Source: Betaproteobacteria bacterium (lineage in GTDB: Bacteria; Pseudomonadota; Gammaproteobacteria; Burkholderiales; Ga0077523). Taken from it: a stretch of DNA of 64,000 nt. The notes under the pieces are model-generated. The model was given only the letters and a program-made list of their open reading frames with translations, did no database searches and was not told the DNA's origin. The position numbers were made by a program, and so were the translations under genes. Positions within the stretch are counted from its first letter, which is position 1. Each line of letters starts with the position of its first letter. The stretch lies in NCBI GenBank assembly GCA_037141795.1, contig JBAXBV010000012.1, positions 1,987-65,986 of the forward strand. Reading direction: 5' to 3'. Of the stretch, positions 1 through 64,000 are shown one piece after another.

Positions 1-902
1 TTGGCGAAGTTCTCGAGCCTGTTGTCGGCGATGTTGGTGTGCCACGCCATGATCTGCCGGATGTGGTCCGCGCCCGCCTTGCCGATGGCGCCGGGCACGC
101 CGGTGTTGTTGGCATTGAGGGTGTAGTAGACAACCTCCAGCCCGGCGTCCTTGCCGGCCTTCACGAGCAGCGACAGGTCCGGGCCCCAGTTGCCGGTCAG
201 CACGGTGTCCGCGCCGGAGGCCTTGATCTTGGCGGCGTAGGGCGCGAAGTCCTTGACCTTGCCCAGAGGGTGGAGGTCGTCGCCGACCACGCGGATGTCG
301 GGGCGCTTGGCGGCGAGCATTTCCCGGGCGGACTTGCTGATGGCCTGGCCGAAGGCGTAGTCCTGGTTGATGAGGTAGACCTTCGGCGTGCCCTTCTGGC
401 GGGCGATGAAGTCGGTGAGGGCATTGACCCGCATGTCGGTGTGGGGCTCCCAGCGGAAGTGCCAGAAGTTGCATTTTTCATTGGTGAGGAGGGGGTCCTG
501 GGCGGAGATGTTGAGCAGCAGTACCGCCTTGTCCGGGTTGCGGCTGTTGTGCTTGCTGATGGAATCGATCAGCGCGTGGGCGATGTGGGAGCCGGAGTAG
601 ATCGACACGAAACGGATGTCCGCGTCGATGATCTGCTTGAGCAGCAGGACGCTCTCCTGGGGGCTGCTCTTGCTGTCGTAGTGCTGCAGTTCGAGGCGTG
701 TCCCGCCGAGGACGCCGCCGCGCGCGTTCAGGTCCTCCACCGCGGCCTGCAGCATGCGGCTCGCGCTCTCGCCCACCAGGGCGAACGGGCCGCTCAGGGG
801 GTCGATGTGGGCGATCCGGATGGTCTGCGCAGGCGCCGCGGGGGCGACGAAGGCGAGGGCGGCGGCAAACGCCGCGAGGGCGGTGCGGGCAAGGCGGTTC
901 AT
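1..902 (-). CDS. Branched-chain amino acid ABC transporter substrate-binding protein (LivK/PBP1 family); C-terminus cut by window edge
   Basis: Not in ORF track because it runs off the window. Manual reverse translation from ATG at 902 gives MNRLARTALAAFAAALAFVAPAAPAQTIRIAHIDPLSGPFALVGES...NEKCNFWHFRWEPHTDMR...YLINQDYAFGQA. This is a signal peptide plus Leu/Ile/Val-binding-protein-like sequence. The + ORF 39..968 is its antisense shadow. Confidence 0.8.
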   Translation of the reverse strand, partial: MNRLARTALAAFAAALAFVAPAAPAQTIRIAHIDPLSGPFALVGESASRMLQAAVEDLNARGGVLGGTRLELQHYDSKSSPQESVLLLKQIIDADIRFVSIYSGSHIAHALIDSISKHNSRNPDKAVLLLNISAQDPLLTNEKCNFWHFRWEPHTDMRVNALTDFIARQKGTPKVYLINQDYAFGQAISKSAREMLAAKRPDIRVVGDDLHPLGKVKDFAPYAAKIKASGADTVLTGNWGPDLSLLVKAGKDAGLEVVYYTLNANNTGVPGAIGKAGADHIRQIMAWHTNIADNRLENFA

Positions 903-1285
903 GGCAGGCTCCGTGGGGGCGGGCATCACCGCCCGTCGGCAGGCCCTAGGATGCCCGGTCTTGCCTGACTTGGGGAAGTGCCCCGGGTGGTTTCCGGAAA
1001 ATCCGGCTGAAGGCGGCCCGGGTGGTCAACGACCGCATCGTGCCACTCACGCAGGTCTTCCACGCGCCGCCGCTTCTCGACCTGCACAACCGCATGAAGG
1101 AGGCGCTGGTGCTGCCGGGGCGCATGGACCGGGCGGTGGTGCGTCCGCCGCGGGTGAAGCCCTGCGATGCGGAGATCACGCGCCTGCTGGAAGCGATCGC
1201 GCGGTCGGGAATCGGTCAGAGCGCACGGGGCCGGGCCGCCTGAAGACGGCCCGGACCAACGTCCCGCGGTTGCCGCCCCGGGGAA

Positions 1286-2089
1286 TCAGGCGGTTCCGAA
1301 CGCGGCCTTGACCGCCCGGCTGGCCATGACGCTGATCAGGTGCGCGCGGTATTCGGCGCTGGCATGCATGTCGGTGTTGAGGCCGGTCGCGGGCACCACG
1401 GCACGCGCCGCGGAATCCGCCGTGAAGGCCGCCTCGAGTGCCCTTTCCAGCTGGCTCGAGCGGAACACGGACGGCCCGGCCCCCGTGACCGCCACGCGCG
1501 CGCCTGCGGCGGTCTGGGCGATGAACACGCCCACCAGCGCGTAGCGCGACGCCGGGTTGGGAAACTTGGCGTAGCCGGCCCGCATGGGCTGGGGGAAGGA
1601 GACGGAGATCACCAGTTCGCCCGGTTCCAGCGCGGTTTCGTACATCCCGGTGAAGAAGTCGTCCGCGGCGATGCGCCGCTTCGTGGTGGTGATCGTCGCG
1701 CCCAGGCCGAGGACGGCAGCAGGATAGTCGGCGGCGGGGTCGTTGTTGGCGAGGGACCCGCCGAGGGTGCCCACGTTGCGGATCATGCGGTCACCGATCC
1801 CGCCGGCCAGATGGGCGAGGGCCGGGATGAGGGCAGTCACGTCCCTTGAGGCAGCCACCTCGGCGTGGGTGGTCATGGCGCCGATCACCACGTTGGCGCC
1901 GTCGAGGCAGACGCCCCGCAGTTCGGGGATGGCGCCGAGGTCGACCAGGTCGGACGGCGCCGCGAGCCGGAGCTTCATGGCGGCGAGGAGGGTCTGGCCG
2001 CCGGCGAGGAACTTGCCGTCGGCGGCGGCCCCTGCCCGGGCGATGGCGTCGGCGATGGTCGTGGCACGCTGGTACTGGAATTCGTACAT
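1286..2089 (-). CDS. FAD-binding medium subunit of a xanthine dehydrogenase/aerobic CO dehydrogenase-family molybdoenzyme (CoxM-like)
   Basis: Last 267 aa of track ORF 1286..4996(-), starting [17 protein letters not shown]. Contains FLAGGQTLL and [20 protein letters not shown]-binding motifs. The upstream part of that long ORF is antisense to the + strand large subunit. Confidence 0.85.
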
Positions 2090-2103
2090 GGCGGTCTCCG
2101 GGG

Positions 2104-2577
2104 TCAGGCGCGCATCGCTTTCGCGCCGGCTTCGATGGCGCTCACGATGTTGTGGTAGCCGGTGCAACGGCAGAGGTTGCCCTCGAGTTCGTCGCGGATC
2201 TGGTCCCGCGTGGGTTCGGGATGCCGCGCCAGCAGGTCGAGGGCGCTCATCACCATGCCCGGCGTGCAGTACCCGCACTGCAGGCCGTGGTGGTCCCGGA
2301 AAGCGGCCTGCATCGGGTGCAGGCTGCCGTCGGCGGGGGTGATGCCCTCGATGGTGAGGACTTCGCCGCCCTGGGCCTGCGCGGCCAGCAGGTTGCAGGA
2401 TTTCACCGCGCGGCCATTGAGGTGCACGGTGCAGGCGCCGCACTGGGCGGTGTCGCAGCCGATGTGTGCGCCGGTGAGGCGCAGTTCGTCGCGCAGCAGG
2501 TTGATGAGCAGGGTGCGCGGTTCGATGTCGGCCGAGACCGCCCGGCCATTGACGGTGAGGGAGAGCTTGACGGGCAT
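2104..2577 (-). CDS. [2Fe-2S]-binding small subunit (CoxS-like)
   Basis: Track ORF 2104..2616(-), with start moved to [11 protein letters not shown]. Cysteine motifs present: [25 protein letters not shown]. Confidence 0.9.
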
Positions 2578-2755
2578 GGGGTGACTCCGGGGCGTCGGGG
2601 AGCGGAAGTTGCGCAAGGATACTTGATAACCGGCCGCGCGCGCGTCCCCGCACAGCGCTGGTGCGGCAGTTTGTCGCGGCCCCGGAATGCTCTAGCATTG
2701 GGACTTCGGAGCCGGTGCCCGCCGGCGTGGCAGTTTTCCAGCAAGAGGTCCAAAC

Positions 2756-5059
2756 ATGGTCAAGTTCGGAATCGGACAGGCAATCACGCGCCGCGAGGAT
2801 CAGCGTCTGCTCACGGGGGCAGGTCAGTACGTCGACGACGTGGCGCTGCCCGGCGAGACCTTCATCGCCTTCGTGCGCTCGCCCCACGCCCGCGCCCGGA
2901 TCGTGTCCATCGACAGCGCGCAGGCGCTCGGGATGCCGGGGGTCCTGGCCGTCATTACCGGGGCGGACCTCGTCGCCGACGGCGTGGCCGCTTTCCCCAT
3001 CAACCCGGGCCTCAAGAATGCCGCCGGCAAGTCCATGACGGCGCCGCCCTACATGGCGCTGGCCACGGATGAGGCCCGCTACGTGGGGCAGACCGTCGCG
3101 GCGGTGGTGGCCGAGACCCGTGCGCAGGCCGAGGACGCCGCGGAACAGGTGCTGGTCGACTACGAGGAACTGCCCGCCGTGGCCACCCTCGAGGCCGCCC
3201 AGGCCGCGGACGCCCCGCAGCTCTGGGCCGATGCGCCGGGCAATGTGGCGGCGCAGACCCGCTTCGGCAACAAGGCCGCCTGCGACGAGGCGTTCGGGAA
3301 GGCGGCCCACGTCACGCGTGTGGCCTTCCTCAACCAGCGGCTGGTGCCCGTGAGCATGGAACCCCGCGGCACGCTGGCGCAGTTCGATCCGGACACGGGA
3401 CGCTACACGGTGCGCACCAGCTGCCAGAACCCGGCCGGGCTGCAGAAGACCCTGGCCGAGGGCGTTCTCAAGGTGCCGGCCGAGAAGGTGCGCGTGCTGG
3501 TGGGCGACGTGGGCGGGGGCTTCGGCATGAAGACCCAGCTCTATCCCGAGGACGCCGTGTGCGCCTGGGCGGCGAGGAAGGTGGGGCGGCCGGTGCACTG
3601 GCGCGCGTCCCGCAGCGACGAATTCCTGTCCGGCAACCACGGCCGCGACCAGTACAACGAGGGCGAACTCGCCCTCGACGCCGAGGGGCGGGTGCTGGGC
3701 CTGCGGGTGAACATCGTGGGCAACATCGGCGCCTACGCCTCGGGCCCGGGCGCCGTCATCGTGGTGGCAGTGGGGCCGAAGGTGATCACGGGCGTCTACC
3801 ACATCCCCACGCTGGATCTCCGGGGCACCGCGGTGCTCACCAACACCAACGTGGTGGGCGCCTATCGCGGGGCCGGCCGGCCGGAGGCGATCTACCTGAT
3901 CGAACGGCTCATGGACCAGGCCGCCGCCGAACTGCGGATGGACCCCGCGGAGCTGCGCCGCCGCAACCTGATCGCGCCGGAGGCGATGCCCTACACCACG
4001 CCCATGGGCGAGAAGTTCGACAGCGGCAACTTCCCCCACATGCTGAACCGCATCCTCGAGCTGGCCGACTGGTCCGGCTATGGCGCGCGCCGGGATGCGT
4101 CGAGCGCGCGGGGCATGCTGCGGGGCCGGGCGCTGTCCACGTTCCTCGAATGGACCGGCGTGGTCCACGAGGAAGCCGTGCGGATGGAAGTGCAGGCCGA
4201 CGGCAAGGTTGTTGTCTACACGGCGATGCAGGCGATGGGCCAGGGGATCGAAACCAGCTACGTGCAGATCATCGCCGAGACCCTCTCCATCGATCCCGAC
4301 CGCATCGTGGTGGTCCAGGGCGACAGCGACGTGGCCCAGGGCATCGGCAGCATGGGCAGCCGGTCGCTCTACATCGGCGGCTCGGCCATGATGACCGCGT
4401 CGAACGAAACCATCGACAAGGGCCGTTCGCTGGCCGGCGAGGCGCTCGAGGCGGACCCGGCGGACATCCAGTACCGGGACGGGCGCTTCACGGTGGCGGG
4501 CACGGACGTGGGCATCGACCTGTTCGACCTGGCCGGACGCCAGCCCGGGCAGCGCATCGCGATCTCCACGCTGCAGAAGGTGGACGGGCCGTCCTGGCCC
4601 AACAGCTGCCACGTATGCGAGGTCGAGATCGATCCGGACACCGGCGTGGTGGATATCGTGAAATACACCACGCTCGACGACGTGGGCCGGGTGATCAACC
4701 CCATGATCGTGGCCGGTCAGGTGCACGGCGGGATCGCCCAGGCGGTCGGTCAGGCGCTGCTGGAGAACACGGCCTACGATCCCGCCACCGGCCAGCTGCT
4801 GACGGGTTCGCTGCTTGACTACTGCGTGCCGCGCGCCGATGACCTGCCGGACTTCGTCCAGGCCTGCGACGAATCCACGCCCTGCCGCATCAATCCCCTG
4901 GGCGCCAAGGGCGTCGGCGAACTCGGGACCGTCGGCGGCACGCCGACCATCGTCAACGCCGTCATCGACGCGCTGCGCCCGATGGGAGTGACCCACCTCG
5001 ACATGCCGGTCACCTCCGAGCGGGTGTGGCAGGCGATGCGCCAGGCCCGGGCGGCCTGA
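2756..5059 (+). CDS. Molybdopterin-binding large subunit, form-II CoxL-like (xanthine dehydrogenase family)
   Basis: 767 aa. N-terminus [21 protein letters not shown]. Active-site loop reads [13 protein letters not shown] (AYRGAGR, not the AYxCSFR of true CO dehydrogenases). Confidence 0.9.
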
Positions 5060-5099
5060 TCGGCGATTCCCGGGGCGGCGGCCCGCACGGTCGCCGCCG

Positions 5100-6203
5100 T
5101 CACGCCAGCGCCTGCAGCACTTCCCGCGCGATCGCGAGGGACGCGGTCAGGCCCGGGGATTCGATCCCGAACAGGTTCACGAGTCCGGGCACGCCGTGGC
5201 TGAGGGGGCCGTCGATGCGGAAATCCGCCGGTGGCTCGCCCTTGCCGGAGATCTTGGGGCGGATGCCCGTATAGCCGGGCTGCAGGGCGCCGTCGGCGAG
5301 GCCGGGGTAGTAGCGGCGGATGGCTTCGTAGAACAGCGGCGCCCGGGAGTGATCGAAGGCGTAGTCCACCCCGTCCACCCATTCGATGTCCGGGCCGAAG
5401 CGCACCTGTCCGCCAAGGTCGATCGTCACGTGCACCCCGAGCCAGGACCCGTGGCCCACGGGGTAGATGAGCCGCCCGAAAGGCGGTTTGCCGGACAGGG
5501 TGTAGTAGTGGGCCTTGGCGAAGTGCTGGGGCGGGATGCGGTCGGCGGGCACGCCCTGGATGGCGCGTGCCACCTGCGGGGCGAACAGCCCGGCGCTGTT
5601 GACGACCGTGCGGCACAGCACCTCCATGGGCTCGTCTCCCCCCACGCGCAGGACGATGCCGTCGCGGGTCACGGCCCCGGATTCCACGGGGCTGCGGAAC
5701 ACGCCCATCGCGCCGGCGTTCTCGGCGTCGCCGAGGTACCCCAGCATCAGCGCGTGGCTGTCGACGATGCCTGTCGACGGCGAGAACACGGCGCCCACGG
5801 CCACCACCTCGGGTTCGAGTTCATGCACCTCGGCCGTGTCCATGACCCGCAGGTCGTGCACGCCGCTGGCGGCAGCGGTGGGGATGTAGCTCATCACCGC
5901 GGGGATTTCCTCGGGGCGCGAGGCCACGATGATCTTGCCGCAGTTGGCGTGGGGGATGGCGCGCTCGCGGCAGTAGTCGTAGAGCAGTTGCTTGCCGGCC
6001 ACGCAAAGCCGCGCCTTGAGCGAACCACGGGGGTAGTAGATGCCGGCGTGGATGACCTCCGAGTTCCGGGAGCTGGTGTGCTCGCCGATGCCGGCCTCGG
6101 CCTCGAGGACAAGCACCTCGCGGCCGGCCAGTGCGAGTTCTCGTGCGATGGCGAGGCCCACCACGCCGGCGCCGATGACGGCGCAGTCGAGTCGTTCGGT
6201 CAT
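5100..6203 (-). CDS. FAD-dependent oxidoreductase, L-2-hydroxyglutarate oxidase (LhgO/YgaF)-like
   Basis: Last 367 aa of ORF 5100..7340(-), starting [24 protein letters not shown] (GxGxxG dinucleotide fold). Has a DAO-family C-terminus. Confidence 0.85.
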
Positions 6204-6422
6204 GTCGTCTGCCAGAAACAAGGCCTGGGGGCGGGTGCCGCGCGGCACCTGCCGGCGCGTGGGGTCCCGAGGGACAGGTCCCATGCGGCAAGCCGAGTGT
6301 ATTACGGATCGGCGCCTGGCCGGGGGCACACGGACCTCCGGCACCGGGACGGTTCCGGGCGCCGACCGGTTATCCTTCCCGTCGGCAGCGGGGGCGGCTG
6401 TCGTCGCCGGTGCCGGCCACGG

Positions 6423-7325
6423 ATGCCCGGGCGCCCGGGACCTTCCGGCTGGCGGACACCCCCACGCGCAGCCGCCATTCACGACGGAATCACCACGATC
6501 CTGGACCGTTCCCACACCCCCTTTCTCCATCCGGCGTTCTCCCTGGCCGCCGAGGTTGCGGATCTCGCGGCCCTCGCGGCGGCCGAGGGCGTGCCAGGCC
6601 TCCAGCGCTGGCTCGACACGGCGCCGGCGCCCGTTTGCAACGCCGCCGGTGTGCCGCTGCGCCTGACGGACGCGCGCCCGACCTCCGCGGTCGCCTTCGA
6701 ACGTGCGGTGTTCGACGAGGCGGTCCTGTCCGTGCGCACCGACACCTGGCACGACCGGCTCAACCTGCTCGCGTGGCGGCTGTTTCCGCGAACCAAGGCC
6801 CGGCTCAACGCCCGCCACGCAGCCGAGGAGGTCGGCATCGGAGCGGGCAACCGCCGCACGCGCCTGCGCGACGCCCTGACCCTGTTCGACGAGGACGGCG
6901 CCGTGGTGGCCGTGGCCAGGCCGGAACTCGAGGCCCTGGTGCGGAACTTCGAGTGGAAGGCCCTGTTCGTGGCGCGCCGTCAGGCGGTGGAGGACTCGCT
7001 GCTGTGCGTGCCGGTGGGGCACGCGCTCATGGAGAAACTCCGCTCGCCCCATCTGGGGCTCACGGCGAAGGTGCTGTTCGTGCCGGTGGAGGCCGGGTTC
7101 CCTTCGGTGCCGGCTGCCGGGCGCCTGGCGCGGCTCGACGCGGCCGTGGCGGCGGCCGTGGCGGTGCTGCGCGATCCCCGGGATCTCGCGCCCCTGCCGG
7201 TTCTGGGCCTGCCCCGGTGGTGGTCCGGCGGACAGGGGGGCGACTTCTACGATAATGCAGCGTACTTCCGGTCCGGGCGCCGCGGTGCAGGCCCGGGTGA
7301 GCGCCGGTCCGCCGGCGAGAGCTGA
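6423..7325 (+). CDS. DUF3025-like hypothetical protein
   Basis: In-frame tail of ORF 5196..7325(+). [24 protein letters not shown]...LFDEDGAVV...PVLGLPRWW resembles the DUF3025 family as I recall it. The start (ATG 6423) is uncertain. Confidence 0.55.
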
Positions 7326-7338
7326 AGGGGTCCCAGCC

Positions 7339-8706
7339 ATGCCTCACAGGGTGTTCGACGACATTCTCGGTGCGATCGGCGACACGCCGATGATTCGCCT
7401 CAACCGCGTCACGGCGCCGGTGAAGGCCACGGTCTACGCGAAGGTCGAGACGTTCAATCCGGGTAACAGCATCAAGGACCGCATGGCCCTGCGGATGGTG
7501 GAGGACGCCGAGAGGCAGGGGTTGCTCAGGCCCGGTGGCACGATCATCGAGGGCACGAGCGGCAACACCGGCATGGGGCTGGCCATCGCCGCCATCGTCA
7601 AGGGCTACAAGTGCATCTTCACCACCACCGACAAGCAGTCGCAGGAGAAGGTGGACGCCCTGCGGGCCTTCGGCGCCGAGGTCATCGTGTGCCCGACGGA
7701 CGTGGAGCCGGAGGACCCCCGGTCCTACTACTCCGTTTCGTCGCGGCTGGAGCGCGAGACCCCCAATGCGTGGAAGGCCAACCAGTACGACAACCCCGGC
7801 AATGCGCAGGCGCACTACGAGTCCACCGGGCCGGAGATCTGGGAGCAGACCGAGGGCCGGGTGGACCACCTGCTGGTGGGCGTGGGCACGGGCGGCACCC
7901 TGTGCGGCACGGGCCGCTACCTCAAGGAAAGGAAACCCGGGGTGAAGGTGTGGGGCATCGACACCTACGGTTCCGTCTTCAAGAAGTACAAGGAAACGGG
8001 GATCTTCGACAAGAACGAGATCTACCCCTACGTGACCGAAGGCATCGGCGAGGACTTCCTGCCGCAGAACGTGGATTTTTCGGTGGTGGATCACTTCGAG
8101 AAGGTCACCGACCGGGACGCCGCCATCTGGACTCGGGAGATCGTGAAGCAGGAGGGCATCTGGGTGGGCAACTCGGCGGGCTCCGCCATCGCCGGACTGC
8201 TCCAGCTCAGGGACCGCTTCAAGGCCGGGGAGACGGTCGTGGTCATCTTCCACGACCACGGCACGCGCTACCTCGGCAAGATGTTCAATCCCGCGTGGAT
8301 GCGGATGATGGGCTACGACACGGTGGCCGGGCCCACGGCGCGCGACCTCGTGCGCAACAAGCGGGTGGCCGGCATGGTGGCGCTGGACGCCCACGCCAGC
8401 GTCGGCGAGGCGATCCGGCTCATGGGCGAGAACGACTTCTCCCAGGTCCCCGTGATGCAGAACGGCCGGGTGGTGGGTTCGCTCAACGAGACACACGTCT
8501 ATGCGGCCATGGTGCGGGACCCGAAGATCCGCCACGAGCCGGTGAAGACCGTCATGCACAAGGCATTCCGCTACGTGGACATCGAAACCCCGGTGCCGCT
8601 GCTCGCGCCGATGATCACGCCGGAGCAGCCGGCGGTGCTGGTGAAGGATTTCCCCTCGAACGAAACCTACCTCCTGACCGGGTACGACGTGCTGGCGGCC
8701 CTGTGA
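7339..8706 (+). CDS. Cystathionine beta-synthase-like PLP enzyme with C-terminal CBS-domain pair
   Basis: Starts [22 protein letters not shown]. Has the PLP-lysine region NPGNSIKDR plus [11 protein letters not shown] and GVGTGGT. A CBS-pair-like tail of about 130 aa follows. Confidence 0.85.
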
Positions 8707-8767
8707 GGCGCCCCGCCCCGGCGACGACCCGGACGACGCGGCGCTCGGGGCGCGGGTTGGCGCTCTC

Positions 8768-9949
8768 GTGACCTCAGCAGCGCACTCCAGCGCGTCCCTC
8801 AGGACGCTCTTCCTCCTCGCGCTCGCCGGCTTCGTGTCGGGTGCGTCCATGCGGGTTGCAGACCCGCTCCTGCCCACGCTCGCGGGCGAGTTCGGCGCCC
8901 GGGTCCGCGACGCGGCCCTGGTCATGACGGCCTTCACGGCCGCCTACGGCATCTTCCAGGCGATCCACGGGCCACTCGGCGACCGGTTCGGCAAGCTCAG
9001 GGTGATTTCCATCGGCATGGTGTGCGCCGCCTTCGCAGCGGCCGGGTGCGCGCTGGCGCCCGGGTTACCCGCGCTGGTGGGATTCCGTTTCCTCACCGGC
9101 ATGACGGCGGGGGCCGTGATCCCGTTGTCCCTCGCCTTCATCGGCGACAAGGTGAGCTACGCCGGACGGCAGGCGCTGCTGGGGCGCTTCATTGCGGGCA
9201 CCCTGCTCGGGCAGAGCTTCGGGCCGCTCATCGGGGGTGTGCTCTCCGATACGGTGGGCTGGCGAGCCACCTTCGTGGCGCTGGCCGCGGCGTTTCTCGT
9301 GGTGGGCGCGCTCATCGAACGGGAGCGGCAGGCGCTGGATGACCGGGGCACGGGCCGCTACACCCCGCCCTGGCAGCGATACGGCGCGATGCTGCGCTCG
9401 GAACGGGCCCGACCCGTGCTGGCCACCGTGGGGGTGGAGGGCTTCCTGTTCTTCGGGGCCTTCGGCTTCGTCGGCACCTACCTCAAGCAGCGCTTCCACC
9501 TGAGCGATACCCTCGCGGGCCTGGTGGTCGCGGGCTTCGGGGTCGGCGGCCTCGCCTACAGCTTCGTGGTGGGCCGGCTCGTGCCGCGCCTGGGCGAGGC
9601 GGGGCTGGTGCTGTACGGGGGCATCTCGCTGCTCGCCTGCTTCACCCTGCTGGCGATCGCGCCGGTCGCAGCGGCTGCGGCGCCGTTCGTCGTGTGCATG
9701 GGGTTCGCCTTCTACATGCTCCACAACACCCTGCAGGTGCGTGCCACCGAAATGGCACCGGAGGCGCGGGGCGCCGCCGTCAGCTTCTTTGCGCTGTGCA
9801 TGTTCGTGGGGCAGGCCGTCGGGGTCGCGGTCTACGGCTGGGTCGGGGACCACGTGGGCTACCGGGCCGCTTTCGTGGTGACCGGCGTGGCGCTGCTGCT
9901 GCTGAGCCTGCGGTTTCGCGCACGGCTGCTGCACTTCGCCCGCCGCTGA
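8768..9949 (+). CDS. MFS transporter
   Basis: 393 aa with about 12 hydrophobic segments. GDRFGKLRV loop motif after TM2. GTG start. Confidence 0.8.
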   Translation: MTSAAHSSASLRTLFLLALAGFVSGASMRVADPLLPTLAGEFGARVRDAALVMTAFTAAYGIFQAIHGPLGDRFGKLRVISIGMVCAAFAAAGCALAPGLPALVGFRFLTGMTAGAVIPLSLAFIGDKVSYAGRQALLGRFIAGTLLGQSFGPLIGGVLSDTVGWRATFVALAAAFLVVGALIERERQALDDRGTGRYTPPWQRYGAMLRSERARPVLATVGVEGFLFFGAFGFVGTYLKQRFHLSDTLAGLVVAGFGVGGLAYSFVVGRLVPRLGEAGLVLYGGISLLACFTLLAIAPVAAAAAPFVVCMGFAFYMLHNTLQVRATEMAPEARGAAVSFFALCMFVGQAVGVAVYGWVGDHVGYRAAFVVTGVALLLLSLRFRARLLHFARR

Positions 9950-10003
9950 GGGAAACACCCGCGGCGGCGCGACGGGGACAGCGGGGAGGTGGTCCCCGGC
10001 GGA

Positions 10004-10171
10004 TCAGGCGTGGGCGGGAGCTTCCATGTCCCGGGGTCTTCGGGCAGGGTCCTGCCGGAGGGCGCCGACCCGGGCGGCGTCGGCCGCCTGTTCCCGTTGC
10101 GCCTTCTCGTCACGCTGCGCCTTTTCCTGGGCGAGCTGCGCCCAGTACAGCCACTCGAATTCGAAGCACAT
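10004..10171 (-). CDS. Small hypothetical protein (55 aa)
   Basis: Below the ORF-track size cutoff. Sequence MCFEFEWLYWAQLAQEKAQRDEKAQREQAADAARVGALRQDPARRPRDMEAPAHA. A strong SD precedes it (AAGGAGtcgatcATG). GC3-rich codons. No family recognised. Confidence 0.4.
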   Translation of the reverse strand: MCFEFEWLYWAQLAQEKAQRDEKAQREQAADAARVGALRQDPARRPRDMEAPAHA

Positions 10172-10433
10172 GATCGACTCCTTGCGTTTGCGATGCAGGG
10201 CCCCCGGGGCTCGATCCGGGAATTCATGCTACGCCCGGCGCGGTCCGGGTGACAATCACGATCGATGCTGCGGCGCAACGGCCGCTCGTGGGGCGGCGGG
10301 CGGTTCGGCGCGGGGGGCGGCCGGCGCATAATGCGGAGGCTGGACGGTGCCCGGAATCCGCGACGGGTCCGCGCCCGTGCCGCACCTTTCCTGTATCTGC
10401 CGCCGGCGGCGCCGGCCTGAGGAGTCCTGAACG

Positions 10434-10976
10434 ATGGAGATGACGGGCGAGCAGCTGATTGCCCTGCCACAGCAGGCCGTGTGGGAGGCCCTGAACGATC
10501 CCGACGTCCTGAAGCAGTGCATTCCTGGCTGCGAGAGCGTGGAACGGCAGTCGGAGTCGGAGTTCACGATGGTGATGGTGGCCGCGGTGGGCCCCGTCAA
10601 GGCGAAATTCACCGGCAAGCTCACGATCCAGGATTCGAACCCGCCCGACTCCTACGCCCTGGCGTTCGAGGGATCGGGTGGCGTCGCGGGCTTCGGCAAG
10701 GGGCGCGCCGAGGTGAGCCTGACGCAGGAATCCGACACGGTCACCATGCTGAGCTACCGGGCGAATGCCACGGTGGGCGGCAAGATCGCACAGGTGGGAT
10801 CGCGGCTGATCGATGGCGTGGCCCGCAAGCTCGCGGACGCCTTCTTCGAGCGCTTCAACCAGATCGTGGCGGCGCCCCCGGACGGGGAGGAAGAGGCGCC
10901 CGCCGAGGACGCCGCGGACAAGCCGGCGCGGCGCTGGGCCTGGTTCGGGCGGCACAAGCCGGCCCGGGCGGAGTAG
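10434..10976 (+). CDS. coxG: CoxG-like SRPBCC family protein
   Basis: 180 aa. MEMTGEQLIALPQQAVWEALNDPDVLKQCIPGCES...VGGKIAQVGSRLIDGVARKLADAFF is typical of carbon monoxide dehydrogenase subunit G family. Confidence 0.85.
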   Translation: MEMTGEQLIALPQQAVWEALNDPDVLKQCIPGCESVERQSESEFTMVMVAAVGPVKAKFTGKLTIQDSNPPDSYALAFEGSGGVAGFGKGRAEVSLTQESDTVTMLSYRANATVGGKIAQVGSRLIDGVARKLADAFFERFNQIVAAPPDGEEEAPAEDAADKPARRWAWFGRHKPARAE

Positions 10977-11082
10977 GTCTTTGCCCGACGGGTTCTCTCC
11001 CGCCGGGCGGTTCCCGTAAACTCGGGGGTTCTCGAGGGCCGGCGGCACCGGCCCCGATCACTTTCCAACGAGGGGGAACGGA

Positions 11083-11832
11083 ATGAACAAGCTCGACATG
11101 GCGGGCCGCTCGGCCATCGTGACCGGCGGCGCGTCTGGGATCGGCCTCGCAATCGTCCAGAGGCTCGCCGCATCCGGGGCGAACGTGGCCATCTGGGACA
11201 TGAACGACGCCGTTCTGGACACGGCCGCCGCGTCGGTGCCCGGCGCCAGGGTGCAGAAGGTCAAGGTCGATGTCACCCGCTTCGATCAGGTCGAGGCCGC
11301 CTTCCAGTCCACCGTCGCGGCCTTCGGCAAGGTCGATGCCATGGTCAACAGCGCGGGCGTGGCCGGCAGGAATGCCTCGGTGATCGATTACCCGGTGGAC
11401 GAGTGGCTGCGGGTCTTCGACATCAACATGAACGGAGTCTTCTACTGCTGCAAGGCGGCTGCGAAGCACATGGCGGCAAATGGCTACGGGCGGATCGTCA
11501 ACATCGCCTCCATCGCCGGCAAGGAAGGCAATCCGATGGCGTCGGCCTACAGCGCCTCCAAGGCCGGCGTGATCGGTCTCACCAAATCCCTCGGCAAGGA
11601 ACTCGCCAAGAACAACATCACGGTCAACTGCGTCACGCCCGCGGCCGTGAAGACGCCGATCTTCGACCAGGTCGAGCAGTTCCACATCGATTTCATGCTC
11701 TCGAAGATTCCCATGGGCCGGTTCGGCCTGGTGGAGGAAATCGCGGCGATGGTGAGCTGGCTGTGCACGGAAGACTGCTCCTTCACCACCGGCGGGGTGT
11801 TCGACCTGTCGGGCGGGCGGGCCACGTACTGA
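11083..11832 (+). CDS. Short-chain dehydrogenase/reductase (SDR)
   Basis: TGGASGIGLAI cofactor motif and YSASKAGV catalytic motif. Confidence 0.9.
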   Translation: MNKLDMAGRSAIVTGGASGIGLAIVQRLAASGANVAIWDMNDAVLDTAAASVPGARVQKVKVDVTRFDQVEAAFQSTVAAFGKVDAMVNSAGVAGRNASVIDYPVDEWLRVFDINMNGVFYCCKAAAKHMAANGYGRIVNIASIAGKEGNPMASAYSASKAGVIGLTKSLGKELAKNNITVNCVTPAAVKTPIFDQVEQFHIDFMLSKIPMGRFGLVEEIAAMVSWLCTEDCSFTTGGVFDLSGGRATY

Positions 11833-11950
11833 CCTGAAGGCAGGCGGGGCGCCGGTCCCCCAGGGGCCGGGCGGCGGGGGAGCGCAGCGCGACTTCCCTG
11901 CCTGTCGCGCCGGCGTCCCCACCCTCGCTCGCGCGATCCGGGAGATCATC

Positions 11951-13075
11951 ATGAAGATCAGAGCCGCGGTCATCCGCGAAATGGGCCTGCCGCAGCCGTA
12001 TGCGCAGTCCCGCCCCCTGTCCATCGAGGACGTCGACCTCGCGCCGCCGCAGCAGCGGGAGGTGCTGGTCCAGGTGAAGGCCGCGAGCCTGTGCCACTCG
12101 GACCTCTCCACCATCAACGCCGACCGTCCCCGGCAGATGCCGATGGTGCTGGGCCACGAGGCGGCGGGCGTCGTGGTGGAAACCGGTCCGGGCGTGAGCG
12201 ATCTCGCGCCCGGCGACCACGTGGTGCTGGTGTTCGCGCCCAGTTGCGGCGAGTGCGTGGCCTGCAAGGAGGGCCATCCGGGCCGGTGCGAGCCGGGCCA
12301 GCAGTCCAACGGCGCCGGCACCCTGCTGGGCGGCGGCATGCGCCTGTCGCAGAACGGGCAGCCGGTCTACCACCACGTGGGGGTCTCGGCCTTTGCCGAC
12401 TACTGCGTGGTGAACCGCGGGTCGCTGGTGAAGATCGACCGGGAACTGCCCTTCGACGAGGCGGCCATGTTCGGCTGCGCCGTGCTCACGGGTGTCGGGG
12501 CGGCGCTCAACACGGCGCAGGTCTTCCCCGGGGCGCGGGTGGCGGTCGTGGGCCTGGGGGGCGTGGGCCTGAATGCGATGTTCGGCGCCCAGGTGGCGGG
12601 CGCGAGCCAGGTGGTGGCGATCGACATCCACGACGACAAGCTGGAACTTGCGCGGGCGCTGGGGGCGACCGACACCCTCAACGCGAAGGATCCGGATGCC
12701 ATCCGGAAGGTCAAGGAAATGACCGGCGGCGGGGTGGATTTCGGGCTCGAGATGGCCGGTTCGGTCCAGGCCATGGAACTCGCCTACCGGATCACCCGGC
12801 GGGGCGGCACCACCGTCACCGCGGGTCTGCCGCACCCGGATGCCCGCTGGGCCCTGCAGCAGGTGAACCTCACCGCCGAGGAGCGCACGGTCAAGGGCAG
12901 CTACGTGGGTTCGTGCGTACCGCCGCGGGACATGCCGCGCTACATCGATCTGTATCGCAAGGGCAAGCTGCCCGTGAACAAGCTGATGAGCGACCACCTG
13001 CGGCTCGAGGACATCAACGAGGGCTTCGACCGCCTCGCCTCCGGGCACACGGTGCGTCAGATCATCATGATCTAA
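11951..13075 (+). CDS. Zinc-dependent alcohol dehydrogenase family protein
   Basis: GHEAAGVV, structural-zinc cysteines CGECVACKEGHPGRC, GLGGVGL Rossmann motif. Confidence 0.9.
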   Translation: MKIRAAVIREMGLPQPYAQSRPLSIEDVDLAPPQQREVLVQVKAASLCHSDLSTINADRPRQMPMVLGHEAAGVVVETGPGVSDLAPGDHVVLVFAPSCGECVACKEGHPGRCEPGQQSNGAGTLLGGGMRLSQNGQPVYHHVGVSAFADYCVVNRGSLVKIDRELPFDEAAMFGCAVLTGVGAALNTAQVFPGARVAVVGLGGVGLNAMFGAQVAGASQVVAIDIHDDKLELARALGATDTLNAKDPDAIRKVKEMTGGGVDFGLEMAGSVQAMELAYRITRRGGTTVTAGLPHPDARWALQQVNLTAEERTVKGSYVGSCVPPRDMPRYIDLYRKGKLPVNKLMSDHLRLEDINEGFDRLASGHTVRQIIMI

Positions 13076-13205
13076 CCAGCGTGTCGGGGCCGGGCCCGCA
13101 AGGCCGGCCGCCCTCCAACGCGCCGCGGTGCGTGTCCGTCGTCGCCGGCGGCTGTGCAACCCCGGGCCCCTTTTCCTCCTCCCTGCCGGATCCTCACCTC
13201 ACGCC

Positions 13206-14252
13206 ATGCACTCCGCCGCCGAACTCGTCTCCTTCGCCACCGCGCTTCTCGATGCCGTCGGCATGGATGCGCCCAAGTCCCGCACGGTCGCCGAGGTTCT
13301 GGTCGAGGCGGACCTCATGGGGCACGACACCCACGGGCTCAACCTGCTCGGGCCCTACCTGGCCGATGTGCGCAAGGGCCAGATGCGCGTCACCGGCGAG
13401 CCCGGCGTGATTTCGGATTTCCCCGCGGCAGTCACGTGGGACGGCGACCGCCTGCCCGGGCCGTGGCTGGTGTGCGAGGCGATCGAGCTTGCGCTGCCGC
13501 GGGCCCGGGAACTGGGCACCTGCACGGTGGCCATCCGGCGCAGCCACCACATCGCCTGCCTGGCGGCCTACCTCAAGCGCGTGACCGACCGGGGGATGGT
13601 GATCCTCCTGATGACCTCCGCCCCCGAGAACCAGTCGGTGGCGCCGCACGGCGGGCGCACGCCCGTGATCACGCCCGACCCGATCGCTGCAGGCTGGCCC
13701 ACGCAGGGCGATCCGGTCCTCATCGACGTGTCCACGTCCATCACCACCAACGGGATGGTGGGGCGGCTCGCCCGACAGGGCGGGCGCCTGCCGGGCCCCT
13801 GGCTCATCGATGCCGCCGGCGTGGCCACCGACGATCCGACCGTGGTCTCGGCCGATCCGAAAGGGGCGCTGCTCCCGGTGGGCGGGGTGGAATACGGTCA
13901 CAAGGGCTACGCGCTCGGTCTGCTGGTGGAGGCGCTCACTCAGGGCCTGTCGGGCCACGGGCGTGCCGATCCCATCGAAGGCTGGACGGGCGAGGTGTTC
14001 CTGCAGATCCTGGATCCGGCCCTGTTTGCCGGCAGCTCCGCGTTCGGGCGGCAGACCCAGTGGGTGGCCGATGCGTGCCATGCGGCCACGCCCATGCCCG
14101 GCGTGGCGCGGGTGCGGCTGCCCGGCGAGGCCGGCCTCGCCCGCCGGGCGCGGGCCCTGGCCGAGGGGGTACAACTGCACCCGGGCATCATGGGGCAGCT
14201 GGAGCCCTGGGCGCGGGACCTCGGCGTTGCGCTGCCGCGCGAGGGGTCGTGA
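13206..14252 (+). CDS. Ldh_2 family (malate/L-lactate/ureidoglycolate dehydrogenase type 2) oxidoreductase
   Basis: Track ORF 13128..14252, with start moved to MHSAAEL. Contains HDTHGL and GHKGYALGLLVE motifs. Confidence 0.85.
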   Translation: MHSAAELVSFATALLDAVGMDAPKSRTVAEVLVEADLMGHDTHGLNLLGPYLADVRKGQMRVTGEPGVISDFPAAVTWDGDRLPGPWLVCEAIELALPRARELGTCTVAIRRSHHIACLAAYLKRVTDRGMVILLMTSAPENQSVAPHGGRTPVITPDPIAAGWPTQGDPVLIDVSTSITTNGMVGRLARQGGRLPGPWLIDAAGVATDDPTVVSADPKGALLPVGGVEYGHKGYALGLLVEALTQGLSGHGRADPIEGWTGEVFLQILDPALFAGSSAFGRQTQWVADACHAATPMPGVARVRLPGEAGLARRARALAEGVQLHPGIMGQLEPWARDLGVALPREGS

Positions 14253-15145
14253 CCACGTCTGCCGCGTCCCACCGGTTCGGCATCGCGCTGATGATCGGCG
14301 CGACCACCTGCTGGGCGACGGCCGGTGTCCTGGTGCGCACGCTCGCCCTTCGGGACGCCTGGGAGGTGACGTTCTGGCGCTCGTTCTTCATGGGCATCTT
14401 CGTGCTGGGCGTGCTGGCGGTGCAGTATCGCGGCGAACTCGCCCGCCGCATCCTCGCCACCGGGCGTGCGGGGGTGGTGTCCGGGCTGCTCTGGTCGGTC
14501 ATGTACATCTGCTTCATCGTGGCGCTGTCCCTCACCACCGTGGCCAACACGCTCATCGTGTGCAGCATCTCGCCCTTCATGTCGGCCGTGTTCGGCTGGC
14601 TCGTGCTGAGGGAGCGGGTTCCGGTGCGCACCTGGGCGGCCATGACCGTGGCGGTGTCCGGCATCGTGCTCATGTTCATCGAGGGCGTGGGGACGGAGGG
14701 GCGGGCGGGCATCCTGCTGGCGCTCGCGATTCCCGTGGCCTTCGGCCTGAACGTGGTGGTGAACCGGAAGATGCACGCCCGGGTGGACATGGTGCCCACC
14801 CTGTTCCTGTCGGGCATCTTCTCGTGCCTCATCACGCTGCCGTTCGCCTGGCCGCTGGAGGCCGCCGGCGCGGATTTCGTCAACCTGGTGGCCCTCGGCG
14901 TGGTGCAGCTCGGTCTCGGCTGCCTGCTCATGGTGATCGCGTCACGCCACCTCCGCGCTGCCGAGGTGGGGTTGCTCGCCGAACTCGAGACCGTTCTCGG
15001 CGTGGCCGCCACGTGGACTCTGGTGGGCGAGGTGCCGAGCCGCATGGCGCTGATCGGCGGCGGCGCGGTGATCCTGGCGCTCACCGTCGACACCCTCCTG
15101 GGGGTGCTGCGCCGGTCGTCTCCGGTCGCCAGGGCCCCCGCCTGA
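14249..15145 (+). CDS. EamA/DMT family transporter
   Basis: In-frame tail of ORF 13154..15145. The GTG start overlaps the upstream stop (GTGA). About 10 TM segments. Confidence 0.8.
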   Translation: MTTSAASHRFGIALMIGATTCWATAGVLVRTLALRDAWEVTFWRSFFMGIFVLGVLAVQYRGELARRILATGRAGVVSGLLWSVMYICFIVALSLTTVANTLIVCSISPFMSAVFGWLVLRERVPVRTWAAMTVAVSGIVLMFIEGVGTEGRAGILLALAIPVAFGLNVVVNRKMHARVDMVPTLFLSGIFSCLITLPFAWPLEAAGADFVNLVALGVVQLGLGCLLMVIASRHLRAAEVGLLAELETVLGVAATWTLVGEVPSRMALIGGGAVILALTVDTLLGVLRRSSPVARAPA

Positions 15146-15218
15146 CCATGGGGCAGCCGAATCACCTGCCGGGCCCCTGCGCGCCCGCCAACGGGTTCCC
15201 CCTCAAAGGAGTTTTGCC

Positions 15219-15878
15219 ATGACCCCCGATCCCGCCGATCTCGCCCAACGACTCGAAGCCTGCTATGCGGCAGCCGTGCACGACGTGCTGCGGGCCATGG
15301 GTCACGCCAACTGCGTCCTGCCGCCATCGCTGCGGCCGCTCGATCCGTCCCGCAAGCTCGCGGGGGAGATCTATACCGTGAGCGGCCACGTGGACAGCAC
15401 CCGCGATCCCCACGACACCCTGCTGGCCTGGACGGGCCTGCTGTCGAAGGCCCCGGCAGGGAAGGTACTCGTCTGCCAGCCCAACACCCACGCCATCGCG
15501 CTCATGGGGGAACTGTCCGCCGAGACCCTGCACTTCCGGGGCGTGCGGGGCTACGTGGTGGACGGCGGTTGCCGAGATACGGAATTCATCCTGAATCTCG
15601 GCTTTCCGGTCTGGTGCAGCTTCCACACGCCGAAGGACATCGTCGGTCGCTGGGTGCCCGACCGATTCGGCGAACCCGTGACCATCGGCGAGGTCACGAT
15701 CCGCACGGGGGACTGGCTCCTGGCCGACCGGGACGGCGTGGTGATCATTCCCGGCGCCCTGGCCGCCGACGTGGTGGCGCGGACCGAGGCCGTGCTGCAA
15801 CAGGAAAATGCCGTGCGCACCGCGATCCTCGCGGGCATGGACCCCCAGGAGGCGTACCTGAAGTTCGGGAAATTCTGA
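15219..15878 (+). CDS. RraA family protein (HMG/CHA aldolase / dimethylmenaquinone methyltransferase-like)
   Basis: 219 aa. VVDGGCRDT and GDWLLADRDGVVIIP motifs. AAGGAG SD upstream. Confidence 0.85.
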   Translation: MTPDPADLAQRLEACYAAAVHDVLRAMGHANCVLPPSLRPLDPSRKLAGEIYTVSGHVDSTRDPHDTLLAWTGLLSKAPAGKVLVCQPNTHAIALMGELSAETLHFRGVRGYVVDGGCRDTEFILNLGFPVWCSFHTPKDIVGRWVPDRFGEPVTIGEVTIRTGDWLLADRDGVVIIPGALAADVVARTEAVLQQENAVRTAILAGMDPQEAYLKFGKF

Positions 15879-16018
15879 ACCGCCTCGATGCTGCACGGGG
15901 TCAGGGCCGGTCGACTGCCTCCTGGTGTCGGGAGAGGCGATCGCCTCCGCGACGGGAACCGGAGCATGGGTGCCGGTTCGGCCCCGATGCCTTTCAGCGA
16001 GGGAGTTGACCAGTCCGA

Positions 16019-16048
16019 TTGACGGGGTGTCACACTCGCGGCTATACA
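16019..16048 (+). promoter_or_regulatory. Candidate sigma70 promoter for the DUF3015 cluster (TTGACG-N18-TATACA)
   Basis: Seen in the relatively AT-rich gap, about 55 nt upstream of ATG 16104. Hexamers only, with no further support. Confidence 0.3.
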
Positions 16049-16103
16049 CTCTTCGTGGTCTGCCGTTTCATCTGTACTTTACTTGCAAATGAGGAGTCAT
16101 TCG

Positions 16104-16610
16104 ATGATCGACAAGCGCCTGAGCGCGGCCGCCGTCGCGGCTGTCCTGTCTGCAGTACCCCTGATGGCGAGCGCCGCCGGGGAAAACAACGTGGGAACCT
16201 GCGGGCCGGGCTCCAAGCTGTTCGAGGGCCAGAGCGGCGTCATGCCGCAGGTCTTCGCCATCACCACCAACAACTTCTACGGCATCAACAGCTTTGCCAT
16301 GTCCTCCGGCACGTCCGGCTGCTCCCAGGACGGCACGGTGAAGTCGTCCTGGAAGACCGCCGCCTTCATCGACGGCAACAAGGACCGCCTGGCGCGCGAC
16401 ATGTCGCGGGGGGCAGGCGAGTCGCTGGATGCCCTGGCGCAACTGCTCGGGGTGCGCGATCAGGACAAGGCGCGGTTCGTCCGGGCCACGCGCGATCACG
16501 TGGCGACCATCTTCCCGAGCGAGCACGCGTCCACCGACGAGATCCGGGCCGGCCTGCGCCAGGCGCTGGCCGCGGACGACACGCTCGCGGTCTACGGCGC
16601 GCGCGTCTGA
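16104..16610 (+). CDS. DUF3015 family secreted protein (copy 1)
   Basis: Track ORF 16083..16610, with start moved to MIDKRLSAAAV after a GAGGAG SD. Signal peptide. GTCGPGSKLFEGQSG...SSGTSGCSQDG...AAFIDGNKDRLARDMSRG. Confidence 0.8.
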   Translation: MIDKRLSAAAVAAVLSAVPLMASAAGENNVGTCGPGSKLFEGQSGVMPQVFAITTNNFYGINSFAMSSGTSGCSQDGTVKSSWKTAAFIDGNKDRLARDMSRGAGESLDALAQLLGVRDQDKARFVRATRDHVATIFPSEHASTDEIRAGLRQALAADDTLAVYGARV

Positions 16611-16659
16611 ACCCGCGCAGCTTTCCATCCCGTCCCGAATACAGGAAAGGAGAAACTTC

Positions 16660-17163
16660 ATGAAGCGTTTCAACATTTGCGCGATCGCGGTGGCCGCGGC
16701 CTTCGCGGCGATCCCCCTCGCCGCCCAGGCGGCCGACGACGAAGTGGGCACCTGCGGCTGGGGTTCCAAGCTGTTCGAAGGGCAGTCCGGTCTCGGCCCC
16801 AAGGTGCTTGCGGTCACCACCAACGGCACGCTGGGCAACCAGACCTTCGCCATCAGCTCGGGCACCTCGGGCTGCACGCAGGATGGCACCGTGCGCTCGA
16901 GCTGGAAGCTCGCCGCCTTCATCGACGGCAACAAGGCGAAGCTCGCCCGCGATATGTCGCGGGGTGGCGGCGAGACGATGGATGCCCTGGTGCAGCTGAT
17001 CGGGGTGGAAGAGCAGGACAGGGCGTCCTTCGTGCGCGCCACGCGCGAGAACGTCGCCCGGATCTTCCCCGGGGCCGATGCCTCGACGCAGGACATCCGG
17101 GTCGGCCTGCGGCAGGTGCTGGCAGGTGACGACAGGCTCGCCGTGTACATGGCGCGCATCTGA
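16660..17163 (+). CDS. DUF3015 family secreted protein (copy 2, tandem paralogue)
   Basis: Starts MKRFNICAIAVAAAFAAIPLAAQA, then GTCGWGSKLFEGQSG...SSGTSGCTQDG...AAFIDGNKAKLARDMSRG. About 60-65% identical to copy 1 by eye. Confidence 0.8.
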   Translation: MKRFNICAIAVAAAFAAIPLAAQAADDEVGTCGWGSKLFEGQSGLGPKVLAVTTNGTLGNQTFAISSGTSGCTQDGTVRSSWKLAAFIDGNKAKLARDMSRGGGETMDALVQLIGVEEQDRASFVRATRENVARIFPGADASTQDIRVGLRQVLAGDDRLAVYMARI

Positions 17164-17174
17164 TCTTTCCCGCC

Positions 17175-19106
17175 ATGCCCATCGGACCCAGTGCGCGAGC
17201 ACTGGGTTTTTTCTTGTCCATTGCCGCCGCGGTCACCCTGGGCGCGGCGCAGCCCACCGCGGCCTCGGAGACCGGGTCGGCGGACAAGCTCCTGGCCCGC
17301 GCCGCAGCCATGGGCCTGGCCGACGATGCCGGCTGGTTGCGGCTGGGGCACTATCGCCGCACCCTGGCCGGTGGCTGGCGCAGCGAGGCCGACGACCCCA
17401 CGTTCTTCAATGCGCCGGACGGGAAGACCAACCCGCGGGCGGAACTGGCCGCCACGCTGAGGGCGTTCTTTTCGGAACTGCCCGAGACCGATACTCAGCA
17501 GAATCCCCAGTGCCGGTTCGTGGCGCGCTACCGCTGGCTGAAGTCGCGGCTCGCCTTCGATCCCGCGCAACTGCCCGAACAGCCCTGCCCGAGGTTCGAG
17601 ACCTGGCGGCGCGAACTCGATCCGGGCGCTGCGACCCTTGTCTTCCCGGCCGCGTACATCAACAGTCCCGCGTCCATGTACGGGCACACGCTGCTGAGGC
17701 TCGACGGCCGCGCCCAGACCGACCGGACCCGCATGCTGGACTACGCGGTCAATTTCGCGGCGGTCACGGGGCGGGACAACGGGCTCGCCTTCGCGTGGAA
17801 GGGACTCATGGGAGGCTACGAGGGTCGTTTCAGCCTCACCCCCTATTACCTGAAGATCGCGGAGTACAGCGATCTGGAAAGCCGCGATCTCTGGGAATAC
17901 GAACTGGACCTCTCGGGCGAGGAGATCGACCGCATGCTGGAGCACGTCTGGGAGATCGGCCCGGTCCGCTTCGATTACTACTTCCTCGACGAGAACTGCT
18001 CATACCAGCTGCTCTGGCTGCTGGACGTGGCCCGGCCATCCCTCGACCTCGTCTCGCGGTTTCCCGCGTGGGTGATTCCGGCGGACACCCTCCGCGCCGT
18101 CCGCGACCAGCCGGGGCTCGTGCGGCGTGTCCTCTACCGGCCCTCGCGCACGGCGCAGTTCCGGCATCACGCATCCCTCGCCGCGCCGGCGGACGTGGCG
18201 CTCGCGCTGTCCCTGGCCGACGGTGTCACCCCCGTGGGGGGCGACGGCCTGGCGGCGCGGCCGGCGGCTGCCAGGGCTCAGGTACTGGACCTGGCGTTCG
18301 ACTATCTGGACTTCCAGCGGGCGTCGGGCAATCGCAACGGCGACGCGACGGCCCCCAGGCTGCGGGAGCTCCTGCTTGCCCGCAGCCGGGTGGATGCGCC
18401 GGAGCCCCCGCCGGCGCCGGTGCCGGCCGTGCGGCCCGAGGAGGGGCACGGGTCGGCGCGGCTGCGCCTCGGGGCGGGCACGACGGACGGGCGCGGGTTC
18501 CAGGAGCTCCGGTTTCGCGGGGCCTACCACGACCTGCTGGACCCCTTGTCAGGCTACGGGCGCGGGGCGCAGATCGAGTTCGGCGACATCGTCGCCCGTC
18601 ACGAGACCGGCGATGCCCGGCCTTTCCTGCACCGGGTCACCATCGTGGACGTGACGTCCATCGCACCCCGGGAACTGCTGAACCGCGGCCTTTCGTGGCG
18701 GGTGAACATCGGCGTCGACCGCACCCGGCAAGCGGGGGGCGCACGTCCGCTGCTGACCCAGGTCTCGGGCGGTGCCGGCCTGGCGGCGGCCGTCGGCCAG
18801 CGCGTGATCGTCTATGGGCTGGCGGAGGGCGGGGGGTACTACTCCGCCCATCTGGACCAGGCCGCCACGGTCGGGCTGGGCGCACGGGCTGGGGTGCTGA
18901 TCGACTGGAACGACCGCTGGCGGGCCCACCTCTTCGCTGGTGGCCTGCGCCATCTCGACGGCGCCGCTCCGGTGCGTGCGGGCGCGGGGGTCGGCGTGGA
19001 TGTGGCGCTGTCCCGGTCGCTGGGCTTGCGTCTGGAGGCCGAACGTCGCCGGGAATTCGGCTATTCGTGGAGCACCGTCGGCATCCACCTGAACGGGTAT
19101 TTCTAG
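17175..19106 (+). CDS. DUF4105 (Lnb N-terminal periplasmic domain) protein with beta-barrel-like C-terminus
   Basis: 643 aa with signal peptide. NPQCRFVARYRWL...SMYGHTLLRLDG resembles DUF4105. The C-terminal ~200 aa alternates hydrophobic residues and ends ...IHLNGYF, an OMP-type terminal aromatic. Confidence 0.75.
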   Translation: MPIGPSARALGFFLSIAAAVTLGAAQPTAASETGSADKLLARAAAMGLADDAGWLRLGHYRRTLAGGWRSEADDPTFFNAPDGKTNPRAELAATLRAFFSELPETDTQQNPQCRFVARYRWLKSRLAFDPAQLPEQPCPRFETWRRELDPGAATLVFPAAYINSPASMYGHTLLRLDGRAQTDRTRMLDYAVNFAAVTGRDNGLAFAWKGLMGGYEGRFSLTPYYLKIAEYSDLESRDLWEYELDLSGEEIDRMLEHVWEIGPVRFDYYFLDENCSYQLLWLLDVARPSLDLVSRFPAWVIPADTLRAVRDQPGLVRRVLYRPSRTAQFRHHASLAAPADVALALSLADGVTPVGGDGLAARPAAARAQVLDLAFDYLDFQRASGNRNGDATAPRLRELLLARSRVDAPEPPPAPVPAVRPEEGHGSARLRLGAGTTDGRGFQELRFRGAYHDLLDPLSGYGRGAQIEFGDIVARHETGDARPFLHRVTIVDVTSIAPRELLNRGLSWRVNIGVDRTRQAGGARPLLTQVSGGAGLAAAVGQRVIVYGLAEGGGYYSAHLDQAATVGLGARAGVLIDWNDRWRAHLFAGGLRHLDGAAPVRAGAGVGVDVALSRSLGLRLEAERRREFGYSWSTVGIHLNGYF

Positions 19107-20096
19107 ATGCGATCGATCCTCTTCGTGCTGGCGCTCGCGGCCGTCCTTGGCGGGTGCACCGGCGTGTTCTTTCACCCCGGCGCAGTGCACGTGCGCACGC
19201 CGGCGCAACTTGGCCTCGCGTTCGAGGACACGGTGCTGCGGTCCTCGGACGGCGAGACGCTCCACGCGTGGTGGTTGCCGGCGGCAGGGCCCCCGCGGGG
19301 CACCGTGCTGTTCCTGCACGGCAATGCGGAAAACATCAGCACGCACCTCTCCGCGGTGCAGTGGCTTCCGGGGCGGGGGTTTCAGGTGCTCCTGCTCGAC
19401 TACCGGGGCTATGGGCGTTCCACGGGGACGCCCACCGTGGCTGGTGCCCTCAGGGACGTGGATGCCGCGATGGCGCACCTGTTGCAGCGCCCGGATGTGG
19501 ATGCCGACCGGATCGCCCTGCTGGGACAGAGCCTCGGGGGATCGTTCGCCGCCTGGTACGCGGCGCGCGGAGGCCACCGGGATCGGTTGCGCGCGGTGGT
19601 GATCGACAGCGCGTTCTCGAGTTACCGGGCGATCGCGCGGGAGAAGCTGGACGCCGTCTGGTGGCTGGGCTGGCTCAGCGGGCCGGCGGGCTGGACCATC
19701 GACGACGACTTCAGCCCCGTGTCCGCCATCGCCGACATCGCGCCGCGCCCGGTGCTGTTCATCGCGGGCGGGCGCGACCGGATCGTGCCGGCCCACCACT
19801 CCGAGCGGCTGTTCGCCGCAGCCCGCGCACCCAAGACCTACTGGGCATTTCCGGAGGCCGGCCACATCCAGGCGCTGCACCTGCCCGAGGGCCGCGACCG
19901 TCTGGTGGCGTATCTCGCGGGTGTGATGGACGTGGGGGACGCGGCGGTCGGGAGCAGTCGCGCGGGGCGGGACTGGAAGGGCGATGTGGGGGCTGTCCAC
20001 CCGACCCTCGAGCGGTCGGACCGCGATCGGACCATCGGTGCACGGCCGCTGCCGAAGGCTGATCATCCCGATTCCGCCCGGGCGGCCATCTTCTGA
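19107..20096 (+). CDS. Alpha/beta hydrolase lipoprotein
   Basis: ATG abuts the upstream stop. Lipobox LGGC. HGNAEN and nucleophile elbow GQSLGG. A ~60-aa low-complexity tail follows. Confidence 0.8.
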   Translation: MRSILFVLALAAVLGGCTGVFFHPGAVHVRTPAQLGLAFEDTVLRSSDGETLHAWWLPAAGPPRGTVLFLHGNAENISTHLSAVQWLPGRGFQVLLLDYRGYGRSTGTPTVAGALRDVDAAMAHLLQRPDVDADRIALLGQSLGGSFAAWYAARGGHRDRLRAVVIDSAFSSYRAIAREKLDAVWWLGWLSGPAGWTIDDDFSPVSAIADIAPRPVLFIAGGRDRIVPAHHSERLFAAARAPKTYWAFPEAGHIQALHLPEGRDRLVAYLAGVMDVGDAAVGSSRAGRDWKGDVGAVHPTLERSDRDRTIGARPLPKADHPDSARAAIF

Positions 20097-20363
20097 TCCC
20101 CCGCCTTCCCCGGAGCCCCGTCATCCGGCATTCGTTTGCCTGCGCCTGCCTCAGCCGCCGGGCGTTCCAGCGCTCGCAGGCTTCCTCGAACCTCGACCCC
20201 GGCTCTGCTGCAGCCCTGTCGCCCGGCCTCGAGGTACCGGTCCCATCGCTCACCCGAAAACCGGACACCTCGTGTGCTCGCCACACCCAGCGTCGCGGCC
20301 GTTGCGGACACGCACCTCAAGGTGTCTACTTGACGGCCGTCTGCCCACCGCCGCGAGGTCACC

Positions 20364-21365
20364 ATGCGCTGGATGTTGCCGTTGCTTCAACTGGTGTTCT
20401 GGACGACCGTATCGGCGGCGCCGTCGACCGGCCCCTATGGCCAGGAACTCGAGGGTTTCGACTACCCCTTTCCGGTGCAGCGCCACAGCTTCGAGTCCCA
20501 GGGGGAGGTCCTGTCGATGGCCTTCATGGACGTGGCGCCCCCGGTTCCCAACGGCCGCACCGTGGTGCTGCTGCACGGCAAGAACTTCTGCGCTGCCACC
20601 TGGGGTGTCACGATCACGCGCCTCACCGCCGCGGGCTTCCGCGTGATTGCCCCGGACCAGATCGGGTTCTGCAAGTCGTCGAAGCCCGCGCGCCATCAGT
20701 TCACCTTCCACCAGCTGGCCGCCAACACCCGCGCGCTGCTCGAGTCGCGCGGCGTCGGACGCGCCATCGTGGTCGGCCATTCGATGGGCGGGATGCTGGC
20801 CGCGCGCCACGCCCTCCTGTTCCCGGGCAGCGTGGAGCGGCTGGTCATGGTGAATCCGCTTGGACTGGAGGACTGGCTGGCCGAGGGCGTGCCCTACTCC
20901 AGTGTCGACCAGTCCTACCGCAACGAACTGCGCACCACCGCGGAGACCCTCCGCAACTATCAGCTCAGGTACTACTACAACGGCCGCTGGAAGCCCGAAT
21001 ACGACCAGTGGGTCGACATGGCTGCCGGCCTCTACGGCGGCAGCGGCCGGGAGCGTGTCGCCTGGAACCAGGCCCTCACCCTGGACATGATCTTCACCCA
21101 GCCGGTGCTGTACGAATTCCCGCGGCTGCGCGTCCCGACCGCCCTGTTCATCGGCGGCATGGACCGCACCGCACCCGGCGCTGCCCGTGCGCCGGCCGAG
21201 GTCGCGCAACGGCTCGGTGACTACCCCATGCTCGGGCGCCGCGCCGCCGCGGCCATCCCCGGCGCGAAGCTGGTGGAATTCCCCGACCTCGGGCACTCGC
21301 CCCAGGTCGAGGCGCCGGACCGCTTCCACGACGCCCTGCTCGAGGTCCTGCGCGATCCCGGCTGA
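20364..21365 (+). CDS. Secreted alpha/beta hydrolase
   Basis: Signal peptide, LLHGKNF, nucleophile elbow GHSMGG. Confidence 0.85.
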   Translation: MRWMLPLLQLVFWTTVSAAPSTGPYGQELEGFDYPFPVQRHSFESQGEVLSMAFMDVAPPVPNGRTVVLLHGKNFCAATWGVTITRLTAAGFRVIAPDQIGFCKSSKPARHQFTFHQLAANTRALLESRGVGRAIVVGHSMGGMLAARHALLFPGSVERLVMVNPLGLEDWLAEGVPYSSVDQSYRNELRTTAETLRNYQLRYYYNGRWKPEYDQWVDMAAGLYGGSGRERVAWNQALTLDMIFTQPVLYEFPRLRVPTALFIGGMDRTAPGAARAPAEVAQRLGDYPMLGRRAAAAIPGAKLVEFPDLGHSPQVEAPDRFHDALLEVLRDPG

Positions 21366-21446
21366 CGCGCCAGCCGGCGCGCGGCCGCCCGACCGAGGGA
21401 TCTCGTCAGCGGCAGACCCATCCGACCACAGCCCAGGGAGGCTCCC

Positions 21447-21848
21447 GTGTCACGACCCGAAATCCAGTTCCTCAACCCGCCCGGCATTGCTCGCGTCGGC
21501 ACCTTCTCCCAGGTGGCCGTGTCGCAGGGCGGCCGCCTGGTGCACGTCAGTGGCCAGCTGGCCTGGAACGAGAAGCTGGAACTCATCGCTCCCGGCGACC
21601 TGGAGGCACAGACCGACCAGGTCTTCGCCAATCTCGGCATCGCCCTGGCCGCCGCGGGCGCCGGCTTCCGCGACGTGGTCAAGCTCACCACCTACGTGGT
21701 CGACCTCCAGCCTGCCGATCGCATCGTCATCGCCAGCATCCGCAACCGGCACCTGCAGGGCCATCTGCCTGCCAGCACCCTGGTCGGCGTCGCCGCCCTG
21801 GTCGAGGCCGGCGCCCGCATCGAAGTCGAAGCTCTCGCCGTCATCTGA
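21447..21848 (+). CDS. RidA/YjgF/TdcF family protein
   Basis: 133 aa with GTG start. VSGQLAW...DVVKLTTYV...IEVEALAV is typical of RidA-like proteins. Confidence 0.85.
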   Translation: MSRPEIQFLNPPGIARVGTFSQVAVSQGGRLVHVSGQLAWNEKLELIAPGDLEAQTDQVFANLGIALAAAGAGFRDVVKLTTYVVDLQPADRIVIASIRNRHLQGHLPASTLVGVAALVEAGARIEVEALAVI

Positions 21849-22171
21849 CCGCCAGACCGCCGAACCGCTGCGGGGTGGCGTCCTGCACGCGCCCTGTTGC
21901 CGAATGTCTCGGGCGTGCGGTCGGCGCACGGGGGCCGGTGCGCAGTTCGCTGATCGCCAGGGGGTTGGTCCGGAGTCCCGGTCATGGCGACACGGCGTTC
22001 ACCGTGCCGCCGTCCGACGCCTTCATGAAGCGGATCATGCCTGGCGGGGCCCGGTGCGCCGGATGGTTGTCTGCGTGCCCGTGAGCTCACGAGCCCGGCC
22101 GACGGCCGTCATCTCCCGCCATGATGGGTGGCGCGCATTCGGGCGCCAGGCCTGCCATCCCCGGAAGGTGG

Positions 22172-22558
22172 TCAGGGCGCCGCGTCCGCTGGCGCCTCGA
22201 TGAAGGCGAGGATCTTCCACATCTCTTCCTCGGTCAGCTTGCCCTTCCAGGCCGGCATCTGGGTGCCCTTGCGGCCGTTGATCACGATCCTGAGGAACTG
22301 CTGCCCCTTGAGCCGGGACTTGCGCAGGTTGGGTCCGCGGGATCCCGTGTCCGCGTGGCAGATATAGCAGGTGCTTCGGTAGAGCCGCCGGCCCTCGGTG
22401 ATGGCGGCGGCGTCGCCGGAGAAGGGGTTTTCCGAGTGCTCCCAGACATACCCGTCCTGGGGCTCCGCCCTGGGCGGCTGGTGGGCCTGGGCGGCAGCGC
22501 CGGTGGGCGCGCCCAGCAGCGCCGCCGCCAGGGCGACGCTGCCGGCGAGCCGGTTCAC
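22172..22558 (-). CDS. Class I c-type cytochrome (probable electron acceptor of the PQQ dehydrogenase)
   Basis: Track ORF 22172..22738(-), with start moved to GTG (VNRLAGSVALAAALLGAPTGAAAQA signal peptide). Single CYICH haem motif and a distal Met (GTQMPAW). Confidence 0.8.
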   Translation of the reverse strand: MNRLAGSVALAAALLGAPTGAAAQAHQPPRAEPQDGYVWEHSENPFSGDAAAITEGRRLYRSTCYICHADTGSRGPNLRKSRLKGQQFLRIVINGRKGTQMPAWKGKLTEEEMWKILAFIEAPADAAP

Positions 22559-22643
22559 GGTCGGGCGGCGGGACGCGTACCCGCCTTCCGCGCCAGGGCC
22601 TGCGGCGGGTGCGCGCGCGGTTGCAGGCACCGGAGCCGCGGGG

Positions 22644-24398
22644 TCACTTGACCGGCAACGGACTGAGGGCACCGTCGATCTCCTCGGAAGCCCACGGGCC
22701 GGCGGCGGCCTTCCCGGGCGCCAGGCCGTCCAGGGCAAAGACGTGGAGCATGCTGCCCTTCGGTCCCTTGTAGTAGAAGCTCGGGTCCCCGCCCAGCCCG
22801 GAAAGAATGGCGACGTACTGCCGGCCGCCGATCTCGTAGGTGATGGGCGAGGCGTTGATGCCGGAGCCGGTCTGGAAGCGCCAGAGCACCTTGCCGCTGC
22901 GGGCGTCGGCCGCGAAGAAGAAGCCCTGCTGGTCGCCCGTGAAGACCAGGCCGCTGCGGGTCGCGAGGACGCCGGCGAACAGCGGCAGCGGGCTCGGAAT
23001 CTCCCACAGCCACTTCCTCTTCTGCACGTCGAAGGCCCGCAGGCGGCCGATGGTTTCGGAGATGCGGTGCATCTTGTAGTCCATCCCCATGTACACCTTT
23101 CCGGGCTCGTACCTGATGTCTTCCGGCTTGTATCCGGTCAGGGCCATGGCCCAGGTGTTGGTGGGCACAAAGGCCACGCCCGTGTCGGGATTGAAGGCCA
23201 TGGGGAACCAGTTGGTGCCGCCCTCGAGGCCGGGTACGATGGGCAGCACCGCCTTGCCGTCGGCGAGCGGGCGCCTGGCCTCGTTCACGTTCGGGCGGCC
23301 GGTGACGGGGTCGAGGCCGGTCGTCCAGTTGATGCCGTCGACCGTGGGCACCGCGTACAGGAACTTCCCGCTGGTGCGGTCGAGGACATAGAAGAAGCCG
23401 TTGCGGTTGCTCTGCAGGGCGGCCTTGACGGTCTTGCCCCCCAGCCTGATGTCCGCGAGGATCGGGGCATTGTTTCCGTCGTAGTCCCAGCCGTCGTTGG
23501 GCGTGTACTGGAAGCCCCACTGGATCCGGCCGGTGTCGGGGTCGAGGGCGATCAGGGATGCGGTCCACTTGTTGTCGCCCTTGCGCAGATCGGAGTTCCA
23601 GGGCCCCGGGTTGCCCGTGCCCCAGTAGAGCAGGTTCAGGGCGGGGTCGAAGGCTCCGGATTGCCAGGTGGCGCCACCGCCGGTCTTCCAGGTGTCGCCA
23701 GGCCAGGATTCGTGCCCGGCATCCCCGGGGCCCGGGACCGTGTAGGTGGTCCACTGGTCCGCGCCGGTCCGTGCGTCGAAGGCCTGGAGGTAGCCGCGGA
23801 CGCCGTACTCGCCGCCCGCGATGCCGGCGATCACGCGGCCCTTGACGATCATCGGGGCACCTGTGGCCGAGATGCCGGATTTCCAGTCGCCGAGGGTCTT
23901 CTCCCAGGCCACCTTGCCGTCCGCCCGGTTGAGGGCCACGAGGCGGGCGTCGAGGGTCAGCACGTAGACGAGATCACCGTAGACGGCCACTCCCCGGTTC
24001 ACGGGGCCGCAGCACAGCACCGTGCCCAGCCCTTCGGGTTCCTCGGGGGCCCAGTGCCAGAGGGTGCGTCCCGTGGCGGCGTCGAAGGCGTAGACGTGGG
24101 AATGGGCCGCGGTGGCGTAGAGCACGCCGTCGCTGACGATGGGCGTGGCCTCGAGTCCGTCGAGGGTGTTCAGGGAGGCTGTCCACACCGGGCGGAGCTT
24201 CGCGACGTTCCCGGGCTTGATCCGGGTGAGCGGGCTGAAGCGCTGGTTGTCGTAGGTGCGCCCGTAGAGGAGCCATTCCCCGCGGTTGCGGGCGGCGTCG
24301 ACGAGCGCCCCATCGTCCGGACCGGCCTGTGCCGGGCCGACGACGGACATGGCGGCCGCGAGCAGGGCGGCGTATTGCAGGATCACGAAACGCTTCAC
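22644..24398 (-). CDS. PQQ-dependent alcohol dehydrogenase (methanol/ethanol family)
   Basis: Track ORF 22644..24437(-), with start moved to GTG after a GGGGAG SD. Vicinal disulfide LCCGPVNRG, W-docking repeats, and NDGWDYDGNNAP containing D-Y-D. Confidence 0.9.
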   Translation of the reverse strand: MKRFVILQYAALLAAAMSVVGPAQAGPDDGALVDAARNRGEWLLYGRTYDNQRFSPLTRIKPGNVAKLRPVWTASLNTLDGLEATPIVSDGVLYATAAHSHVYAFDAATGRTLWHWAPEEPEGLGTVLCCGPVNRGVAVYGDLVYVLTLDARLVALNRADGKVAWEKTLGDWKSGISATGAPMIVKGRVIAGIAGGEYGVRGYLQAFDARTGADQWTTYTVPGPGDAGHESWPGDTWKTGGGATWQSGAFDPALNLLYWGTGNPGPWNSDLRKGDNKWTASLIALDPDTGRIQWGFQYTPNDGWDYDGNNAPILADIRLGGKTVKAALQSNRNGFFYVLDRTSGKFLYAVPTVDGINWTTGLDPVTGRPNVNEARRPLADGKAVLPIVPGLEGGTNWFPMAFNPDTGVAFVPTNTWAMALTGYKPEDIRYEPGKVYMGMDYKMHRISETIGRLRAFDVQKRKWLWEIPSPLPLFAGVLATRSGLVFTGDQQGFFFAADARSGKVLWRFQTGSGINASPITYEIGGRQYVAILSGLGGDPSFYYKGPKGSMLHVFALDGLAPGKAAAGPWASEEIDGALSPLPVK

Positions 24399-24730
24399 GA
24401 GAGACTCCCCTGTAAAAAGAAGTGGTTCCAGCCGCACCCAGACCGCGATGCGCTCGATTCCGTGACAGGACCGCCCGGTCTGGCGCCGGGATCCGGTGGC
24501 AGGCGTCCCCCGCCGGCGGGACGCCGCGGGCGACCGTGACTCCCGGCAATGCGTCCGGCCATCTGCCGGATCCGCACGGGTCGGCGGGAGCCACTGGCGC
24601 GGACTGCCGGCCGCGCCAATCGAGAACGAGCGTAACTTGGCCGGGTTCCGTGGGCAAGTTGGACAGCCACGCCTGCCCGGTGACCGTACGCGTCTCCGGC
24701 GACGGGTGCATCCCGGAACCCGCCGCGCGG

Positions 24731-25399
24731 TCAGGTTCCCGGCAGGTCGATCTTCACCCTGCCGGCATCCGGCGACGTCAGGAAGGGAATGTCCGCCAGC
24801 AGGGGCGCCTGAAGGCGTTGCCCCAGGGTCTCGAGGTTATCGCCAGCGGCCTCCATGGCGGGGTCGATCCGGTTGGCGACCCAGCCGGCGAGGGTCAGTC
24901 CGCGCTGCAGGACGGCGTCCCGGGTGAGCAGCGCGTGGTTGATGCAGCCGAGCCGCAGCCCCACCACCAGAACCACCGGCAGGGCGAGGCGGGTGGCGAG
25001 GTCGGCGAACGTGTCGCGATCTCCCAGCGGCACCAGGAAGCCACCGGCACCTTCCACCACGACGGCATCCGCGCGGGCGGACAGCGCCCGGAACCGCGCC
25101 ACGAGGAGATCGATGTCGATCGTCACGCCGTGCCGGGCGGCCGCGATGTGGGGGGCGATGGCCTCGTGAAAGAGGTAGGGATTGGTCTCCGCGAGCGGGG
25201 CCTCCACGTTGCCGGCGGCGCGCAGGGCGGCGACATCCTCGTTGTGCCACCGGCCCTCCACCGTGACGCAGCCCGCGGCCACGGGCTTCATGCCGGCGGC
25301 CCGCAGGCCCCGGCGACGCAGGGCGTGCAGCAGGGCCGCGGACACCAGGGTCTTGCCGACCCCGGTGTCGGTGCCCGTGACGAAGAAGCTGCCGCTCAC
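24731..25399 (-). CDS. bioD: Dethiobiotin synthetase
   Basis: Last 222 aa of ORF 24731..26551(-). The GTG start overlaps the bioA stop (GTGA). P-loop GTDTGVGKT. Confidence 0.9.
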   Translation of the reverse strand: MSGSFFVTGTDTGVGKTLVSAALLHALRRRGLRAAGMKPVAAGCVTVEGRWHNEDVAALRAAGNVEAPLAETNPYLFHEAIAPHIAAARHGVTIDIDLLVARFRALSARADAVVVEGAGGFLVPLGDRDTFADLATRLALPVVLVVGLRLGCINHALLTRDAVLQRGLTLAGWVANRIDPAMEAAGDNLETLGQRLQAPLLADIPFLTSPDAGRVKIDLPGT

Positions 25400-26730
25400 G
25401 ACGGCACCGCCGCGTCCAGTGCCTGCCGCGCGGCCGCGACGATCAGGTCGAACTGGGCATCGTCGAGCACGTAGGGCGGCATGAAGTAGACGGTGCGGCC
25501 CAGGGGAACGAGAAGCACCCCGGCCGCGAGCGCCGCCCGGGTGAAACGTTGCGCAAAGCCGCGGGCCGCTCCGGGCACATCGAAGGCCCAGACCATGCCC
25601 GTGCGGCGGAAGTGGGCGACCCGGGGGTCGGCCGCGAGCGGCCCGGCGAGGACGTCGAAGCGCCGGGCGGCTTCGGCATTGCGGGCCAGCACCCCGTCGC
25701 CATCGAAGAGATCGAGGACGGCGAGCGCGGCGCGGCACGCCAGCGGGTTGCCCGTGTACGAGTGGGAGTGCAGGAAGCCGCGGGCGGCGCTGTCGTCGTA
25801 GAAGGCGTCGTGGATGCGGTCGGCCGACAGCACCACGGAAAGGGGCAGGAAGCCTCCCGTGATGCCCTTCGACAGGCACAGGAAGTCGGGCCGGATGGCC
25901 GCCTGCTCGTGGGCAAACAGGGTGCCGGTGCGCCCGAACCCCACGGCGATCTCGTCGGCGATGAGGTGGACATCGTGCCGGTCGCACAGGGCGCGCACGT
26001 GCCGGAGGTACGACGGGTCGTGCATGGCCATGGCCCCGGCGCACTGGATGAGCGGCTCCACGATGATCGCGGCCGTCTCGCCCGCGCGGGCTTCCAGGTG
26101 GGTTTCCACGTGGCCGGCCATGCGCCTGGCGAAGTCGGCGGCGGTCTCCCCCGGCTCGGCGCGACGCCAGTCCGGGGACGGCACCGCGTGGGCCGGGCGC
26201 ACCAGCGGCTCGTAGGCCTGACGAAACAGCGGCACATCCGTCACGCCGAGCGCCCCGAGGGTCTCGCCGTGATAGCCGCCCTCCACGCACAGGAAGCGGT
26301 TCTTTCCCGGTCGGCCGGCGTTGCGCCAGAAGTGGGCGCTCATCTTCAGCGCGATTTCCGTGGCGGACGCGCCGTCCGAGGCGAAGAAGGCGTGGCCGAG
26401 CGCGCCCCCGGTCCGGGCGGACAGGGCTTCCGCGAGGCGCACCACGGGCTCGTGGGTGAAGCCCGCCAGGATCACGTGTTCCAGCCGGTCGAGCTGGTCG
26501 CGCACCGCCGCGCCGATGCGGGGCTCGCAGTGGCCGAACAGGTTCACCCACCAGGAGCTGATGGCATCCAGATAGCGGGTTCCGTCGGCATCGAACAGCC
26601 AGGGCCCCTCGCCCCGGACCATCGGGACGAGCGGCACAGACTCGTGCACCTTCATCTGGGTGGCGGGGTGCCAGACCGCCCGCCGGCTGCGCGCCGCGAG
26701 GTCGGCATTGCGGGAGGTGGCGCCGGTCAT
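25396..26730 (-). CDS. bioA: Adenosylmethionine-8-amino-7-oxononanoate aminotransferase
   Basis: Last 444 aa of ORF 25396..27717(-), starting [11 protein letters not shown]. Class III aminotransferase motifs: [30 protein letters not shown]. Confidence 0.9.
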
Positions 26731-27911
26731 GGTGCGGCTTCCCCGAGGGCCGGCTCGGCCGCGTGGAGATCCCACCCTGCCAGTGCGTGCAGGAGGCGGT
26801 CGACCTGTTCCGCGGTGTGGGCGGCCGACAGGGAAATGCGCAGGCGCGCCGTGCCCGGGGGCACCGTGGGCGGGCGGATCGCCGGGACCCAGAGGTCCTG
26901 TGCCCAGAGGCGCCGCATCCAGCCCACGGCCGCGGCGTTGTCGCCGATCAGCACGGGGTGGATCGCAGTGGCCGAGGGCAGGGTCCGGAACGGCAACCCG
27001 GCGAGGCCGGCCTGCAGACGGCCCGCGAGGCGATGCAGGTGTTCCCGGCGCCAGGGCTCGTCGCGCATCACTCGCAGGCTCGCCCGGACGGCGGCGGCGA
27101 TGAGCGGGGGCGTGGCCGTGGTGAAGACGTAAGTGCGCGCTCGCTGGACGAGCCACGCGATGGCATCTTCCGGTCCCGCCAGGAAGGCGCCCGCGACGCC
27201 GGCAGCCTTGCCCAGCGTGCCGAGATGCAGCAGGCGTTCCGAGGTGACGCCCAGATGCGCGGGGGTGCCCTCGCCTCCGGGGCCGAGGACGCCGAATCCA
27301 TGGGCGTCGTCCAGCAGCAGCCACGCGTCGAAGCGTTCGCACAGGGCCACCAGGTCCGCCAGGGGCGCGAGGTCGGCGTCCATGCTGAAGACGGCATCGG
27401 ACAGCACGACCTTGCGGCGGGCCGGGCTGGCGGCCAGCAGGGACTCGAGCCGGTCCAAGTCCGCGTGGGGGTAGACATGCACCGTGGCGCGGGACAGGCG
27501 GGCGCCGTCGATCAGGCAGGCGTGGTTCAGGGCGTCGGAGAAGACCGCGTCGCCGGGGCCCGCCAGTGCCGGGACGATGCCGGTGTTGGCCTGATAGCCC
27601 GACGAGAAGAAGAGGGCACGGGGCCGGCGCACGAAGGCCGCGAGTTCCGCCTCCAGCAGCTCGTGCTCCTCGTGGTGGCCCGAGATCAGGTGGGAGGCGG
27701 CCGCGCCCACGCCGCAACGCCAGATGGCCTCGATGGCCGCCCGGGCAAGCGCGGGGTGGGCCGCAAGGCCCAGGTAGTCGTTGGAGGCGAAGGCGAGCAT
27801 CCTGGTGCCGTCCACCTCCAGCAGGGGACCCTGCGCGCCCCGCACCACGCGCCGGGTGCGCAGCAGGCCGTCGGCCTCCAGCGCCGCGAGGCCTTCGGCG
27901 AGCCAGGCCAT
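26727..27911 (-). CDS. bioF: 8-amino-7-oxononanoate synthase
   Basis: 394 aa. [23 protein letters not shown] (PLP lysine). The stop overlaps the bioA ATG (ATGA). Confidence 0.9.
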
Positions 27912-27915
27912 GGTG

Positions 27916-28896
27916 TCAGAGGGGCTGCATGCCGAGCCGGGACAGCAGGGCGCGGTCGCGTTCCGTGTCGGGGTTGCCCGTGGTGAGCAGGCGGTCCCCG
28001 TAGAAGATGGAGTTGGCCCCGGCGAGGAAGCACAGGGCCTGGGCCTCGTCGCTCATGTGCGACCGGCCGGCCGACAGGCGGACGAAAGCCTTCGGCATGG
28101 TGATGCGTGCCGCCGCGATGACCCGCACGAAGTCGAGGATATCCACCCGCTGCTCGCCGTGCAGGGGAGTTCCCTCCACCTGCACGAGGGCGTTGATCGG
28201 CACCGATTCGGGATAGGGGTCCAGGTTGGCCAGCTGGGCGATCAGTCCGGCCCGGTCGTCCACGCCTTCGCCCATGCCCACGATCCCGCCGCAGCACACG
28301 TGGAGTCCGGCCGCCCGCACGCGCTGGAGCGTGGCGAGCCGGTCTTCGTACTGGCGCGTGGAGATGATGTCGCCGTAGTGTTCGGGCGAGGTGTCCAGGT
28401 TGTGGTTGTAGTAGTCGAGGCCGGCGTCGCGGAGCTGCTCGGCCTGACCATCCTTGAGCAATCCCAGCGTCGCGCAGGTCTCCAGGCCGAGCCCCTTGAC
28501 CGCCCGCACCATGTCGGCCACCTGGGCGAGGTCGCGCTGCTTCGGGCCGCGCCAGGCGGCACCCATGCAGAAGCGCGAGGCCCCCGCCGCGCGGGCTGCC
28601 GTGGCCGCCGCCACCACGTCGTCGATGGCCATCAGGGGTTCGTCCTCCACGCCGGTCCGGAAGCGCGCCGACTGGGGACAGTAGGCGCAGTCCTCGGGAC
28701 AGCCACCGGTCTTGATGGACAGCAGGGTGGAGAACTGCACCCGGGTCGGGTCGAAGTGTTCCCGGTGCACGGTCTGCGCCCGGAAGAGCAGATCGGGCAG
28801 GGGCAGCGCCAGCAGATCGGCGACCGCCGCAGGGGTCCACCGGAGCTGGACGGGGTGGGTCTCGGAAACGGGGGCAGCGGTGTCGAAGGGAGCCAA
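27916..28896 (-). CDS. bioB: Biotin synthase (radical SAM)
   Basis: 326 aa with [10 protein letters not shown] radical-SAM motif. The only in-frame start is TTG at 28896. Confidence 0.9.
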
Positions 28897-28916
28897 GGGC
28901 GGTCTCGCGCAAGAGA

Positions 28917-28960
28917 TGTCAAACGCCGGAGATGATAGCGTTTGACAGCGGCCCTGGGAA
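28917..28960 (-). promoter_or_regulatory. bio operator-like palindrome overlapping a candidate sigma70 promoter
   Basis: Perfect inverted repeat TGTCAAACGC-N11-GCGTTTGACA (28917..28947), equivalent to TGTCAAAC-N15-GTTTGACA. On the - strand TTCCCA-N17-TATCAT lies at 28960..28932, putting the -10 at the palindrome centre. This is 21 nt upstream of the bioB start. Confidence 0.5.
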
Positions 28961-28971
28961 TGTCCCGTTTG

Positions 28972-31900
28972 TCAGTCTCCGGAACGGGGCCGTCTGCGGC
29001 CGGGACCCCGCACCGGGGCCGGAAGGGCGCGCGGGTCGATCAGCGCCCGATGGCGGTCGCGGATCGCCTGGGCCTGGTCGGGGTTGCCCGCGCGGTTGTG
29101 GAGGTCCGCAAGATGACGCCAGAGTTCCACCGGGGCGGTCGGGTTCTCCACCACGCGTTCGAAGAGGTCGATCGCCTCGGGCAGCCGCCCGGCTTCCTCG
29201 AGGCTGCGCCCGGCGCCGAGCAGCATGCGGCGCAGGCGGCTGGCGGCCCGCACCCGGGCGGGGAGCATCCACGCGTGGGGCTCTTCCAGTTCCAGGAAGC
29301 TGCCGCGATACCGATCGAGCGCCGACCGGGTGGCCGCGAGCCGCCCGCTGGCGTCGCGGGCCGCCTCGGCAAGCCCCGCCCAGCGTTCGAAACTGAGGAG
29401 ATCCACCCAGCAGACCCGGGTGTTGATCGTCACCTTGCCGTCCGCCACCAAAACGGCATCCTCGCGACCGAGCAAGCGCCGCAGGCGCAACAGCGCCACG
29501 TCGAAGGTCTTGCGGGCCGAGTCGCCCTCGGACTCCGGCCAGAGCCGATCGACGATCGCCCCGACGGCGATGCCGCGGCCGCCCATTGCCACCAGACATT
29601 TCAGCAGTTCGAGGGGCCGCTTCTGTGCCTTGCCGTGGAACATGACCGCCACCCCGTCCACGGCGATAGTGAAGCGGCCCAGCGTGTACACGCGCACGGG
29701 CCAGGGCCAGGCATCGCTGTGGGGCGCTGGCGCCTCGAGTCCGCGCGCCCGGATCCAGTTGCCGATCTCCGGGCGGGCGAACTCGAGTTCCAGGGCGCGG
29801 GCGGCGAGCCGGGCGAGCAGCGCGTCATCCGGCCAGGGGGAACTGGCGACACAGGTCAGATCGGTCCCGTCCCGGACCGCCTCCCGCAGGGCGGCATCGC
29901 CATCCGGGGCATGGCCCCGCTCCAGATGGCAGTGGGCGCGCCAGAGCTGTACCCGTCGCTCGAGCAGGGGGCTGCCGATCTCCCTCGCGACCGACAGGCC
30001 CTCGTCGAGGTGCGCGATCGCCGTTTCGGGCTGCCCGGCCAGGGCCCGCAGTTGCCCTGCCCGAAGCAACCCCCGCCCGAGGGCGAGGGAAGGTCCCGGT
30101 CCGCGGTCGCGGGCAAGGGCGAGGTCGTGAACCCGCGCCGCATCGGAAAATGCACCGGCCGCCGTCAGCTCGGCGATCCGCGGCGTGACGAAAGCGTCGG
30201 CGACGAATTCCCGGGCAGCCGATTCCCCGGGCGGCAGCCGCGCCCCCACGCGCCGGAGCGCGGCATCGAGTCCCGCTCCGTCGACGAAGAGCTCGAGCCA
30301 GCGCCGGGACCGCGCCGGCAGGCGGATCGGTGGATCCGACCCCGTCGGTGCGCCCGCACTCCCGTTCGCGCCAGCGGCTGGCGCGAGCGCGTGGAGCAGC
30401 GACGACAGGACGCGTCGGGCACCCGTGGGCATCGCCCGCGCATCCGCGTCCACGATGGCAGCGGCCGTGGAGACGTTGCCCCGCCAGAACTGGAAGGCCG
30501 CGGCAAAGGCCGTGAGGTGCAGGGTGCGATCGGGGTCGAGGATGTGCGGGCGCAGCGTCAGTGCCCGGTCCGCCCAGTTCGCGAGCCCCGGGTGCCCGAA
30601 ACGCCAGCGGAGTGCCTCGGTGCCCTGGGCGAGGACGCGGGCCTCGAGGTCCGAGGCGGTTTCCGGGCCTCCGGGCAGCGGGAGCCCCAGCAGCCGGTCG
30701 ACCCAGTGGGTCAGCGTGGCTGCATCGGCGCCGGCAGCGGCCAGGCTTTCCACCACGGCGGCACAGGAAAGCACACGGCCCCTGGCATCGCCGCGGGCGT
30801 CGAAGACCCGGAAGGCAGTTTGCAGGATGGGCCCGGCGCCCGTCGGTTCCGTCCGGTTGCGGTGCAGGCCCTGCCAGTAGAGAAGCCATGGATCGGAGCC
30901 CGCGCCACCCGGCAGGCAGGAGATCCACCGATCGAGTTCCTCCAGGCGGTCCGCCGCGGCCAGCGCCGGCGCAGCGCGCACCAGAGCCTGCACGAGTTCA
31001 GGCCAGGTGGCGAGGTCGCGATACAGGGGCAGGGCCGCTTCGGGTTCTCCGTCGGCTTCCAGGCAGGCCGCCGCCGCGCGCACGAGGGCCATCCGCTCCT
31101 CGGGCCCGCGGAGGGTCTCCAGGCGCGCTCGCAGCGTCTCGCGCAACAGGGGATGGAACTCGAAACGGTCCGGCCCGGCCCGGGTGCGGTGGACAAACCA
31201 CTGCCGATCCGCAAGCGGCCGGAGGACTTCGCGGATCCTGTCCTGCCCCGTCAGTGCGAGGGCCAGCCCGGTATCGACATGGGGTGCGACGGAGAGCGTC
31301 GCCAGCCAGTCCAGCGCCGGGCCGTCGAGTCCGTCGAGGACGTGCTCGCGGAAGAACCCGAGGATGGTCGCGCCCCCGGCGTCCGCATCGCCGGCCGGCC
31401 TGCACAGCGCCACGCCCGCCATCCAGCCCCCGACCCGCTGCCGGTTCCGGTCGGCCGCCTCGCGGCCCGGCTCGCCCTGCCGGGCATGGAGGGTGTCGAA
31501 CTCGGCGTCGGTCAGACGCAGGTTTTCCCAGCCGAGACGCCCGAGAAGTCCGTAGGCCTCGAGCCGGGCCAGAGTCGCAGGGGGAGGGGCCCGGCTGGCC
31601 ACCAGAAGCTGCCCCCGGGGCGGAAGGCAGTCCGCCATGGCCTCGATCGCCGCGGACAATGCGGGCGAATCGGCCGCGTGGTGATCGTCCAGGACCACCA
31701 CGGCCGGCCACGGTATCGCGCCCATGATGGTCTGGATGCCGGCATTTCCCGGGGGGGCGGCGTCGGTTCCGGCGTGCGCCACCGCGGCGGCCAGGGAGGC
31801 CCCGAAGACCGGCGCTTCGCCGTCGGCGGGCTCGAGCCGCAGCCAGATCACCGGCAGGCCGGTGTCGCGGGCGTACGCAGCGGCAGCCCAGGTCTTGCCG

Positions 31901-32067
31901 CAGCCGGGAGGGCCGCTGATCCATGCCATGCCATGGCGCGTGAGTTCCGCCAGCCGCCGGTCGATCCGCGGTCTCGGCAGAGGATCGTGCAGGGTGGGTG
32001 GGGCAAACCGCGCAGCGCCGGGGTGTCGGGAGGGAGGGGGCTGCACGGGAGGAGCCGGCGCGGTCAT
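28972..32067 (-). CDS. Large STAND-type regulator: MalT-like NTPase + helical repeat region + C-terminal OmpR-type winged helix and BTAD (SARP-like) domains
   Basis: Track ORF 28972..32175(-), with likely start MTAPAPPV at 32067. Walker A GPPGCGKT, Walker B VVVLDDHH, MalT-like GGWMAGVAL and FEFHPLLRETL. The C-terminus VRVYTLGRFTIAVDG...RPLELLKCLVAMGG...LWPE...ALLRLRRLL followed by DLLSFER...YRGSFLE is wHTH plus BTAD. Confidence 0.8.
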   Translation of the reverse strand: MTAPAPPVQPPPSRHPGAARFAPPTLHDPLPRPRIDRRLAELTRHGMAWISGPPGCGKTWAAAAYARDTGLPVIWLRLEPADGEAPVFGASLAAAVAHAGTDAAPPGNAGIQTIMGAIPWPAVVVLDDHHAADSPALSAAIEAMADCLPPRGQLLVASRAPPPATLARLEAYGLLGRLGWENLRLTDAEFDTLHARQGEPGREAADRNRQRVGGWMAGVALCRPAGDADAGGATILGFFREHVLDGLDGPALDWLATLSVAPHVDTGLALALTGQDRIREVLRPLADRQWFVHRTRAGPDRFEFHPLLRETLRARLETLRGPEERMALVRAAAACLEADGEPEAALPLYRDLATWPELVQALVRAAPALAAADRLEELDRWISCLPGGAGSDPWLLYWQGLHRNRTEPTGAGPILQTAFRVFDARGDARGRVLSCAAVVESLAAAGADAATLTHWVDRLLGLPLPGGPETASDLEARVLAQGTEALRWRFGHPGLANWADRALTLRPHILDPDRTLHLTAFAAAFQFWRGNVSTAAAIVDADARAMPTGARRVLSSLLHALAPAAGANGSAGAPTGSDPPIRLPARSRRWLELFVDGAGLDAALRRVGARLPPGESAAREFVADAFVTPRIAELTAAGAFSDAARVHDLALARDRGPGPSLALGRGLLRAGQLRALAGQPETAIAHLDEGLSVAREIGSPLLERRVQLWRAHCHLERGHAPDGDAALREAVRDGTDLTCVASSPWPDDALLARLAARALELEFARPEIGNWIRARGLEAPAPHSDAWPWPVRVYTLGRFTIAVDGVAVMFHGKAQKRPLELLKCLVAMGGRGIAVGAIVDRLWPESEGDSARKTFDVALLRLRRLLGREDAVLVADGKVTINTRVCWVDLLSFERWAGLAEAARDASGRLAATRSALDRYRGSFLELEEPHAWMLPARVRAASRLRRMLLGAGRSLEEAGRLPEAIDLFERVVENPTAPVELWRHLADLHNRAGNPDQAQAIRDRHRALIDPRALPAPVRGPGRRRPRSGD

Positions 32068-32300
32068 GGCAATCGGATGCCCTCGGGAACCGGCCAGGAG
32101 CCGGCAGTTCGCTCGAACGGTTGGCCCGGACGCTGCCGGGCCTGCGGAACGACACGCCGGCATTGTTTGATGCACCCGCCTGCGGGGGCAAAGGGTGTGT
32201 GAACTAATACCGTCGTCTTGGGCCGTTCAGATCCGGCCGTAGCTTTTCTGTAACATCGGCCCGGTAACTTGCGAACGACTTATCACGGTGGGGACTGGTC

Positions 32301-33200
32301 ATGGGCCTGATGCGGGCTGTGGTGTGCGGTTGGCTGATGGTCGCGGCGGCGGCCGCGCTCGCCCAGGACAAGCTGCCGGCGGGTGTGATCGCCAGGATGG
32401 GGGAAGTCGAGTTCAAGGCCGAGGATCTGCGCATCCTGCTGGAGGCGGCCGGACCGGAAGCCCGGGCCCAGCTCCTCCAGGCGCCGGCGGAACTGAACCG
32501 CCTGATCCGCACGGAGCTGCTCCGCCGGGCGCTGGCGGCGGAGGCGCGGGGGAAGGCCTGGGACAAGCGCCCGGAGGTGGGCGCCCAACTGGACCGTGCC
32601 CGGGACCAGGCGCTGGCCGCCAGCTACATGAATCACCTTGCCCGTCCGCCCGAAGGATTCCCGTCCGACGCCGAGATCCGCGCCGTCTATGACCAGAACC
32701 CGGCGACCTTCACCGTTCCGAAGCAGGTCCGACTCTCCCAGATCTTCGTGCTCGCCCCCCCGGATTCCGACAAGTCGGCTGTTGCACGCGCCCAGGCGAG
32801 GATCACGGACCTGGCGGACAAGGCGAAGAAAAAGCCCTCGGACCTGCCGACGCTCGCGAAGGCATCCTCCGAGCACGCGGAAAGCGCCGCGAAGGGGGGC
32901 GACATGGGCTGGGCGTCCGAACCCACCCTGCTGCCGGAACTGCGGGATGCCGTGGCCGCCATGAAGAAAGGAGATGTGAGCGGTCCGTTGCGCTCCGCCA
33001 CCGGCTGGCACGTGATCCGCCTGGAGGACATCCGCGACCGGGGCGTGCGTCCCCTCGCCGAGGTCCGGGATCAGATCTCGAATGCCATGCGGCTGCGCCG
33101 GGCCCAGGAAACCGAGCAGGCGTATCTCACCTTCATGACGAACCGCACCCCGGTGGTCGTGAACGAAGCCGAACTGACGCGCCTCGGCGGCGCGCGGTAG
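32301..33200 (+). CDS. Parvulin-type peptidyl-prolyl isomerase, periplasmic (SurA/EpsD-like)
   Basis: Signal peptide. Rotamase core VRLSQIFV...GGDMGWA...GDVSGPLRSATGWHVIRL. Confidence 0.8.
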   Translation: MGLMRAVVCGWLMVAAAAALAQDKLPAGVIARMGEVEFKAEDLRILLEAAGPEARAQLLQAPAELNRLIRTELLRRALAAEARGKAWDKRPEVGAQLDRARDQALAASYMNHLARPPEGFPSDAEIRAVYDQNPATFTVPKQVRLSQIFVLAPPDSDKSAVARAQARITDLADKAKKKPSDLPTLAKASSEHAESAAKGGDMGWASEPTLLPELRDAVAAMKKGDVSGPLRSATGWHVIRLEDIRDRGVRPLAEVRDQISNAMRLRRAQETEQAYLTFMTNRTPVVVNEAELTRLGGAR

Positions 33201-33205
33201 TCCCC

Positions 33206-33227
33206 GGGGCGCGTCGCGCCCCTCTTT
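33206..33227. terminator. Weak hairpin between convergent genes (GGGGCGC-gtc-GCGCCCC then TCTTT)
   Basis: 7-bp GC stem with a 3-nt loop and a poor T-tract. Coordinates anchored on the PPIase stop at 33198..33200. Confidence 0.3.
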
Positions 33228-33273
33228 CCTGCGGTGCCTTGTTCGTGGCGGTGCGCCGGAGCGCCGCAGGCGG

Positions 33274-34689
33274 TCAGCGGTTGTACACGTCCTCGAACCG
33301 GACGATGTCGTCCTCGCCCAGATAGCTGCCGGACTGGACCTCGATCAGTTGCAGGGGCACCAGGCCCGGGTTTTCCAGGCGGTGCTTCGCACCCAGGGGG
33401 ATATAGGTGGACTGGTTTTCCGTGAGCAGGATTTCCTCGTCGCCCCGCACGACCTTCGCCGTGCCGCTCACCACGATCCAGTGCTCCGCGCGGTGGTGGT
33501 GCAGTTGCAGGGAGAGCTTCTGGCCCGGGTTCACGGTGAGTCGCTTCACCTGGTAGCGCCCGCCGGCATCGATGCCTTCGTAGGATCCCCAGGGGCGATA
33601 GACCAGTCGGTGCAGGGTGGACTCGCTCCGGCCCTGGGCCTTGAGCCGGTCGACGATCTGCTTGACGTCCTGGGCGGCCGAGCGCTTCGCCACGAGCACG
33701 GCATCGGCCGTCTCGACGATCACCAGGTCCTCCACCCCGACGGCGGCCACCAGACGCTGATCGGCCTTCACAAATGTGTTCGTGACGTTCTCGGCGACCA
33801 CGTCCCCGTCGAACACGTTGCCGTCCGTGGTCTTGTCGCGGATGTCCCACAGGGCATCCCAGGACCCCACGTCGCTCCAGCCCATGTTTGCCGGAATCAC
33901 GGCGCCGCGTCGGGTCTTTTCCATGACGGCGTAATCGATCGAAATGGAGGGGGCGGCGCCGAAGGCGGTCTTGTCGAGGCGGCAGAAGTCCAGGTCGGTC
34001 TTTGCGGAGGCCAGCGCATCCCGCACGGCCGCGACGATCTCGGGGGCGTGAAGCTGCAGTTCCTCGACGAAGGTGCCGGCCTCGAGCATGAACATGCCGC
34101 TGTTCCAGTAGTAATCGCCGGAATCGATCATCCGCTGGGCGGTGTGGGCGTCGGGCTTCTCGACGAACCGCTGGATGGCGAAGGCGCTCTCCAGCCGCGG
34201 CAGGGTCGCCCCGCGGTTGATGTAGCCGTATCCGGTTTCCGGCGCGTCCGGGATGATGCCGAAGGTGGTCAGCAGCCCCGTGCTTGCCGCACGGGCAGCC
34301 AGGCCGATCGCGCGATGGAACGAGGCCCGATCCTTGATCACGTGGTCCGAGGGCAGCACCAGCATGAGGGCCTTCGGGTCCTGGCGGGAGAGGGCGAGCG
34401 CTGCGGCGGCCACCGCCGGGGCGGTGTTGCGCCCGACGGGCTCGAGGATGAGCGACTCGGGACGGACATCGATCGCCCGCAGCTGCTCGGCGACGAGGAA
34501 ACGGTGCGCCTCGCTGCAGATCACCACGGGCGGGGCCACATCGGGCAGGCCGGACATGCGCCGCAGGGTCTCCTGCAGCATCGTGAACTCGGACGAAAGG
34601 CGCAGAAATTGTTTGGGAAAGGCGCTGCGCGACAGGGGCCAAAGGCGTGTGCCGGACCCACCACAGAGAATGACTGGATGAATTTTCAT
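33274..34689 (-). CDS. manC: Bifunctional mannose-1-phosphate guanylyltransferase / mannose-6-phosphate isomerase (type II PMI-GMP)
   Basis: 471 aa. ILCGGSGTRLWPLSR nucleotidyltransferase motif. C-terminal cupin SLQLHHHRAEHWIVVSGTA. Confidence 0.9.
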   Translation of the reverse strand: MKIHPVILCGGSGTRLWPLSRSAFPKQFLRLSSEFTMLQETLRRMSGLPDVAPPVVICSEAHRFLVAEQLRAIDVRPESLILEPVGRNTAPAVAAAALALSRQDPKALMLVLPSDHVIKDRASFHRAIGLAARAASTGLLTTFGIIPDAPETGYGYINRGATLPRLESAFAIQRFVEKPDAHTAQRMIDSGDYYWNSGMFMLEAGTFVEELQLHAPEIVAAVRDALASAKTDLDFCRLDKTAFGAAPSISIDYAVMEKTRRGAVIPANMGWSDVGSWDALWDIRDKTTDGNVFDGDVVAENVTNTFVKADQRLVAAVGVEDLVIVETADAVLVAKRSAAQDVKQIVDRLKAQGRSESTLHRLVYRPWGSYEGIDAGGRYQVKRLTVNPGQKLSLQLHHHRAEHWIVVSGTAKVVRGDEEILLTENQSTYIPLGAKHRLENPGLVPLQLIEVQSGSYLGEDDIVRFEDVYNR

Positions 34690-34777
34690 GGGCTTGCGTC
34701 AGGTCTGGTACCGACCCCGGGCTGGAAAGCCCTGACTACTGCAAGGCCCATTCCCGGGCCCGGGGACACCCGTGTCC

Positions 34778-36124
34778 TCACTCGGGGGCGTCCCCCGGCC
34801 CGGACAGGTCGGCGATGAATCGGTAGAGGTCGTCGAGCCTGAAGGGCTTGCTGATGAAATCGTCCATGCCGGCCTCGAGGCAGTTTTCCCGGTCCGACGC
34901 GAAGGCACTGGCGGTGACGGCCACGATCCGCGGCTGCTTCGCCAGCGGCAGCGCCCGGATGATCCGTGTGGCCTCCAGGCCGTCCATCTCCGGCATCTGC
35001 ACGTCCATGAACACGACGTCATAGTCACCCTGCCGGACCTTCGCCACGGCTTCCACGCCGGTTTCCGCGAGGTCGGGGCCGAGGCCGAGACGCTGCAGGA
35101 GGGCCTGGGCGAGTTTCTGGTTGACGAGGTTGTCGTCCACCACCAGCACGCGCATCGGCGCGATGGTCCTGCCTGTGAAGAGTGGCGAGCTGCGCACCGG
35201 TTCGGGCTCGCTGCCGGCCTCGAGCCGCAGTTCGACGTGGAAGCTGGTCCCCACACCCCGGGCTGTCCGTACCCGGATGTCCCCGCCCATCGCCCGCGCG
35301 AGCCGTGCGCTGATGGCGAGGCCCAGGCCGGTTCCGCCATAGCGCCGCGTGGTGGATGCGTCCCCCTGGGTGAAGGCGTCGAACAGTGCGTCCACACGGT
35401 CGTCGGGGATGCCGATGCCCGTGTCCGCCACCTCCAGTGCCAAGAGCACCCGGTCCGCGTCCCGCCGTGTCCGGCAGCGGACCGCCACGTTCCCGACGTG
35501 GGTGAACTTGATGGCGTTGGACAGGAGGTTGGACACGATCTGCCCGATCCGAACGCTGTCGCCCCGCAGGTACCGGATACCTGCGTCCGAGGTGTCGATG
35601 GTCATGCCGATGTGCCGGGCCGCGGCGACCGGGCGGTGCAGGGCCCCGATGGCCTGCAGCACCCGGGCGAGGTCGAAATCGCGGATCTCGAGTTCGAGCC
35701 GGTCGGCGTCGATCTTGGAGAAATCGAGGACGTCGTTGAGCACCACCAGGAGGGTGTCGCCACTGGCGCGGATGGCTTCGACGTACTCCTGCTGGGTGGT
35801 GTTCAGCGGGGAGGAGGTCAGCAGTTCCGTCATGGCCAGCACGCCGTGCAGCGGCGTGCGGATCTCGTGGCTCATCACCGCGAGGAAGTTGCTCTTCGCA
35901 CGGGCCGCGGCCTCGGCGCGGTCCCGGGCATCGGCGAGTTCCCGGGTGCGCTCGCGCACCTGCTGCTCCAGTTGCTGGGCTGCCTCGCGCAGGCCTTCGT
36001 TGGCCTCGTAGAGTTCGCGGCTTTTCTGCTCCAGCATGCGCTCGGCCTGGGCGCGTGCTTCCCGCTCCCGGGCGAGGCGGCGCTCCAGGCGTGCGATCCG
36101 GTCGGCGGCGGCCTCGTCCGTCAC
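34778..36124 (-). CDS. Hybrid sensor histidine kinase/response regulator, cytoplasmic, H-NOX-associated
   Basis: In-frame tail (448 aa) of ORF 34778..36715(-). The GTG start overlaps the H-NOX stop (GTGA). Coiled coil, H-box SHEIRTPLHG, N-box NLLSNAIKFT, DTGIGI, GGTGLGLAIS. Receiver domain VLVVDDN...FMDVQMPEMDG...SKP. No TM segments. Confidence 0.85.
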   Translation of the reverse strand: MTDEAAADRIARLERRLAREREARAQAERMLEQKSRELYEANEGLREAAQQLEQQVRERTRELADARDRAEAAARAKSNFLAVMSHEIRTPLHGVLAMTELLTSSPLNTTQQEYVEAIRASGDTLLVVLNDVLDFSKIDADRLELEIRDFDLARVLQAIGALHRPVAAARHIGMTIDTSDAGIRYLRGDSVRIGQIVSNLLSNAIKFTHVGNVAVRCRTRRDADRVLLALEVADTGIGIPDDRVDALFDAFTQGDASTTRRYGGTGLGLAISARLARAMGGDIRVRTARGVGTSFHVELRLEAGSEPEPVRSSPLFTGRTIAPMRVLVVDDNLVNQKLAQALLQRLGLGPDLAETGVEAVAKVRQGDYDVVFMDVQMPEMDGLEATRIIRALPLAKQPRIVAVTASAFASDRENCLEAGMDDFISKPFRLDDLYRFIADLSGPGDAPE

Positions 36125-36657
36125 CTCGTGGTCCGAAGGGTGAATTCGTCGCTGCCGTCGGGCATGGCCCGCCGCGCCACGCTGACGGGCTGTCCGTAGT
36201 GTTCGATGCAGCCCTCGATCAGCCCGGCCGCCAGGTCGCCCATCCTGCGGGGCGAACGATAGACCATGACCATGCTGCCGTCCGCGCCGCGGGTGATGTC
36301 GAACCGTGGCAACTGCGCGTCCGGGTACAGCTTGAGGACTTCCACGTGGATCACGCGTTCGATGCGTTCCAGGAAGTCCAGCGCGGTGTCCACGCCCCCG
36401 AAGAAGTGCGGGTACAGGTGGAAGAAGCGGCCGAACATGTGGTGCCCGAAGGTTTGCACCAGCAGGTGCACGGGGGCGCCGGTGCGGTCGGACAGGGCCT
36501 GGACCATGGCGACCATCTCGGAGTGGTCGTAGGTCCCCACGGTCGTGTAGGCACCGCCGGACGGGAGGTCGGCGGCCTCGATGATGTCGTCGACCATGTC
36601 CTCGGAGAACTTCTCCGAAACCATGTCCAGGAACTCGCAGAACACGATGCCTTTCAA
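36121..36657 (-). CDS. hnoX: H-NOX (haem nitric oxide/oxygen binding) sensor protein
   Basis: Last 178 aa of ORF 36121..37287(-). TTG start behind GGGAGGAG. LKGIVFCEFLDMV N-terminus, proximal His region IERVIHVEVLKLYPD, and Y-x-S-x-R motif (VYRSPRR). Aligns by eye with Shewanella H-NOX. Confidence 0.85.
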   Translation of the reverse strand: MKGIVFCEFLDMVSEKFSEDMVDDIIEAADLPSGGAYTTVGTYDHSEMVAMVQALSDRTGAPVHLLVQTFGHHMFGRFFHLYPHFFGGVDTALDFLERIERVIHVEVLKLYPDAQLPRFDITRGADGSMVMVYRSPRRMGDLAAGLIEGCIEHYGQPVSVARRAMPDGSDEFTLRTTR

Positions 36658-36748
36658 GGTGGACTCCTCCCGTGGCGGGCCGGAACTGCCGCGCCTGCGG
36701 CCGACATGGTGCCACGAAACGGCGGTCCGCAGCCCCGCGGGGGGGGCC

Positions 36749-37477
36749 TCAGCCGAGGGCGTGCCAGCCGGCCGCTTCGGCAGCGGCCGGCCCGTCGTCC
36801 GACAGGACGGCGGCATCCTCCAGGGGCGAACCCTCCAGCCAGGGCAGGGTGGAATGGCTGATGGACCAGTGTCCGCAGGCATCCACTCGGGCCAGGCTGA
36901 TCTCGAAATCCAGCCGGTCGCGCATCTCGTCCAGGTCGAGGTGGGCGCACCAGGCCGCGAGGCTCGAGGCGGGGCCGAGCAGCCCGGCGCGAGGCCGGAC
37001 ACGCATGGCGAAGTCGCCGCTGCGCAGCAGCCATGTGCCAGGGGGGTCACCCTGGCGCAGGGCTGCCCACGGACCGACGCTGCCCGGAAGGCGCTCCCAG
37101 ATCTCGAAGTAGTCCTGCTGCACGCCGTACTCGAGCAGGCGGTCGCCCGACTCGAATTCGAGGCGTCCCACGTCCTCGAAGCCGGAGGGCGGCTGGTAGT
37201 CCACGTGGCGGTGCCACCGGCAGAGATCGCCCTCGACCGTCGTGACGCCCGCGAACCCCTGCTGGGACGCGAGCGACAGCAGGGCACCCCGCCCGAGTTC
37301 CGCCAGCGACCGGGCCCCGGACAGCGGCGGCCGGTCCGCGGGAATGCGCAGGTCGGCGTGCCACCGCGGCGTCTGCAGCCAGAAGACCTGGGAGGTCGTG
37401 TCCTCGGATTCCGGGGTGCGCAGCAGGGCTCGCCTCCAGACGCCGAGGCAGGTGTCCGGCACGGAGGCGGTGGTCAT
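36749..37477 (-). CDS. Hypothetical protein, no family recognised
   Basis: Track ORF 36749..37525(-), with likely start MTTASVPDT at 37477, overlapping the upstream SBP stop (ATGA). Trp-rich (FWLQTPRWHADLRIP, LCRWHRHVDYQPP). GC3-rich coding look. Confidence 0.6.
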   Translation of the reverse strand: MTTASVPDTCLGVWRRALLRTPESEDTTSQVFWLQTPRWHADLRIPADRPPLSGARSLAELGRGALLSLASQQGFAGVTTVEGDLCRWHRHVDYQPPSGFEDVGRLEFESGDRLLEYGVQQDYFEIWERLPGSVGPWAALRQGDPPGTWLLRSGDFAMRVRPRAGLLGPASSLAAWCAHLDLDEMRDRLDFEISLARVDACGHWSISHSTLPWLEGSPLEDAAVLSDDGPAAAEAAGWHALG

Positions 37478-38481
37478 CTTTTCAGCAAGGCATCGATGAA
37501 GCGGGTGCTCATGGTGTCCTCGCACTTCGGCAGCCTCGGGATCTGGTCCTTCGCCCTGAGGATATCCGCGATCGCCGCGCAGGCGGTGTAGAAGGATTCC
37601 GGCCTCGGCGAGCGCGTGAATGCCTGGAGCATCTCCGGCAGGCTGAGCGCGTGGATGGTCTGCTGCTGCGCCAGCACCTCGGCATCCGTGATGCCGAGTG
37701 CCTTGCCGATGATCTTCGCGGCCTCGGCCGGTCGGGTGCGGATCATTTCCAGGCCATCGAGATAGCCCTGCATCACCGCCTGGATCAGTTCCGGCCGGGC
37801 CTTCATGCCCTTGTCGGTAAACACGAGCACGTCCGACAGCAGGCCGGGGGACTGCTTCGACGAGTAGATCACGTGGAACCGTTTGCCGCCGTCCATGGCC
37901 GTGATCTGGGACACCATCGGTTCGTAGGTGACACCGATCCTCACCTGGCCGGAGGCCATGGCGGCCGGCACGGCCTCGGGCCCGGCGCCCACGGGCTGGA
38001 TGTCGCCATCCTTCAGGCCGTGCTTGCGCAGCGCGAAGGCGAGCAGGAAGTCCGACGGCGACAGGGGCGCGAAGGCGACCTTCTGACCCTTCAGGGCAGG
38101 GATGCCCCTGATGTCGGTGGTGGCGACCACCGCATCACCGCCGTCCGAGAAATCGAGCGGCATCACGGCGCGCATGGTGTCCCCCTTGGCCACCTGCCCG
38201 ACCAGCTGGTCGTAGGTGATGAAGCCGCCGTCCAGGGCGCCGCCCATGATGGCGCCGGGGAGCAGCGCGGGGTCGGTGAAGTTCTGCAGGGTGACCTTGA
38301 GGCCGTACTTTTTCCACAGATCCAGGGACTCGGCGATGTAGAGGGGGCCGTAGCCGATCCAGGTGACCACGCCCAGCTTCACGGGCTTCTGCGTGGCGGC
38401 GGTGGCGGTCAGTGGCGCCAGCAGGGAAAGGCTGACGAGGGCGCCGACGGCGGCACGGCGGAGGTGATTCAGTGCGGACAT
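37474..38481 (-). CDS. NitT/TauT-family ABC transporter substrate-binding protein (NMT1/THI5-like), orphan copy
   Basis: 335 aa with signal peptide. VTWIGYGPLYIAE...ITYDQ...SPSDFLL...IGVTYEP. About 55% identical by eye to the SBP at 47076..48077. No adjacent permease or ATPase. Confidence 0.85.
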   Translation of the reverse strand: MSALNHLRRAAVGALVSLSLLAPLTATAATQKPVKLGVVTWIGYGPLYIAESLDLWKKYGLKVTLQNFTDPALLPGAIMGGALDGGFITYDQLVGQVAKGDTMRAVMPLDFSDGGDAVVATTDIRGIPALKGQKVAFAPLSPSDFLLAFALRKHGLKDGDIQPVGAGPEAVPAAMASGQVRIGVTYEPMVSQITAMDGGKRFHVIYSSKQSPGLLSDVLVFTDKGMKARPELIQAVMQGYLDGLEMIRTRPAEAAKIIGKALGITDAEVLAQQQTIHALSLPEMLQAFTRSPRPESFYTACAAIADILRAKDQIPRLPKCEDTMSTRFIDALLKR

Positions 38482-38523
38482 GGGATCTCCCGGGGATGCG
38501 CAATCGATGGGGCGGGGGCTGTC

Positions 38524-39300
38524 TCAGTGCCATTCCCGGACGGCGATGGTGCCGCCCCAGAAGGCGAGATCGTGGTTGGGCCAGAGGCTCGCACCGGTGT
38601 CCTTCGCCAGGGCCTTGAGCTTGCGGATGCTCCCCAGGGCGAGGTCCTCGCGGTCGCGCCAGCACAGCCCCGGAGCGACTTCGTGCTCCAGATTCTCGGT
38701 GAGGTCCGCGGCGTCGCCGCACAGCAGGACGGGAGCCCCCTTTTCCCGTTCGATCCAGAGGGACATGTGCCCCGCCGTGTGGCCGGGCGTCGCGATGGCG
38801 CGCACGCCCGGGGCCACGTCGTACTCGCCCTGCATTTCGCGGAACCGGTGGTTCCCTGCGAAATCGTCGGGGAAGTAGCCCGCGTCCTCCCGGGCGCGCG
38901 CGGCTGCCAGTTCGTCCGCCTGCACGTGGATCTCGCATCCGGGCACGTCGCAGAGTCCGCCGGCGTGGTCGAAATGGAGATGGCCGAGGAAGACGACGTC
39001 GAGGTCCGCCGCCGTGAGCCCGAGCCGGGCGAAGTGCGCGGGCAGGCGCTGGGACGGCTCCATGTCGGGGGCGCCGTAGTCGAAGACCTCCGGCGCGTAG
39101 TAGCGGGCGCGCTTCTCCGGGTCGGCGATCTTCGAGTAGTCGCAGCCCACGTCGTAGAGGATGCGCCCGTTGGGGGTCTCGACCAGATAGGCCAGGATCG
39201 GCGCCTGCACCACCACGCCGGCGCCGCGGTTGCGGGTCGACAGGGTCTTCTCGTACCGGTGTGTCCCGGTGAGCAGGGCCGTGAGCCGGATGCCGCGCAT
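38524..39300 (-). CDS. MBL-fold metallohydrolase, AiiA-type lactonase-like
   Basis: Track ORF 38524..39486(-), with start moved to MRGIRL (39300). HLHFDHAGG zinc motif and later TPGHTAGH. Confidence 0.8.
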   Translation of the reverse strand: MRGIRLTALLTGTHRYEKTLSTRNRGAGVVVQAPILAYLVETPNGRILYDVGCDYSKIADPEKRARYYAPEVFDYGAPDMEPSQRLPAHFARLGLTAADLDVVFLGHLHFDHAGGLCDVPGCEIHVQADELAAARAREDAGYFPDDFAGNHRFREMQGEYDVAPGVRAIATPGHTAGHMSLWIEREKGAPVLLCGDAADLTENLEHEVAPGLCWRDREDLALGSIRKLKALAKDTGASLWPNHDLAFWGGTIAVREWH

Positions 39301-39941
39301 CAGCCCTCCTCCAGGACACGCACCAGGTCGTCCACGGCCGCCACGGCGCCGAAGACGCCGCCTTCGACCCCGATCATGCGCAGCGCCGCATCGTGGAGAT
39401 CGGGGTAGGCGGAGGCACAGGCATCGGCCAGGGTGATGCAGCGGAAGCCGCGGTCGATGGCCGTGCGCAGCGTCGAACTCACGCATACCTCGGTGGTGAT
39501 GCCGCAGAGGATCAGCGTGCGGATGCCGCGGGCGAGGAGCATCGAGCCCAGCGCCGTACCCTCGAACGCGGAGAATCCGGGCTTGTCGATGGCGATCTCC
39601 CCGGTTCGGGGCGCCAGTTCGTCGATGATCCCCGCCCCGGGTTCCCCGCGGATCAGCAGCCTCCCGAGCGGTCCGTCGCTGCCGACGGGGGCGCCGGTGC
39701 GCGCGGTGGCATCCCGGAAGGCGGGCGGCACGTCCGAGAGGTCCGGCGCGTTGGCCTCGCGGGTGTGCACGATCACGATGCCGGCTTCCCGGGCCGCCTT
39801 CAGGATTCGCGCGACGCCGGGGATCGCCCGCCGCAGCAGTGTGATGTCGAGTCCGGCCTTCGCAGCGTACCCGCGGGGGTCGAGGAAGTCGCGCTGCATG
39901 TCGATGACGATGAGCGCGGTGCTCTGCCAGTCGAGGTTCAT
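39300..39941 (-). CDS. Isochorismatase-family cysteine hydrolase (N-carbamoylsarcosine amidase/nicotinamidase-like)
   Basis: 213 aa. Asp-Lys-Cys triad context: LIVIDMQRDF, IDKPGFSAF, CGITTEVCVSST. Confidence 0.85.
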   Translation of the reverse strand: MNLDWQSTALIVIDMQRDFLDPRGYAAKAGLDITLLRRAIPGVARILKAAREAGIVIVHTREANAPDLSDVPPAFRDATARTGAPVGSDGPLGRLLIRGEPGAGIIDELAPRTGEIAIDKPGFSAFEGTALGSMLLARGIRTLILCGITTEVCVSSTLRTAIDRGFRCITLADACASAYPDLHDAALRMIGVEGGVFGAVAAVDDLVRVLEEG

Positions 39942-39971
39942 GGTGGGCTCCGTGGTGGCTCTCTTCGGTGG

Positions 39972-40742
39972 TCAGTCGAACTCCCGGCGCACCGCGTGGG
40001 CGATCTGTTCCGTGAGTTCATCCACCATCAGGTCTCCCTTCTCCCGCGACGCCGCCCGGGCCGACGACAGCACGCCGGAGGGGGGCACCAGTTCCGTCTG
40101 TGGCGGGTACATCTCGTAGGGCGGGAAGTTCGCGGGGCCGTCGTCGGGGATGAGGTCGAGCCGGACGAGGTCGGGGTGGTAGTGCAGCATCATGGAGGTC
40201 TCCAGCACCGCCGCGTGTTCCAGCGCGTAGCCGGGGAAGCCCTCGGGAAAGATCTTCGAGAGGGTCGGGGCGGTGAAGAAGTCCCAGTAGTCCATGCGCA
40301 TGATGGACAGGGGTGGCGTGGCGCCGAATTCGCGCATGGCGAGATCGATGCCTTCGATGAGGAACCACTGATTCTCGTAGTGGCCGTTGCACAGCACCAG
40401 TTTCTTCACGCCGTGGCGGGCGAATTCCCGGACGGTGTCGCGGACCTGTGCCACGAGCGTGGCACCGTCCAGACTGGTGGTACCGCAGAAGTGCTGCCCG
40501 CCGCCGCACTTGGGCTGGGACTTGAAGCCGTAGGCCAGCGGCGGGGCGACGATGCCCGACACGGCCGAGGCGACGCTCTGGGCCACGGCCGTGGCGAGGA
40601 GGTGGTCGGTGCCGAGGGGAAGGTGGGGGCCGTGCTGCTCGGTGGCGCCGCAGGGCAGGAACACCACCGGCTCGTCCCGCTGGACGCGGTCTCGGTAGTC
40701 GGTCCAGCTCATGCGGTTCATCAGGACTTCTTTCGTGCTCAT
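39972..40742 (-). CDS. Creatininase-family amidohydrolase
   Basis: Last 256 aa of ORF 39972..41594(-), starting MSTKEVLMNRMSW. Family motif GATEQHGPHLPLGTD and later NGHYEN. The ATG overlaps the upstream stop (ATGA). Confidence 0.85.
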   Translation of the reverse strand: MSTKEVLMNRMSWTDYRDRVQRDEPVVFLPCGATEQHGPHLPLGTDHLLATAVAQSVASAVSGIVAPPLAYGFKSQPKCGGGQHFCGTTSLDGATLVAQVRDTVREFARHGVKKLVLCNGHYENQWFLIEGIDLAMREFGATPPLSIMRMDYWDFFTAPTLSKIFPEGFPGYALEHAAVLETSMMLHYHPDLVRLDLIPDDGPANFPPYEMYPPQTELVPPSGVLSSARAASREKGDLMVDELTEQIAHAVRREFD

Positions 40743-41653
40743 GGCGACCTCGTGGTTCGTGGGAGAGTGGTGTCGGCGGGTGGGGGCGGGTCGACGGAGA
40801 ACGCTTCCAGCAGTGCGGCGGACGTGATGAGGGCGGCCCCGGCCCACCCGCCGGCGTCCAGCCGCTCGCCGGAGATCAGCATGGCCGAGGCCACGGCTGT
40901 CAGCAGTTCGAAGATGACCAGCACGGCGGCGCGTCCCGCCTCGAGATTGGAGACGCCGTAGGTCTGGGTGCCCATGGCGGCCGTCAACCACAGGCCGGCG
41001 AACGCCGCCAGGCCTGCAGCAAGCCCGGCGGAGATGGGGGGCAGGCCGTGGCGTGCCACGGGAATCAGGGCGGCCCCCACCACGGCGCACCCGACGAAGG
41101 CGATGAGGGTCTTGGGCAGCACCGGCACGCGGTCGGAGGCCCGGGCGCAGATGTTCTGGGACGCGTAGAACAGGCCGGCCCCCACCGCCGCGAGATCGAG
41201 CAGGCCGGGGGGTTGCGCCAGGATGGCCGGGCCGCCCAGCACCAGAAAGGCCCCGGCGATGGCCAGCACCGCACCGGCGGCCCGCAGTCTGGTGATGCGC
41301 TCGCCCAGGAACAGGCGCCCGCCCAGCACGCCCCACACGGGCACGAGGTAGAAAAGCAGCATGGACCGGGCGACCTCGCCGAACATGACGGCGGTGGTGA
41401 AGCACGCATTGGCGAGCCCGCAGAAGGCGGCTGCCCCGGCCACCAGCCGCCACTGCGGCAGCCACTGGAGCCGCAGGCGGAAGATCCACGGCAGCGCCAC
41501 GACACCCACCAGCCCGTAAGTGCAGAGCGTCATGGTGAGGCCCGTGAGCCCCTGGGACGCGAAGTGCTTGAGGGGGATCCAGGCGGTCCCCCACAGGACG
41601 CCGCTCAGCAGCAGCGACAGGACGGCGAGACCCGGTGCCCCCGCGCCGGTCAC
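40739..41653 (-). CDS. EamA/DMT family transporter
   Basis: 304 aa with about 10 TM segments. Confidence 0.8.
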   Translation of the reverse strand: MTGAGAPGLAVLSLLLSGVLWGTAWIPLKHFASQGLTGLTMTLCTYGLVGVVALPWIFRLRLQWLPQWRLVAGAAAFCGLANACFTTAVMFGEVARSMLLFYLVPVWGVLGGRLFLGERITRLRAAGAVLAIAGAFLVLGGPAILAQPPGLLDLAAVGAGLFYASQNICARASDRVPVLPKTLIAFVGCAVVGAALIPVARHGLPPISAGLAAGLAAFAGLWLTAAMGTQTYGVSNLEAGRAAVLVIFELLTAVASAMLISGERLDAGGWAGAALITSAALLEAFSVDPPPPADTTLPRTTRSP

Positions 41654-41654
41654 G

Positions 41655-42686
41655 TCAGACGACCGTCAGGAACGACACGCCGTGCGCGCCCATGAAGCCG
41701 TCGGCGCGCCGGGGGCCGGCGCGGACGCTGCCGTAGTCCTCTCCGAGCACCCGGTTGACGCGGTTGCGGTGGAACGTGCGCAGCAATTCCCGCAGGGGCA
41801 ACAGACAGGGCGTGGCATCGCCGTAGAGTTCGCGGTGCAGGGCGGGCAGGCGGTACCAGGGTACCGACGCGCGCTCGTGGTGGGCGTTGTGGTAGCCGAA
41901 GTTGAGCGTGAGGAGGTTCAGCACAGGGTGGCGGGTGGACACCACGTTGGAGTAGGTGTTGGCCTGCTCGAAGGCGCGGTCCCGGCCGTTCATGGGCACC
42001 TCGACGTTCTCGTCGCTGGTGAAGTACTGGTCGAAGGTGTGGTGGAAGGCGTCGAAGAAATTGAGCGTGGTGAGCAGCAGCCAGTAGGCCGCGGCGTAGC
42101 CGGCGAGTGCCCAGGGCGAGACGACCCAGAGCGCCGCGAACAGGGCGAGACGGCTGATCAGGACCGCCAGCACCCGGCCGCGCCGGTCCCGCTCCCGGGC
42201 GTGGGTGAACGGCCGCCAGAGCAGCTGGGCGTGCATGAGCATTTCGACGGCGGGCACGTGGGCCCACTCGAGGGTGCGCACCAGCCGGCGCAGCGCGGGG
42301 TGACGCTGCAGCAGAGCCTTGTAGTCGAACACGGTGACGTCCGCGCGGTCCCGGTGGTGGCGCAGGTGCATGTGACGGATGCGCTCGAAGGACGCGTAGG
42401 CCGCCCCGCAGATCCAGCCGGCGAGCTCGCCCGTCAGGCGGTTGTGCCGGGGGTCGCGGAACAGGGTGAAGTGCGCCGCTTCGTGAATGAGATACGCAGC
42501 GATGACCATGGTGTGGGCGCACAGCAATATCCCGGCCATCACCGGCAGCACGGACGGGCGGGTCAGCAGGATCAGGGCGAGCAGGTGGCCGAGGGTGACG
42601 TAGCCGATCGCCAGCGAATTGGGCAGGACGCCTTCGCGTTCGCGCATCAGACCCCGATAGGGCATGTCCCGGGTTGCTTGTGGCAT
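41655..42686 (-). CDS. Integral-membrane fatty-acid-desaturase-superfamily di-iron protein (paralogue A)
   Basis: His boxes HEAAH, HLRHH, HNAHH, with hydrophobic segments between them. Ends GVSFLTVV. By alignment with paralogue B the true start may be the internal MREREG (42647). Confidence 0.8.
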   Translation of the reverse strand: MPQATRDMPYRGLMREREGVLPNSLAIGYVTLGHLLALILLTRPSVLPVMAGILLCAHTMVIAAYLIHEAAHFTLFRDPRHNRLTGELAGWICGAAYASFERIRHMHLRHHRDRADVTVFDYKALLQRHPALRRLVRTLEWAHVPAVEMLMHAQLLWRPFTHARERDRRGRVLAVLISRLALFAALWVVSPWALAGYAAAYWLLLTTLNFFDAFHHTFDQYFTSDENVEVPMNGRDRAFEQANTYSNVVSTRHPVLNLLTLNFGYHNAHHERASVPWYRLPALHRELYGDATPCLLPLRELLRTFHRNRVNRVLGEDYGSVRAGPRRADGFMGAHGVSFLTVV

Positions 42687-42812
42687 GGGCGGACTCCACT
42701 GGATTGCGGGGGCGGTCGCAAAGCGCTACCGTTGCGTGATGAGTACAAATGTAGCATTAAAAATAGGCGCATTTATCGTTCCTGCCAACCTGTGTACCGG
42801 GCGGGCGGCGGG

Positions 42813-43280
42813 ATGAGCGAGGGCAGACGCAACGCGTCCTCGGGGCGGGCGCGGGTCTCCGCCGGAGAGGCGGCCGGGGGCGTGGGCAAGGCTGGTGCAG
42901 GCAGGGCCGGCGCGCGTTCCGTCGCGGTGCGTGAAGTCGGCCGGCGGACCCGCTTTCTTCGTGGCCTGAGGGAACTGGACACGGCCTGGGTCGAGTCCTT
43001 TCACGAGACCGGCCTGTCGGATGTCTATTTCTCCCGCCTGTTCACGGAACTGTGGCTGCGCGGGGACATGCCGGTTCCGAAGACCGATGCCTACAGCTAC
43101 GTGAAGGGCGTCGGGGTGCAGACCGCCATGAAGTACGTGAAGCGCGCGATCGACCAGGGCTACCTGGAGGAACTCGACAACCCCGCCGACGGCCGGTCCC
43201 GGCTGATCCGGATGACTCCCCGGTTGCGGACCGCTTTCGAGTCGGTCATCGACCGCGCGGCGGCAGCCTTCGGCCTCTGA
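42813..43280 (+). CDS. MarR-like winged-helix regulator (divergent from the desaturase cluster)
   Basis: In-frame tail of ORF 41520..43280(+). GVQTAMKYVKRAIDQGYLEELDNPADGRSRLIRMTPRL resembles a MarR recognition helix plus wing. The N-terminal 40 aa are low-complexity, so the start is uncertain. Confidence 0.55.
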   Translation: MSEGRRNASSGRARVSAGEAAGGVGKAGAGRAGARSVAVREVGRRTRFLRGLRELDTAWVESFHETGLSDVYFSRLFTELWLRGDMPVPKTDAYSYVKGVGVQTAMKYVKRAIDQGYLEELDNPADGRSRLIRMTPRLRTAFESVIDRAAAAFGL

Positions 43281-43489
43281 GACCTCCCGGGGCCGTCCGG
43301 CCTGCCTCCGCCGGTACGGCGGATTGGTCTGGACGGCTCATCGGGGGCACCGTATGGCTGTCATGGGCGGCTGATCAATCCGTGCCAAAGGTCTCTCCGG
43401 CGCGGCGCCGGGGAGCGCATGCCGCCGGGGGCTGGCCGAAGAGCACCGATCCGCCGCGATCCGTTCACTCGACATTCCTGGAGACAAGC

Positions 43490-45088
43490 ATGTTCAATCG
43501 TTCCATTCTCGCGACCGCCGTCGTGGCCGCCCTGGCGTCCATGGCGGGACAGGCGGCCCACGCTGCCACCGGACCCAGCAGTTCCCAGACGCCCTACATC
43601 ACCCCGACTGCCGCCGGCTGGTCGGTGACCTCGATCCTGACGGTGGGCGATTCCGTCAACAACAAGCCCGATGGCACGCCGTACAGGATGGTGGGCATCC
43701 CCGATGGCCTCGGTGCCTATGACAGCGGAGTGAAGAGCTTCGGTGGCGTCGACTACGACACGGTCACGGTGCTGATGGCTCACGAACTCGGGAGCTCCTC
43801 CGGCATCACCCGGGCGCACGGGGCGGCAGGCGCCTTCGTCTCCGAGTGGGTGATCAGCAAGAGCGATTTCCGGGTCCTGAACGGTAGCGACCTGATCACC
43901 TCGCATCAGGTCGCGACCGGGTCGGGTACCTGGGGCGCCGCATCCGGGGCCGCCAACAGTTTCAATCGCTTCTGCTCTGCGGACCTGCCCGCCGTGTCCG
44001 CCCTCTACAACGCGGCGACCGGCCTCGGCACCCAGGCCCGAATCTTCATGAACGGCGAGGAAGCTGGCGCCGAAGGTCGCGCCTACGGCATCGTCGCGAC
44101 CGGCTCCGACAAGGGCAAGGCCTACCAGCTGCCGAGCCTCGGGCGCTTTTCCTGGGAGAACTCGCTTGCCAACCCCTATTCCGGAAACCGCACCGTGGTG
44201 ATCGGCACGGATGACAGCTCTCCCGGTCAGGTGTACCTGTACGTGGGCAACAAGAGCAACACCGGCAACGAGATCCAGAAGGCGGGCCTCGACGGGGGGT
44301 CCCTCTACGGTATCGCGGTGGCCGGCAAGCCCACCGAGACGAACAACGCGATCCCCGCCACGGGGTCGTTCACGGCGGTCGCCCTGAGCAACAACCAGTG
44401 GAACAGCACGGGAGCCAGTCTGCAGACCGAGAGCACCACCAAGGGCGTCACCGAGTTTGCTCGTCCCGAGGACGGCCACTGGGCAGACGAGAAGACCTTC
44501 TACTTCGTCACCACGGGGCGCAGCACGGTGCAGGGCAAGCTCTACAAGATGGACTTCAATGCCACCCTCGGCGACGGCTCGGTGGATTACACGCAGGGCG
44601 CAATCTCCGTGATTCTCGACTCCACCAATGTCACCGGCAAGGATGGGGCCAAGGTAACCATCGCCGGCTTCGACAACATGACGGTGACCAACGACGGGAA
44701 GATCATCATCCAGGACGATCCCGGCAACAACGCCTACAACGCGAAGACCTGGCTGGTGGACCCGAGTACCGGTGCCTACGAGCAGATCTTCGAGTCCGAT
44801 CGGACGCGGTTCGGGACGTCCCAGGCGGGTAATGCGCTCCCGGCAACGGCACCCTTCAGCACCGATGAGGAAAACTCGGGCGTGATCGAGGTCACGGACG
44901 TGCTGAACCGCAACGACGGCAACCGCTATTTCCTGGGCGTGATGCAGGCCCACTACGGGATCAGCGGCGAACTCGTGGAGGGCGGCCAGCTTTACGTGAT
45001 GGCCGTGCCGGAACCGGAAACCTACGCCCTGATGGGGGCCGGTCTCGGCCTGCTGGGTGTTGTCGCCCGGCGTCGCCGGAAGGCCTGA
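43490..45088 (+). CDS. Secreted PEP-CTERM-anchored protein, PhoX/DUF839 (COG3211)-like beta-propeller
   Basis: Tail of ORF 43052..45088, starting MFNRSILATAVVAALASMAGQAAHA (signal peptide). GIPDGLGAY...LMAHEL, GRFSWEN, RPEDGHW, FDNMTV...IIQDDPGNN resemble PhoX-family blocks. C-terminal VPEPETYALMGAGLGLLGVVARRRRKA is a PEP-CTERM sorting signal. Confidence 0.75.
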   Translation: MFNRSILATAVVAALASMAGQAAHAATGPSSSQTPYITPTAAGWSVTSILTVGDSVNNKPDGTPYRMVGIPDGLGAYDSGVKSFGGVDYDTVTVLMAHELGSSSGITRAHGAAGAFVSEWVISKSDFRVLNGSDLITSHQVATGSGTWGAASGAANSFNRFCSADLPAVSALYNAATGLGTQARIFMNGEEAGAEGRAYGIVATGSDKGKAYQLPSLGRFSWENSLANPYSGNRTVVIGTDDSSPGQVYLYVGNKSNTGNEIQKAGLDGGSLYGIAVAGKPTETNNAIPATGSFTAVALSNNQWNSTGASLQTESTTKGVTEFARPEDGHWADEKTFYFVTTGRSTVQGKLYKMDFNATLGDGSVDYTQGAISVILDSTNVTGKDGAKVTIAGFDNMTVTNDGKIIIQDDPGNNAYNAKTWLVDPSTGAYEQIFESDRTRFGTSQAGNALPATAPFSTDEENSGVIEVTDVLNRNDGNRYFLGVMQAHYGISGELVEGGQLYVMAVPEPETYALMGAGLGLLGVVARRRRKA

Positions 45089-45111
45089 CGTCTCCGCGGT
45101 TGCAGAGCGGC

Positions 45112-45141
45112 GGGGGACGTCCACGGGCGTTCCCCGTTTTT
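45112..45141 (+). terminator. Rho-independent terminator after the PEP-CTERM gene
   Basis: GGGGGACG-tccacggg-CGTTCCCC (8 bp including one G-U), followed by G-TTTTT. Lies 24 nt after the stop. Confidence 0.55.
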
Positions 45142-45168
45142 CATGCCACGCGTTTCGACGGAACGAAG

Positions 45169-45963
45169 TTAGTGCATCAGCTCGCCGTTGCTCGCGACCA
45201 GCGACTGGCCGGTGATGGCCCTCGCGTCGTCCGAGGCGAGGAACAGGTAGACGCCGGCGATGTCCGCGGGCTCGAGCAGGGTCGGGAAGGCCTGCGACGC
45301 GAGGATTTCCTGCAGCAGGACGTCTTCGGACACGCCGCGCTCCCCGGCCATGGCCGCGAGCGAGCGCATCGAGGCCTCGGTGCGCACCCAGCCGGGACAG
45401 ACCGCGTTGACCCGAATGCCGCGCGGCGCGAGTTCCCGTGCGAGGGATCGGGTGAGGCCCAGGACCGCGTGCTTGCTGGCCACGTAGGCGGAGAATCCGC
45501 CCACGGCCGTGTGGCCCCAGATCGAGGACTGATTGATGATGCTGCCGCCTGGTCGCAGGTGCGGCAGCAGCGCGCGGGTGATTCGCAGCATCGAGGTCAC
45601 GTTGTTGTCCATCAGCCACTGCCAGCGGTCCATGGCCTCGGGGCGGGAGTCGTCCACGGGCGTGGGGTATTCGGTGCCCGCGTTGTTGACGAGCACGCCC
45701 ACGTGGCCGAGTGCCTGCGCGATGTCCGCCTGGACCCGCCGGACGTCGGCGTCGGTGTTGAGATCGGCGCTGAAGCCGTGGACCTCGGCCTGCCCGGACA
45801 GCGCGCGGGCCGCGTCGGCCACCCGGCTGGCGTCCCGATCCAAGAGGGCGAGGCGGGCGCCCTGTGCCGCGAAGGCCGTGGCGATGCCCCGGCCGATGCC
45901 TGTCGCCGCCCCGGTGATGACTACCGGGACATTGTCGAGGCCGTAGCGGGGGGAGGTGGACAC
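45169..45963 (-). CDS. Short-chain dehydrogenase/reductase (SDR)
   Basis: 264 aa. TGAATGIGRGIA and YVASKHAV motifs. Begins 13 nt after the desaturase-like gene. Confidence 0.9.
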   Translation of the reverse strand: MSTSPRYGLDNVPVVITGAATGIGRGIATAFAAQGARLALLDRDASRVADAARALSGQAEVHGFSADLNTDADVRRVQADIAQALGHVGVLVNNAGTEYPTPVDDSRPEAMDRWQWLMDNNVTSMLRITRALLPHLRPGGSIINQSSIWGHTAVGGFSAYVASKHAVLGLTRSLARELAPRGIRVNAVCPGWVRTEASMRSLAAMAGERGVSEDVLLQEILASQAFPTLLEPADIAGVYLFLASDDARAITGQSLVASNGELMH

Positions 45964-45976
45964 GACGCCGTGCGCC

Positions 45977-46981
45977 TCAGACCGCCGTGAGGAACGAGAC
46001 GCCTACCGCGCCGAGGAAGCGATCGGCCTTGCCCGGCCCGTCGCCCACCTCGCCGTAGTCGCTTGCCAGGACCCGGCGTACGCGGTCGCGGTGGTATCCG
46101 CGCAGCAGTTCCCGCATGGGAATCACCTGCCGGTACGCGCCGGGGAACAGCTGCTCGTGCAGCGCCGGCAACTCGTGCCACGCGGCAATGGGGCGTTCGT
46201 GGTGGGCGTTGTGGTAGGAGAAATTGAGCAGCAGCAGGTTGAGCCACGGGTGGCCCGCGGAGACGAGGTTCGAGTAGGTGTTGGCCTGCTCGTAGGCGCG
46301 GTCCCGCACCTTGTCGCCGGGGATTTCGCTGCCCTCGGGACCCGCGAAGGCGTCGTAGGTGTGCTGGTAGGCGTCGGCGAAGCGCAGCGCGTGCAGCATG
46401 AGGAGATAGGCCACGCCGTACAGCACGAGGGCCCGCGGGCTCAGCCAGGCCAGGGCGGCGAACGCGGCAATCCGCACGGCCAGCACCAGCACCACGCGCA
46501 GGCGGCCGTCACGGTGACCGGGGTCCAGGAAAGGCAGCGCGATCACGTAGCCGTGCATGAGGAACTCGACGGCAGGAATCCACGCCCACTCCAGGGCGAG
46601 CACCAGCCTGCGCAGCCACGCGGGCCAGCCATTCAGCACCTGACGGTATTCGACGGACACCACGTCCGCCCGGTCCAGGTGGTGGCGCATGTGCTTGCGC
46701 CGCAGGTTCGCGAAGCTGGCATAGGCGCTCCCGGTGACCCAGGTCATGAGGGTGCCCCACCGGTTGTTCGCCCCGGCCGTGCGGAACACCGACTGGTGGG
46801 CGAACTCGTGCAGGAAATACGCGGCGTAGACGAGGGTGTGGGCCGTCAGGAGCACGCCGAGCGCGTTCCAGCCCCAGTGGTCCGCCACGAGCAGGCACAC
46901 GCCCGCGGCATAGCCCGCCAGCGTGTAGGCCAGGGCAACGGTGTTGGGCAGCGCGCCCGTGTCGGATCGGAAAATCTTCAT
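45977..46981 (-). CDS. Integral-membrane fatty-acid-desaturase-superfamily di-iron protein (paralogue B)
   Basis: Track ORF 45977..47068(-), which has a GTG start. ATG at 46981 (MKIFRSDTGALPNTVALAY) aligns with paralogue A. His boxes HEFAH, HMRHH, HNAHH. Ends GVSFLTAV. Confidence 0.8.
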   Translation of the reverse strand: MKIFRSDTGALPNTVALAYTLAGYAAGVCLLVADHWGWNALGVLLTAHTLVYAAYFLHEFAHQSVFRTAGANNRWGTLMTWVTGSAYASFANLRRKHMRHHLDRADVVSVEYRQVLNGWPAWLRRLVLALEWAWIPAVEFLMHGYVIALPFLDPGHRDGRLRVVLVLAVRIAAFAALAWLSPRALVLYGVAYLLMLHALRFADAYQHTYDAFAGPEGSEIPGDKVRDRAYEQANTYSNLVSAGHPWLNLLLLNFSYHNAHHERPIAAWHELPALHEQLFPGAYRQVIPMRELLRGYHRDRVRRVLASDYGEVGDGPGKADRFLGAVGVSFLTAV

Positions 46982-47075
46982 CTCGCCCTGTCTCGCGGAA
47001 GGAATGACTGCGCCTTTCGACGCGCCGGCGGGCTTGGTGTTCCCGCGCCGCCGGCGCACCCGTGTCACCGGGCGG

Positions 47076-48077
47076 TCACTTCGCCATCGTGGCGGCGATG
47101 CTGCCGTCCATCGTGTCCTCGGTCTTCGGGATCGCCTTGATCTCGCCCTTGGCCTTGAGAATCTTCGAGATCACGGCACCACTGCCGAACAGGGACGTGG
47201 TCTCGGCACTCTTGGCGAAGACCTTCGGAAACTCCTGCGGGGTCAGGTTGTACACGCCGGACAGCTGCTCGAGGACTTCCTTGTCGCTGATCCCCATCAC
47301 CTTGCCGATCAGCTTGGCGGCCTCGGCGGGGCTCTTCTTCATGTACTCCAGCCCGTCGATGTAGCCCTGGATGAGCGCCTTGACCGCGGCCGGGTTCTTC
47401 TTGATGTACTCGCTCTTGAACACGAGCACGTCGGTGATGAGCCCGGGGGCATCCTTGGAGGAGAAGACCACGTGGAATTTCTTGCCGCCGTCCATGGCCA
47501 CGATCTCGGAGACGCTGGGCTCGTACGTCACGCCGATCTTGACGCCACCGGAGGCGAGACCTGCCGGCACGCCCTCGGGCGGCATGTTCACGGGCTTGAT
47601 GTCCGACTCGGACAGCTTGTTGGTCTGCAGGGCGTAGGACAGCAGGAAGTCGGAGGGCGACAGGGGGTTGTAGGCGATCTTCTGCCCCTTGAACTGGGCC
47701 ACGGAGGTGATGTCCTTGGTGGCCACGATGGCGTCGCCGCCGTTGGAGTAGTCGATGGGCATGACCACCTTCATGGAAGAGCCCTTGGCCACGGAACTGA
47801 CCACCTGGTCGTAGGTGATCATGCCGCCGTCCACGGAACCGCCGGTCACGGCGGGCGGGATGAGGGCGGGGTCGTTGAAGATCTGCATGGTGACCTTCAC
47901 GCCCGATTTCTTGAAGAGATCCAGCTGGTCGGCCACATAGAACGGGCCGTAGCCGATCCAGATCACGGTGCCCACCTTGATCGGGGTCGCCGCAAAGGCG
48001 GCGGCGGACAGCACAGACCCGGCAAGGCAGGCAAGAGCCAGCCCGGTCCGGCGCAGCAGGGAAGACGAAGTCAGCAT
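47076..48077 (-). CDS. NitT/TauT-family ABC transporter substrate-binding protein (riboswitch-controlled; probable guanidine-binding component)
   Basis: 333 aa with signal peptide. VIWIGYGPFYVAD...ITYDQ...SPSDFLL...IGVTYEP. AGGAG SD 3 nt plus upstream. Preceded by ykkC copy B. Confidence 0.85.
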   Translation of the reverse strand: MLTSSSLLRRTGLALACLAGSVLSAAAFAATPIKVGTVIWIGYGPFYVADQLDLFKKSGVKVTMQIFNDPALIPPAVTGGSVDGGMITYDQVVSSVAKGSSMKVVMPIDYSNGGDAIVATKDITSVAQFKGQKIAYNPLSPSDFLLSYALQTNKLSESDIKPVNMPPEGVPAGLASGGVKIGVTYEPSVSEIVAMDGGKKFHVVFSSKDAPGLITDVLVFKSEYIKKNPAAVKALIQGYIDGLEYMKKSPAEAAKLIGKVMGISDKEVLEQLSGVYNLTPQEFPKVFAKSAETTSLFGSGAVISKILKAKGEIKAIPKTEDTMDGSIAATMAK

Positions 48078-48120
48078 GATGGAGCTCCTGGGTTGGGAAA
48101 CATGGCACGGGAGCCGTCTC

Positions 48121-48227
48121 GCTCTCCCGGGCTTTTATCCCTCCGTGGAGCTCCGTGAACCCGGAGCCGGGCCGCTCTCGGACCAGACGCCCTCGCTCAG
48201 CGCGATGGCCGGAACCCTAGCTGCCCT
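48121..48227 (-). promoter_or_regulatory. Guanidine-I (ykkC subtype 1) riboswitch, copy B
   Basis: The - strand reads GGGCAGCTAGGGTTCCGG...CTGGTCCGAGAGCGGCCC...CCACGGAGGGATAAAAGCCCGGGAGAGC. The three invariant ykkC blocks and a P1 closing helix are present. Confidence 0.8.
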
Positions 48228-48280
48228 CGACGATGTCCCGCGGGTGGCCACGAGACGACTTGCCGTTCGATCCCTCTTTC

Positions 48281-48295
48281 GCAAACCCGGTGCCA
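48281..48295 (-). promoter_or_regulatory. Sigma54 (-24/-12) promoter for the SBP/desaturase/SDR unit
   Basis: The - strand reads TGGCACcgggtTTGC with canonical GG-N10-GC spacing. It lies about 50 nt upstream of riboswitch B. Confidence 0.6.
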
Positions 48296-48561
48296 AGGGC
48301 GCCGGAGGGCGTGACCGGCCCGCGGTCTCCTAGGAAAACGGGCCGTCCCGCCACGATGCGGGCCCGAAGGACGCGTGCCCGAAAAAGGTGCGACCGCGTC
48401 TCTCGCGTGCACTCATTCCGGGCGCCATCCCGCGGGCGTGGGGGCCGGACTGGGCACGGCGCGGTGGGTGTCTCCGTGCTCCGGTTCCCGAACGTCCGCA
48501 TCCGATGCCTGCAAGGCGTCTCCCGTCGGGTCCGCGGCAGGCGATGCGTTCCCGCCAGGGG

Positions 48562-48577
48562 TGGCACACCGGTTGCA
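48562..48577 (+). promoter_or_regulatory. Sigma54 (-24/-12) promoter for the guanidine carboxylase operon
   Basis: TGGCACaccggTTGCA, a perfect match to TGGCAC-N5-TTGCW. It lies about 45 nt upstream of riboswitch A. Confidence 0.65.
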
Positions 48578-48622
48578 ACATCCGGAGCAAGAGAGGAGCG
48601 CACGACTGTGGCTCTTGTCGTT

Positions 48623-48722
48623 GTCGGCTAGGGTTCCGGGCGCGTCGAGCGCTGGCTGGTCCGAGAGCCGACGGTCCCGCCGTTCACCGCGGGGCTCCAC
48701 GGAGGGATAAAAGCCCGGGAGG
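48623..48722 (+). promoter_or_regulatory. Guanidine-I (ykkC subtype 1) riboswitch, copy A
   Basis: GTCGGCTAGGGTTCCGG...CTGGTCCGAGAGCCGAC...CCACGGAGGGATAAAAGCCCGGGAGG. P1 is GUCGGC/GCCGAC. All conserved blocks are present. Confidence 0.85.
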
Positions 48723-48754
48723 CCGAGTCGTTCGTCTGGTCCTCTCCCCTTTTT
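48717..48754 (+). terminator. Riboswitch A expression platform: candidate intrinsic terminator
   Basis: GGGAGG (3' end of the aptamer) can pair with TCTCCC (48743..48748), and is followed by C-TTTTT (48750..48754). Confidence 0.5.
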
Positions 48755-48868
48755 CCGTTTCCACAGTGGAGTCCGCGATGTCCGCACGCCGCAGCCCCCG
48801 TCGTCCTTCCCCCGCCCCGCGGGCTTTCCTTGCCGCCTCCGGCGCGGCCTGAAGGGAGGACCGACGCC

Positions 48869-49684
48869 ATGTCGAACCCTGCCTCCTCCGCCCGCCCGGG
48901 CCTGTGGTCCATCCGCGGACCCATGAGCCAGCGGCGCTACTGGGTGCTGGCCGCCGTGGGCCTCATCCTGCCGATGGTCGCCTGGTGGCTGGTGGCCAAC
49001 TCGGGGTGGGTCGAGAAGGTCTTCATGCCTGCCCCGGATGCGGTCTGGTCCCGGACCGTCCTGTGGTTCGACGAGGACCATCTCATGGCGGACATGGCGA
49101 TCAGCATCTACCGGGTCACGGCCGGATGGGCGCTCTCCGCGGTGATCGCGCTGCCCCTGGGGCTGCTCATCGGAACCTTCCGGCCGGTCCAGGCGCTGCT
49201 CGAGCCGCTCACGGATTTCGTCCGCTACATGCCGGCGGTGGCGTTCATCCCGCTGGTCATGCTCTGGGTGGGGATCGACGAGGGGTCGAAGATCACCATC
49301 ATCTTCATCGGCACCTTCTTCCAGATGGTGCTGATGGTGGCCGAGGACGTGCGTCGCGTGCCCACGCCGCAGATCGAGGCCGCGCAGACCATGGGAGCCA
49401 CCCGGTCCGAGATCATCCAGCTCGTGCTGCTGCCGTCCGCCAAGCCGGCTCTGGTCGACACGATGCGGGTGACGATGGGCTGGGCGTGGACCTACCTGGT
49501 GGTGGCGGAACTCGTGGCCGCGAACTCCGGGCTTGGCTACGCCATCCTCAAGGCGCAGCGCTTCCTCCAGACCGACAAGATCTTTGCGGGCATCATCCTG
49601 ATCGGCCTGATCGGCCTGGTGACCGATCAGCTCTTCCGCTTCTGCCACCGTAAGGCGTTTCCATGGATGCATCTCAAGTCGTGA
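48869..49684 (+). CDS. NitT/TauT-family ABC transporter permease
   Basis: Track ORF 48830..49684, with start moved to MSNPASS after a GAAGGGAGGA SD. Six TM segments. EAA-type loop IEAAQTMGATRSEIIQLVLLPSAKPAL. Confidence 0.85.
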   Translation: MSNPASSARPGLWSIRGPMSQRRYWVLAAVGLILPMVAWWLVANSGWVEKVFMPAPDAVWSRTVLWFDEDHLMADMAISIYRVTAGWALSAVIALPLGLLIGTFRPVQALLEPLTDFVRYMPAVAFIPLVMLWVGIDEGSKITIIFIGTFFQMVLMVAEDVRRVPTPQIEAAQTMGATRSEIIQLVLLPSAKPALVDTMRVTMGWAWTYLVVAELVAANSGLGYAILKAQRFLQTDKIFAGIILIGLIGLVTDQLFRFCHRKAFPWMHLKS

Positions 49685-50529
49685 GCCCCGATCCGAAGAT
49701 CCGCATCCGCGGCCTCGGCAAGACCTTCGAGGGCGCCCAGAAGGTCGTGGCCCTGGACAACATCGACCTCGATGTCCGGGAGAACGAATTCGTGACCCTC
49801 GTGGGCGCCTCGGGCTGCGGCAAGTCCACGCTGCTGCGGATCATCGGCGGGCTCGAGTATCACACCGCCGGCAGCGTGGTGGCGGGCGGCCGGACCGTCT
49901 CGGGGGCGGGCGCGGATCGCGCGATGGTGTTCCAGCACTACAGCCTGTATCCGTGGCTCGACGTGATGGACAACATCCGCTTCTCCCGCCGGCTGCGCGT
50001 CAATCGCGAGAACCTCACCTCGGCCGACGTCGAGCGCGCGAGCGGCCGGGCGGAGGCGCTGCTGAACCTCATGGGCCTGTCGTCCATGGCGCGCGCGTTC
50101 CCGAGCCAGCTGTCCGGGGGGATGCAGCAGCGCGTGGCCATTGCCCGGGCCCTCATGCCGCGGCCGGAGATCCTCCTCATGGACGAGCCCTTCGGGGCCC
50201 TCGACGCGCAGACGCGGGAGGTCATGCACGACCTCATCCTGCACGTGTTCAAGCTCGAGCGGGCCACGATCGTGTTCGTGACCCACGATGTGGAAGAGGC
50301 CATCTACCTCGGGCAGCGGGTGGTGCTGCTGGCGCCGCGGCCGGGCCGCATCGACACGATCTACGAGCCGCCCCTGAAGGGTCCTCGGCACCAGGACATG
50401 AAGCACTCGCGCGAGTTTCTCGACATGAAGAAGGAGATCCTCGAGCGGATCCGCGAGACCTCGGGCATGAAGACCGACTCGGGCCTGCTCGCCCAGATGT
50501 CCCGCTCCGCCGGCCACGACGGCGCCTGA
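49663..50529 (+). CDS. ABC transporter ATP-binding protein
   Basis: Walker A GASGCGKST, signature LSGGMQQRVAIARAL, Walker B ILLMDEP. Overlaps the permease 3' end. Confidence 0.9.
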   Translation: MDASQVVSPDPKIRIRGLGKTFEGAQKVVALDNIDLDVRENEFVTLVGASGCGKSTLLRIIGGLEYHTAGSVVAGGRTVSGAGADRAMVFQHYSLYPWLDVMDNIRFSRRLRVNRENLTSADVERASGRAEALLNLMGLSSMARAFPSQLSGGMQQRVAIARALMPRPEILLMDEPFGALDAQTREVMHDLILHVFKLERATIVFVTHDVEEAIYLGQRVVLLAPRPGRIDTIYEPPLKGPRHQDMKHSREFLDMKKEILERIRETSGMKTDSGLLAQMSRSAGHDGA

Positions 50530-50560
50530 ACGCAACCCGGAACACCCAGGAGAACCCGTG

Positions 50561-51298
50561 ATGACCGACGACAACGACAGCCCTCCGGGTGCCGTGCTCT
50601 GGGAGGAAACCATTCCCGGCGGCGCTCACTGGTCGGGCGTGGTCCGGCGCGGTGTGGCGCTTCGCCTGACCGACCTGCGCGGTCGCGCGAACGCGGCCAT
50701 GCTGATCTTCAACCACGAGGAGCGGTTCGAGCGCTACAACATGCCCGATACCCTCAAGTCCCAGCACACCGCGTTCCTCACCCGCGGCAACGTGCTGCAC
50801 TCGGACATGGGCCGCGCCATGGCGTCGGTGATCGCGGACACCTGCGGCTGGCACGACACGATCTGCGGGGTGATGGATGACGCGACGCTCGCGGGACGCT
50901 ACGGGGCGAGGCGCTACCAGGAACACCGCAACGGCATGACCCGCAGCGGCCGGGAGGGCTTCCTCAAGGAACTGGCGCGTTCGGGTCTGGGCGGGCGGGA
51001 CCTGCACGCCAACGTCAACTGGTTCAGCAAGCTCGTGGCGGATGCCGACGGCGCGCTGCATTTCGACACCGGGCACCGGGCTCCCGGGCAGTACGTGGAC
51101 CTGCGCTTCGACATGGATGCGCTGGTGGTGATCTCCACCTGCCCGCACCCCCTCGATCCCGCGACGGTCTGGGACCCCGCGCCAGTGGGCATGGCGGCCT
51201 GGCGCTGCGGGCTCCCCGGCGCGGACGATTCATGCCGCCTGCACCGGCCGGAGAACGGCCGGGCCCTCACGAACACCGAGCGGTACTTCGCGCACTGA
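50561..51298 (+). CDS. DUF1989 'urea carboxylase-associated protein' (carboxyguanidine deiminase CgdA/B-type subunit)
   Basis: Starts [31 protein letters not shown]...DTLKSQHTA...[15 protein letters not shown]. Located directly upstream of the carboxylase. Confidence 0.85.
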
Positions 51299-51353
51299 AC
51301 GCAGGCGGTGGCCGGGCGCTGCCCGGCCACGCTTCGAGCCAAGGGAGGACATC

Positions 51354-51995
51354 ATGCTGATCGAGAGCACTCGCGACCCCGCCGGGGCGGTCGTGGACGA
51401 GATCTGTGCGGCGGGCGAGCCGTGGATGCGCGTGATCCGGAAGGGTCAGGTGTTCCGCATCCTCGACCTGGAGGGAAACCAGGCGGTGGACACGCTGTTC
51501 TACAGCGCCGCGGACCGGGAGGACCGCTACAGCGCCGTGGACACCATCCAGCGCAACGGCAACCTCTACCTCACGGCCGGGACCCGGCTCTATTCCACAT
51601 CGGGAGCGGTGATGCTCACGATCGTGGCCGACACCTGCGGCCGTCACGACACCCTGGGCGGGGCGTGTTCGCAGGAGAGCAACACGGTGCGCTACGCACT
51701 CGACAAGCGCTTCATGCACGCCTGTCGGGACAATTTCATGTCCGCCATCTGTCACCACCCCGAGCACGGGCTGGAGAAGCGGGACATCACCCACAACATC
51801 AACTTCTTCATGAACGTGCCGGTGACGCCGACGGGCGGGCTCACCTTCGAGGATGGGATCTCGGCACCCGGCAAGTACGTGGAGATGCGCGCGGAGATGG
51901 ACGTCGTGTGCCTCATCTCCAACTGCCCCCAGCTCAACAATCCCTGCAACGCCTACAACCCGACCCCGATCCGGCTGCTCGTCTGGAACGGCTGA
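51354..51995 (+). CDS. DUF1989 'urea carboxylase-associated protein' (second CgdA/B-type subunit)
   Basis: 213 aa. [23 protein letters not shown]...[18 protein letters not shown]. Paralogous fold to the preceding gene. Confidence 0.85.
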
Positions 51996-52028
51996 GCCCA
52001 CCGCCCGGCCGTCCCCCGCCCCTCCGCC

Positions 52029-55000
52029 ATGTTCACGAAAGTCCTCATCGCCAACCGCGGCGCGATCGCGTGCCGCATCATCCGCACCCTGCGGTCCATG
52101 GGAATCGCCTCCGTGGCGGTCTACTCCGAGGCCGACCGTGCCTCACGCCACGTGTCCGAGGCGGACGAGGCCGTCTGCCTGGGGCCGGCGCCGGCCGCGC
52201 AGAGCTATCTCCGGGTGGACCGCATTCTCGAGGCCGCCCGGTCGACGGGCGCCCAGGCCATCCACCCCGGTTACGGATTCCTGTCCGAGAACGCCGACTT
52301 CGCCCAGGCCTGCGCCGACGCGGGGCTGGTGTTCATCGGCCCGGCTCCGGCCCACATGCGGGCCTTCGGACTGAAGCACGAGGCGCGCGCCCTGGCGCAG
52401 GCCAGCGGGGTGCCGCTGCTGCCCGGTTCGGGGCTGCTGGCGGATCCGGGCAACGCCCGCGCCGAGGCACGCCGCATCGGCTATCCGGTCATGCTCAAGA
52501 GCACGGGCGGTGGCGGCGGCATCGGCATGCGGCTGGTATGGAGCGAGGACGAACTCGGCGAGGCCTTCGAGTCGGTGGCGCGGCTCGCCCGCGCGAACTT
52601 CAAGGACGCCGGCATGTTCCTCGAGAAGTTCGTGGCGCAGGCCCGGCACATCGAGGTGCAGATCTTCGGCGATGGTCGTGGTCACGTGGTGGCCCTGGGC
52701 GAGCGCGACTGCTCCGTGCAGCGGCGCAACCAGAAGGTGATCGAGGAAACGCCCGCCCCGGGCCTCGCGGCGGATACGCGGGAGCGCCTGCTGGCCACGG
52801 CAGTGGCGCTGGGATCCGCGGTGGGGTACGCGTCGGCGGGAACGGTCGAGTTCGTGCTCGATGCCGAGACCGGCGAGTTCCACTTCCTCGAGGTCAACAC
52901 GCGGCTGCAGGTGGAGCACGGGGTCACCGAGGAGGTGACCGGCATCGATCTGGTGGAGTGGATGGTGCGTCAGGCCGCGGGGGAGCTCGACCTGTCGGAC
53001 TTTCGCGCCGCGCCGGCGGGGGCGTCGATCCAGGTGCGCCTGTACGCCGAGGATCCCGCGAAGAACTTCCAGCCCTCGAGCGGGGTGCTCACCGCGGCGG
53101 AGTTTCCGCCCGGGGTACGGGTGGAGACCTGGGTCCAGCGGGGCACCGAGGTGCCGCCGAACTACGACCCGATGATCGCCAAGGTTCTGGTGCGCGCCCC
53201 CGACCGCGCGGCCGCCATCGCCGCGATGGGCGCAGCGCTGGACGGCACGGCCGTGGCCGGCATCGAGACCAACCTGGAGTACCTGCGCCAGGTGATCGCG
53301 TCGCCCACCTTCCGCGAGGGTCGCCAGACCACCCGCTTTCTCGGGAGCTTCCACTACCGGCCTGCCACCATCGACGTGCTCGAGCCGGGCGTGCAGACCA
53401 CGGTGCAGGACTGGCCCGGGCGGGTGGGGTACTGGGCAGTGGGGGTGCCGCCCTCGGGACCCATGGACAGTCTCGCCCTGAGGCTGGCCAACCGGCTGCT
53501 GGGCAATGCCGAGGGCGCAGCCGCCCTCGAATGCACGGCGAGCGGGCCCACGCTGCGCTTCCAGCAGGACACGGTGATCGCGCTCTGCGGCGCGGCCATG
53601 TCCGCCGAACTCGACGGCGAGCCGGTGCCGCTCTGGCGCACCCGCGCGGTGGCGGCCGGCAGCGTGCTGCGGCTGGGCCGGATCGAGGGGGCGGGGCTGC
53701 GGACCTACCTCGCGGTGGCGGGCGGGTTCGCGGTGCCCGACTATCTCGGCTCGAAGTCCACCTTCACCCTGGGCCAGTTCGGCGGCCACGCCGGGCGCAC
53801 GCTGCGGGCGGGTGACGTGCTGCCGCTCGTGAAGGGGCAGGCGCTTCCGGCGCGGAATGTCCTGCGCCCGGACCTGGTGCCCGTTTATTCGCACCGCTGG
53901 GAGATCGGTGTCCTCTACGGCCCCCACGGCGCACCGGATTTCTTCACGCCAGCGGACATCGACATGTTCTTCGGCACGGACTGGGAGGTGCACTACAACT
54001 CCAGCCGTACCGGGGTGCGCCTCATCGGGCCGCGCCCGCAGTGGGCGCGCAGCGACGGCGGCGAGGCGGGACTGCATCCGTCCAACATCCACGACAACGC
54101 CTACGCAATCGGGGCCATCGATTTCACCGGCGACATGCCGGTGATCCTCGGTCCGGATGGTCCCAGCCTGGGGGGCTTCGTCTGCCCTGCCGTCATCGCC
54201 GATACGGAGCTCTGGAAGGTCGGGCAGCTGCGGCCCGGGGACTCGGTGCGGTTCGTCCGGGTCGGGCAGGCCTGGGCGGCGCGCCAGGAGGCCGTGGCGG
54301 AGAGGACCCTGGCGCGGTTGCGCCGGCCCGCGAGCGAGCCGCGCCCGGCGGCGGAGCGCCTGCCTTCGCCCGTGCTGCACCGGGTCGAAGCGTCCGGGTC
54401 CCGACCGGCGGTGGTGTACCGGCAGTCCGGCGACAAGTGGCTGCTGGTCGAATACGGCGACCTGACCCTGGACATCGCGCTGCGCTTCCGGGTCCACTCC
54501 CTGATGACGTGGCTCGAGGCCCGCCAGGTACCGGAGATCGTGGATCTCACGCCGGGCATCCGGTCCCTGCAGGTGCACTTCGACAACCGGCGCCTGCCGC
54601 TCGAGCGCCTGCTGCGGCTGCTGGAGGCGGCGGAGCAGGAACTTCCGGACGTGGATGATCTGGTGGTGCCCGCCCGCACGGTCCACCTGCCCTTGTCCTG
54701 GGACGACCCGGCGACCCGGCTCGCCATCGAGAAATACACTCAGTCCGTGCGGCGGGACGCTCCCTGGTGCCCGAGCAACATCGAGTTCATCCGTCGCATC
54801 AACGGCCTCGACAGCATCGACGAAGTACGGCGCATCGTCTTCGACGCCTCGTACCTGGTGCTCGGCCTGGGCGATGTCTACCTCGGGGCGCCGGTCGCGA
54901 CGCCCGTCGACCCGCGGCATCGGCTGGTGACCACCAAGTACAACCCGGCGCGCACCTGGACGCCGGAGAATGCCGTGGGCATCGGCGGGGCCTACCTGTG

Positions 55001-55628
55001 CGTCTACGGCATGGAAGGGCCGGGCGGCTACCAGTTCGTCGGGCGCACGGTGCAGATGTGGAACCGCCACCGCCAGACAGCCGATTTCCGCGACGGCAGG
55101 CCCTGGCTGCTGCGGTTCTTCGACCGCATCCGCTTCTTTCCCGTGACGGAGCAGGAGCTCCTGGAGATGCGGGAGGCCTTTCCCCTGGGCCGCTACCGCC
55201 TCCGGGTGGAGGAAGGGGAATTCCGACTCGGCGACTACCAGCGTTTCCTGAGCGACAATGCGTCTGCCATCGGCGCCTTCAAGGCCCGTCAGCAGGCGGC
55301 CTTCGAGGCCGAGCGGGAGCGCTGGCGGGTGTCTGGCCAGGCGGACCTTGCCACCGACGTGCAGGTGGCCCAGGCCGCGCCCGATGCCGAACTCGACCTG
55401 CCGCCGGGATGCCGGGCGGTGGCGACGCACGTGGCCGGCAATGTCTGGCGCGTGCCCGTGAAGGAGGGCGATCGCGTCCACGCCGGCGACCCGCTGGTGA
55501 TCGTCGAATCCATGAAGATGGAGATCGGCCTGACCGCCCCGGTGGCGGGCACCGTGGCACGGCTCTTCTGCCAGGAGGGCAGTCAGGTCGCGGCCGGGCA
55601 GGATCTGCTCGTGCTGCGCGAGGAATGA
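52029..55628 (+). CDS. uca: Urea carboxylase-family biotin enzyme; by riboswitch context probably guanidine carboxylase
   Basis: 1199 aa. Biotin carboxylase N-terminus MFTKVLIANRGAIACRIIRT, central KipA/KipI (allophanate hydrolase subunit-like) domains, C-terminal biotinyl site VIVESMKMEI. Confidence 0.9.
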   Translation: MFTKVLIANRGAIACRIIRTLRSMGIASVAVYSEADRASRHVSEADEAVCLGPAPAAQSYLRVDRILEAARSTGAQAIHPGYGFLSENADFAQACADAGLVFIGPAPAHMRAFGLKHEARALAQASGVPLLPGSGLLADPGNARAEARRIGYPVMLKSTGGGGGIGMRLVWSEDELGEAFESVARLARANFKDAGMFLEKFVAQARHIEVQIFGDGRGHVVALGERDCSVQRRNQKVIEETPAPGLAADTRERLLATAVALGSAVGYASAGTVEFVLDAETGEFHFLEVNTRLQVEHGVTEEVTGIDLVEWMVRQAAGELDLSDFRAAPAGASIQVRLYAEDPAKNFQPSSGVLTAAEFPPGVRVETWVQRGTEVPPNYDPMIAKVLVRAPDRAAAIAAMGAALDGTAVAGIETNLEYLRQVIASPTFREGRQTTRFLGSFHYRPATIDVLEPGVQTTVQDWPGRVGYWAVGVPPSGPMDSLALRLANRLLGNAEGAAALECTASGPTLRFQQDTVIALCGAAMSAELDGEPVPLWRTRAVAAGSVLRLGRIEGAGLRTYLAVAGGFAVPDYLGSKSTFTLGQFGGHAGRTLRAGDVLPLVKGQALPARNVLRPDLVPVYSHRWEIGVLYGPHGAPDFFTPADIDMFFGTDWEVHYNSSRTGVRLIGPRPQWARSDGGEAGLHPSNIHDNAYAIGAIDFTGDMPVILGPDGPSLGGFVCPAVIADTELWKVGQLRPGDSVRFVRVGQAWAARQEAVAERTLARLRRPASEPRPAAERLPSPVLHRVEASGSRPAVVYRQSGDKWLLVEYGDLTLDIALRFRVHSLMTWLEARQVPEIVDLTPGIRSLQVHFDNRRLPLERLLRLLEAAEQELPDVDDLVVPARTVHLPLSWDDPATRLAIEKYTQSVRRDAPWCPSNIEFIRRINGLDSIDEVRRIVFDASYLVLGLGDVYLGAPVATPVDPRHRLVTTKYNPARTWTPENAVGIGGAYLCVYGMEGPGGYQFVGRTVQMWNRHRQTADFRDGRPWLLRFFDRIRFFPVTEQELLEMREAFPLGRYRLRVEEGEFRLGDYQRFLSDNASAIGAFKARQQAAFEAERERWRVSGQADLATDVQVAQAAPDAELDLPPGCRAVATHVAGNVWRVPVKEGDRVHAGDPLVIVESMKMEIGLTAPVAGTVARLFCQEGSQVAAGQDLLVLREE

Positions 55629-55683
55629 ACATGACGGGGGTGCGCTGCGCGGCCCCGGCCCACAGGATGATCGGAACGCACCC

Positions 55684-57486
55684 ATGACCGACGCGCTTGA
55701 CCTCACCCTTTCCACCTTGTCCGCCCGGTACCGCGCAGGCGAACTCACGCCGGTCGCCCTGGTGGAATCCCTGGCGGCGCGGCTGGAGACGCCCGACGCC
55801 CACTGCGCGTGGATCCACCGCCTGCCCCGGGCCCGTCTGCTGGCCTTCGCCCAGGCGCTCGAGGGGCGCGATCCAGCATCCCTGCCGCTCTACGGGATTC
55901 CCTTTGCGGTCAAGGACAACATCGACCTCGAGGGCGTGCCGACCACCGCGGCGTGCCCTGGTTACGAGTACGTGCCCCAGGCGAGCGCGACCGTCGTCCA
56001 GCGACTCGTCGACGCGGGGGCGATTCCCCTGGGCAAGACCAACCTGGACCAGTTCGCCACGGGTCTCGTGGGCACCCGCTCTCCCTACGGCGCCTGCCGC
56101 AACAGTTTCGATCCGGACTACGTCTCCGGCGGGTCGAGTGCGGGGTCGGCGGTGGTGGTGGCGCTCGGGCTGGCCAGCTTCAGCCTGGGTACGGACACCG
56201 CCGGCTCGGGCCGGGTGCCTGCCGCCTTCAACAACCTGGTCGGACACAAGCCCACGCGCGGCCTGCTTCCGGCGGGCGGGGTGGTGCCGGCCTGCCGGTC
56301 GCTCGACACGGTGTCGGTGTTCGCCCTGACGGCGGAGGATGCGGCCCGGGTCATGGCGGTGGCCACGGCCTTCGATCCGGCCGACGGGTTTTCCCGCCCT
56401 GCCGAGCCCTGCGGGCCCCGCTTCGGGCCGGGATTCCGCTTCGGTGTCCCCCGGGAGGCCGAACTCGAATATTTCGGCAACGGGGACTACGCGCGGCTGT
56501 TCCGCGAGACCGTCGCGAGCCTCGAGGCCCTGGGCGGCAAGGCCGTGGAAGTCGACATCCGGCCAATGCTCGAGGCGGCGCGCCTGCTGTACGACGGGCC
56601 CTGGGTGGCCGAACGCTACGCGGCGATCCGCCCCTTCTTCGACGCGCACGCCGCCGAACTGCACCCGGTGACGCGCCAGATCCTGGACAGGAGCCGGGCG
56701 TGGCTGGCGGCGGACGCCTACGACGCGCTCTATCGCCTCAATGCCCTGCGGCGGACGGCCGACCGGGCCTGGGCCCATGTGGACCTGATCGTGACGCCCA
56801 CGGCGGGATCCCACTACCGCATCGACGCGGTGGACGCGGACCCCATCCGGCTCAACGCCAACCTGGGGTACTACACGAACTTCATGAACCTGCTGGACTA
56901 CGCTGCCACCGCCGTTCCCGCCGGCTTCACGCCGGCCGGCCTGCCCTTCGGCGTGACCGTCTTCGCCCCGGCGCACCGTGATCTCCCGCTGCTGGAGCTG
57001 GCGGGCCGGTTGCAGCGGGCCCGGGTGGGCACGCTGGGCGCGACGGGCCTGCCCTTGCCCCCGGCCGAGTCGCTGGAAGCCGCCGTCGCCGCCGCCTCCG
57101 GGCTGGTGCGGGTGGCGGTGTGCGGGGCGCACATGTCCGGCCTGCCGCTGAATCCGCAGCTGACGTCCCGGGGCGGGCGCCAGGTCGCGACGGTACGCAG
57201 CGCGCCCTGTTACCGGTTCTACGCGCTGCCGGGCGGTCCTCCCCGGCGACCGGGGATGGTCCGGGTGGCCGGCGGTGGCGGGGCCGTGGAGATGGAGATC
57301 TGGACGTTGCCGGCCCGGGAGTTCGGCAGCTTCGTGGCGGGCATTCCGGCGCCGCTGGGCATCGGCACGGTGCTGCTGGAGGACGGCGGGTCCGTGCAGG
57401 GGTTCGTGTGCGAGGCCGCTGCCGCCGAGGGCGCCGAGGACATCACGACGCTCGGGGGCTGGCGCGCCTACCTGGCGCGGGCCTGA
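55684..57486 (+). CDS. atzF: Allophanate hydrolase (amidase signature family)
   Basis: 600 aa. GGSSAGSAVVVALG...GTDTAGSGRVPAAFN amidase signature plus the AtzF-type C-terminal domain. Confidence 0.9.
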   Translation: MTDALDLTLSTLSARYRAGELTPVALVESLAARLETPDAHCAWIHRLPRARLLAFAQALEGRDPASLPLYGIPFAVKDNIDLEGVPTTAACPGYEYVPQASATVVQRLVDAGAIPLGKTNLDQFATGLVGTRSPYGACRNSFDPDYVSGGSSAGSAVVVALGLASFSLGTDTAGSGRVPAAFNNLVGHKPTRGLLPAGGVVPACRSLDTVSVFALTAEDAARVMAVATAFDPADGFSRPAEPCGPRFGPGFRFGVPREAELEYFGNGDYARLFRETVASLEALGGKAVEVDIRPMLEAARLLYDGPWVAERYAAIRPFFDAHAAELHPVTRQILDRSRAWLAADAYDALYRLNALRRTADRAWAHVDLIVTPTAGSHYRIDAVDADPIRLNANLGYYTNFMNLLDYAATAVPAGFTPAGLPFGVTVFAPAHRDLPLLELAGRLQRARVGTLGATGLPLPPAESLEAAVAAASGLVRVAVCGAHMSGLPLNPQLTSRGGRQVATVRSAPCYRFYALPGGPPRRPGMVRVAGGGGAVEMEIWTLPAREFGSFVAGIPAPLGIGTVLLEDGGSVQGFVCEAAAAEGAEDITTLGGWRAYLARA

Positions 57487-57585
57487 CCCGGCGGGTCCAG
57501 CGCGAAAGCGGGCGGCCGCCCCTGACTTTCGTCGGGTCGACGGGGGCGGTTACGCGGTAGCATGCGCGCTCCGGAAGGGGGTGGC

Positions 57586-58950
57586 ATGACGGGCCAACGC
57601 GACAGCTGGACAGGACGGGCAGGTTTCATCGCCGCCACGATCGGTTCGGCCGTCGGGCTGGGCAGCATCTGGAAGTTTCCCTACGAGGTCGGGGCCAACG
57701 GTGGCAGCGCCTTCCTGCTCTTCTACGGGCTGGGACTGGTGCTCATCGTGGTGCCGCTGCTGTTCGCCGAGTTCGCCATCGGGCGCCGCGGGCAGGGCGA
57801 TCCGGCCGTCAGCATCGGCGCCATTGCCGCCGCGCGGGGGGCCGGGCGCGGCTGGGCCCTGGCCGGCACGGCCGGCGTGGTCACCGGGTTTCTCATCCTC
57901 AGCTATTACGCGGTGATCGGGGGCTGGACGCTGGGCTATGTGTTCGACACCGTGCGCAGCGGGCTCCCCGACGCGGTGCCGGGCGCTGCGCAGCGGCGGT
58001 TCGACGCCTTCCTGGCGTCGCCCTGGCGGCTCGGCGTCTTCCATGCGATCTTCCTGATCGCGACGGCCCTGGTCGTTGCCCGGGGCGTGGTCGCGGGCAT
58101 CGAGAAGGCCTCGAAGGTCCTGATGCCCCTGCTCGCGGTCCTGATGGTGCTGCTGGCCGTCTACGCGATGGCGGTGGGCGACCTGCGGCGTACCGCCGAC
58201 TTCCTGCTGCGGCTGGACCCGGCTCACCTCACGGCCCGGGCCGCGCTCGACGCGCTGGGCCTCGGGTTCTTCTCCATAGGCGTCGGACTTGGTCTCATGA
58301 TCACCTATGCGGCCTACGGGGGCGCTTCGATCGACCTGAAGCAGGTGGCCCTCGTCTCGGTCGCCGGCGACACGGCGATCTCCCTGCTGGCGGGGCTCGC
58401 GGTGTTCCCGATCGTGTTCGCCAATGGGCTCGATCCGGCTGGCGGTCCGGGTCTCGTGTTCGTGACGCTGCCCCTTGCCTTTGCCCGGATGCCCCTGGGC
58501 TCCGTGGCGGCTGTCGCCTTTTTCCTGCTGCTGTTCGTCGCGGCCCTGGCGTCGGCCATCTCCATGCTGGAACTTGCCGTGGCGCTCGTCACGCGCCGCC
58601 TGGGCTGGTCCCGGGGGCGGGCCAGCGCGGTCGTGGCGGTGGTCTGCTTCGTGGCGGGTGTGGCGTCGAACCTGTCCTTCAACCTCTGGGCCCACTGGCA
58701 CCCGCTGGGCGCCGTGACCGCCTTCCGCGACGCGACCGTCTTCGACCTGCTGGACTTCGCCACATCCGATGTCCTGCTCCCCGCCTGCGGCTTCGCCCTC
58801 GCCCTGTTCGCCGGCTGGGTGATGCCGCTCGAGGCGCTGGCCGGCGAGCTCCGGCTCGGTCCCGTCGCTGCTCGCGTGCTGCAGACCGGCCTGCGCTATC
58901 TCGTTCCGGGCGCCATCGCCGCGACGGCGCTGGCGCCGCTCGTGGCATGA
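57586..58950 (+). CDS. Sodium-dependent transporter, NSS (SNF) family
   Basis: Track ORF 57562..58950. MTGQRDSWTGRAGFIAATIGSAVGLGSIWKFPY is the canonical NSS N-terminus. About 11-12 TM segments. Confidence 0.85.
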   Translation: MTGQRDSWTGRAGFIAATIGSAVGLGSIWKFPYEVGANGGSAFLLFYGLGLVLIVVPLLFAEFAIGRRGQGDPAVSIGAIAAARGAGRGWALAGTAGVVTGFLILSYYAVIGGWTLGYVFDTVRSGLPDAVPGAAQRRFDAFLASPWRLGVFHAIFLIATALVVARGVVAGIEKASKVLMPLLAVLMVLLAVYAMAVGDLRRTADFLLRLDPAHLTARAALDALGLGFFSIGVGLGLMITYAAYGGASIDLKQVALVSVAGDTAISLLAGLAVFPIVFANGLDPAGGPGLVFVTLPLAFARMPLGSVAAVAFFLLLFVAALASAISMLELAVALVTRRLGWSRGRASAVVAVVCFVAGVASNLSFNLWAHWHPLGAVTAFRDATVFDLLDFATSDVLLPACGFALALFAGWVMPLEALAGELRLGPVAARVLQTGLRYLVPGAIAATALAPLVA

Positions 58951-59549
58951 ATTCCGTCGGCATCAGTCCGCGGGCCGGGTTCGATCTCGCCTGCCATCCC
59001 ACCACCCCGCTGCCGGCCGTGCGCAGCCTGCGGGTGAGCCCGGTCCTGTCCGCGGACGGCGTGCTGCGGCTCGACTACCACCTGGCCGGCGATTTGCCGG
59101 CCCTGCGTATCCCGCCGGCCGCCGCGGCCCGGGCAGCCGATGGGCTCTGGCGGCACACCTGCTTCGAGGCCTTTCTGCTCCCGCAGGACGGGCCCGGGTA
59201 CGTGGAACTGAATCTTTCGCCGTCCGGCGAATGGGCGGTCTACGCCTTCGACGCGTACAGGGTCCGCACTGACTGGCAGGCGGAACAGGGGCCAGCCATC
59301 GAGCCATCCCTGGCGGCGGACGCGCTGCGTCTGTCGGCGCGCGTGCGTCCGGATGCCCTGCCTCCGTCGTGCCGGGTGCCGCGCCTGCGGCTTGCGGTGG
59401 CCGCCGTGGTCGAGGCCGCCAGCGGCGCGCTGTCGTACTGGGCACTGCGCCACCCCGGGGCAGCGCCGGACTTCCACCATCCGGCGTCCTTCGTGCTCGA
59501 TCTCGATCGGGCAGGGGACGCCCGACTCACCACAGGACATTCCCCTTGA
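58947..59549 (+). CDS. Hypothetical protein, DOMON/CBM9-like (tentative)
   Basis: 200 aa. WRHTCFEAFLLPQDGPGYVELNLSPSGEWAVYAFD resembles the CBM9/DOMON-like core. Overlaps both neighbours by 4 nt. Confidence 0.5.
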   Translation: MNSVGISPRAGFDLACHPTTPLPAVRSLRVSPVLSADGVLRLDYHLAGDLPALRIPPAAAARAADGLWRHTCFEAFLLPQDGPGYVELNLSPSGEWAVYAFDAYRVRTDWQAEQGPAIEPSLAADALRLSARVRPDALPPSCRVPRLRLAVAAVVEAASGALSYWALRHPGAAPDFHHPASFVLDLDRAGDARLTTGHSP

Positions 59550-60766
59550 GATTCGGCATCGATCGCTTGCTCGAAGACCGGACCCTGCGCCGGGCCCTGC
59601 AGGGCCGGGCCGTGGGCCTGCTCGCCCACCCCGCCTCCGTCACGCGCGAACTCGTCCACTCGCTGGACGCGCTCGCCGCCCTCGGGGACGTGCGCCTCAC
59701 CGCGGCGTTCGGTCCCCAGCACGGCCTGCGCGGCGACAAGCAGGACAACATGGTGGAGTCGCCCGATTTCGTCGACCCCGTCCACGGCATCCCCGTCTTC
59801 AGCCTCTACGGCGAGGTGCGTCGGCCCACGCCGGCCATGATGGATGCGTGCGACGTCCTGCTCGTGGACCTGCAGGACCTCGGCTGCCGCATCTACACCT
59901 TCGTGACCACCCTGCGCTATGTCCTCGAGGCTGCTGCCGCCCGCGGCCGCAGCGTGTGGGTGCTGGACCGGCCCAATCCTGCCGGTCGGCCCGTGGAGGG
60001 GCTGCGCCTGCGGCCGGGCTGGGAGAGTTTCGTGGGGGCCGGTCCGATGCCCATGCGGCACGGTCTCACCATGGGCGAGCTGGCCCTGTGGTTTGTCCGC
60101 ACCCTGAAGCTCGACGTGGATTGCCGGGTGGTGGAGATGGACGGTTGGGACCCCGCCGCCGCGCCGGGCCACGGCTGGCCTCTGGGCGAGCGGACGTGGG
60201 TCAACCCGAGCCCGAACGCGCCCAATCTCTGGATGGCCAGGTGCTATGCCGGCACCGTGATGCTGGAGGGCACCACGCTGTCCGAGGGGCGGGGCACGAC
60301 CCGGCCCCTCGAGCTGTTCGGCGCCCCGGGCCTGGATGCGCGGGCGTGGATCGCGGCCATGGGGGACCTGGCGCCATCCTGGCTCGCGGGCTGCCGGTTG
60401 CGCGAGATCTGGTTCGAGCCCACCTTCCACAAGCACTCGGGCGAACTGTGCGCGGGCGTGCAGATCCACGTGGAGGACGGCGCTTACGACCACTTGGCCT
60501 TCCGGCCCTGGCGCCTGCAGGCCGCCGCCTTCAAGGCCCTGCGCCGGCTGCGGCCCGACTATCCCCTCTGGCGGGATTTTCCCTACGAATACGAGCGCGA
60601 CCGCCTGGCCATCGACCTCATCAACGGCAGCGAACTCCTGCGCCAGTGGGTCGATGATCCGGAGGCCACGGCCGCAGACCTCGATGCCCTCGCGCGCTCC
60701 GACGAGGCGGCGTGGGACGCCGAGCGTCGCGAGGTGCTGCTCTATCCCGGCTCCGGGGGCGGCTGA
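59546..60766 (+). CDS. DUF1343 family protein (exo-beta-N-acetylmuramidase NamZ-like)
   Basis: In-frame tail of ORF 59369..60766. The TTG start overlaps the upstream stop (TTGA). RFGIDRLLED...GLLAHPASV...FGPQHG...DLQDLGCRIYT...DRPNP is typical of DUF1343. Confidence 0.75.
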   Translation: MRFGIDRLLEDRTLRRALQGRAVGLLAHPASVTRELVHSLDALAALGDVRLTAAFGPQHGLRGDKQDNMVESPDFVDPVHGIPVFSLYGEVRRPTPAMMDACDVLLVDLQDLGCRIYTFVTTLRYVLEAAAARGRSVWVLDRPNPAGRPVEGLRLRPGWESFVGAGPMPMRHGLTMGELALWFVRTLKLDVDCRVVEMDGWDPAAAPGHGWPLGERTWVNPSPNAPNLWMARCYAGTVMLEGTTLSEGRGTTRPLELFGAPGLDARAWIAAMGDLAPSWLAGCRLREIWFEPTFHKHSGELCAGVQIHVEDGAYDHLAFRPWRLQAAAFKALRRLRPDYPLWRDFPYEYERDRLAIDLINGSELLRQWVDDPEATAADLDALARSDEAAWDAERREVLLYPGSGGG

Positions 60767-60777
60767 CACCGGGAGTC

Positions 60778-60788
60778 GGGGGGGGGGG
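60778..60788. repeat. Homopolymeric G11 tract (intergenic)
   Basis: Counted directly and cross-checked against the GGGG run in track ORF 60712..60993. Confidence 0.9.
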
Positions 60789-60801
60789 CGCGCGCCGGAG
60801 C

Positions 60802-60830
60802 GTGTCACGAAACCGTGACCTGACTGCAAC
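60802..60830 (+). promoter_or_regulatory. Pho-box-like 11-bp periodic repeats (GTGTCAC-gaaa-CCGTGAC-ctga-CTGCAAC)
   Basis: Three 7-mers resembling CTGTCAT/C at 11-bp phasing, 58 nt upstream of the phosphoesterase start. Matches are partial (4-5 of 7). Confidence 0.25.
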
Positions 60831-60887
60831 ACGGCTGACGTATCGGCTGCGCATCATCCGGGCGGTTCTTCCCCCGGTGAATGTCGC

Positions 60888-61709
60888 TTGTCGGACGAAA
60901 GTCTCCCAACCCTGCGGTTCCGGTCCATCTGGATCTCGGATGTGCACCTCGGCACGGCGACGTGCCAGGCGGGGCGCCTGCTCGATTTCCTGAAGCACAC
61001 GGAATCCACCTTCCTCTACCTGGTGGGGGACATCATCGACGGCTGGCAGCTGCGCCGCCGCTGGTACTGGCCCCAGCCCCACAACGACGTGGTACAGAAG
61101 GTCCTGCGAAAGTCGCGCAAGGGCACCCAGGTCACCTACGTGGCGGGCAACCATGACGAAGTCATGCGGCACTTCCTGGGGCTCGCTTTCGGCGGCATCG
61201 ACGTGTGCGACGAGAAGGTCCACGTCACGGCCGACGGGCGCCGCCTGCTGGTGATCCATGGCGACCTGTTCGACGCGGTGGTGCAGCGCGCGCGCTGGCT
61301 CGCGTTCGTCGGGGATCAGCTCTACCTCTTCACGCTCAAGCTCAACCAGTGGATGAACGGCGTCCGCGGCAGGCTCGGGCTGCCCTACTGGTCCCTGTCG
61401 CAGTTCCTGAAGCACAAGGTGAAGAACGCGGTGAGCTACATCTCCGACTTCGAGGGGGCGGTGGCCCACGAGGCGAAGCGGCGCGACTTCCAGGGTGTGG
61501 TGTGCGGGCACATCCACCGGGCCGAGATGCGCGAGATCGACGGCATCCTCTACTGCAATGACGGCGACTGGGTGGAGAGCCTCACGGCCCTGGTGGAGCT
61601 GGAAAGCGGCGAGCTGCGGCTGATCGACTGGAAGGCGATCGAGGCGCTGCGCAACGGTGATCACGCCCCCTTTCACGGAGTCCCCGTTGCGTATCTTGCT
61701 GGCGACTGA
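60888..61709 (+). CDS. LpxH-like metallophosphoesterase, PlcP-type (phospholipase C for lipid remodelling) candidate
   Basis: 273 aa with TTG start. Motifs ISDVHLG, VGDIIDGW, AGNHD, IHGD, GHIH. PQPHNDVVQKVLRKSRKGT is typical of the LpxH-like/PlcP clade as I recall it. Confidence 0.75.
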   Translation: MSDESLPTLRFRSIWISDVHLGTATCQAGRLLDFLKHTESTFLYLVGDIIDGWQLRRRWYWPQPHNDVVQKVLRKSRKGTQVTYVAGNHDEVMRHFLGLAFGGIDVCDEKVHVTADGRRLLVIHGDLFDAVVQRARWLAFVGDQLYLFTLKLNQWMNGVRGRLGLPYWSLSQFLKHKVKNAVSYISDFEGAVAHEAKRRDFQGVVCGHIHRAEMREIDGILYCNDGDWVESLTALVELESGELRLIDWKAIEALRNGDHAPFHGVPVAYLAGD

Positions 61710-62718
61710 CGCCTGGGCGCCCCAGGTCAACGGGGTGGTGAACACCCTGCGCAACACCGTGGACTGGCTGGGACGATTCGGCCACGAGGTGGAGGTGATC
61801 ACGCCCCGGCAGTTCCGCACCGTGCCGATGCCCACGTACCCGGAGATCCGGCTCGCGGTGGCTCCCGGTTCGGTGATCCGGCAACGCATCGAGGCGTTTG
61901 CCCCCGACGCGGTCCACATCTCCACCGAGGGGCCCATCGGACTCGCGGCCCGGCGCTGCTGCCTCGCGCGTGGACTGCGGTTCTCCACCGCCTACCACAC
62001 GCGTTTTCCCGAATACATCAGCGCCCGGACCGGCCTGCCTCCGGGCGCTTTCTATCCCCTGATGCGCTGGTTCCATGGTGCGTCCAGTTCGGTGATGGTG
62101 GGCACGCCCGCGCTGCGGGACGAACTGGAGCAGCGCGGCCTGCGGCGCCTGCGGGACTGGTCCCGCGGGGTGGACACGAGCCGCTTCCACCCCGCGAAGG
62201 ACCGGCGGGCGGAGCCGGGCGGCCCCGTGTTCCTGTACGCGGGCCGCGTCGCCGTGGAGAAGAACATCGAGACCTTCCTGGCACTGGACCTGCCCGGTCG
62301 CAAGGTGGTCGTGGGGGATGGCCCCGCGCGCGAGTCGCTGCAGCGGAAGTTCCCGGCGGTGGAGTTCGCGGGGATGAAGACGGGCGACGAACTCGTGGCT
62401 TTCTACCAGCGGGCGGACGTGTTCGTCTTTCCGAGCCTGACCGACACTTTCGGGCTCGTGATGCTCGAGGCGCTGGCCTGCGGCACGCCGGTGGCGGCCT
62501 TTCCGGTGAGCGGGCCCATCGACGTGATCAAGGACCCCGCGGCCGGCGTGCTGGACGCGGACCTGCGGACCGCCTGCCTGGCCGCGCTGCAACGGGACCG
62601 CGGGGCGGCGCGGGCCTATGCCGAGCGTTTCTCCTGGGAGCGGTGCTCCCGGCAGTTCGAGTCGAACCTCGTGGCGTCGCGGGGGCACTGGCAGCAGGTG
62701 GCCGTTGCCGGAGCCTGA
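61687..62718 (+). CDS. Glycosyltransferase family 4 (GT-B), Agt-like diacylglycerol glycosyltransferase candidate
   Basis: Track ORF 61657..62718. Likely TTG start at 61687 (LRILLATDAW). GRVAVEKNIE and FPSLTDTFGLVMLEALACGTPV (E-x7-E). Overlaps the upstream gene. Confidence 0.8.
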   Translation: MRILLATDAWAPQVNGVVNTLRNTVDWLGRFGHEVEVITPRQFRTVPMPTYPEIRLAVAPGSVIRQRIEAFAPDAVHISTEGPIGLAARRCCLARGLRFSTAYHTRFPEYISARTGLPPGAFYPLMRWFHGASSSVMVGTPALRDELEQRGLRRLRDWSRGVDTSRFHPAKDRRAEPGGPVFLYAGRVAVEKNIETFLALDLPGRKVVVGDGPARESLQRKFPAVEFAGMKTGDELVAFYQRADVFVFPSLTDTFGLVMLEALACGTPVAAFPVSGPIDVIKDPAAGVLDADLRTACLAALQRDRGAARAYAERFSWERCSRQFESNLVASRGHWQQVAVAGA

Positions 62719-63118
62719 GCCCGCGCCCGAGAGCCCGTTCAAGGGTCGCTCGGGTGTCGCCCGGATCGTCCAGGCATTCTTCAACTCCCTGGCCGGTCTC
62801 CAGGACGCCTGGCGGCACGAGAGCGCCTTCCGTCAGGAGTCATTCCTGGCGGCGGCTCTGGTCACCGTGGCGGCTCTCCTGCCCGTGACCCCGGTCGAGC
62901 GGGCGCTGCTGCTCGCCACGCCGTTGCTGGTGCTGGTGGTGGAGTTGCTCAATTCCGGCGTCGAGGCGGCCATCGACCGGATCGGCCTCGACCGGCACGA
63001 CCTGTCCCGCCGCGCAAAGGACCTGGGCAGCGCCGCCGTCCTCGTGACCCTGCTGCTGCTCGCGCTCGTCTGGGGTGTCATCCTGCTGCCGCACGCCATC
63101 GCCCTCGCGGGCGACTGA
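62705..63118 (+). CDS. dgkA: Diacylglycerol kinase
   Basis: Tail of ORF 62618..63118. The TTG start overlaps the GT4 stop. AWRHESAFRQE...VVELLNSGVEAAIDRIG...RAKDLGSAAV aligns with E. coli DgkA. Confidence 0.8.
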   Translation: MPEPEPAPESPFKGRSGVARIVQAFFNSLAGLQDAWRHESAFRQESFLAAALVTVAALLPVTPVERALLLATPLLVLVVELLNSGVEAAIDRIGLDRHDLSRRAKDLGSAAVLVTLLLLALVWGVILLPHAIALAGD

Positions 63119-63554
63119 CGGTCCCGACGCCTCGAGCCGGGGTGTCGCCAGGCCGCGGGAGGCCGGCGGGGAGCGGCGGGCGCCGCCGTGGGATGGGCCG
63201 TCAGGCGGGCCCGCCGGGCCTGCGCACCGGTCGCGGACCCCTGCCCGGCAACCGCCGCACCTCAGCTTCCCGGAAGGGTGCCCACGCCCTGGTGCCCATC
63301 GATCGCCACTCGGCGGCGAGCCGGGGGCCTGCGGTACACTCGTCCGGTCGCATTCTTCGGGTGCATCGACGGCCGCCGGCCGGGCCAGGGTGGTGCGCGC
63401 GTGGTCGTGATCAACGCCGGTTTCCCCGCGGCCAGGCGGTCCCGGCGGTGGTCTGTTCCTTGCGGGTCCACCGGGGTCACACACCCGGATCGAATCGGGT
63501 CCGGGCGAGGGATTCAGGGGGACACCCGCCCGCGGAGAAACAGGGAGAGAAGCC

Positions 63555-64000
63555 ATGGCCATCCTTCACACCGGCGCCGGCGCGCGGGAGTACGTCGCGT
63601 CGGGGCTCGAGGCGCGGGCAGTGCCCTTCACGGACATTCCCGTCATCGATTTCGGGCCCATGGCGGGCCCGGATGCGACCGCGCGGGCCGCTGTTGGAGA
63701 CGCCGTGCGCGAGGCGTGCGTCCGCGTCGGCTTCTTCTACGCCCGGAATCACACGATTCCGGCCCCCGTGATCGACGCGGCCTTCCAGGCCGCGCATGCC
63801 TTCTTCGACCTGCCGCTGGAAGAAAAGCTCGCGGTCGACATCGGCCAGTCCCCGAACCTGCGGGGCTACACGCGGCTGCTGGCCGAGAACACCGATCCGA
63901 CGGCGCGGGGCGACCTGCACGAAGGTTTCGACATCGCGCTCGACCTGCCCGCGGACGATCCCGACGTGCAGGCAGGCGTCTTCGGCTACGGGCCCAACCA
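63555..64000 (+). CDS. 2-oxoglutarate/Fe(II)-dependent oxygenase (isopenicillin N synthase family); N-terminal part only
   Basis: Not in ORF track because it runs off the window. Manual translation after a GGGAGAGA SD gives MAILHTGAGAREYV...IPVIDFGPMAG...VREACVRVGFFYARNH...AFFDLPLEEKL, a DIOX_N-type N-terminus. Confidence 0.75.
   Translation, partial: MAILHTGAGAREYVASGLEARAVPFTDIPVIDFGPMAGPDATARAAVGDAVREACVRVGFFYARNHTIPAPVIDAAFQAAHAFFDLPLEEKLAVDIGQSPNLRGYTRLLAENTDPTARGDLHEGFDIALDLPADDPDVQAGVFGYGPN

Follow-up and report, generated by a model that had tools for sequence, protein, structure and literature searches.

A desaturase-like, creatininase-family and MgdL-like gene cluster in a betaproteobacterium corresponds to the distal half of a guanidine-linked array conserved in relatives

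A guanidine-specific Gd-I riboswitch controls the guanidine-releasing hydroxylase/lyase pair MgdH/MgdL, of which MgdL was described in 2025 as an N-(hydroxymethyl)guanidine lyase and is reported to be narrowly specific (PMC12508155). An alignment in the same source already includes MgdL homologues from Betaproteobacteria and S. stutzeri. According to its NCBIfam model description, GntB is the arginine gamma-hydroxylase of guanitoxin biosynthesis, and its superfamily can therefore use a guanidino amino acid. A guanylurea hydrolase that releases guanidine has been reported as another isochorismatase-like hydrolase, and in Pseudomonas stutzeri a "fourth" creatinine pathway leads from creatinine to methylguanidine and a C2 acid, with acetate as the reported co-product. 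Here we compare these systems with a gene cluster, termed cluster A, from a 64,000-nucleotide stretch of betaproteobacterial DNA (the window).

Gene content of cluster A and of the neighbouring guanidine genes

Cluster A consists of seven closely packed minus-strand genes (36749-42686). The common orientation and short junctions described in an earlier, sequence-only reading agree with the gene calls: from DES-A downward, the junctions are a 1-nt gap, a 4-nt overlap, a 30-nt gap, a 1-nt overlap, a 42-nt gap and a 4-nt overlap. The features of cluster A and its upstream region are:

36749-37477, minus strand: MgdL-like protein, 242 aa (BLASTP against MgdL)
37474-38481, minus strand: SBP-A, NitT/TauT-type (NMT1) periplasmic binding protein (Pfam NMT1_2 and NMT1)
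38524-39300, minus strand: AiiA/4-pyridoxolactonase-like MBL-fold hydrolase (Lactamase_B, 58 bits; HLHFDHAGG motif)
39300-39941, minus strand: isochorismatase-family cysteine hydrolase (PF00857, 146 bits)
39972-40742, minus strand: creatininase-family binuclear-metal amidohydrolase, variant subfamily (Pfam Creatininase, 208 bits)
40739-41653, minus strand: EamA/DMT-family membrane transporter (PF00892, 84 bits, two repeats)
41655-42686, minus strand: DES-A, FA_desaturase-like, putative membrane di-iron oxygenase (PF00487, 118 bits)
42687-42812: divergent intergenic region with AT-rich core, probable promoter/operator of cluster A
42813-43280, plus strand: small winged-helix regulator, weakly MarR-like (MarR_2, 17 bits)

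The window also holds the riboswitch-controlled B module and the guanidine carboxylase genes:

45169-45963, minus strand: SDR-B, short-chain dehydrogenase, final gene of the B module (adh_short_C2, 191 bits)
45977-46981, minus strand: DES-B, paralogue of the desaturase-like oxygenase, B-type clade
47076-48077, minus strand: SBP-B, riboswitch-controlled binding protein
48122-48231, minus strand: Guanidine-I aptamer controlling SBP-B, DES-B and SDR-B (RF00442, 83 bits; gathering score 63)
48617-48723, plus strand: Guanidine-I aptamer controlling the permease, ATPase and carboxylase operon (RF00442, 91 bits)
48869-49684, plus strand: ABC permease
49663-50529, plus strand: ABC ATPase
50558-57486, plus strand: guanidine/urea carboxylase pathway (UAAP1, UAAP2, carboxylase, allophanate hydrolase)

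UAAP1 and UAAP2 correspond to the CgdA/CgdB families (TIGR03425, 341 bits; TIGR03424, 347 bits), the carboxylase (52029-55628) matches TIGR02712 with 1905 bits and the allophanate hydrolase (55684-57486) gave a model match of 844 bits. A second SDR, known from relatives, is absent within the window. BLASTP comparison revealed 51% identity between DES-A and DES-B (333 aa, E=9e-108), which both end in GVSFLTxV, and 55% identity between SBP-A and SBP-B (301 aa, E=6e-129), in line with the earlier estimates of about 45-50% and about 55%, respectively.

No permease or ATPase gene adjoins SBP-A, and the pair at 48869-50529 comprises the only translocator genes near SBP-A and SBP-B. In Pseudomonas-type arrays, permease and ATPase genes end the same operon that the binding protein opens. 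We infer that the orphan SBP-A shares the permease/ATPase at 48869-50529, which fits the single arrays of relatives. For the product of 40739-41653, previously called an EamA exporter, the family was recovered (84 bits); we term it a transporter, export being one possible direction.

The MgdL homologue and the other enzymes

The strongest mechanistic clue in cluster A is the homology of its last gene product to MgdL. Because third-position GC is 0.84-0.94 throughout the 242-aa frame, this open reading frame was taken as coding. Pfam and NCBIfam searches with the protein, which had been listed as unknown, gave no match. However, BLASTP with V. boliviensis MgdL (sequence from PMC12508155, Supplementary Data 1) gave 33% identity over 242 aa (E=1e-28), and D49, R51, D112 and E126 of MgdL align with D42, R44, D102 and E116, which are invariant in 35 of 35 sequences. 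D49/R51 have been tested by mutation and D112/E126 are predicted guanidine contacts (PMC12508155). Judged by its sequence, the 242-aa protein is an MgdL homologue. An AF2 model predicts a beta-barrel (pLDDT 94.7), with which Foldseek retrieved generic calycin-like barrels alone. The commonest immediate upstream neighbour of the MgdL-like gene is the MBL gene (17 of 48 metagenome loci) and, in loci with an orthologue of SBP-A, this orthologue usually has its place just before the MgdL-like gene. A desaturase-like gene lies at most 8 kb upstream in 15 of 22 MgdL-like metagenome loci, the other 7 lacking such a gene. One MgdL-like sub-clade sits after PAS-GGDEF-EAL signalling proteins.

DES-A carries invariant histidine boxes (H68/H72, H107/H110/H111, H266/H269/H270) plus H216. 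An NCBIfam search returned no equivalog for DES-A, with CrtW, DesA and GntB each scoring about 30 bits, and the desaturase-like family had no match among PDB sequences. For the AF2 model of DES-A (pLDDT 79), the best folds were a subunit of the chloroplast FtsHi motor complex and AlkB, the latter with a Foldseek TM of 0.39. DES-A falls into an A-type clade and DES-B into the B-type clade, whose genes almost always come after SBP-B. The contiguous operon encodes no oxygenase other than the desaturase-like enzyme, and at the S. stutzeri locus L076 eleven genes run from binding protein to ATPase without space for a further one. We propose that DES-A acts as a hydroxylase. Enzymes of the FA-desaturase type mostly have lipophilic substrates and require an electron donor; none is encoded in the cluster and no rubredoxin or ferredoxin partner was found nearby.

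The creatininase homologue matches TIGR04448 with 365 bits, and since this is above the NCBI equivalog cut-off of 235 bits, it may simply be a creatininase. Against creatininase 1j2t of P. putida it reaches 273 bits, and it keeps the metal ligands E34, H36, D45, H120 and E183, and also H178, E122 and W154. The family named by the sequence-only reading thus stands, but the protein departs from the characterized enzyme at three positions (S78C, W174Y and D175A), so that creatinine is not assured as substrate. All 40 creatininase homologues linked to a desaturase-like gene differ at these positions (S78C, W174F/Y and D175A), 39-40 of them by the substitutions seen here.

The isochorismatase family proposed for the cysteine hydrolase was likewise recovered, whereas N-carbamoylsarcosine amidase, named there as a member of this family, is not its nearest relative: the protein scores 47 bits against that enzyme (1nba), compared to 206 bits against biuret hydrolase (6xjm) and 194/190 bits against the cysteine hydrolases 6xix/6xj4. 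Its NCBIfam match to BiuH (232 bits) is under the cut-off of 370, and where the TrtA structures have their active-site position, the alignment places a Cys. By sequence, the enzyme falls into the biuret/triuret hydrolase clade, which takes in enzymes for several small ureides. The best NCBIfam match of the MBL hydrolase is AiiA (130 bits; cut-off 375), next to 4-pyridoxolactonase (128 bits), both far under cut-offs, and it scores 103 bits against AiiA in the PDB.

Conservation and regulation of the array

In Pseudomonas, Stutzerimonas and Halopseudomonas, a single array behind a guanidine-I riboswitch contains genes for a binding protein, the desaturase-like enzyme, two SDRs, EamA, creatininase, cysteine hydrolase, MBL hydrolase, MgdL-like protein, permease and ATPase. 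Cluster A corresponds to the distal half of this array, which is contiguous in relatives, and represents one part of a split operon, not an independent module. Nine loci, among them L076, have carboxylase genes beside the array. The gene set is widely conserved, usually under a guanidine riboswitch, and the neighbourhood is kept in dozens of genomes. In a set of 57 species-representative loci that extend 6 kb or more downstream of the desaturase-like gene, partners were an SDR gene following it (39), creatininase (28), cysteine hydrolase (26), EamA (24), MBL (22) and the MgdL-like gene (20). Short riboswitch-linked arrays consist of genes for binding protein, desaturase-like enzyme, EamA, cysteine hydrolase, MBL hydrolase and MgdL-like protein, and five short arrays are without SDR and creatininase. 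Minimal modules, made up of a small regulator gene, a desaturase-like gene, an SDR gene and sometimes a creatininase gene, are in many cases not accompanied by guanidine genes.

Exactly two Guanidine-I aptamers were detected in the window with Rfam. In the gap upstream of DES-A no riboswitch was found, either by a permissive Rfam scan of 42600-42950 (E<=10) or by nhmmer, in agreement with the earlier statement that a ykkC element is missing there. This also holds beyond the window: a guanidine-I element was present in 0 of 26 divergent pairs of a small MarR-like gene and an A-type desaturase-like gene, and less than 450 nt upstream in 22 of 24 B-type arrays starting with SBP-B and the desaturase-like gene. 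Regulation differs between the paralogues, the B-type occurring mostly with and the paired A-type without riboswitch. The region 42687-42812 is the probable promoter/operator of cluster A; it contains the sole sigma-70-like match within 36-49 kb (42788-42760, minus strand), its AT-rich block (...GGAACG...CATTTTT...) is largely kept in alignments with relatives and no inverted repeat was found in it. The divergent placement of the regulator gene (42813-43280) is as previously noted, and its likeness to MarR is weak: it matches MarR_2 alone with 17 bits, MarR_2 is matched by 9 of 13 members of the orthologue set, and the orthologue profile matches MarR-family PDB chains with a best E of 4.5e-4. 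Orthologues show no conservation over its first ~40 residues, so that the start may be as late as 42927.

A proposed route to guanidine and its comparison with described systems

The recurrence of arrays behind a riboswitch, some beside carboxylase genes, argues for the suggested role in the metabolism of guanidine compounds and for the tie to the carboxylase genes. The gene set would most probably break down substituted or cyclic guanidines (of the creatinine or methylguanidine kind) and so supply guanidine as nitrogen source. On balance we lean towards a pathway in which the di-iron enzyme hydroxylates the carbon beside a guanidine nitrogen, lyase and hydrolases free guanidine, and the carboxylase pathway uses it. 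Gene identities, homology to MgdL, synteny and the linkage to riboswitches are observed, whereas the part played by the desaturase-like enzyme, the sequence of reactions and the starting compound are inferred. SBP-A and SBP-B would bring substrates to the single permease/ATPase at 48869-50529, and EamA may carry substrate or by-product. DES-A or DES-B would hydroxylate the carbon bonded to the guanidine nitrogen to form a hemiaminal, thereby filling the role of the 2-oxoglutarate dioxygenase MgdH in Vreelandella. The MgdL-like protein would cleave the hemiaminal to guanidine (or a simpler guanidine) and an aldehyde; alternatively, an SDR may oxidize it, giving an acylguanidine or a lactam. Cyclic, acyl and carbamoyl derivatives might be opened by the variant creatininase (creatinine belongs to the cyclic acylguanidines), by the AiiA-like MBL hydrolase and by the cysteine hydrolase that resembles biuret hydrolase. 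Cluster A would thus supply the distal part of an "upper pathway", conserved among relatives, from N-substituted or cyclic guanidines to free guanidine, placed here under a MarR-like regulator instead of a riboswitch, and the carboxylase genes about 6 kb away would assimilate the product. Guanidine would turn on both riboswitches, a product induction comparable to that of the MgdH/MgdL operon. Counting against this pathway are the lack of special affinity of the desaturase-like family to GntB over CrtW or DesA, the lipophilic preference and missing electron donor noted above, the narrow specificity reported for MgdL, with which the homologue here shares only 33% identity, MgdL-like genes lacking a desaturase-like partner, minimal modules away from guanidine genes, the equivalog-level score of the creatininase homologue and the missing second SDR.

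It seems rather unlikely to us that the genes form a funnel instead of a pathway, in which guanidine or nitrogen is salvaged by each enzyme from a compound of its own: by the desaturase-like enzyme and MgdL-like protein from methylguanidine, by the cysteine hydrolase from guanylurea or biuret-type ureides, and by the creatininase homologue and MBL hydrolase from cyclic or acyl guanidines, with several binding proteins feeding one ABC translocator. Relatives at four loci indeed have up to four different binding proteins around one permease/ATPase, and the modular make-up of short arrays and minimal modules and the ureide range of the cysteine hydrolase clade would suit such a funnel. However, gene order is strongly kept, the close packing of the genes for cysteine hydrolase, MBL hydrolase and MgdL-like protein suggests coupled steps, and SDR and creatininase tend to co-occur with the desaturase-like gene as consecutive steps would. 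Ordinary creatinine catabolism through creatine and an N-carbamoylsarcosine amidase-like step, with urea or sarcosine as end products and a urea carboxylase, would explain the creatininase scores, the intact catalytic residues and the fit of the carboxylase to a "urea carboxylase" model, but we consider it improbable: no creatinase, creatinine deaminase, hydantoinase or sarcosine oxidase was assigned in the cluster, the cysteine hydrolase is closer to biuret hydrolase, the creatininase departs at three positions in all 40 linked copies, and the operon stands behind guanidine riboswitches with an MgdL homologue.

That DES-A and DES-B are true lipid desaturases or hydroxylases remodelling the membrane under chaotropic guanidine stress, next to unrelated detoxification hydrolases, agrees with the Pfam assignment, with equally good weak matches to bacterial DesA and CrtW, and with neither an electron-transfer partner nor a soluble-substrate feature being evident. 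It is nevertheless very improbable, as across Beta- and Gammaproteobacteria the desaturase-like gene is operonic with binding protein, SDR, creatininase homologue, cysteine hydrolase and MgdL-like genes, and array transporter genes other than EamA are not of exporter type. Hardly any weight can be given to a function unrelated to guanidine, such as breakdown of acyl-homoserine lactones or of s-triazine-derived biuret/triuret beside guanidine genes by coincidence; AiiA and BiuH are the best NCBIfam matches of the two hydrolases, but far under curated cut-offs, the linkage to guanidine-I riboswitch and carboxylase genes recurs in many lineages, and the MgdL homologue is present.

Compared with described enzymes, the creatininase homologue shares family (PF02633, TIGR04448) and metal ligands with P. 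putida creatininase (PDB 1J2T/1V7Z) and differs in the three substitutions; unlike the creatininase-creatinase pathway, the array has a guanidine and not a urea/sarcosine context, without creatinase or sarcosine oxidase. BiuH and TrtA are the closest solved relatives of the cysteine hydrolase, which is about equidistant from both. The desaturase-like enzymes share with AlkB-type hydroxylases and GntB the His-box signature, a helical membrane fold by prediction and a dehydrogenase gene next door, but no close relative was found. The full array is found in genomes of Stutzerimonas stutzeri (L065, L076) and includes a creatininase homologue and putative enzymes processing methylguanidine-type hemiaminals; a link to the "fourth" creatinine pathway is purely circumstantial, as the strains differ and the acetate co-product is at odds with an oxidative route. 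Set against MgdH/MgdL, the locus has a membrane di-iron FA-desaturase type as sole oxygenase in place of a 2-oxoglutarate dioxygenase, adds SDRs, creatininase homologue, cysteine hydrolase, AiiA-like MBL hydrolase and EamA, and encodes a lyase homologue with only 33% identity to MgdL, in a half that lies beside a MarR-like gene and is without riboswitch. As in that system, both the D-x-R pair for catalysis and the Asp and Glu for guanidine binding are kept in the lyase homologue, a guanidine-I riboswitch, carboxylase genes and an ABC importer of the NMT1 type are linked to the genes and, in the logic proposed here, guanidine would be released from a substituted guanidine under product induction.

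Genes of cluster A and its surroundings

A group of seven co-directional, tightly packed genes on the minus strand, proposed in a sequence-only reading of this DNA, is borne out by the gene calls and by junctions that range from -4 to +42 nt (+1, -4, +30, -1, +42 and -4 nt from DES-A downstream). Each of the families named in that reading was confirmed by Pfam and NCBIfam, and the surroundings described there match what was found: the B module on the minus strand, in the order riboswitch, SBP-B, DES-B and SDR, and the carboxylase operon on the plus strand, in the order riboswitch, permease, ATPase, UAAP1, UAAP2, carboxylase and allophanate hydrolase. The desaturase-like paralogues DES-A and DES-B, estimated by eye to be about 45-50% identical, share 51% identity, and the 55% determined for the binding proteins SBP-A and SBP-B equals the earlier estimate. 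Third-position GC of 0.84-0.94 across the 242-aa frame at the end of the cluster supports its coding status.

Features of cluster A and of its surroundings, with the basis of assignment in parentheses
36749-37477, minus strand: MgdL-like gene, 242-aa ORF (BLASTP to MgdL)
37474-38481, minus strand: SBP-A, binding protein (Pfam/NCBIfam)
38524-39300, minus strand: MBL hydrolase (Pfam/NCBIfam)
39300-39941, minus strand: isochorismatase-family cysteine hydrolase (Pfam/NCBIfam)
39972-40742, minus strand: creatininase homologue (Pfam/NCBIfam)
40739-41653, minus strand: EamA (Pfam/NCBIfam)
41655-42686, minus strand: DES-A, FA_desaturase-like (Pfam/NCBIfam)
45169-45963, minus strand: SDR of the B module (last gene after SBP-B and DES-B)
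45977-46981, minus strand: DES-B (paralogue of DES-A)
47076-48077, minus strand: SBP-B (paralogue of SBP-A)
48122-48231, minus strand: Guanidine-I aptamer of the B module (Rfam)
48617-48723, plus strand: Guanidine-I aptamer of the carboxylase operon (Rfam)

Some further genes border these modules. Downstream of the MarR-like gene, a PhoX-like protein with a PEP-CTERM sorting signal is encoded at 43490-45088 (plus strand), followed by a terminator-like site (45123-45137, plus strand); this gene stands where relatives have a second SDR and looks like an insertion that divided an ancestral array. At the other end, about 90 nt after the MgdL-like gene and on the same strand, lies an H-NOX (HNOB) gene (about 36121-36657, minus strand), next to a hybrid histidine kinase/response regulator (34778 to about 36124, minus strand). 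The adjacency of MgdL-like and H-NOX genes recurs in two relatives (L084 and L108), and in four others (L001, L005, L006 and L088) the H-NOX gene is 4-5 kb farther off. The last gene of the carboxylase operon encodes a sodium:neurotransmitter symporter (SNF, PF00209; 57586-58950, plus strand), which might import a guanidino compound, by analogy, because the eukaryotic creatine transporter is a member of the same family.

A lyase homologue, three hydrolases and a desaturase-like protein

The 242-aa protein had been considered unknown, and it gave zero Pfam or NCBIfam matches; among its approximately 278 homologues, all named ones are labelled "hypothetical protein". An AF2 model built with 34 homologues (pLDDT 94.7) consists mainly of beta strands that form a beta-barrel. 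A Foldseek search with this model went no further than an uncharacterised yeast protein and generic barrels of the calycin-like kind; what identified the protein was the alignment in the supplement of PMC12508155. By sequence, the protein is a homologue of MgdL, the N-(hydroxymethyl)guanidine lyase of V. boliviensis (Supplementary Data 1 of PMC12508155), with 33% identity over 242 aa and E = 1e-28 in BLASTP, and its lyase activity is putative. In a joint alignment, residues D49, R51, D112 and E126 of MgdL correspond to D42, R44, D102 and E116 of the window protein and show no variation across all 35 sequences. D49 and R51 were required for MgdL activity in mutation tests, and D112 and E126 were predicted to grip the guanidine group (Sinn et al., PMC12508155). 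MgdL forms guanidine and formaldehyde from N-(hydroxymethyl)guanidine, which is provided by the 2-oxoglutarate dioxygenase MgdH (PMC12508155). The homologue alignment of that paper includes sequences from Betaproteobacteria and Stutzerimonas stutzeri, and in its accessible parts no discussion of their genomic context was found.

The creatininase homologue scores 365 bits with TIGR04448 (NCBIfam creatininase, EC 3.5.2.10; equivalog cut-off 235) and 273 bits with the P. putida enzyme. Residues E34, H36, D45, H120 and E183, which we take from the P. putida creatininase structures to be the binuclear metal ligands, and H178, presumably catalytic, are the same in all 41 sequences, and E122 and W154 are also kept in all 40 homologues that are linked to a desaturase-like gene. 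At positions 78, 174 and 175, which presumably line the substrate pocket, the window protein has C, Y and A instead of the S, W and D of the characterised enzyme, and the linked homologues carry S78C (40/40), W174F/Y (39/40) and D175A (40/40). Creatinine is a cyclic acylguanidine, and we read the linked homologues, from these sequences, as a distinct subfamily that would act on a creatinine-like substrate, not necessarily on creatinine, although the protein may be an ordinary creatininase.

For the cysteine hydrolase (PF00857, 146 bits), the comparison with PDB chains gave 206 bits for biuret hydrolase, 194 and 190 bits for 6xix and 6xj4, which we take to be triuret hydrolase, and 47 bits for N-carbamoylsarcosine amidase; the latter identity was ruled out by the difference between 47 and 206 bits. 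With 232 bits against BiuH (NF050097), under the equivalog cut-off of 370, the protein is by its score a member of the biuret/triuret hydrolase clade and not a BiuH orthologue. Its Cys in ITTEVCVSST aligns with the Cys of 6xix and with the Ser of 6xj4 and 6xjm, which are presumably active-site variants; the other two triad residues, Asp and Lys, were placed by visual inspection. The MBL hydrolase possesses the HxHxDH motif and obtains 130 bits with AiiA (NF045699; cut-off 375); it is AiiA-like or 4-pyridoxolactonase-like, at about one third of the curated cut-offs.

DES-A matches PF00487 with 118 bits, and the histidine boxes of the pattern HX3H, HX2HH and HX2HH (H68/H72, H107/H110/H111 and H266/H269/H270) are invariant in the family alignment. 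Against the characterised subfamilies CrtW, DesA, GntB, CrtR and AlkB, proteins of the DES type reach only about 20-32 bits (cut-offs 350-500), the family profile found zero matches in the PDB at E ≤ 0.01, and Foldseek returned only distant matches of the FA-desaturase/AlkB fold (TM 0.39 for AlkB). The protein belongs to none of the characterised subfamilies compared. A special kinship with the arginine hydroxylase GntB was ruled out, as CrtW, DesA and GntB are equally weak matches. No electron donor for the enzyme is encoded nearby. In a neighbour-joining tree, the family separates into two deep clades, a B-type that follows a binding protein and riboswitch and an A-type that follows the small regulator or an SDR.

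Conservation and regulation of the gene set

A profile scan for the desaturase-like family, with one genome per species, produced 79 loci to which the window proteins were mapped by tblastn. The nearest genomes were those of uncultured Burkholderiales and Rhodocyclaceae, with 73-76% identity. Stutzerimonas stutzeri, several Pseudomonas and Halopseudomonas (L065, L066, L070, L072, L075, L076, L080-L082) carry a single co-directional array for a binding protein, desaturase-like protein, SDR, SDR, EamA, creatininase, cysteine hydrolase, MBL, MgdL-like protein, permease and ATPase; a few of these loci are short of one gene, and carboxylase-pathway genes are found just upstream of the array in L076, L081 and L082. 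The order of the Burkholderiales/Rhodocyclaceae type is SBP-B, DES-B, SDR, SDR, DES-A, EamA, creatininase, cysteine hydrolase, MBL, SBP-A and MgdL-like, with an extra binding protein after the creatininase in some loci (L010, L012, L021, L023, L028, L054 and L055) and with a small divergent regulator between the second SDR and DES-A in L008, L011 and L026. The window shows this same order minus the second SDR, for which the best match in the window is an unrelated SDR (11089-11817), and its two halves are kept apart by the opposite-strand regulator gene and the PhoX-like PEP-CTERM gene.

Among the 57 loci with at least 6 kb of downstream sequence, the partners of the desaturase-like gene were SDR (39), creatininase (28), cysteine hydrolase (26), EamA (24), MBL (22), divergent small regulator (21) and MgdL-like protein (20). 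In the reciprocal, MgdL-anchored search of metagenome contigs, a desaturase-like gene was located at most 8 kb upstream in 15 of the 22 loci with enough upstream sequence, and the gene directly upstream of the MgdL-like gene encoded the MBL hydrolase in 17 of 48 metagenome loci, the cysteine hydrolase in 7 and SBP-A in 6. Short arrays (binding protein, desaturase-like, EamA, cysteine hydrolase, MBL and MgdL-like) also exist, as do minimal modules in which a regulator is divergent from a desaturase-like gene and an SDR, at times with a creatininase, and such desaturase-like/SDR modules are not close to guanidine genes. MgdL-like genes without a desaturase-like gene were encountered as well.

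In several relatives, the creatininase and cysteine hydrolase genes flank a gene for an NMT1 binding protein of a third type, with about 30-34% identity to SBP-A and SBP-B (L008, 12802-13563; L010, 7855-8616; L021, 12742-13602; L054, 12688-13503; also L029, L030 and L055); it is not present in the window, and up to four binding proteins surround one permease/ATPase in some loci. In one minimal module composed of small regulator, desaturase-like gene and SDR, a TauD-family 2-oxoglutarate dioxygenase gene adjoins the small regulator on the opposite strand (L002, 8493-9359; L003, 2905-3771). Genes for an MgdL-like sub-clade of 285-293 aa occur directly downstream of a gene for a PAS-PAS-GGDEF-EAL protein (L085, 6851-9879; L086, 6851-9858; L130, 5589-8771; L166, 5091-8717), with a 4-nt overlap of the two genes in L085 and L086. 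In L130 and L166, nhmmer (E about 1e-13 to 1e-17) places a guanidine-I-like element upstream of the MgdL-like gene, at a distance of a few kb; in L130 this is where the GGDEF-EAL gene has its 5' end. In this sub-clade, c-di-GMP signalling may be under guanidine-riboswitch control.

Rfam detected two Guanidine-I aptamers in the window, both outside cluster A, and upstream of DES-A no riboswitch was matched by Rfam, even at E ≤ 10, or by nhmmer with a profile built from seven confirmed guanidine-I aptamers. With the latter profile, 22 of the 24 arrays that begin with SBP-B and a desaturase-like gene showed a guanidine-I element in the 450 nt before them, and none of the 26 divergent pairs of small regulator and A-type desaturase-like gene had one nearby. 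Rfam-confirmed aptamers directly precede the binding-protein gene in L066, L076, L054 and L014. The description of cluster A as riboswitch-less is correct: the gap between DES-A and the regulator has no riboswitch. Behind this stands a general division, with a riboswitch in control of the B-type gene and, as we infer, a protein in control of the A-type gene.

The small regulator divergent from DES-A (42813-43280, plus strand) had been called MarR-like. The window protein itself stays under the Pfam MarR threshold (17 versus 27 bits), but 9 of 13 orthologues match MarR_2 (best E = 1.1e-4) and a profile of the orthologues finds MarR-family chains in the PDB (best E = 4.5e-4), weak but consistent indications of a MarR-like winged helix. 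The first ~40 codons of this ORF (42813-42927) are Gly/Ala/Arg-rich and unconserved in orthologues, and the true start may be the GTG at 42927, leaving 117 aa. The sole sigma-70-like match in 13 kb, a weak one, is located within the gap before DES-A (42788-42760, minus strand), and an AT-rich block (GGAACG...CATTTTT..., window 42730-42790) is largely kept in L001, L005, L006, L007, L009 and L011. No inverted repeat or palindrome was found in the gap (42687-42812), and the block may be a promoter or a candidate binding site of the MarR-like protein.

Possible routes to guanidine and comparison with known systems

Along with a single oxygenase and a homologue of a hemiaminal lyase, the guanidine-linked operon encodes three hydrolases, one or two dehydrogenases and an ABC importer with several binding proteins, and in several genomes it is found beside the guanidine carboxylase pathway. 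On balance, we favor as the most likely mechanism a membrane di-iron hydroxylation followed by release of guanidine by lyase or hydrolase. The membrane di-iron enzyme would hydroxylate a carbon bound to a guanidine nitrogen, the role of MgdH, and the MgdL-like protein would cleave the resulting hemiaminal. In an alternative branch, the SDR would oxidise the hemiaminal to an acylguanidine or lactam, which the variant creatininase, the MBL or the cysteine hydrolase would hydrolyse. The freed guanidine would induce the riboswitches and then be assimilated.

A more specific possibility, which we regard as rather unlikely, is that the array, which cultured Stutzerimonas stutzeri and Pseudomonas carry in full and the window in two pieces, constitutes an oxidative route from a creatinine-type cyclic guanidine via methylguanidine to guanidine, the 'fourth' creatinine pathway of P. 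stutzeri. Here, the desaturase-type membrane di-iron enzyme would hydroxylate the carbon next to the guanidine nitrogen, the SDR would oxidise the hemiaminal, the variant creatininase with the MBL and cysteine hydrolases would account for ring opening and deacylation, and the MgdL-like lyase would free guanidine. Concretely, creatinine would be converted to 5-hydroxycreatinine (creatol), its 5-oxo derivative, ring-opened oxalyl-methylguanidine, methylguanidine and finally guanidine, a sequence that fits the enzyme reaction types nearly one to one. The creatol route mirrors the non-enzymatic mammalian route. What makes this possibility attractive is that the array is present in S. stutzeri and that P. 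stutzeri has been reported to convert creatinine to methylguanidine; a 2025 review calls the enzyme responsible "not yet characterized". Also, the authors of the 2025 MgdH/MgdL paper (PMC12508155) state that no experimental evidence of enzymes producing methylguanidine is known to them.

If the favored hydroxylation and release mechanism is true, the array represents a new upper pathway for nitrogen scavenging from guanidine compounds that bears on urine- or wastewater-derived creatinine and possibly guanylurea, it adds a hydrophilic N-dealkylation role within the fatty-acid desaturase superfamily, and the paralogues of one pathway differ in their control, one by a riboswitch and the other by a regulatory protein. 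That superfamily mostly acts on lipophilic substrates. If the creatinine route were true, there would be a new reaction class for the superfamily and a biological source of environmental methylguanidine and guanidine, and vertebrate creatinine excretion would be tied to the guanidine riboswitch regulon. Guanidine riboswitches are widespread and, to our knowledge, the natural sources of guanidine and methylguanidine mostly still have to be found.

[quoted passage not shown] Taken singly, the pieces are of known kinds (riboswitch regulon, carboxylase pathway, MgdL family). Undescribed are the union of these pieces in one array, the accessory hydrolases within it and a membrane oxygenase that apparently takes the place of MgdH without being homologous to it. 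What emerges is a conserved set of about 11 genes in cultured pseudomonads, in the arrays examined mostly behind a guanidine-I riboswitch, in which an MgdL-type lyase is accompanied by three hydrolases and by an unrelated oxygenase bound to the membrane. An adjacent MgdH-type 2-oxoglutarate dioxygenase is absent at 36.7-58.9 kb and within the contiguous Pseudomonas-type arrays; in contrast to MgdH/MgdL of V. boliviensis, the sole oxygenase gene here is the FA_desaturase-like one. For the MgdH/MgdL operon, product induction by a guanidine-specific Gd-I riboswitch provides a precedent, and in V. boliviensis Gd-II reportedly responds to methylguanidine too. A Guanidine-II (mini-ykkC) aptamer just before the carboxylase gene was observed in L076 (1646-1693) and L073 (2504-2548). 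The adjacent array of L076 is itself preceded by a Guanidine-I aptamer, which gives the two-riboswitch layout reported for V. boliviensis.

Follow-up and report, generated by a model that had tools for sequence, protein, structure and literature searches.

We analysed a 64,000-nucleotide stretch of DNA from a Betaproteobacteria bacterium (the window), in which a guanidine-I riboswitch leads a unit encoding a binding protein (SBP), a membrane desaturase-like protein (DES) and a short-chain dehydrogenase (SDR). In many bacteria DES sits in a guanidine-sensing operon with a guanidine-releasing lyase adjacent, and because of this placement its probable role is not lipid modification but the dealkylation of creatine-like compounds, which would supply nitrogen in the form of guanidine. 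We put the odds slightly above even (roughly 55%), on the strength of sequence comparisons, that the cluster serves to release guanidine from N-substituted or cyclic guanidines, with DES acting as an O2-dependent hydroxylase and the guanidine carboxylase pathway assimilating the product.

The riboswitch-B unit

Aptamer B matches the RF00442 covariance model over its full length (model positions 1-107) with 83 bits against a gathering score of 63, and scores 105.6 bits with our own covariance model R1 (Table 1). The guanidine specificity of guanidine-I riboswitches has been established experimentally for another member (PMC12508155). The minimum-free-energy fold has GGAGCUCC of the aptamer base-paired to the Shine-Dalgarno region, GGAGCUCC (48081-48088), and the predicted off state would sequester the SBP ribosome-binding site. 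SBP falls below the cut-off of the equivalog for uca-associated binding proteins (TIGR03427, 105 vs 334). The divergent riboswitch-A operon contains no binding-protein gene itself and therefore presumably relies on SBP and/or its paralogue SBP3.

DES scores 103.5 bits against the FA_desaturase family (gathering score 29.7), and its start at the ATG at 46981 fits the length of its homologues (334-338 aa). It has four membrane-spanning segments and three His boxes, HEFAH (58-62), HMRHH (97-101) and HNAHH (257-261), which are invariant in 71 homologues. Their spacing (HX3-4H, HX2-3HH, HX2-3HH) and their positions, behind TM2, ahead of TM3 and close to the C-terminus, are those that the superfamily requires. 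The motifs suggest a di-iron centre and O2-dependent catalysis. A role as a non-catalytic transporter accessory was rejected because every His box is invariant.

The AlphaFold2 model of DES (pLDDT 87) resembles desaturase-like chains and AlkB with TM-scores of 0.41-0.58. Foldseek gave only 0.41 for AlkB (E 0.05-0.12), which is too low to class DES as an AlkB-type alkane hydroxylase. A DES-family profile search of the PDB returned no relevant match to a solved desaturase or AlkB. The NCBIfam equivalogs of the lipid desaturases DesA and DesB scored 15.2 and 12.7 bits (cut-offs 500), and the model of the arginine hydroxylase GntB (NF041365) did not match DES at E≤0.1; it is matched weakly by 8 of 16 DES-family members. 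Only 483 cluster representatives among 1.84 billion are DES-like at E≤0.001. Judged by these searches, the DES clade is small and lies far from the lipid desaturases. Homologues at 37-42% identity have genomic contexts that are uninformative or without a guanidine connection.

SDR starts 13 nt past DES and is a generic classical SDR whose best NCBIfam model is 3-hydroxybutyrate dehydrogenase (TIGR01963, 197.5 vs a cut-off of 307). A terminator scan found no hairpin-plus-T-tract between the SBP, DES and SDR genes. The 94-nt spacer between SBP and DES does hold a strong GC-rich hairpin lacking a T-tract (46975-47085 folds at -52.5 kcal/mol, z-score -2.3). About 45 of 68 related spacers likewise contain hairpins, which differ in sequence and seldom come with T-runs. 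Such a hairpin may act as an attenuator or an mRNA-stabilising element. The sole nearby hairpin-plus-T-tract lies 32 nt past the SDR stop codon and probably ends the unit. Synteny suggests that SBP, DES and SDR are co-transcribed.

A sequence-only reading of this DNA had proposed the gene order riboswitch B-SBP-DES-SDR and the three His boxes, which agree with the RF00442 and Pfam matches, the coordinates and the homologues. It assigned the next terminator to the convergent gene, and the terminator scan places that hairpin and its T-run on the + strand. It had also seen no terminator between the genes, which holds for hairpins with T-tracts and overlooks the GC hairpin after SBP. Its three-gene operon contains the right genes, and the cluster continues beyond them at 36749-42686.

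Table 1. Features of the guanidine-linked cluster and its surroundings (positions in the window).
Feature	Position	Strand	Evidence or note
Guanidine-I riboswitch A, leader of divergent operon	48617-48723	+	RF00442, 91 bits
Riboswitch-A operon: permease, ATPase, CgdAB, guanidine carboxylase, allophanate hydrolase	48830-57486		Divergent
Guanidine-I riboswitch aptamer B, leader of SBP-DES-SDR unit	48122-48231	-	RF00442
SBP, NMT1/TauA-type periplasmic substrate-binding protein	47076-48077	-	Pfam NMT1, 81 bits
GC-rich hairpin without T-tract, SBP-DES spacer	~47024-47055	-	Fold of 46975-47085
DES, predicted FA_desaturase-superfamily membrane di-iron oxygenase, 334 aa	45977-46981	-	PF00487
SDR, classical short-chain dehydrogenase, 264 aa	45169-45963	-	adh_short_C2, 190.8 bits
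Hairpin between convergent SDR and PhoX-like genes	45123-45137	+	Stem and T-run on + strand (terminator scan)
Small putative winged-helix (MarR-like) regulator, divergent from DES2	42813-43280	+	ORF translation; MarR_2 weak, E 0.005
DES2, DES paralogue (~52% identity), first gene of second unit	41655-42686	-	PF00487, 118.5 bits
EamA-family transporter	40739-41653	-	Pfam EamA, 84 bits
Creatininase (creatinine amidohydrolase)	39972-40742	-	TIGR04448
IHL, isochorismatase-like cysteine hydrolase, biuret/triuret/guanylurea hydrolase clade	39300-39941	-	Pfam Isochorismatase, 145.7 bits
MBL-fold hydrolase, lactonase-like	38524-39300	-	Lactamase_B, 57 bits
SBP3, NMT1-type binding protein	37474-38481	-	52% identical to SBP
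MgdL homologue, N-(hydroxymethyl)guanidine lyase family	36749-37477	-	BLASTP vs V. boliviensis MgdL

The second unit

The cluster resumes on the same strand past an inserted convergent gene. DES2 carries the His boxes HEAAH, HLRHH and HNAHH and matches the GntB model weakly (31.4 bits, cut-off 380). Homologues of the putative regulator occupy the equivalent position in four related loci (L002, L004, L033 and L037). A sigma-54 promoter spotted by eye upstream of DES2 was dropped because its spacing is unsuitable.

The creatininase, whose ATG overlaps the stop codon of the EamA gene, is a true equivalog (365 bits vs a cut-off of 235) and matches P. putida creatininase 1J2T with an E-value of 2.8e-80. 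IHL belongs to the same clade as the biuret hydrolase BiuH while scoring under its cut-off (NF050097, 231.6 vs 370 bits), and the best solved relatives of its orthologue in locus L052 are biuret and triuret hydrolases. The MBL hydrolase matches the AiiA lactonase (E 1e-28). None of DES, SDR, this amidase and the MBL hydrolase reached an NCBIfam equivalog.

The last gene, whose ATG overlaps the SBP3 stop codon, encodes a homologue of MgdL from Vreelandella boliviensis (33% identity over 235 aa, E 2e-28). The catalytic residues D49 and R51 are invariant in all 49 MgdL homologues compared, and the published MgdL family alignment takes in the same genera (PMC12508155).

The SBP-DES neighbourhood is conserved in three bacterial classes

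The comparison took in 80 related loci, drawn from Betaproteobacteria, Gammaproteobacteria and Acidithiobacillia, and used a covariance model to search for aptamers. The SBP gene lies directly 5' of DES in nearly all of them. An aptamer directly precedes SBP-DES at a distance of 78-173 nt in 62 of the 70 loci that could be assessed, and most loci without one adjoin a divergent aptamer or genes for guanidine carboxylase (Gca) or carboxyguanidine deiminase (CgdAB). Hosts include Pseudomonas, Stutzerimonas, Halopseudomonas, Paraburkholderia, Thiomonas, Thiobacillus, Acidithiobacillus and many uncultured Burkholderiales.

Downstream genes were counted in the 47 loci whose sequence extends far enough. 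Of these, 41 have the MgdL homologue and 9 have DES2, and the MBL hydrolase, found in 38 including minimal clusters, belongs to the conserved core. SDR and creatininase occur together in 38 loci, both are missing from 8, and SDR never occurs alone. SDRs track creatininase and not DES as such. In pseudomonads, the block from DES to the MgdL homologue lies between the SBP gene and the permease and ATPase genes on the same strand, with overlapping or 2-nt junctions. The smallest cluster, in Acidithiobacillus, comprises SBP, DES, MBL and an MgdL-like gene, with DES as the sole oxygenase. Two Stutzerimonas stutzeri loci (L060 and L075) carry the full cluster, creatininase included.

Halomonas-type loci have Gca-MgdH-MgdL and no DES. 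An MgdH-like gene is absent from the cluster in 79 of the 80 loci and from that of the window. In locus L006 an MgdH-like dioxygenase gene lies just upstream of the aptamer, and the window holds a truncated MgdH-like gene at 63609-63998, distant from the cluster.

A candidate route to guanidine and its alternatives

The anatomy of the cluster, its homologies and its conserved linkage are established by the comparisons above; we infer the substrates, the reaction order and the electron donor of the following route. SBP paralogues and the ABC permease/ATPase would import the substrate. DES, together with DES2 where present, would hydroxylate a carbon bonded to a guanidine nitrogen; examples of such carbons are the N-methyl group in methylguanidine and, in creatine, the N-CH3 or N-CH2 group. 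The MgdL homologue would cleave the resulting hemiaminal to guanidine and an aldehyde, and guanidine would bind the riboswitch, holding the unit on. An accessory module of creatininase, SDRs, BiuH-like amidase and MBL hydrolase could widen the range to creatinine- and creatine-type substrates and acylguanidine intermediates. Because Halomonas-type loci pair MgdL with MgdH instead, we read DES as a possible non-homologous replacement for the 2-oxoglutarate dioxygenase MgdH that dealkylates methylguanidine, creatine or creatinine. Given the MgdH-like gene in L006 and the truncated one in the window, DES may not simply replace MgdH.

Several observations count against this proposal. None of the cluster genes encodes an electron-transfer partner, DES and the MgdL homologue are transcribed separately in the window (DES in the riboswitch unit, the MgdL homologue in the second unit behind a putative regulator), and homologues of DES at ~40% identity also occur outside guanidine contexts. 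The core MBL hydrolase is not accounted for, and fewer transcripts may read through the GC hairpin that follows SBP.

The closest experimentally characterised counterpart is the riboswitch-controlled methylguanidine demethylation by MgdH/MgdL of V. boliviensis (Sinn et al., Nat Commun 2025, PMC12508155). Both systems are guanidine-I riboswitch-controlled loci neighbouring genes for an ABC importer and for the guanidine carboxylase/CgdAB/allophanate hydrolase pathway, and both have an MgdL-family lyase with the same catalytic Asp and Arg. The cluster differs in lacking a 2-oxoglutarate dioxygenase, in having one or two FA_desaturase-family membrane proteins as the presumed oxygenase, and in adding an MBL hydrolase, a BiuH-like amidase, creatininase, SDRs, an EamA transporter and extra binding proteins. 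Like AlkB and membrane fatty-acid desaturases, DES has a three-His-box di-iron motif and four membrane helices, and its fold is related to theirs; it differs from them in its nitrogen-catabolic context and in lacking a rubredoxin or cytochrome b5 partner. DES also shares its superfamily with GntB, the transmembrane L-arginine gamma-hydroxylase of guanitoxin synthesis, whose substrate is a free polar guanidino compound. The superfamily can thus hydroxylate a free guanidino amino acid, although the resemblance is weak (DES2 above) and GntB is cyanobacterial and biosynthetic rather than catabolic. To our knowledge, the other characterised FA_desaturase-superfamily enzymes act on lipophilic substrates, a further point against the proposal.

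DES might instead hydroxylate a C-H bond in the ring or side chain of a guanidino compound that is cyclic or larger, leaving only the last step to the MgdL homologue. Candidate substrates would be creatinine at C5 (giving a creatol-like product), glycocyamidine, guanidinohydantoin or arginine/agmatine-type compounds; SDR would oxidise the alcohol, and MBL, creatininase and amidase would yield methylguanidine or guanidine by opening and cleaving the product. The strict SDR-creatininase co-occurrence fits this scheme, as do the lactonase-like MBL hydrolase, the biuret/guanylurea hydrolase clade of the amidase and the hydroxylation of an arginine side-chain carbon by GntB. The enzyme converting creatinine to methylguanidine in P. 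stutzeri is also still unassigned (PMC11764249, PMC12623156), and S. stutzeri has the full cluster. We nevertheless consider the scheme unlikely: minimal clusters without SDRs and creatininase keep DES, MBL and the MgdL homologue, and the ancestral DES role therefore needs no creatinine module.

The remaining explanations appear weaker. Membrane remodelling in response to guanidine, in which DES desaturates or hydroxylates a lipid and SDR oxidises the product as protection from chaotropic guanidinium, would suit the Pfam membership, the four membrane helices and the desaturase/AlkB-like fold. Nearly all characterised relatives of DES that we know of likewise have lipid or hydrocarbon substrates. 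This lipid role, raised by the sequence-only reading, is improbable, as DES accompanies an importer, catabolic genes and the MgdL homologue rather than guanidine (Gdx) exporters or lipid genes, scores just 13-15 bits against lipid desaturase equivalogs, matches no solved desaturase by sequence and belongs to a clade that is tiny beside the lipid desaturases. That DES and SDR are passengers of unrelated function, with the transcript stopping at the post-SBP hairpin or the riboswitch gating SBP translation only, deserves similarly little weight. The strong GC hairpin here and in many relatives, the SBP ribosome-binding site sequestered in the predicted platform and the separate putative regulator of the cluster's second half in this genome are consistent with it; the hairpins, however, lack T-tracts, SBP and DES stay adjacent across the classes compared, and pseudomonads place the transporter permease and ATPase genes downstream of DES on the same strand. 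Finally, DES could N-oxygenate guanidine to hydroxyguanidine as an alternative detoxification or assimilation step. Guanidine is the riboswitch ligand and di-iron enzymes are capable of N-oxygenation, but this would leave the MgdL-type lyase, creatininase and amidases unexplained where a guanidine carboxylase pathway is already there, and we regard it as very improbable.

The MgdL-type lyase, creatininase and amidases of the conserved cluster thus lend comparative support to the oxidative processing of a substituted guanidine, the other explanation offered by the sequence-only reading. That reading had noted that this enzyme family has no described role in guanidine biology, and our literature searches found none: for desaturases linked to guanidine (ykkC) riboswitches, they turned up nothing beyond soluble enzymes of the NapI/EFE type and an unrelated B12-regulated ole1, and no cluster of creatininase, isochorismatase and desaturase was described in the literature searched. 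Its view that either explanation would be new applies to the enzyme family and the larger pathway; oxidative release of guanidine under a riboswitch is already known, since methylguanidine demethylation was published in October 2025 (PMC12508155).

A creatinine-to-methylguanidine route in P. stutzeri goes back to van Eyk 1968, as cited in PMC12623156 and PMC11764249, the latter listing the enzyme as uncharacterised. S. stutzeri strains hold the full cluster with a bona fide creatininase, whereas the reported co-product acetate misfits simple oxidative dealkylation, and the link to the cluster is purely inferential. With somewhat less confidence than an even bet, we suggest from these sequence relationships that DES may represent a new functional class, a membrane di-iron oxidative N-dealkylase acting on water-soluble guanidines. 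With an MgdL-type lyase, creatininase and amidases it would make up a widespread, riboswitch-gated and O2-dependent route from creatinine, creatine and methylguanidine to guanidine that includes the long-orphan P. stutzeri pathway.

Where the guanidine that four riboswitch classes sense comes from in nature is for the most part not yet known. MgdH/MgdL, the only characterised riboswitch-linked module releasing guanidine from substituted guanidines, is limited to few halophiles, and the DES cluster is far more widespread. Several of its hosts are cultured and genetically tractable, making the proposal directly testable. If true, it would give a membrane desaturase-type enzyme a soluble nitrogen-rich substrate, which is rare, offer gene candidates for a step whose enzyme has been on record as uncharacterised since 1968, and tie creatinine and creatine turnover to guanidine assimilation.

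The riboswitch B unit and its expression

The window carries two divergent guanidine-I aptamers, riboswitches A and B. The minus-strand unit behind riboswitch B encodes an NMT1-type binding protein (SBP), an FA_desaturase-family protein with three histidine boxes (DES) and an SDR. This gene order had been described in a sequence-only reading; the analysis confirms it and shows strong conservation. The three boxes named there lie at residues 58-62, 97-101 and 257-261 of DES, flank four hydrophobic segments and are invariant across 71 homologues.

The same reading saw no hairpin with a T-tract at the junctions. A terminator scan likewise detected none between the genes, the sole nearby one (45123-45137) lying between SDR and the convergent gene, but a strong GC hairpin that lacks a T-tract is present in the 94-nt spacer separating SBP from DES. 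About 45 of 68 loci have GC hairpins after SBP; their sequences are unrelated and T-runs are few, as would suit an intercistronic attenuator or stabiliser that keeps SBP more abundant than the products of the downstream genes. When the leader is folded at minimum free energy, the aptamer segment GGAGCUCC pairs with the ribosome-binding-site region of the SBP gene, a palindrome of identical sequence, and this predicted pairing suggests that riboswitch B gates translation, with genes further downstream affected by polarity. Given the hairpin without T-runs and the predicted translational gating, co-transcription of DES and SDR with SBP is likely but unproven.

Riboswitch A runs, across 48724-48830, straight into a permease gene and also leads genes for an ATPase, two DUF1989 proteins (CgdAB), guanidine carboxylase and allophanate hydrolase. 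No gene for a binding protein lies in this operon; unlike the related loci L001-L004 and L008 it lacks a uca-type SBP gene, so its importer presumably uses SBP and/or SBP3, a further NMT1-type protein. Clusters hold up to three NMT1-type paralogues versus one permease/ATPase pair, suggesting that one transporter serves several guanidino substrates. The gene directly after allophanate hydrolase, in the same orientation, encodes an SNF-family sodium:neurotransmitter symporter (57562-58950, +), which may give the guanidine regulon another means of uptake.

Features of the guanidine-linked gene cluster and additional binding-protein paralogues of related loci
Feature	Position	Strand	Remarks
Guanidine-I aptamer A	48617-48723	+	Rfam, 91 bits; divergent from aptamer B
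Guanidine-I aptamer B	48122-48231	-	Rfam, 83 bits
SBP, NMT1-type substrate-binding protein	47076-48077	-	Downstream of minus-strand aptamer
DES, PF00487 FA_desaturase protein	45977-46981	-	Downstream of SBP
SDR, classical	45169-45963	-	Downstream of DES
PhoX-like/PEP-CTERM gene, secreted product	43490-45088	+	Convergent to SDR; start at ~43490 probable, from signal peptide
Small MarR-like ORF	42813-43280	+	Weak MarR-type winged-helix match; divergent from DES2 over AT-rich spacer
DES2, paralogue of DES	41655-42686	-	First listed gene of second part
EamA transporter	between DES2 and creatininase	-
Creatininase	39972-40742	-	True equivalog, 365 bits vs cut-off 235; 1J2T match, E 2.8e-80
BiuH-like isochorismatase-family amidase	39300-39941	-	Biuret/triuret/guanylurea hydrolase clade
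MBL-fold hydrolase	38524-39300	-	Lactonase-like
SBP3, second NMT1 binding protein	37474-38481	-
MgdL homologue	36749-37477	-	242 aa
Extra NMT1-type SBP paralogue	L020 15374-16327
Extra NMT1-type SBP paralogue	L020 18355-19341
Extra NMT1-type SBP paralogue	L002 17957-18985

A probable second unit and its conservation

The sequence-only reading ended at SDR, and the minus-strand cluster resumes beyond the PhoX-like gene with a second set of genes (36749-42686) that are closely packed, with ATGA-type overlaps. The PhoX-like gene occupies the SDR2 position of the relatives L002 and L004, and SDR2 is missing from the window's cluster, which suggests that an insertion or replacement here split the cluster. 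The MarR-like ORF, whose position is conserved in four close relatives, probably encodes the regulator of this second set; since it diverges from DES2, this half is probably its own unit in the window's genome, controlled by a protein regulator. Directly after the MgdL homologue, and in the same orientation, comes a gene for a hybrid histidine kinase with HisKA, HATPase_c and receiver domains (34778-36715, -).

Taking one genome per species, we compared 80 loci with DES relatives (55-74% identity), which span Burkholderiales, Rhodocyclaceae, Thiomonas, Thiobacillus, Sulfuriferula, Gallionellaceae, Acidithiobacillus, Pseudomonas, Halopseudomonas, Stutzerimonas, Paraburkholderia, Marinobacter and Mangrovitalea. 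A covariance model of their aptamers located one 78-173 nt upstream of the SBP preceding DES in 62 of the 70 loci with enough upstream sequence, and most of the other eight adjoin a divergent aptamer or guanidine carboxylase genes. In the 47 loci that extend 7 kb or more downstream, homologues of MgdL (41), amidase (39), creatininase (39), MBL (38), SDR2 (37), EamA (35), SDR (29) and DES2 (9) recur. An SDR gene and creatininase occur together in 38 of these and are both absent from eight, creatininase standing alone once and an SDR gene never; by this co-occurrence the window's SDR is assigned functionally to the creatininase module.

The Halopseudomonas salina array comprises aptamer, SBP, DES, SDR, SDR2, EamA, creatininase, amidase, MBL, MgdL homologue, permease and ATPase, with several junctions of 0-3 nt; permease and ATPase genes end the same-strand array in pseudomonads. 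The minimal cluster, in Acidithiobacillus sulfuriphilus, is SBP-DES-MBL-MgdL homologue, convergent with the carboxylase operon. The full cluster is present in Stutzerimonas stutzeri strains.

DES and the MgdL homologue

The FA_desaturase superfamily is mostly lipid-directed, which is a weakness of the guanidine-directed model proposed below. Lipid desaturase models score DES at about 13-15 bits against cut-offs of 500, it reaches no NCBIfam equivalog, and its sequence matches no solved structure. Among solved structures, its confident AlphaFold2 model (pLDDT 87, pTM 0.89) is closest to desaturase-like chains of the chloroplast Ycf2/Orf2971-FtsHi complex (TM-score 0.58) and to AlkB (0.41). Only 483 of 1.84 billion cluster representatives match DES at E<=0.001, which marks its clade, as far as sequence searches reach, as small and isolated. 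Homologues at 37-42% identity occur in unrelated genomic contexts; the guanidine link is specific to the DES/DES2 clade. At L096 (8001-11182) the genes after a 40%-identity homologue encode an SDR, a GNAT acetyltransferase and a PfkB kinase, and guanidine genes are absent from the vicinity, so the DES-SDR pairing also exists in another small-molecule context.

DES2 and half of the tested DES homologues weakly match the model of GntB (NF041365), the L-arginine gamma-hydroxylase of guanitoxin biosynthesis, a transmembrane enzyme according to its discoverers (PMC10367076). We regard GntB as a precedent rather than as evidence of family membership. A 2025 review (PMC12371840) labels it alpha-ketoglutarate-dependent; given the transmembrane description and the weak matches of FA_desaturase-family proteins, this statement appears to be in error.

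The 242-aa protein at the end of the second unit matches nothing in Pfam or NCBIfam. BLASTP with the sequence in Supplementary Data 1 of PMC12508155 identifies it as a predicted homologue (33% identity over 235 residues, E 2e-28) of MgdL, a recently characterised N-(hydroxymethyl)guanidine lyase from Vreelandella boliviensis. Residues D49 and R51, essential by mutagenesis (PMC12508155), are invariant in 49 of 49 aligned family sequences. The published family alignment already holds members from Acidithiobacillus, Thiomonas, Stutzerimonas and Halopseudomonas, whose genomic context that paper does not discuss.

V. boliviensis produces the hemiaminal with a 2-oxoglutarate dioxygenase, MgdH, encoded in a guanidine-I-controlled carboxylase operon, whose riboswitch binds guanidine (KD 44 uM) and not methylguanidine (PMC12508155). 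The window's cluster is probably likewise a riboswitch-linked guanidine-releasing module; it carries DES, the putative oxygenase, in place of MgdH and a larger, uncharacterised enzyme set. Carboxylase, MgdH and MgdL occur without DES in 13 Halomonas-type metagenome loci, and 79 of the 80 DES loci lack an MgdH-like gene. L006 (6840-8559) is the only one with both oxygenase types as neighbours: genes for an MgdH-like dioxygenase (42% identity, 324 residues) and a DUF1989 protein lie just upstream of the aptamer-SBP-DES array. The window itself ends within a gene for a 2-oxoglutarate/Fe(II) dioxygenase (63609-63998, +), whose first 130 residues, the N-terminal part, share 39% identity with an MgdH homologue of a Halomonas-type locus (E 1.5e-14). 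This gene lies about 6 kb past that for allophanate hydrolase, in neither riboswitch unit, and could encode a second methylguanidine hydroxylase.

A proposed route to guanidine

Two roles had been offered for DES, oxidative processing of a substituted guanidine and guanidine-responsive lipid modification, and the former is the better supported. The SBP paralogues and the ABC transporter would bring in substituted guanidines, DES or DES2 would hydroxylate the carbon adjoining a guanidine nitrogen, and the MgdL homologue would split the hemiaminal into guanidine and an aldehyde. Guanidine would then feed the carboxylase pathway and, via the riboswitch, sustain expression. The true creatininase equivalog and the lack of a creatinase in the cluster suggest creatinine and creatine as upstream substrates; creatine, an N-methyl, N-carboxymethyl guanidine, would yield guanidine by two successive dealkylations. 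The SDRs, BiuH-like amidase and lactonase-like MBL could oxidise hemiaminals or hydrolyse acylguanidines or rings. Against this model, the cluster genes include no redox partner, the core MBL hydrolase is not accounted for, DES and the MgdL homologue lie in different units in the window's genome, and MgdH-like genes occasionally co-occur with DES.

A P. stutzeri route from creatinine to methylguanidine was reported in 1968, and lists continue to mark it as uncharacterised (PMC12623156, PMC11764249). Riboswitch-linked guanidine-releasing modules have recently been described already; the new part here is a probable module of this kind with a different, unexpected putative oxygenase and a larger enzyme set.

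Follow-up and report, generated by a model that had tools for sequence, protein, structure and literature searches.

Guanidine-I riboswitches have been described in front of operons for guanidine carboxylase, CgdAB and allophanate hydrolase, and of NitT/TauT-type ABC importers (Nelson et al. 2017, as cited in PMC11410670; PMC12186494). The locus analysed here, which lies in a window of 64,000 nucleotides comprising the whole stretch of DNA under study, shares with these known operons the sequence and fold of the aptamer, the genes that are controlled and an ON-switch architecture in which a terminator overlaps the 3' tail, the ON direction being a prediction in the present case. It is unlike them in having two full units placed back to back around one shared upstream region, an explicit sigma-54 promoter before each unit, a leader predicted to pair with a segment beyond the aptamer, and extra cargo in the minus arm, namely a desaturase-family gene and an SDR.

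A combination of an NtcA-activated promoter with a guanidine-I riboswitch has been shown experimentally for gdmH of Synechocystis sp. PCC 6803 (PMC12704784, PNAS 2025). The two layers are the same as those proposed here, with a nitrogen regulator acting on initiation and a guanidine-I element in the 5' UTR acting on elongation, both applied to genes for the use of guanidine nitrogen, and Synechocystis likewise has transporter genes on a separate nitrogen-controlled unit (PMC12704784). There are nevertheless a number of differences: the gdmH promoter has a common -10 element and an NtcA site centred at -42, and does not belong to the sigma-54/enhancer type; the cyanobacterial enzyme is a guanidine hydrolase, whereas the present locus encodes the carboxylase pathway; the riboswitch that is described belongs to the gdmH unit, with none reported for the transporter promoter (PMC12704784); and the Synechocystis evidence is experimental while ours is computational.

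A further point of comparison is found in Burkholderia cenocepacia H111, in which RNA-seq of an ntrC mutant evidenced the loss of expression of I35_7283-7286 (BCAS0269-0272), annotated as 'urea carboxylase', its ABC binding protein and 'urea carboxylase-related aminomethyltransferase', and in which sigma-54 likewise regulates 95% of the top 150 genes under NtrC regulation (PMC5491218). Sigma-54 control has also been predicted for COG3665 genes (PMC12316311). Both studies treat the genes as urea genes, guanidine and the riboswitch going unmentioned; we take the 'urea carboxylase-related aminomethyltransferase' to be a DUF1989 protein. The resemblance to the present locus, within a betaproteobacterium, is one of annotation: B. 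cenocepacia was not listed among the homologues, and a plasmid BLAST gave only Caballeronia, Pantoea, Rhizobium and similar hosts. The link to PMC5491218 thus relies on annotation and on other Burkholderiaceae loci; in three of these (L024, L074 and L099) a sigma-54 promoter, a riboswitch and an NtrC-like site precede a similarly annotated cluster.

Gene content of the two arms

The intergenic gap extends from the start of the SBP gene (48077, minus strand) to that of the permease gene (48869, plus strand), and separates two divergent sets of genes, assigned as follows.

48869-57486, plus strand: genes of the plus arm overall (Pfam, NCBIfam)
48869-49684, plus strand: ABC permease (Pfam)
49663-50529, plus strand: ABC ATPase (Pfam)
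50558-51298 and 51354-51995, plus strand: two DUF1989 proteins, UAAP1 and UAAP2 (TIGR03425, 341 bits; TIGR03424, 347 bits)
52029-55628, plus strand: urea/guanidine carboxylase (TIGR02712, 1905 bits; cut-off 1304)
55684-57486, plus strand: allophanate hydrolase (TIGR02713, 786 bits)
45169-48077, minus strand: genes of the minus arm overall (Pfam)
48077-47076, minus strand: NMT1-family SBP (Pfam)
46981-45977, minus strand: FA_desaturase-family membrane protein, 334 aa by gene callers (Pfam)
45963-45169, minus strand: SDR, short-chain dehydrogenase (Pfam)

The matches to TIGR02712, TIGR03425, TIGR03424 and TIGR02713 are all above the respective cut-offs, and the genes of the putative guanidine carboxylase pathway are encoded together, comprising a urea_carbox-family biotin carboxylase, two DUF1989 proteins, which are taken to be the carboxyguanidine deiminase subunits CgdA and CgdB, and allophanate hydrolase. 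Guanidine and urea carboxylases are told apart by the residue at position 701 of the TIGR02712 model (PMC11410670).

The order SBP, desaturase-like protein, SDR of the minus arm recurs in SBP-related loci, with a match to the desaturase-like protein in 71 and to the SDR in 41 of 82; relatives add a second desaturase-family oxygenase, and these loci repeatedly include a creatininase gene. For the desaturase-family protein no PDB relative was found by sequence, and its homologues carry generic names only. The membrane di-iron oxygenase, the SDR and the dedicated SBP might together form a pathway that releases guanidine from an alkyl- or guanidino-compound, or that processes such a compound. As an observation in its own right, the minus arm constitutes a widespread and uncharacterised gene module under riboswitch control; the window contains no element of a new class, and it is to this module, under putative guanidine control, that it points.

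Layout of the intergenic region and proposed mode of control

The regulatory features of the gap are listed below, those of the plus arm first.

48562-48576, plus strand: sigma-54 -24/-12 element TGGCACACCGGTTGC, exact consensus, GG at 48563-48564 and GC at 48575-48576
48588-48622, plus strand: leader, with GAGAGGA (48591-48597) complementary to UCCUCUC (48740-48746) in the 3' arm of the terminator
48617-48723, plus strand: Guanidine-I aptamer, full length (RF00442, 91 bits; gathering score 63 bits)
48717-48755, plus strand: intrinsic-terminator-like hairpin, GGGAGGCC (48717-48724) with GGUCCUCUCCC (48738-48748), then UUUUU (48750-48754)
48779-48853, plus strand: 24-codon ORF (MSARRSPRRPSPAPRAFLAASGAA and a stop), within the permease 5' UTR
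48376-48424, unstranded: weak tandem NtrC-like sites, TGCCCGAAAAAGGTGCG (48376-48392, 3 mismatches in 12) and TGCACTCATTCCGGGCG (48408-48424, 4 mismatches in 12)
48281-48295, minus strand: sigma-54 -24/-12 element TGGCACCGGGTTTGC, exact consensus, GG at 48294-48293 and GC at 48282-48281
48226-48269, minus strand: leader, with GGCAAGUCGUCUCG (48264-48251) complementary to CGAGACGGCUCC (about 48121-48110) past the aptamer, the putative helix P0
48122-48231, minus strand: Guanidine-I aptamer, full length (RF00442, 83 bits against the same gathering score)
48078-48128, minus strand: expression platform, hairpin of GGGAG (48128-48124) with CUCCC (48113-48109), followed by a weak U run

We consider it likely that the gap holds two independent divergent units of the same design, each made of a sigma-54 promoter, a short leader, a guanidine-I aptamer and an expression platform, and each operating as an AND gate. 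Transcription of each arm would start only after remodelling of the closed sigma-54 complex by an enhancer-binding protein, most probably phosphorylated NtrC, which at the shared tandem site between the promoters would convey the nitrogen-limitation signal. The plus arm RNA would then be read through only with guanidinium in the aptamer, and the minus arm would be expressed only under the same circumstances: guanidinium would lock the GGGAG tail into P3 and free the downstream pyrimidine-rich strand, which would pair with the 5' leader (P0) and not within the terminator or sequestor hairpin. The outcome would be expression when nitrogen is low and guanidine is present. The plus arm would then provide the membrane and ATPase parts of the importer together with the carboxylase pathway, by which guanidine is converted to ammonia, and the minus arm the binding protein of the importer, the desaturase-family oxygenase and the SDR; as the parts of the importer are split over the two arms, both need the same control. 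A two-layer AND gate had been put forward in the preliminary description, of which the aptamers and promoter elements are now established and the dependence on nitrogen status is backed indirectly, the identity of the activator, both start sites and the binding of guanidinium being predictions.

Candidate enhancer and proposed nitrogen signal

In enhancers of the glnAp2 type, a sigma-54 promoter is preceded by NtrC sites arranged in tandem at a distance of about three helical turns. The pair of NtrC-like palindromes in the gap, of which only the first and better one had been noted before, is similar in being spaced 31-32 bp, in lying at around -110 to -150 and in a presumed mode of action tolerant of distance and orientation; it is unlike that type in that a single weak pair would serve two divergent promoters, with an output filtered by riboswitches. 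The two sites are centred at 48384 and 48416, 32 bp apart, which places them at about -115 and -147 from the predicted start of the minus arm and at about -204 and -172 from that of the plus arm, and makes the pair a candidate enhancer common to both promoters. Their distances to the TGGCAC of the minus arm (89 and 121 nt) compare with 95/126, 94/125, 107/138 and 86/118 in relatives; both the spacing of about 31 bp and the placement match. Chance alone would give about 0.7 sites with up to three mismatches in a gap of this size, and the window alone is not significant; the weight of its sites comes solely from the comparative data.

Of 55 upstream regions, 35 have a site with at most three mismatches (8.4 expected) and 16 have one with at most two (1.2 expected). 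Of 105 regions, 29 have tandem pairs 30-34 bp apart, where 2.6 would be expected, and the spacings are phased at 10 bp. A dedicated local activator was also considered and rejected, neither the window nor any proteobacterial 8-kb block having yielded a GAFTGA or Walker-type activator motif, and the lack of a linked activator gene in these blocks argues for a global regulator. No rpoN, ntrB or ntrC gene was noted in the window. The activator is most probably phosphorylated NtrC, and the earlier guess of a nitrogen-status signal receives indirect support from the phased enrichment, from the lack of a local activator and from the B. cenocepacia analogue.

Alternatively, the sigma-54 promoters could respond to another enhancer-binding protein, encoded elsewhere and sensing for example urea, guanidine or carbon, in which case the first layer would not be general nitrogen status. 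The weakness of the sites in the window would agree with this, as would the fact that about one third of the loci have no site at three mismatches or fewer and that alphaproteobacterial loci fit the consensus, which is the enteric one, poorly. We regard this as unlikely, given that the palindromes are 4- to 13-fold enriched, helically phased and at the typical -85 to -155, that no proteobacterial block has a linked activator gene, and that the knockout of ntrC abolishes expression of the similarly annotated B. cenocepacia cluster (PMC5491218).

Predicted sigma-54 promoters and their occurrence in Proteobacteria

The sequence TGGCAC-N5-TTGC, which had been reported upstream of each aptamer, occurs in exact form only twice in the 64 kb, at 48562-48576 on the plus and at 48295-48281 on the minus strand, in both cases 41-50 nt upstream of an aptamer and oriented towards it. 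Shuffled sequences yield 0.11 exact sites on average, and at least two sites in none of 100 shuffles. From these elements, starts are predicted at about 48588 for the plus arm and about 48269 for the minus arm. The plus arm element is kept at the homologous place in L124, L126, L132 and L092, and for that of the minus arm a counterpart exists in 57 of the 60 SBP-related loci, 75-97 nt before CTAGGG; these 57 have at least 9 of 10 matches, and all 60 have at least 8 of 10. The information profile of the 60 loci has a sharp island precisely over TGGCAC-N5-TTGC and, in agreement, alignment with L126 and L092, which includes a Rhodocyclaceae relative, evidences invariant -24/-12 elements in a spacer that has otherwise diverged.

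We have also analysed a broad sample of guanidine-I riboswitches picked without regard to their promoters, in which the element was sought within 130 nt. It was found for 58 of 68 proteobacterial copies and for none of 55 copies from Firmicutes, cyanobacteria, actinobacteria, Campylobacterota and ammonia oxidisers, the background being about 0.01 per 130-nt window. These data strongly support the sigma-54 reading of both promoters, as first proposed, and its generality in Proteobacteria. A different reading is that the riboswitches are real but the TGGCAC-N5-TTGC sequences are non-functional look-alikes, with transcription from unrecognised sigma-70-type promoters and guanidine as the sole signal. 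Genomes of high G+C content are rich in near-matches (the window has seven sites with one mismatch, where 4.7 would be expected), the starts given here are predicted from sequence alone, and control by the riboswitch only is how the literature describes the class (PMC12186494, PMC11410670). This seems very unlikely to us: the exact matches within the 64 kb are confined to this gap; position, orientation and sequence are kept across about 100 independent loci despite varying flanks; no sigma-70-like consensus match is found within 47800-49100; and a conserved RNA structure starts at the predicted sigma-54 start (see below).

The sigma-54 assignment being retained, the layout of promoter and riboswitch is, as judged from these comparisons, the norm in Proteobacteria and not an oddity, contrary to the rarity that the preliminary description implied, and its two-layer logic is known in cyanobacteria. 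The locus is typical of an already known type, of which the promoter coupling is under-described: a literature search for a link between guanidine riboswitches and sigma-54, RpoN or NtrC, with Nelson 2017 and Sinn 2021 outside its scope, gave nothing relevant. Proteobacterial guanidine-I riboswitches thus appear to be nearly always in series with sigma-54 promoters bearing NtrC-like enhancers, which would explain why the regulons of NtrC and RpoN include guanidine assimilation genes labelled as 'urea' genes, and which parallels the cyanobacterial control by NtcA and riboswitch. The prediction is that guanidine induces these uptake and breakdown operons only under nitrogen limitation; if so, this bears on growth and reporter experiments and on the use of these riboswitches as inducible tools.

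Identity of the aptamers

A cmscan of the whole window gave two matches at the gathering threshold, both to RF00442 (Guanidine-I), at 48617-48723 (E 4e-15) and 48231-48122 (E 3e-13), each covering the model from 1 to 107 of 107. The coordinates first proposed for the two ykkC elements, 48623-48722 and 48227-48121, correspond to the cores of these matches. The blocks CUAGGGUUCCG, CUGGUCCGAGAG and CACGGAGGGAUAAAAGCCCGGGAG, highly conserved in the RF00442 consensus and already recognised as those of ykkC subtype 1, are exact in both copies in the alignments, as are the Guanidine-I core nucleotides CUAGGGUUCCG, GGUCCGAGAG and ACGGAGGGAUAAAAGCCCGGGAG. In alignments of 38 and 13 related units, many compensatory double changes are observed in P1, P1a and P2, for example at the pair 84-144 (GC 14, UG 14, AU 4) and at 100-125 (UA 15, CG 14), while P3 is invariant. 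Both aptamers sit in the 5' UTR of importer, CgdAB, carboxylase or allophanate hydrolase genes. By these comparisons they are ordinary guanidine-I (ykkC subtype 1) riboswitches, which would bind guanidinium.

The RNAs of ykkC subtype 2, sensing ppGpp, PRPP or nucleoside diphosphates, have the same ykkC fold, sequence models may cross-match, and the genes that they control are amino-acid, purine or PRPP genes; such an identity is scarcely credible here and was rejected, as every highly conserved RF00442 position is matched in both copies, a permissive rescan of 47900-49000 gave no other RNA family at E ≤1, and the genes downstream are those of the guanidine carboxylase pathway and its importer.

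A recent inverted duplication as the origin of the two copies was rejected as well, since each aptamer is orthologous to its counterpart in the related locus L126. A scan of viral contigs for the aptamer pattern returned no matches.

Leaders, expression platforms and a probable remnant reading frame

In the plus arm, the 5' arm of the terminator-like hairpin coincides in part with P3 and the GGGAG tail at the 3' end of the aptamer; this hairpin was identified from folds and direct reading of the sequence, a simple terminator scan having missed it. The leader, whose block GAGAGGAGCG is also present in L124, L126 and L132, would pair with the terminator through the complementary segments given above, and can alternatively fold into a local hairpin. 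The minus arm platform has no convincing U tract, and its Shine-Dalgarno sequence AGGAG (48089-48085) lies in GGAGCUCC (48088-48081); the aptamer carries the same self-complementary sequence, GGAGCUCC, at 48154-48147. Control in this arm may proceed by termination, by masking of the ribosome-binding site or by both. Single-sequence folding energies do not differ from those of shuffles in this sequence of 70% G+C.

A side finding is the conserved leader-to-tail helix. P0 was predicted unprompted by RNAalifold, and the first nucleotide of its 5' strand either coincides with the predicted sigma-54 start or is no more than about 5 nt away from it; the minus arm leader also has an alternative local hairpin at 48256-48235. 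Among the 13 closest units, pairing is seen in 96.7% of cells, with 39-51% when the partners are slid, and the covariation score is above all 500 shuffles; it is not significant in the wider set of relatives, and being modest and limited to these 13 units it could be explained in part by conserved sequence. The first nucleotides of the transcript may form P0 with the strand 3' of the aptamer as an antiterminator, a type for which we found no description in the literature on guanidine-I expression platforms. A broader proposal, tentative and as a whole rather doubtful, is that in beta- and gammaproteobacteria the sigma-54 start and the riboswitch form one co-evolved device and, jointly, that the minus arm is a new guanidine-regulated pathway.

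Finally, the gap had been said to contain no credible ORF, and in agreement the gene callers place no gene in the same gap of L121, an independent metagenome contig that encodes an identical SBP and in which neighbouring window proteins are matched at 100%. A single nuance is the 24-codon ORF at 48779-48853, which aligns with the start of a second NMT1 SBP gene opening the plus arm in L126 and L092, L124 likewise having an SBP in its place: it is probably the signal-peptide remnant of a second SBP gene that has been lost.

Divergent aptamers and promoter elements

A scan of the entire window against Rfam at gathering thresholds matched a single family, RF00442 (Guanidine-I, gathering score 63), exactly twice and at full length, and a permissive rescan of 47900-49000 found no other Rfam family at E≤1. 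The two copies lie on opposite strands, both exceed the gathering score and both are identical to all strongly conserved blocks of the consensus; they are ordinary RF00442 members in a canonical gene context. Each is preceded, at 41-50 nt, by a TGGCAC-N5-TTGC element oriented towards it; the 64 kb contain no further copy of this pattern (shuffled sequences average 0.11 copies and never reach two), and a consensus scan of 47800-49100 found no sigma-70 sites. One unit is transcribed towards an ABC permease (+ arm) and the other towards a substrate-binding protein, SBP (- arm); the features of the gap are:

48617-48723, + strand: guanidine-I aptamer, + copy (RF00442, 91 bits, full length)
48231-48122, - strand: guanidine-I aptamer, - copy (RF00442, 83 bits, full length)
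48562-48576, + strand: TGGCAC-N5-TTGC element of the + arm, exact pattern match
48295-48281, - strand: TGGCAC-N5-TTGC element of the - arm, exact pattern match
48376-48392: NtrC-like site, 3 mismatches
48408-48424: partner NtrC-like site, 4 mismatches, 32 bp from the former
48779-48853, + strand: 24-codon ORF (MSARRSPRRPSPAPRAFLAASGAA*)

The preliminary description had claimed the two inverted aptamers, the element before each, a gene-free gap and the weak NtrC-like site at 48376-48392, and as an observation it is correct in every particular. As to the gap, gene callers placed no gene in its equivalent on L121, an independent metagenome contig which encodes an SBP identical to that of the window and matches neighbouring window proteins at 100%. 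In three relatives (L126, L092 and L124) a second NMT1 SBP gene begins at the position of the 24-codon ORF; this + arm gene has apparently been lost from the window, the single SBP, on the - arm, serving the transporter.

Genes of the two arms

48869-49684, + strand: ABC permease
49663-50529, + strand: ATPase
following, + strand: two DUF1989 proteins (UAAP1 and UAAP2 equivalogs, above cut-off)
following, + strand: carboxylase, 1199 aa (TIGR02712, 1905 bits)
following, + strand: allophanate hydrolase
57562-58950, + strand: sodium:neurotransmitter-symporter-family transporter, directly 3' of the allophanate hydrolase
48077-47076, - strand: NMT1-family SBP, first gene of the - arm
following, - strand: FA_desaturase-family membrane protein, then short-chain dehydrogenase (SDR), the module spanning 45169-48077

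The + arm enzymes are those of the known carboxylase route of guanidine breakdown, the DUF1989 pair being taken as the putative carboxyguanidine deiminase subunits CgdA and CgdB; the symporter-family gene may belong to the same operon. The importer components are divided over both arms, and this division would readily account for identical control on both. The window has ~70% G+C, and metagenome bins of Rhodocyclaceae and Burkholderiales are closest to it.

Conservation of the sigma-54 element

We have analyzed a sample of at least 120 guanidine-I loci, collected with an aptamer-only pattern at one genome per species, and scored the element as present when GG and GC were fixed and at least 9/10 consensus bases matched within 130 nt 5' of the aptamer. 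The background in the same proteobacterial loci is ~0.01 per 130-nt window.

Loci with a -24/-12 element, among the matches listed
Gammaproteobacteria: 23/30
Betaproteobacteria: 19/20
Alphaproteobacteria: 13/15
Unclassified Proteobacteria: 3/3
Firmicutes: 0/29
Cyanobacteria: 0/11
Actinobacteria: 0/9
Campylobacterota: 0/2
Nitrosomonas / Nitrosospira: 0/4

Among the matches listed, the distances from element to aptamer group by class (alphaproteobacteria 31-38 nt, betaproteobacteria 60-96 nt, gammaproteobacteria 37-110 nt), which argues for a promoter rather than a part of the RNA. At the alphaproteobacterial spacing transcription would begin at the foot of P1, while the spacing found mostly in the listed beta- and gammaproteobacterial matches (60-110 nt) would leave space for a structured leader. 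The riboswitches of Nitrosomonas/Nitrosospira (L023, L047, L049, L104) and Campylobacterota (L010, L075) have no sigma-54-like element 5' of them, which in the ammonia oxidisers would agree with guanidine use at any time the compound is available, outside nitrogen control. Carboxylase-pathway or importer genes follow the riboswitch in five of these six loci.

A comparable result was obtained for 80 metagenome loci encoding SBPs with 58-88% identity to that of the window, in which 57/60 riboswitches with sufficient upstream sequence have the element at ≥9/10 and 60/60 at ≥8/10; the per-column information profile evidences a sharp island precisely on TGGCAC-N5-TTGC within unconserved surroundings. 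Likewise, alignment of the gap with its Rhodocyclaceae-like relative (L126, L092) shows both promoters and both aptamers kept and the intervening spacer not. The divergent double layout is also found in L126, L092 and L124. As the two aptamers are orthologous, one to one, with those of L126/L092, the pair is old and a recent inverted duplication is ruled out. In L124 (SBP 88% identical) the units lie ~2 kb apart, with a GGDEF-EAL gene (1431-2858, - strand) between them.

The earlier interpretation described a real arrangement and read it essentially rightly, but the region is typical of proteobacterial guanidine regulation rather than unusual, and it exposes a general rule by which guanidine-I riboswitches across Proteobacteria are placed in series with sigma-54/NtrC.

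NtrC-like sites

No enhancer-binding protein gene is found in the window or in any proteobacterial 8-kb block around the riboswitch, which points to a global regulator. Using the palindrome TGCACC-N5-GGTGCA, sites with ≤3 mismatches were found in 35/55 regions 5' of these promoters (8.4 expected) and with ≤2 mismatches in 16/55 (1.2 expected), the majority 60-130 nt ahead of the promoter. Pairs 30-34 bp apart occur in 29/105 regions versus 2.6 expected, and the spacings follow a 10-bp phasing (in-phase bins 21, 25, 29, 15 and 11; out-of-phase 12, 6, 8 and 0). The two window sites, 89 nt and 121 nt away from the promoter of the - arm, are not significant as a pair taken alone and draw their weight from comparison with close relatives, whose pairs lie at 95/126, 94/125, 107/138 and 86/118 nt.

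In Burkholderia cenocepacia H111 under nitrogen limitation, an ntrC mutant loses expression of I35_7283-7286, annotated as urea-carboxylase ABC binding protein, 'urea carboxylase-related aminomethyltransferase' and urea carboxylase, and the top 150 NtrC-regulated genes overlap to 95% with those regulated by sigma-54 (PMC5491218); neither this paper nor PMC12316311, on predicted sigma-54 control of COG3665 genes, mentions guanidine or a riboswitch. In three sampled Burkholderiaceae (L024, L074, L099) promoter, NtrC-like site and riboswitch precede the cluster. Likened by annotation, the B. cenocepacia data would fit the NtrC reading.

Expression platforms and proposed regulation

In the + arm, the aptamer tail GGGAGG (48717-48724) can pair in predicted folds with GGUCCUCUCCC (48738-48748), UUUUU (48750-48754) coming next; this hairpin is a predicted terminator competing with P3, the pattern expected of an ON switch. 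In the - arm the hairpin (48128-48109) is short and its U run poor. Here the self-complementary sequence GGAGCUCC occurs both in the Shine-Dalgarno region (48088-48081) and in the aptamer (48154-48147), the two copies pairing in the minimum-energy fold. Control of this arm may be translational, transcriptional or both.

Beta-type leaders carry a conserved block complementary to the strand immediately 3' of the aptamer, and RNAalifold predicted this long-range leader-to-tail helix (P0) unprompted in two alignments. In the 13 closest units, the window - arm included, 96.7% of cells are paired versus 39-51% with slid partners, and none of 500 shuffles reaches the observed covariation score; in 38 more distant units 87% are paired versus 43-66%, with weak covariation. 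The 5' strand begins no more than ~5 nt from the predicted sigma-54 start, and the 3' strand coincides with the terminator-like hairpin from its loop through its 3' arm. The + arm counterpart is GAGAGGA (48591-48597), complementary to UCCUCUC (48740-48746). We infer that P0 would act as an antiterminator, formed once ligand binding keeps the GGGAG tail within the aptamer.

In the scheme we propose, initiation would depend on an enhancer-binding protein in its activated form, most probably NtrC responding to low nitrogen, and guanidine, the presumed ligand, would be required for elongation or translation. Both units have a common upstream region and probably a common enhancer, and the result would be an AND gate on guanidine import and conversion to ammonia. 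A nitrogen regulator is likewise combined with a guanidine-I riboswitch in Synechocystis, whose gdmH promoter is activated by NtcA and then gated by the riboswitch, a demonstrated dual control (PMC12704784). A 2025 review of guanidine physiology includes neither sigma factors nor NtrC, 'promoter' appearing in its reference list only (PMC12186494), and within a partial coverage of the literature we found no paper joining a guanidine riboswitch to sigma-54 or NtrC.

The desaturase/SDR module

Besides the candidate P0 helix, the locus draws further value from the uncharacterised gene module of the - arm. The riboswitch-SBP-desaturase-SDR unit recurs, with a desaturase-like match in 71/82 and an SDR match in 41/82 SBP-related loci. 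Homologues of the desaturase-family protein bear only the generic label 'fatty acid desaturase', a sequence search found no PDB relatives, and no paper within the literature covered ties such genes to guanidine riboswitches; a possible role is that of an oxygenase with a guanidino or alkylguanidine compound as its substrate. A second cluster lies at 37474-42686 (- strand), with one further gene beside it:

42686-41655, - strand: paralogous FA_desaturase-family gene (weak NCBIfam match to GntB, guanitoxin L-arginine gamma-hydroxylase)
41594-39972, - strand: 540-aa protein with C-terminal creatininase domain
39486-38524, - strand: metallo-beta-lactamase-fold protein
38481-37474, - strand: second NMT1 SBP
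43052-45088, + strand: PhoX-like protein with PEP-CTERM anchor, between SDR and second desaturase-family gene, on the opposite strand

Several relatives have the paralogous desaturase gene 3' of the SDR, both on one strand and within ~1-1.5 kb of each other, so the PhoX-like gene may be an insertion dividing an operon. A creatininase match occurs in ~25 SBP-related loci.
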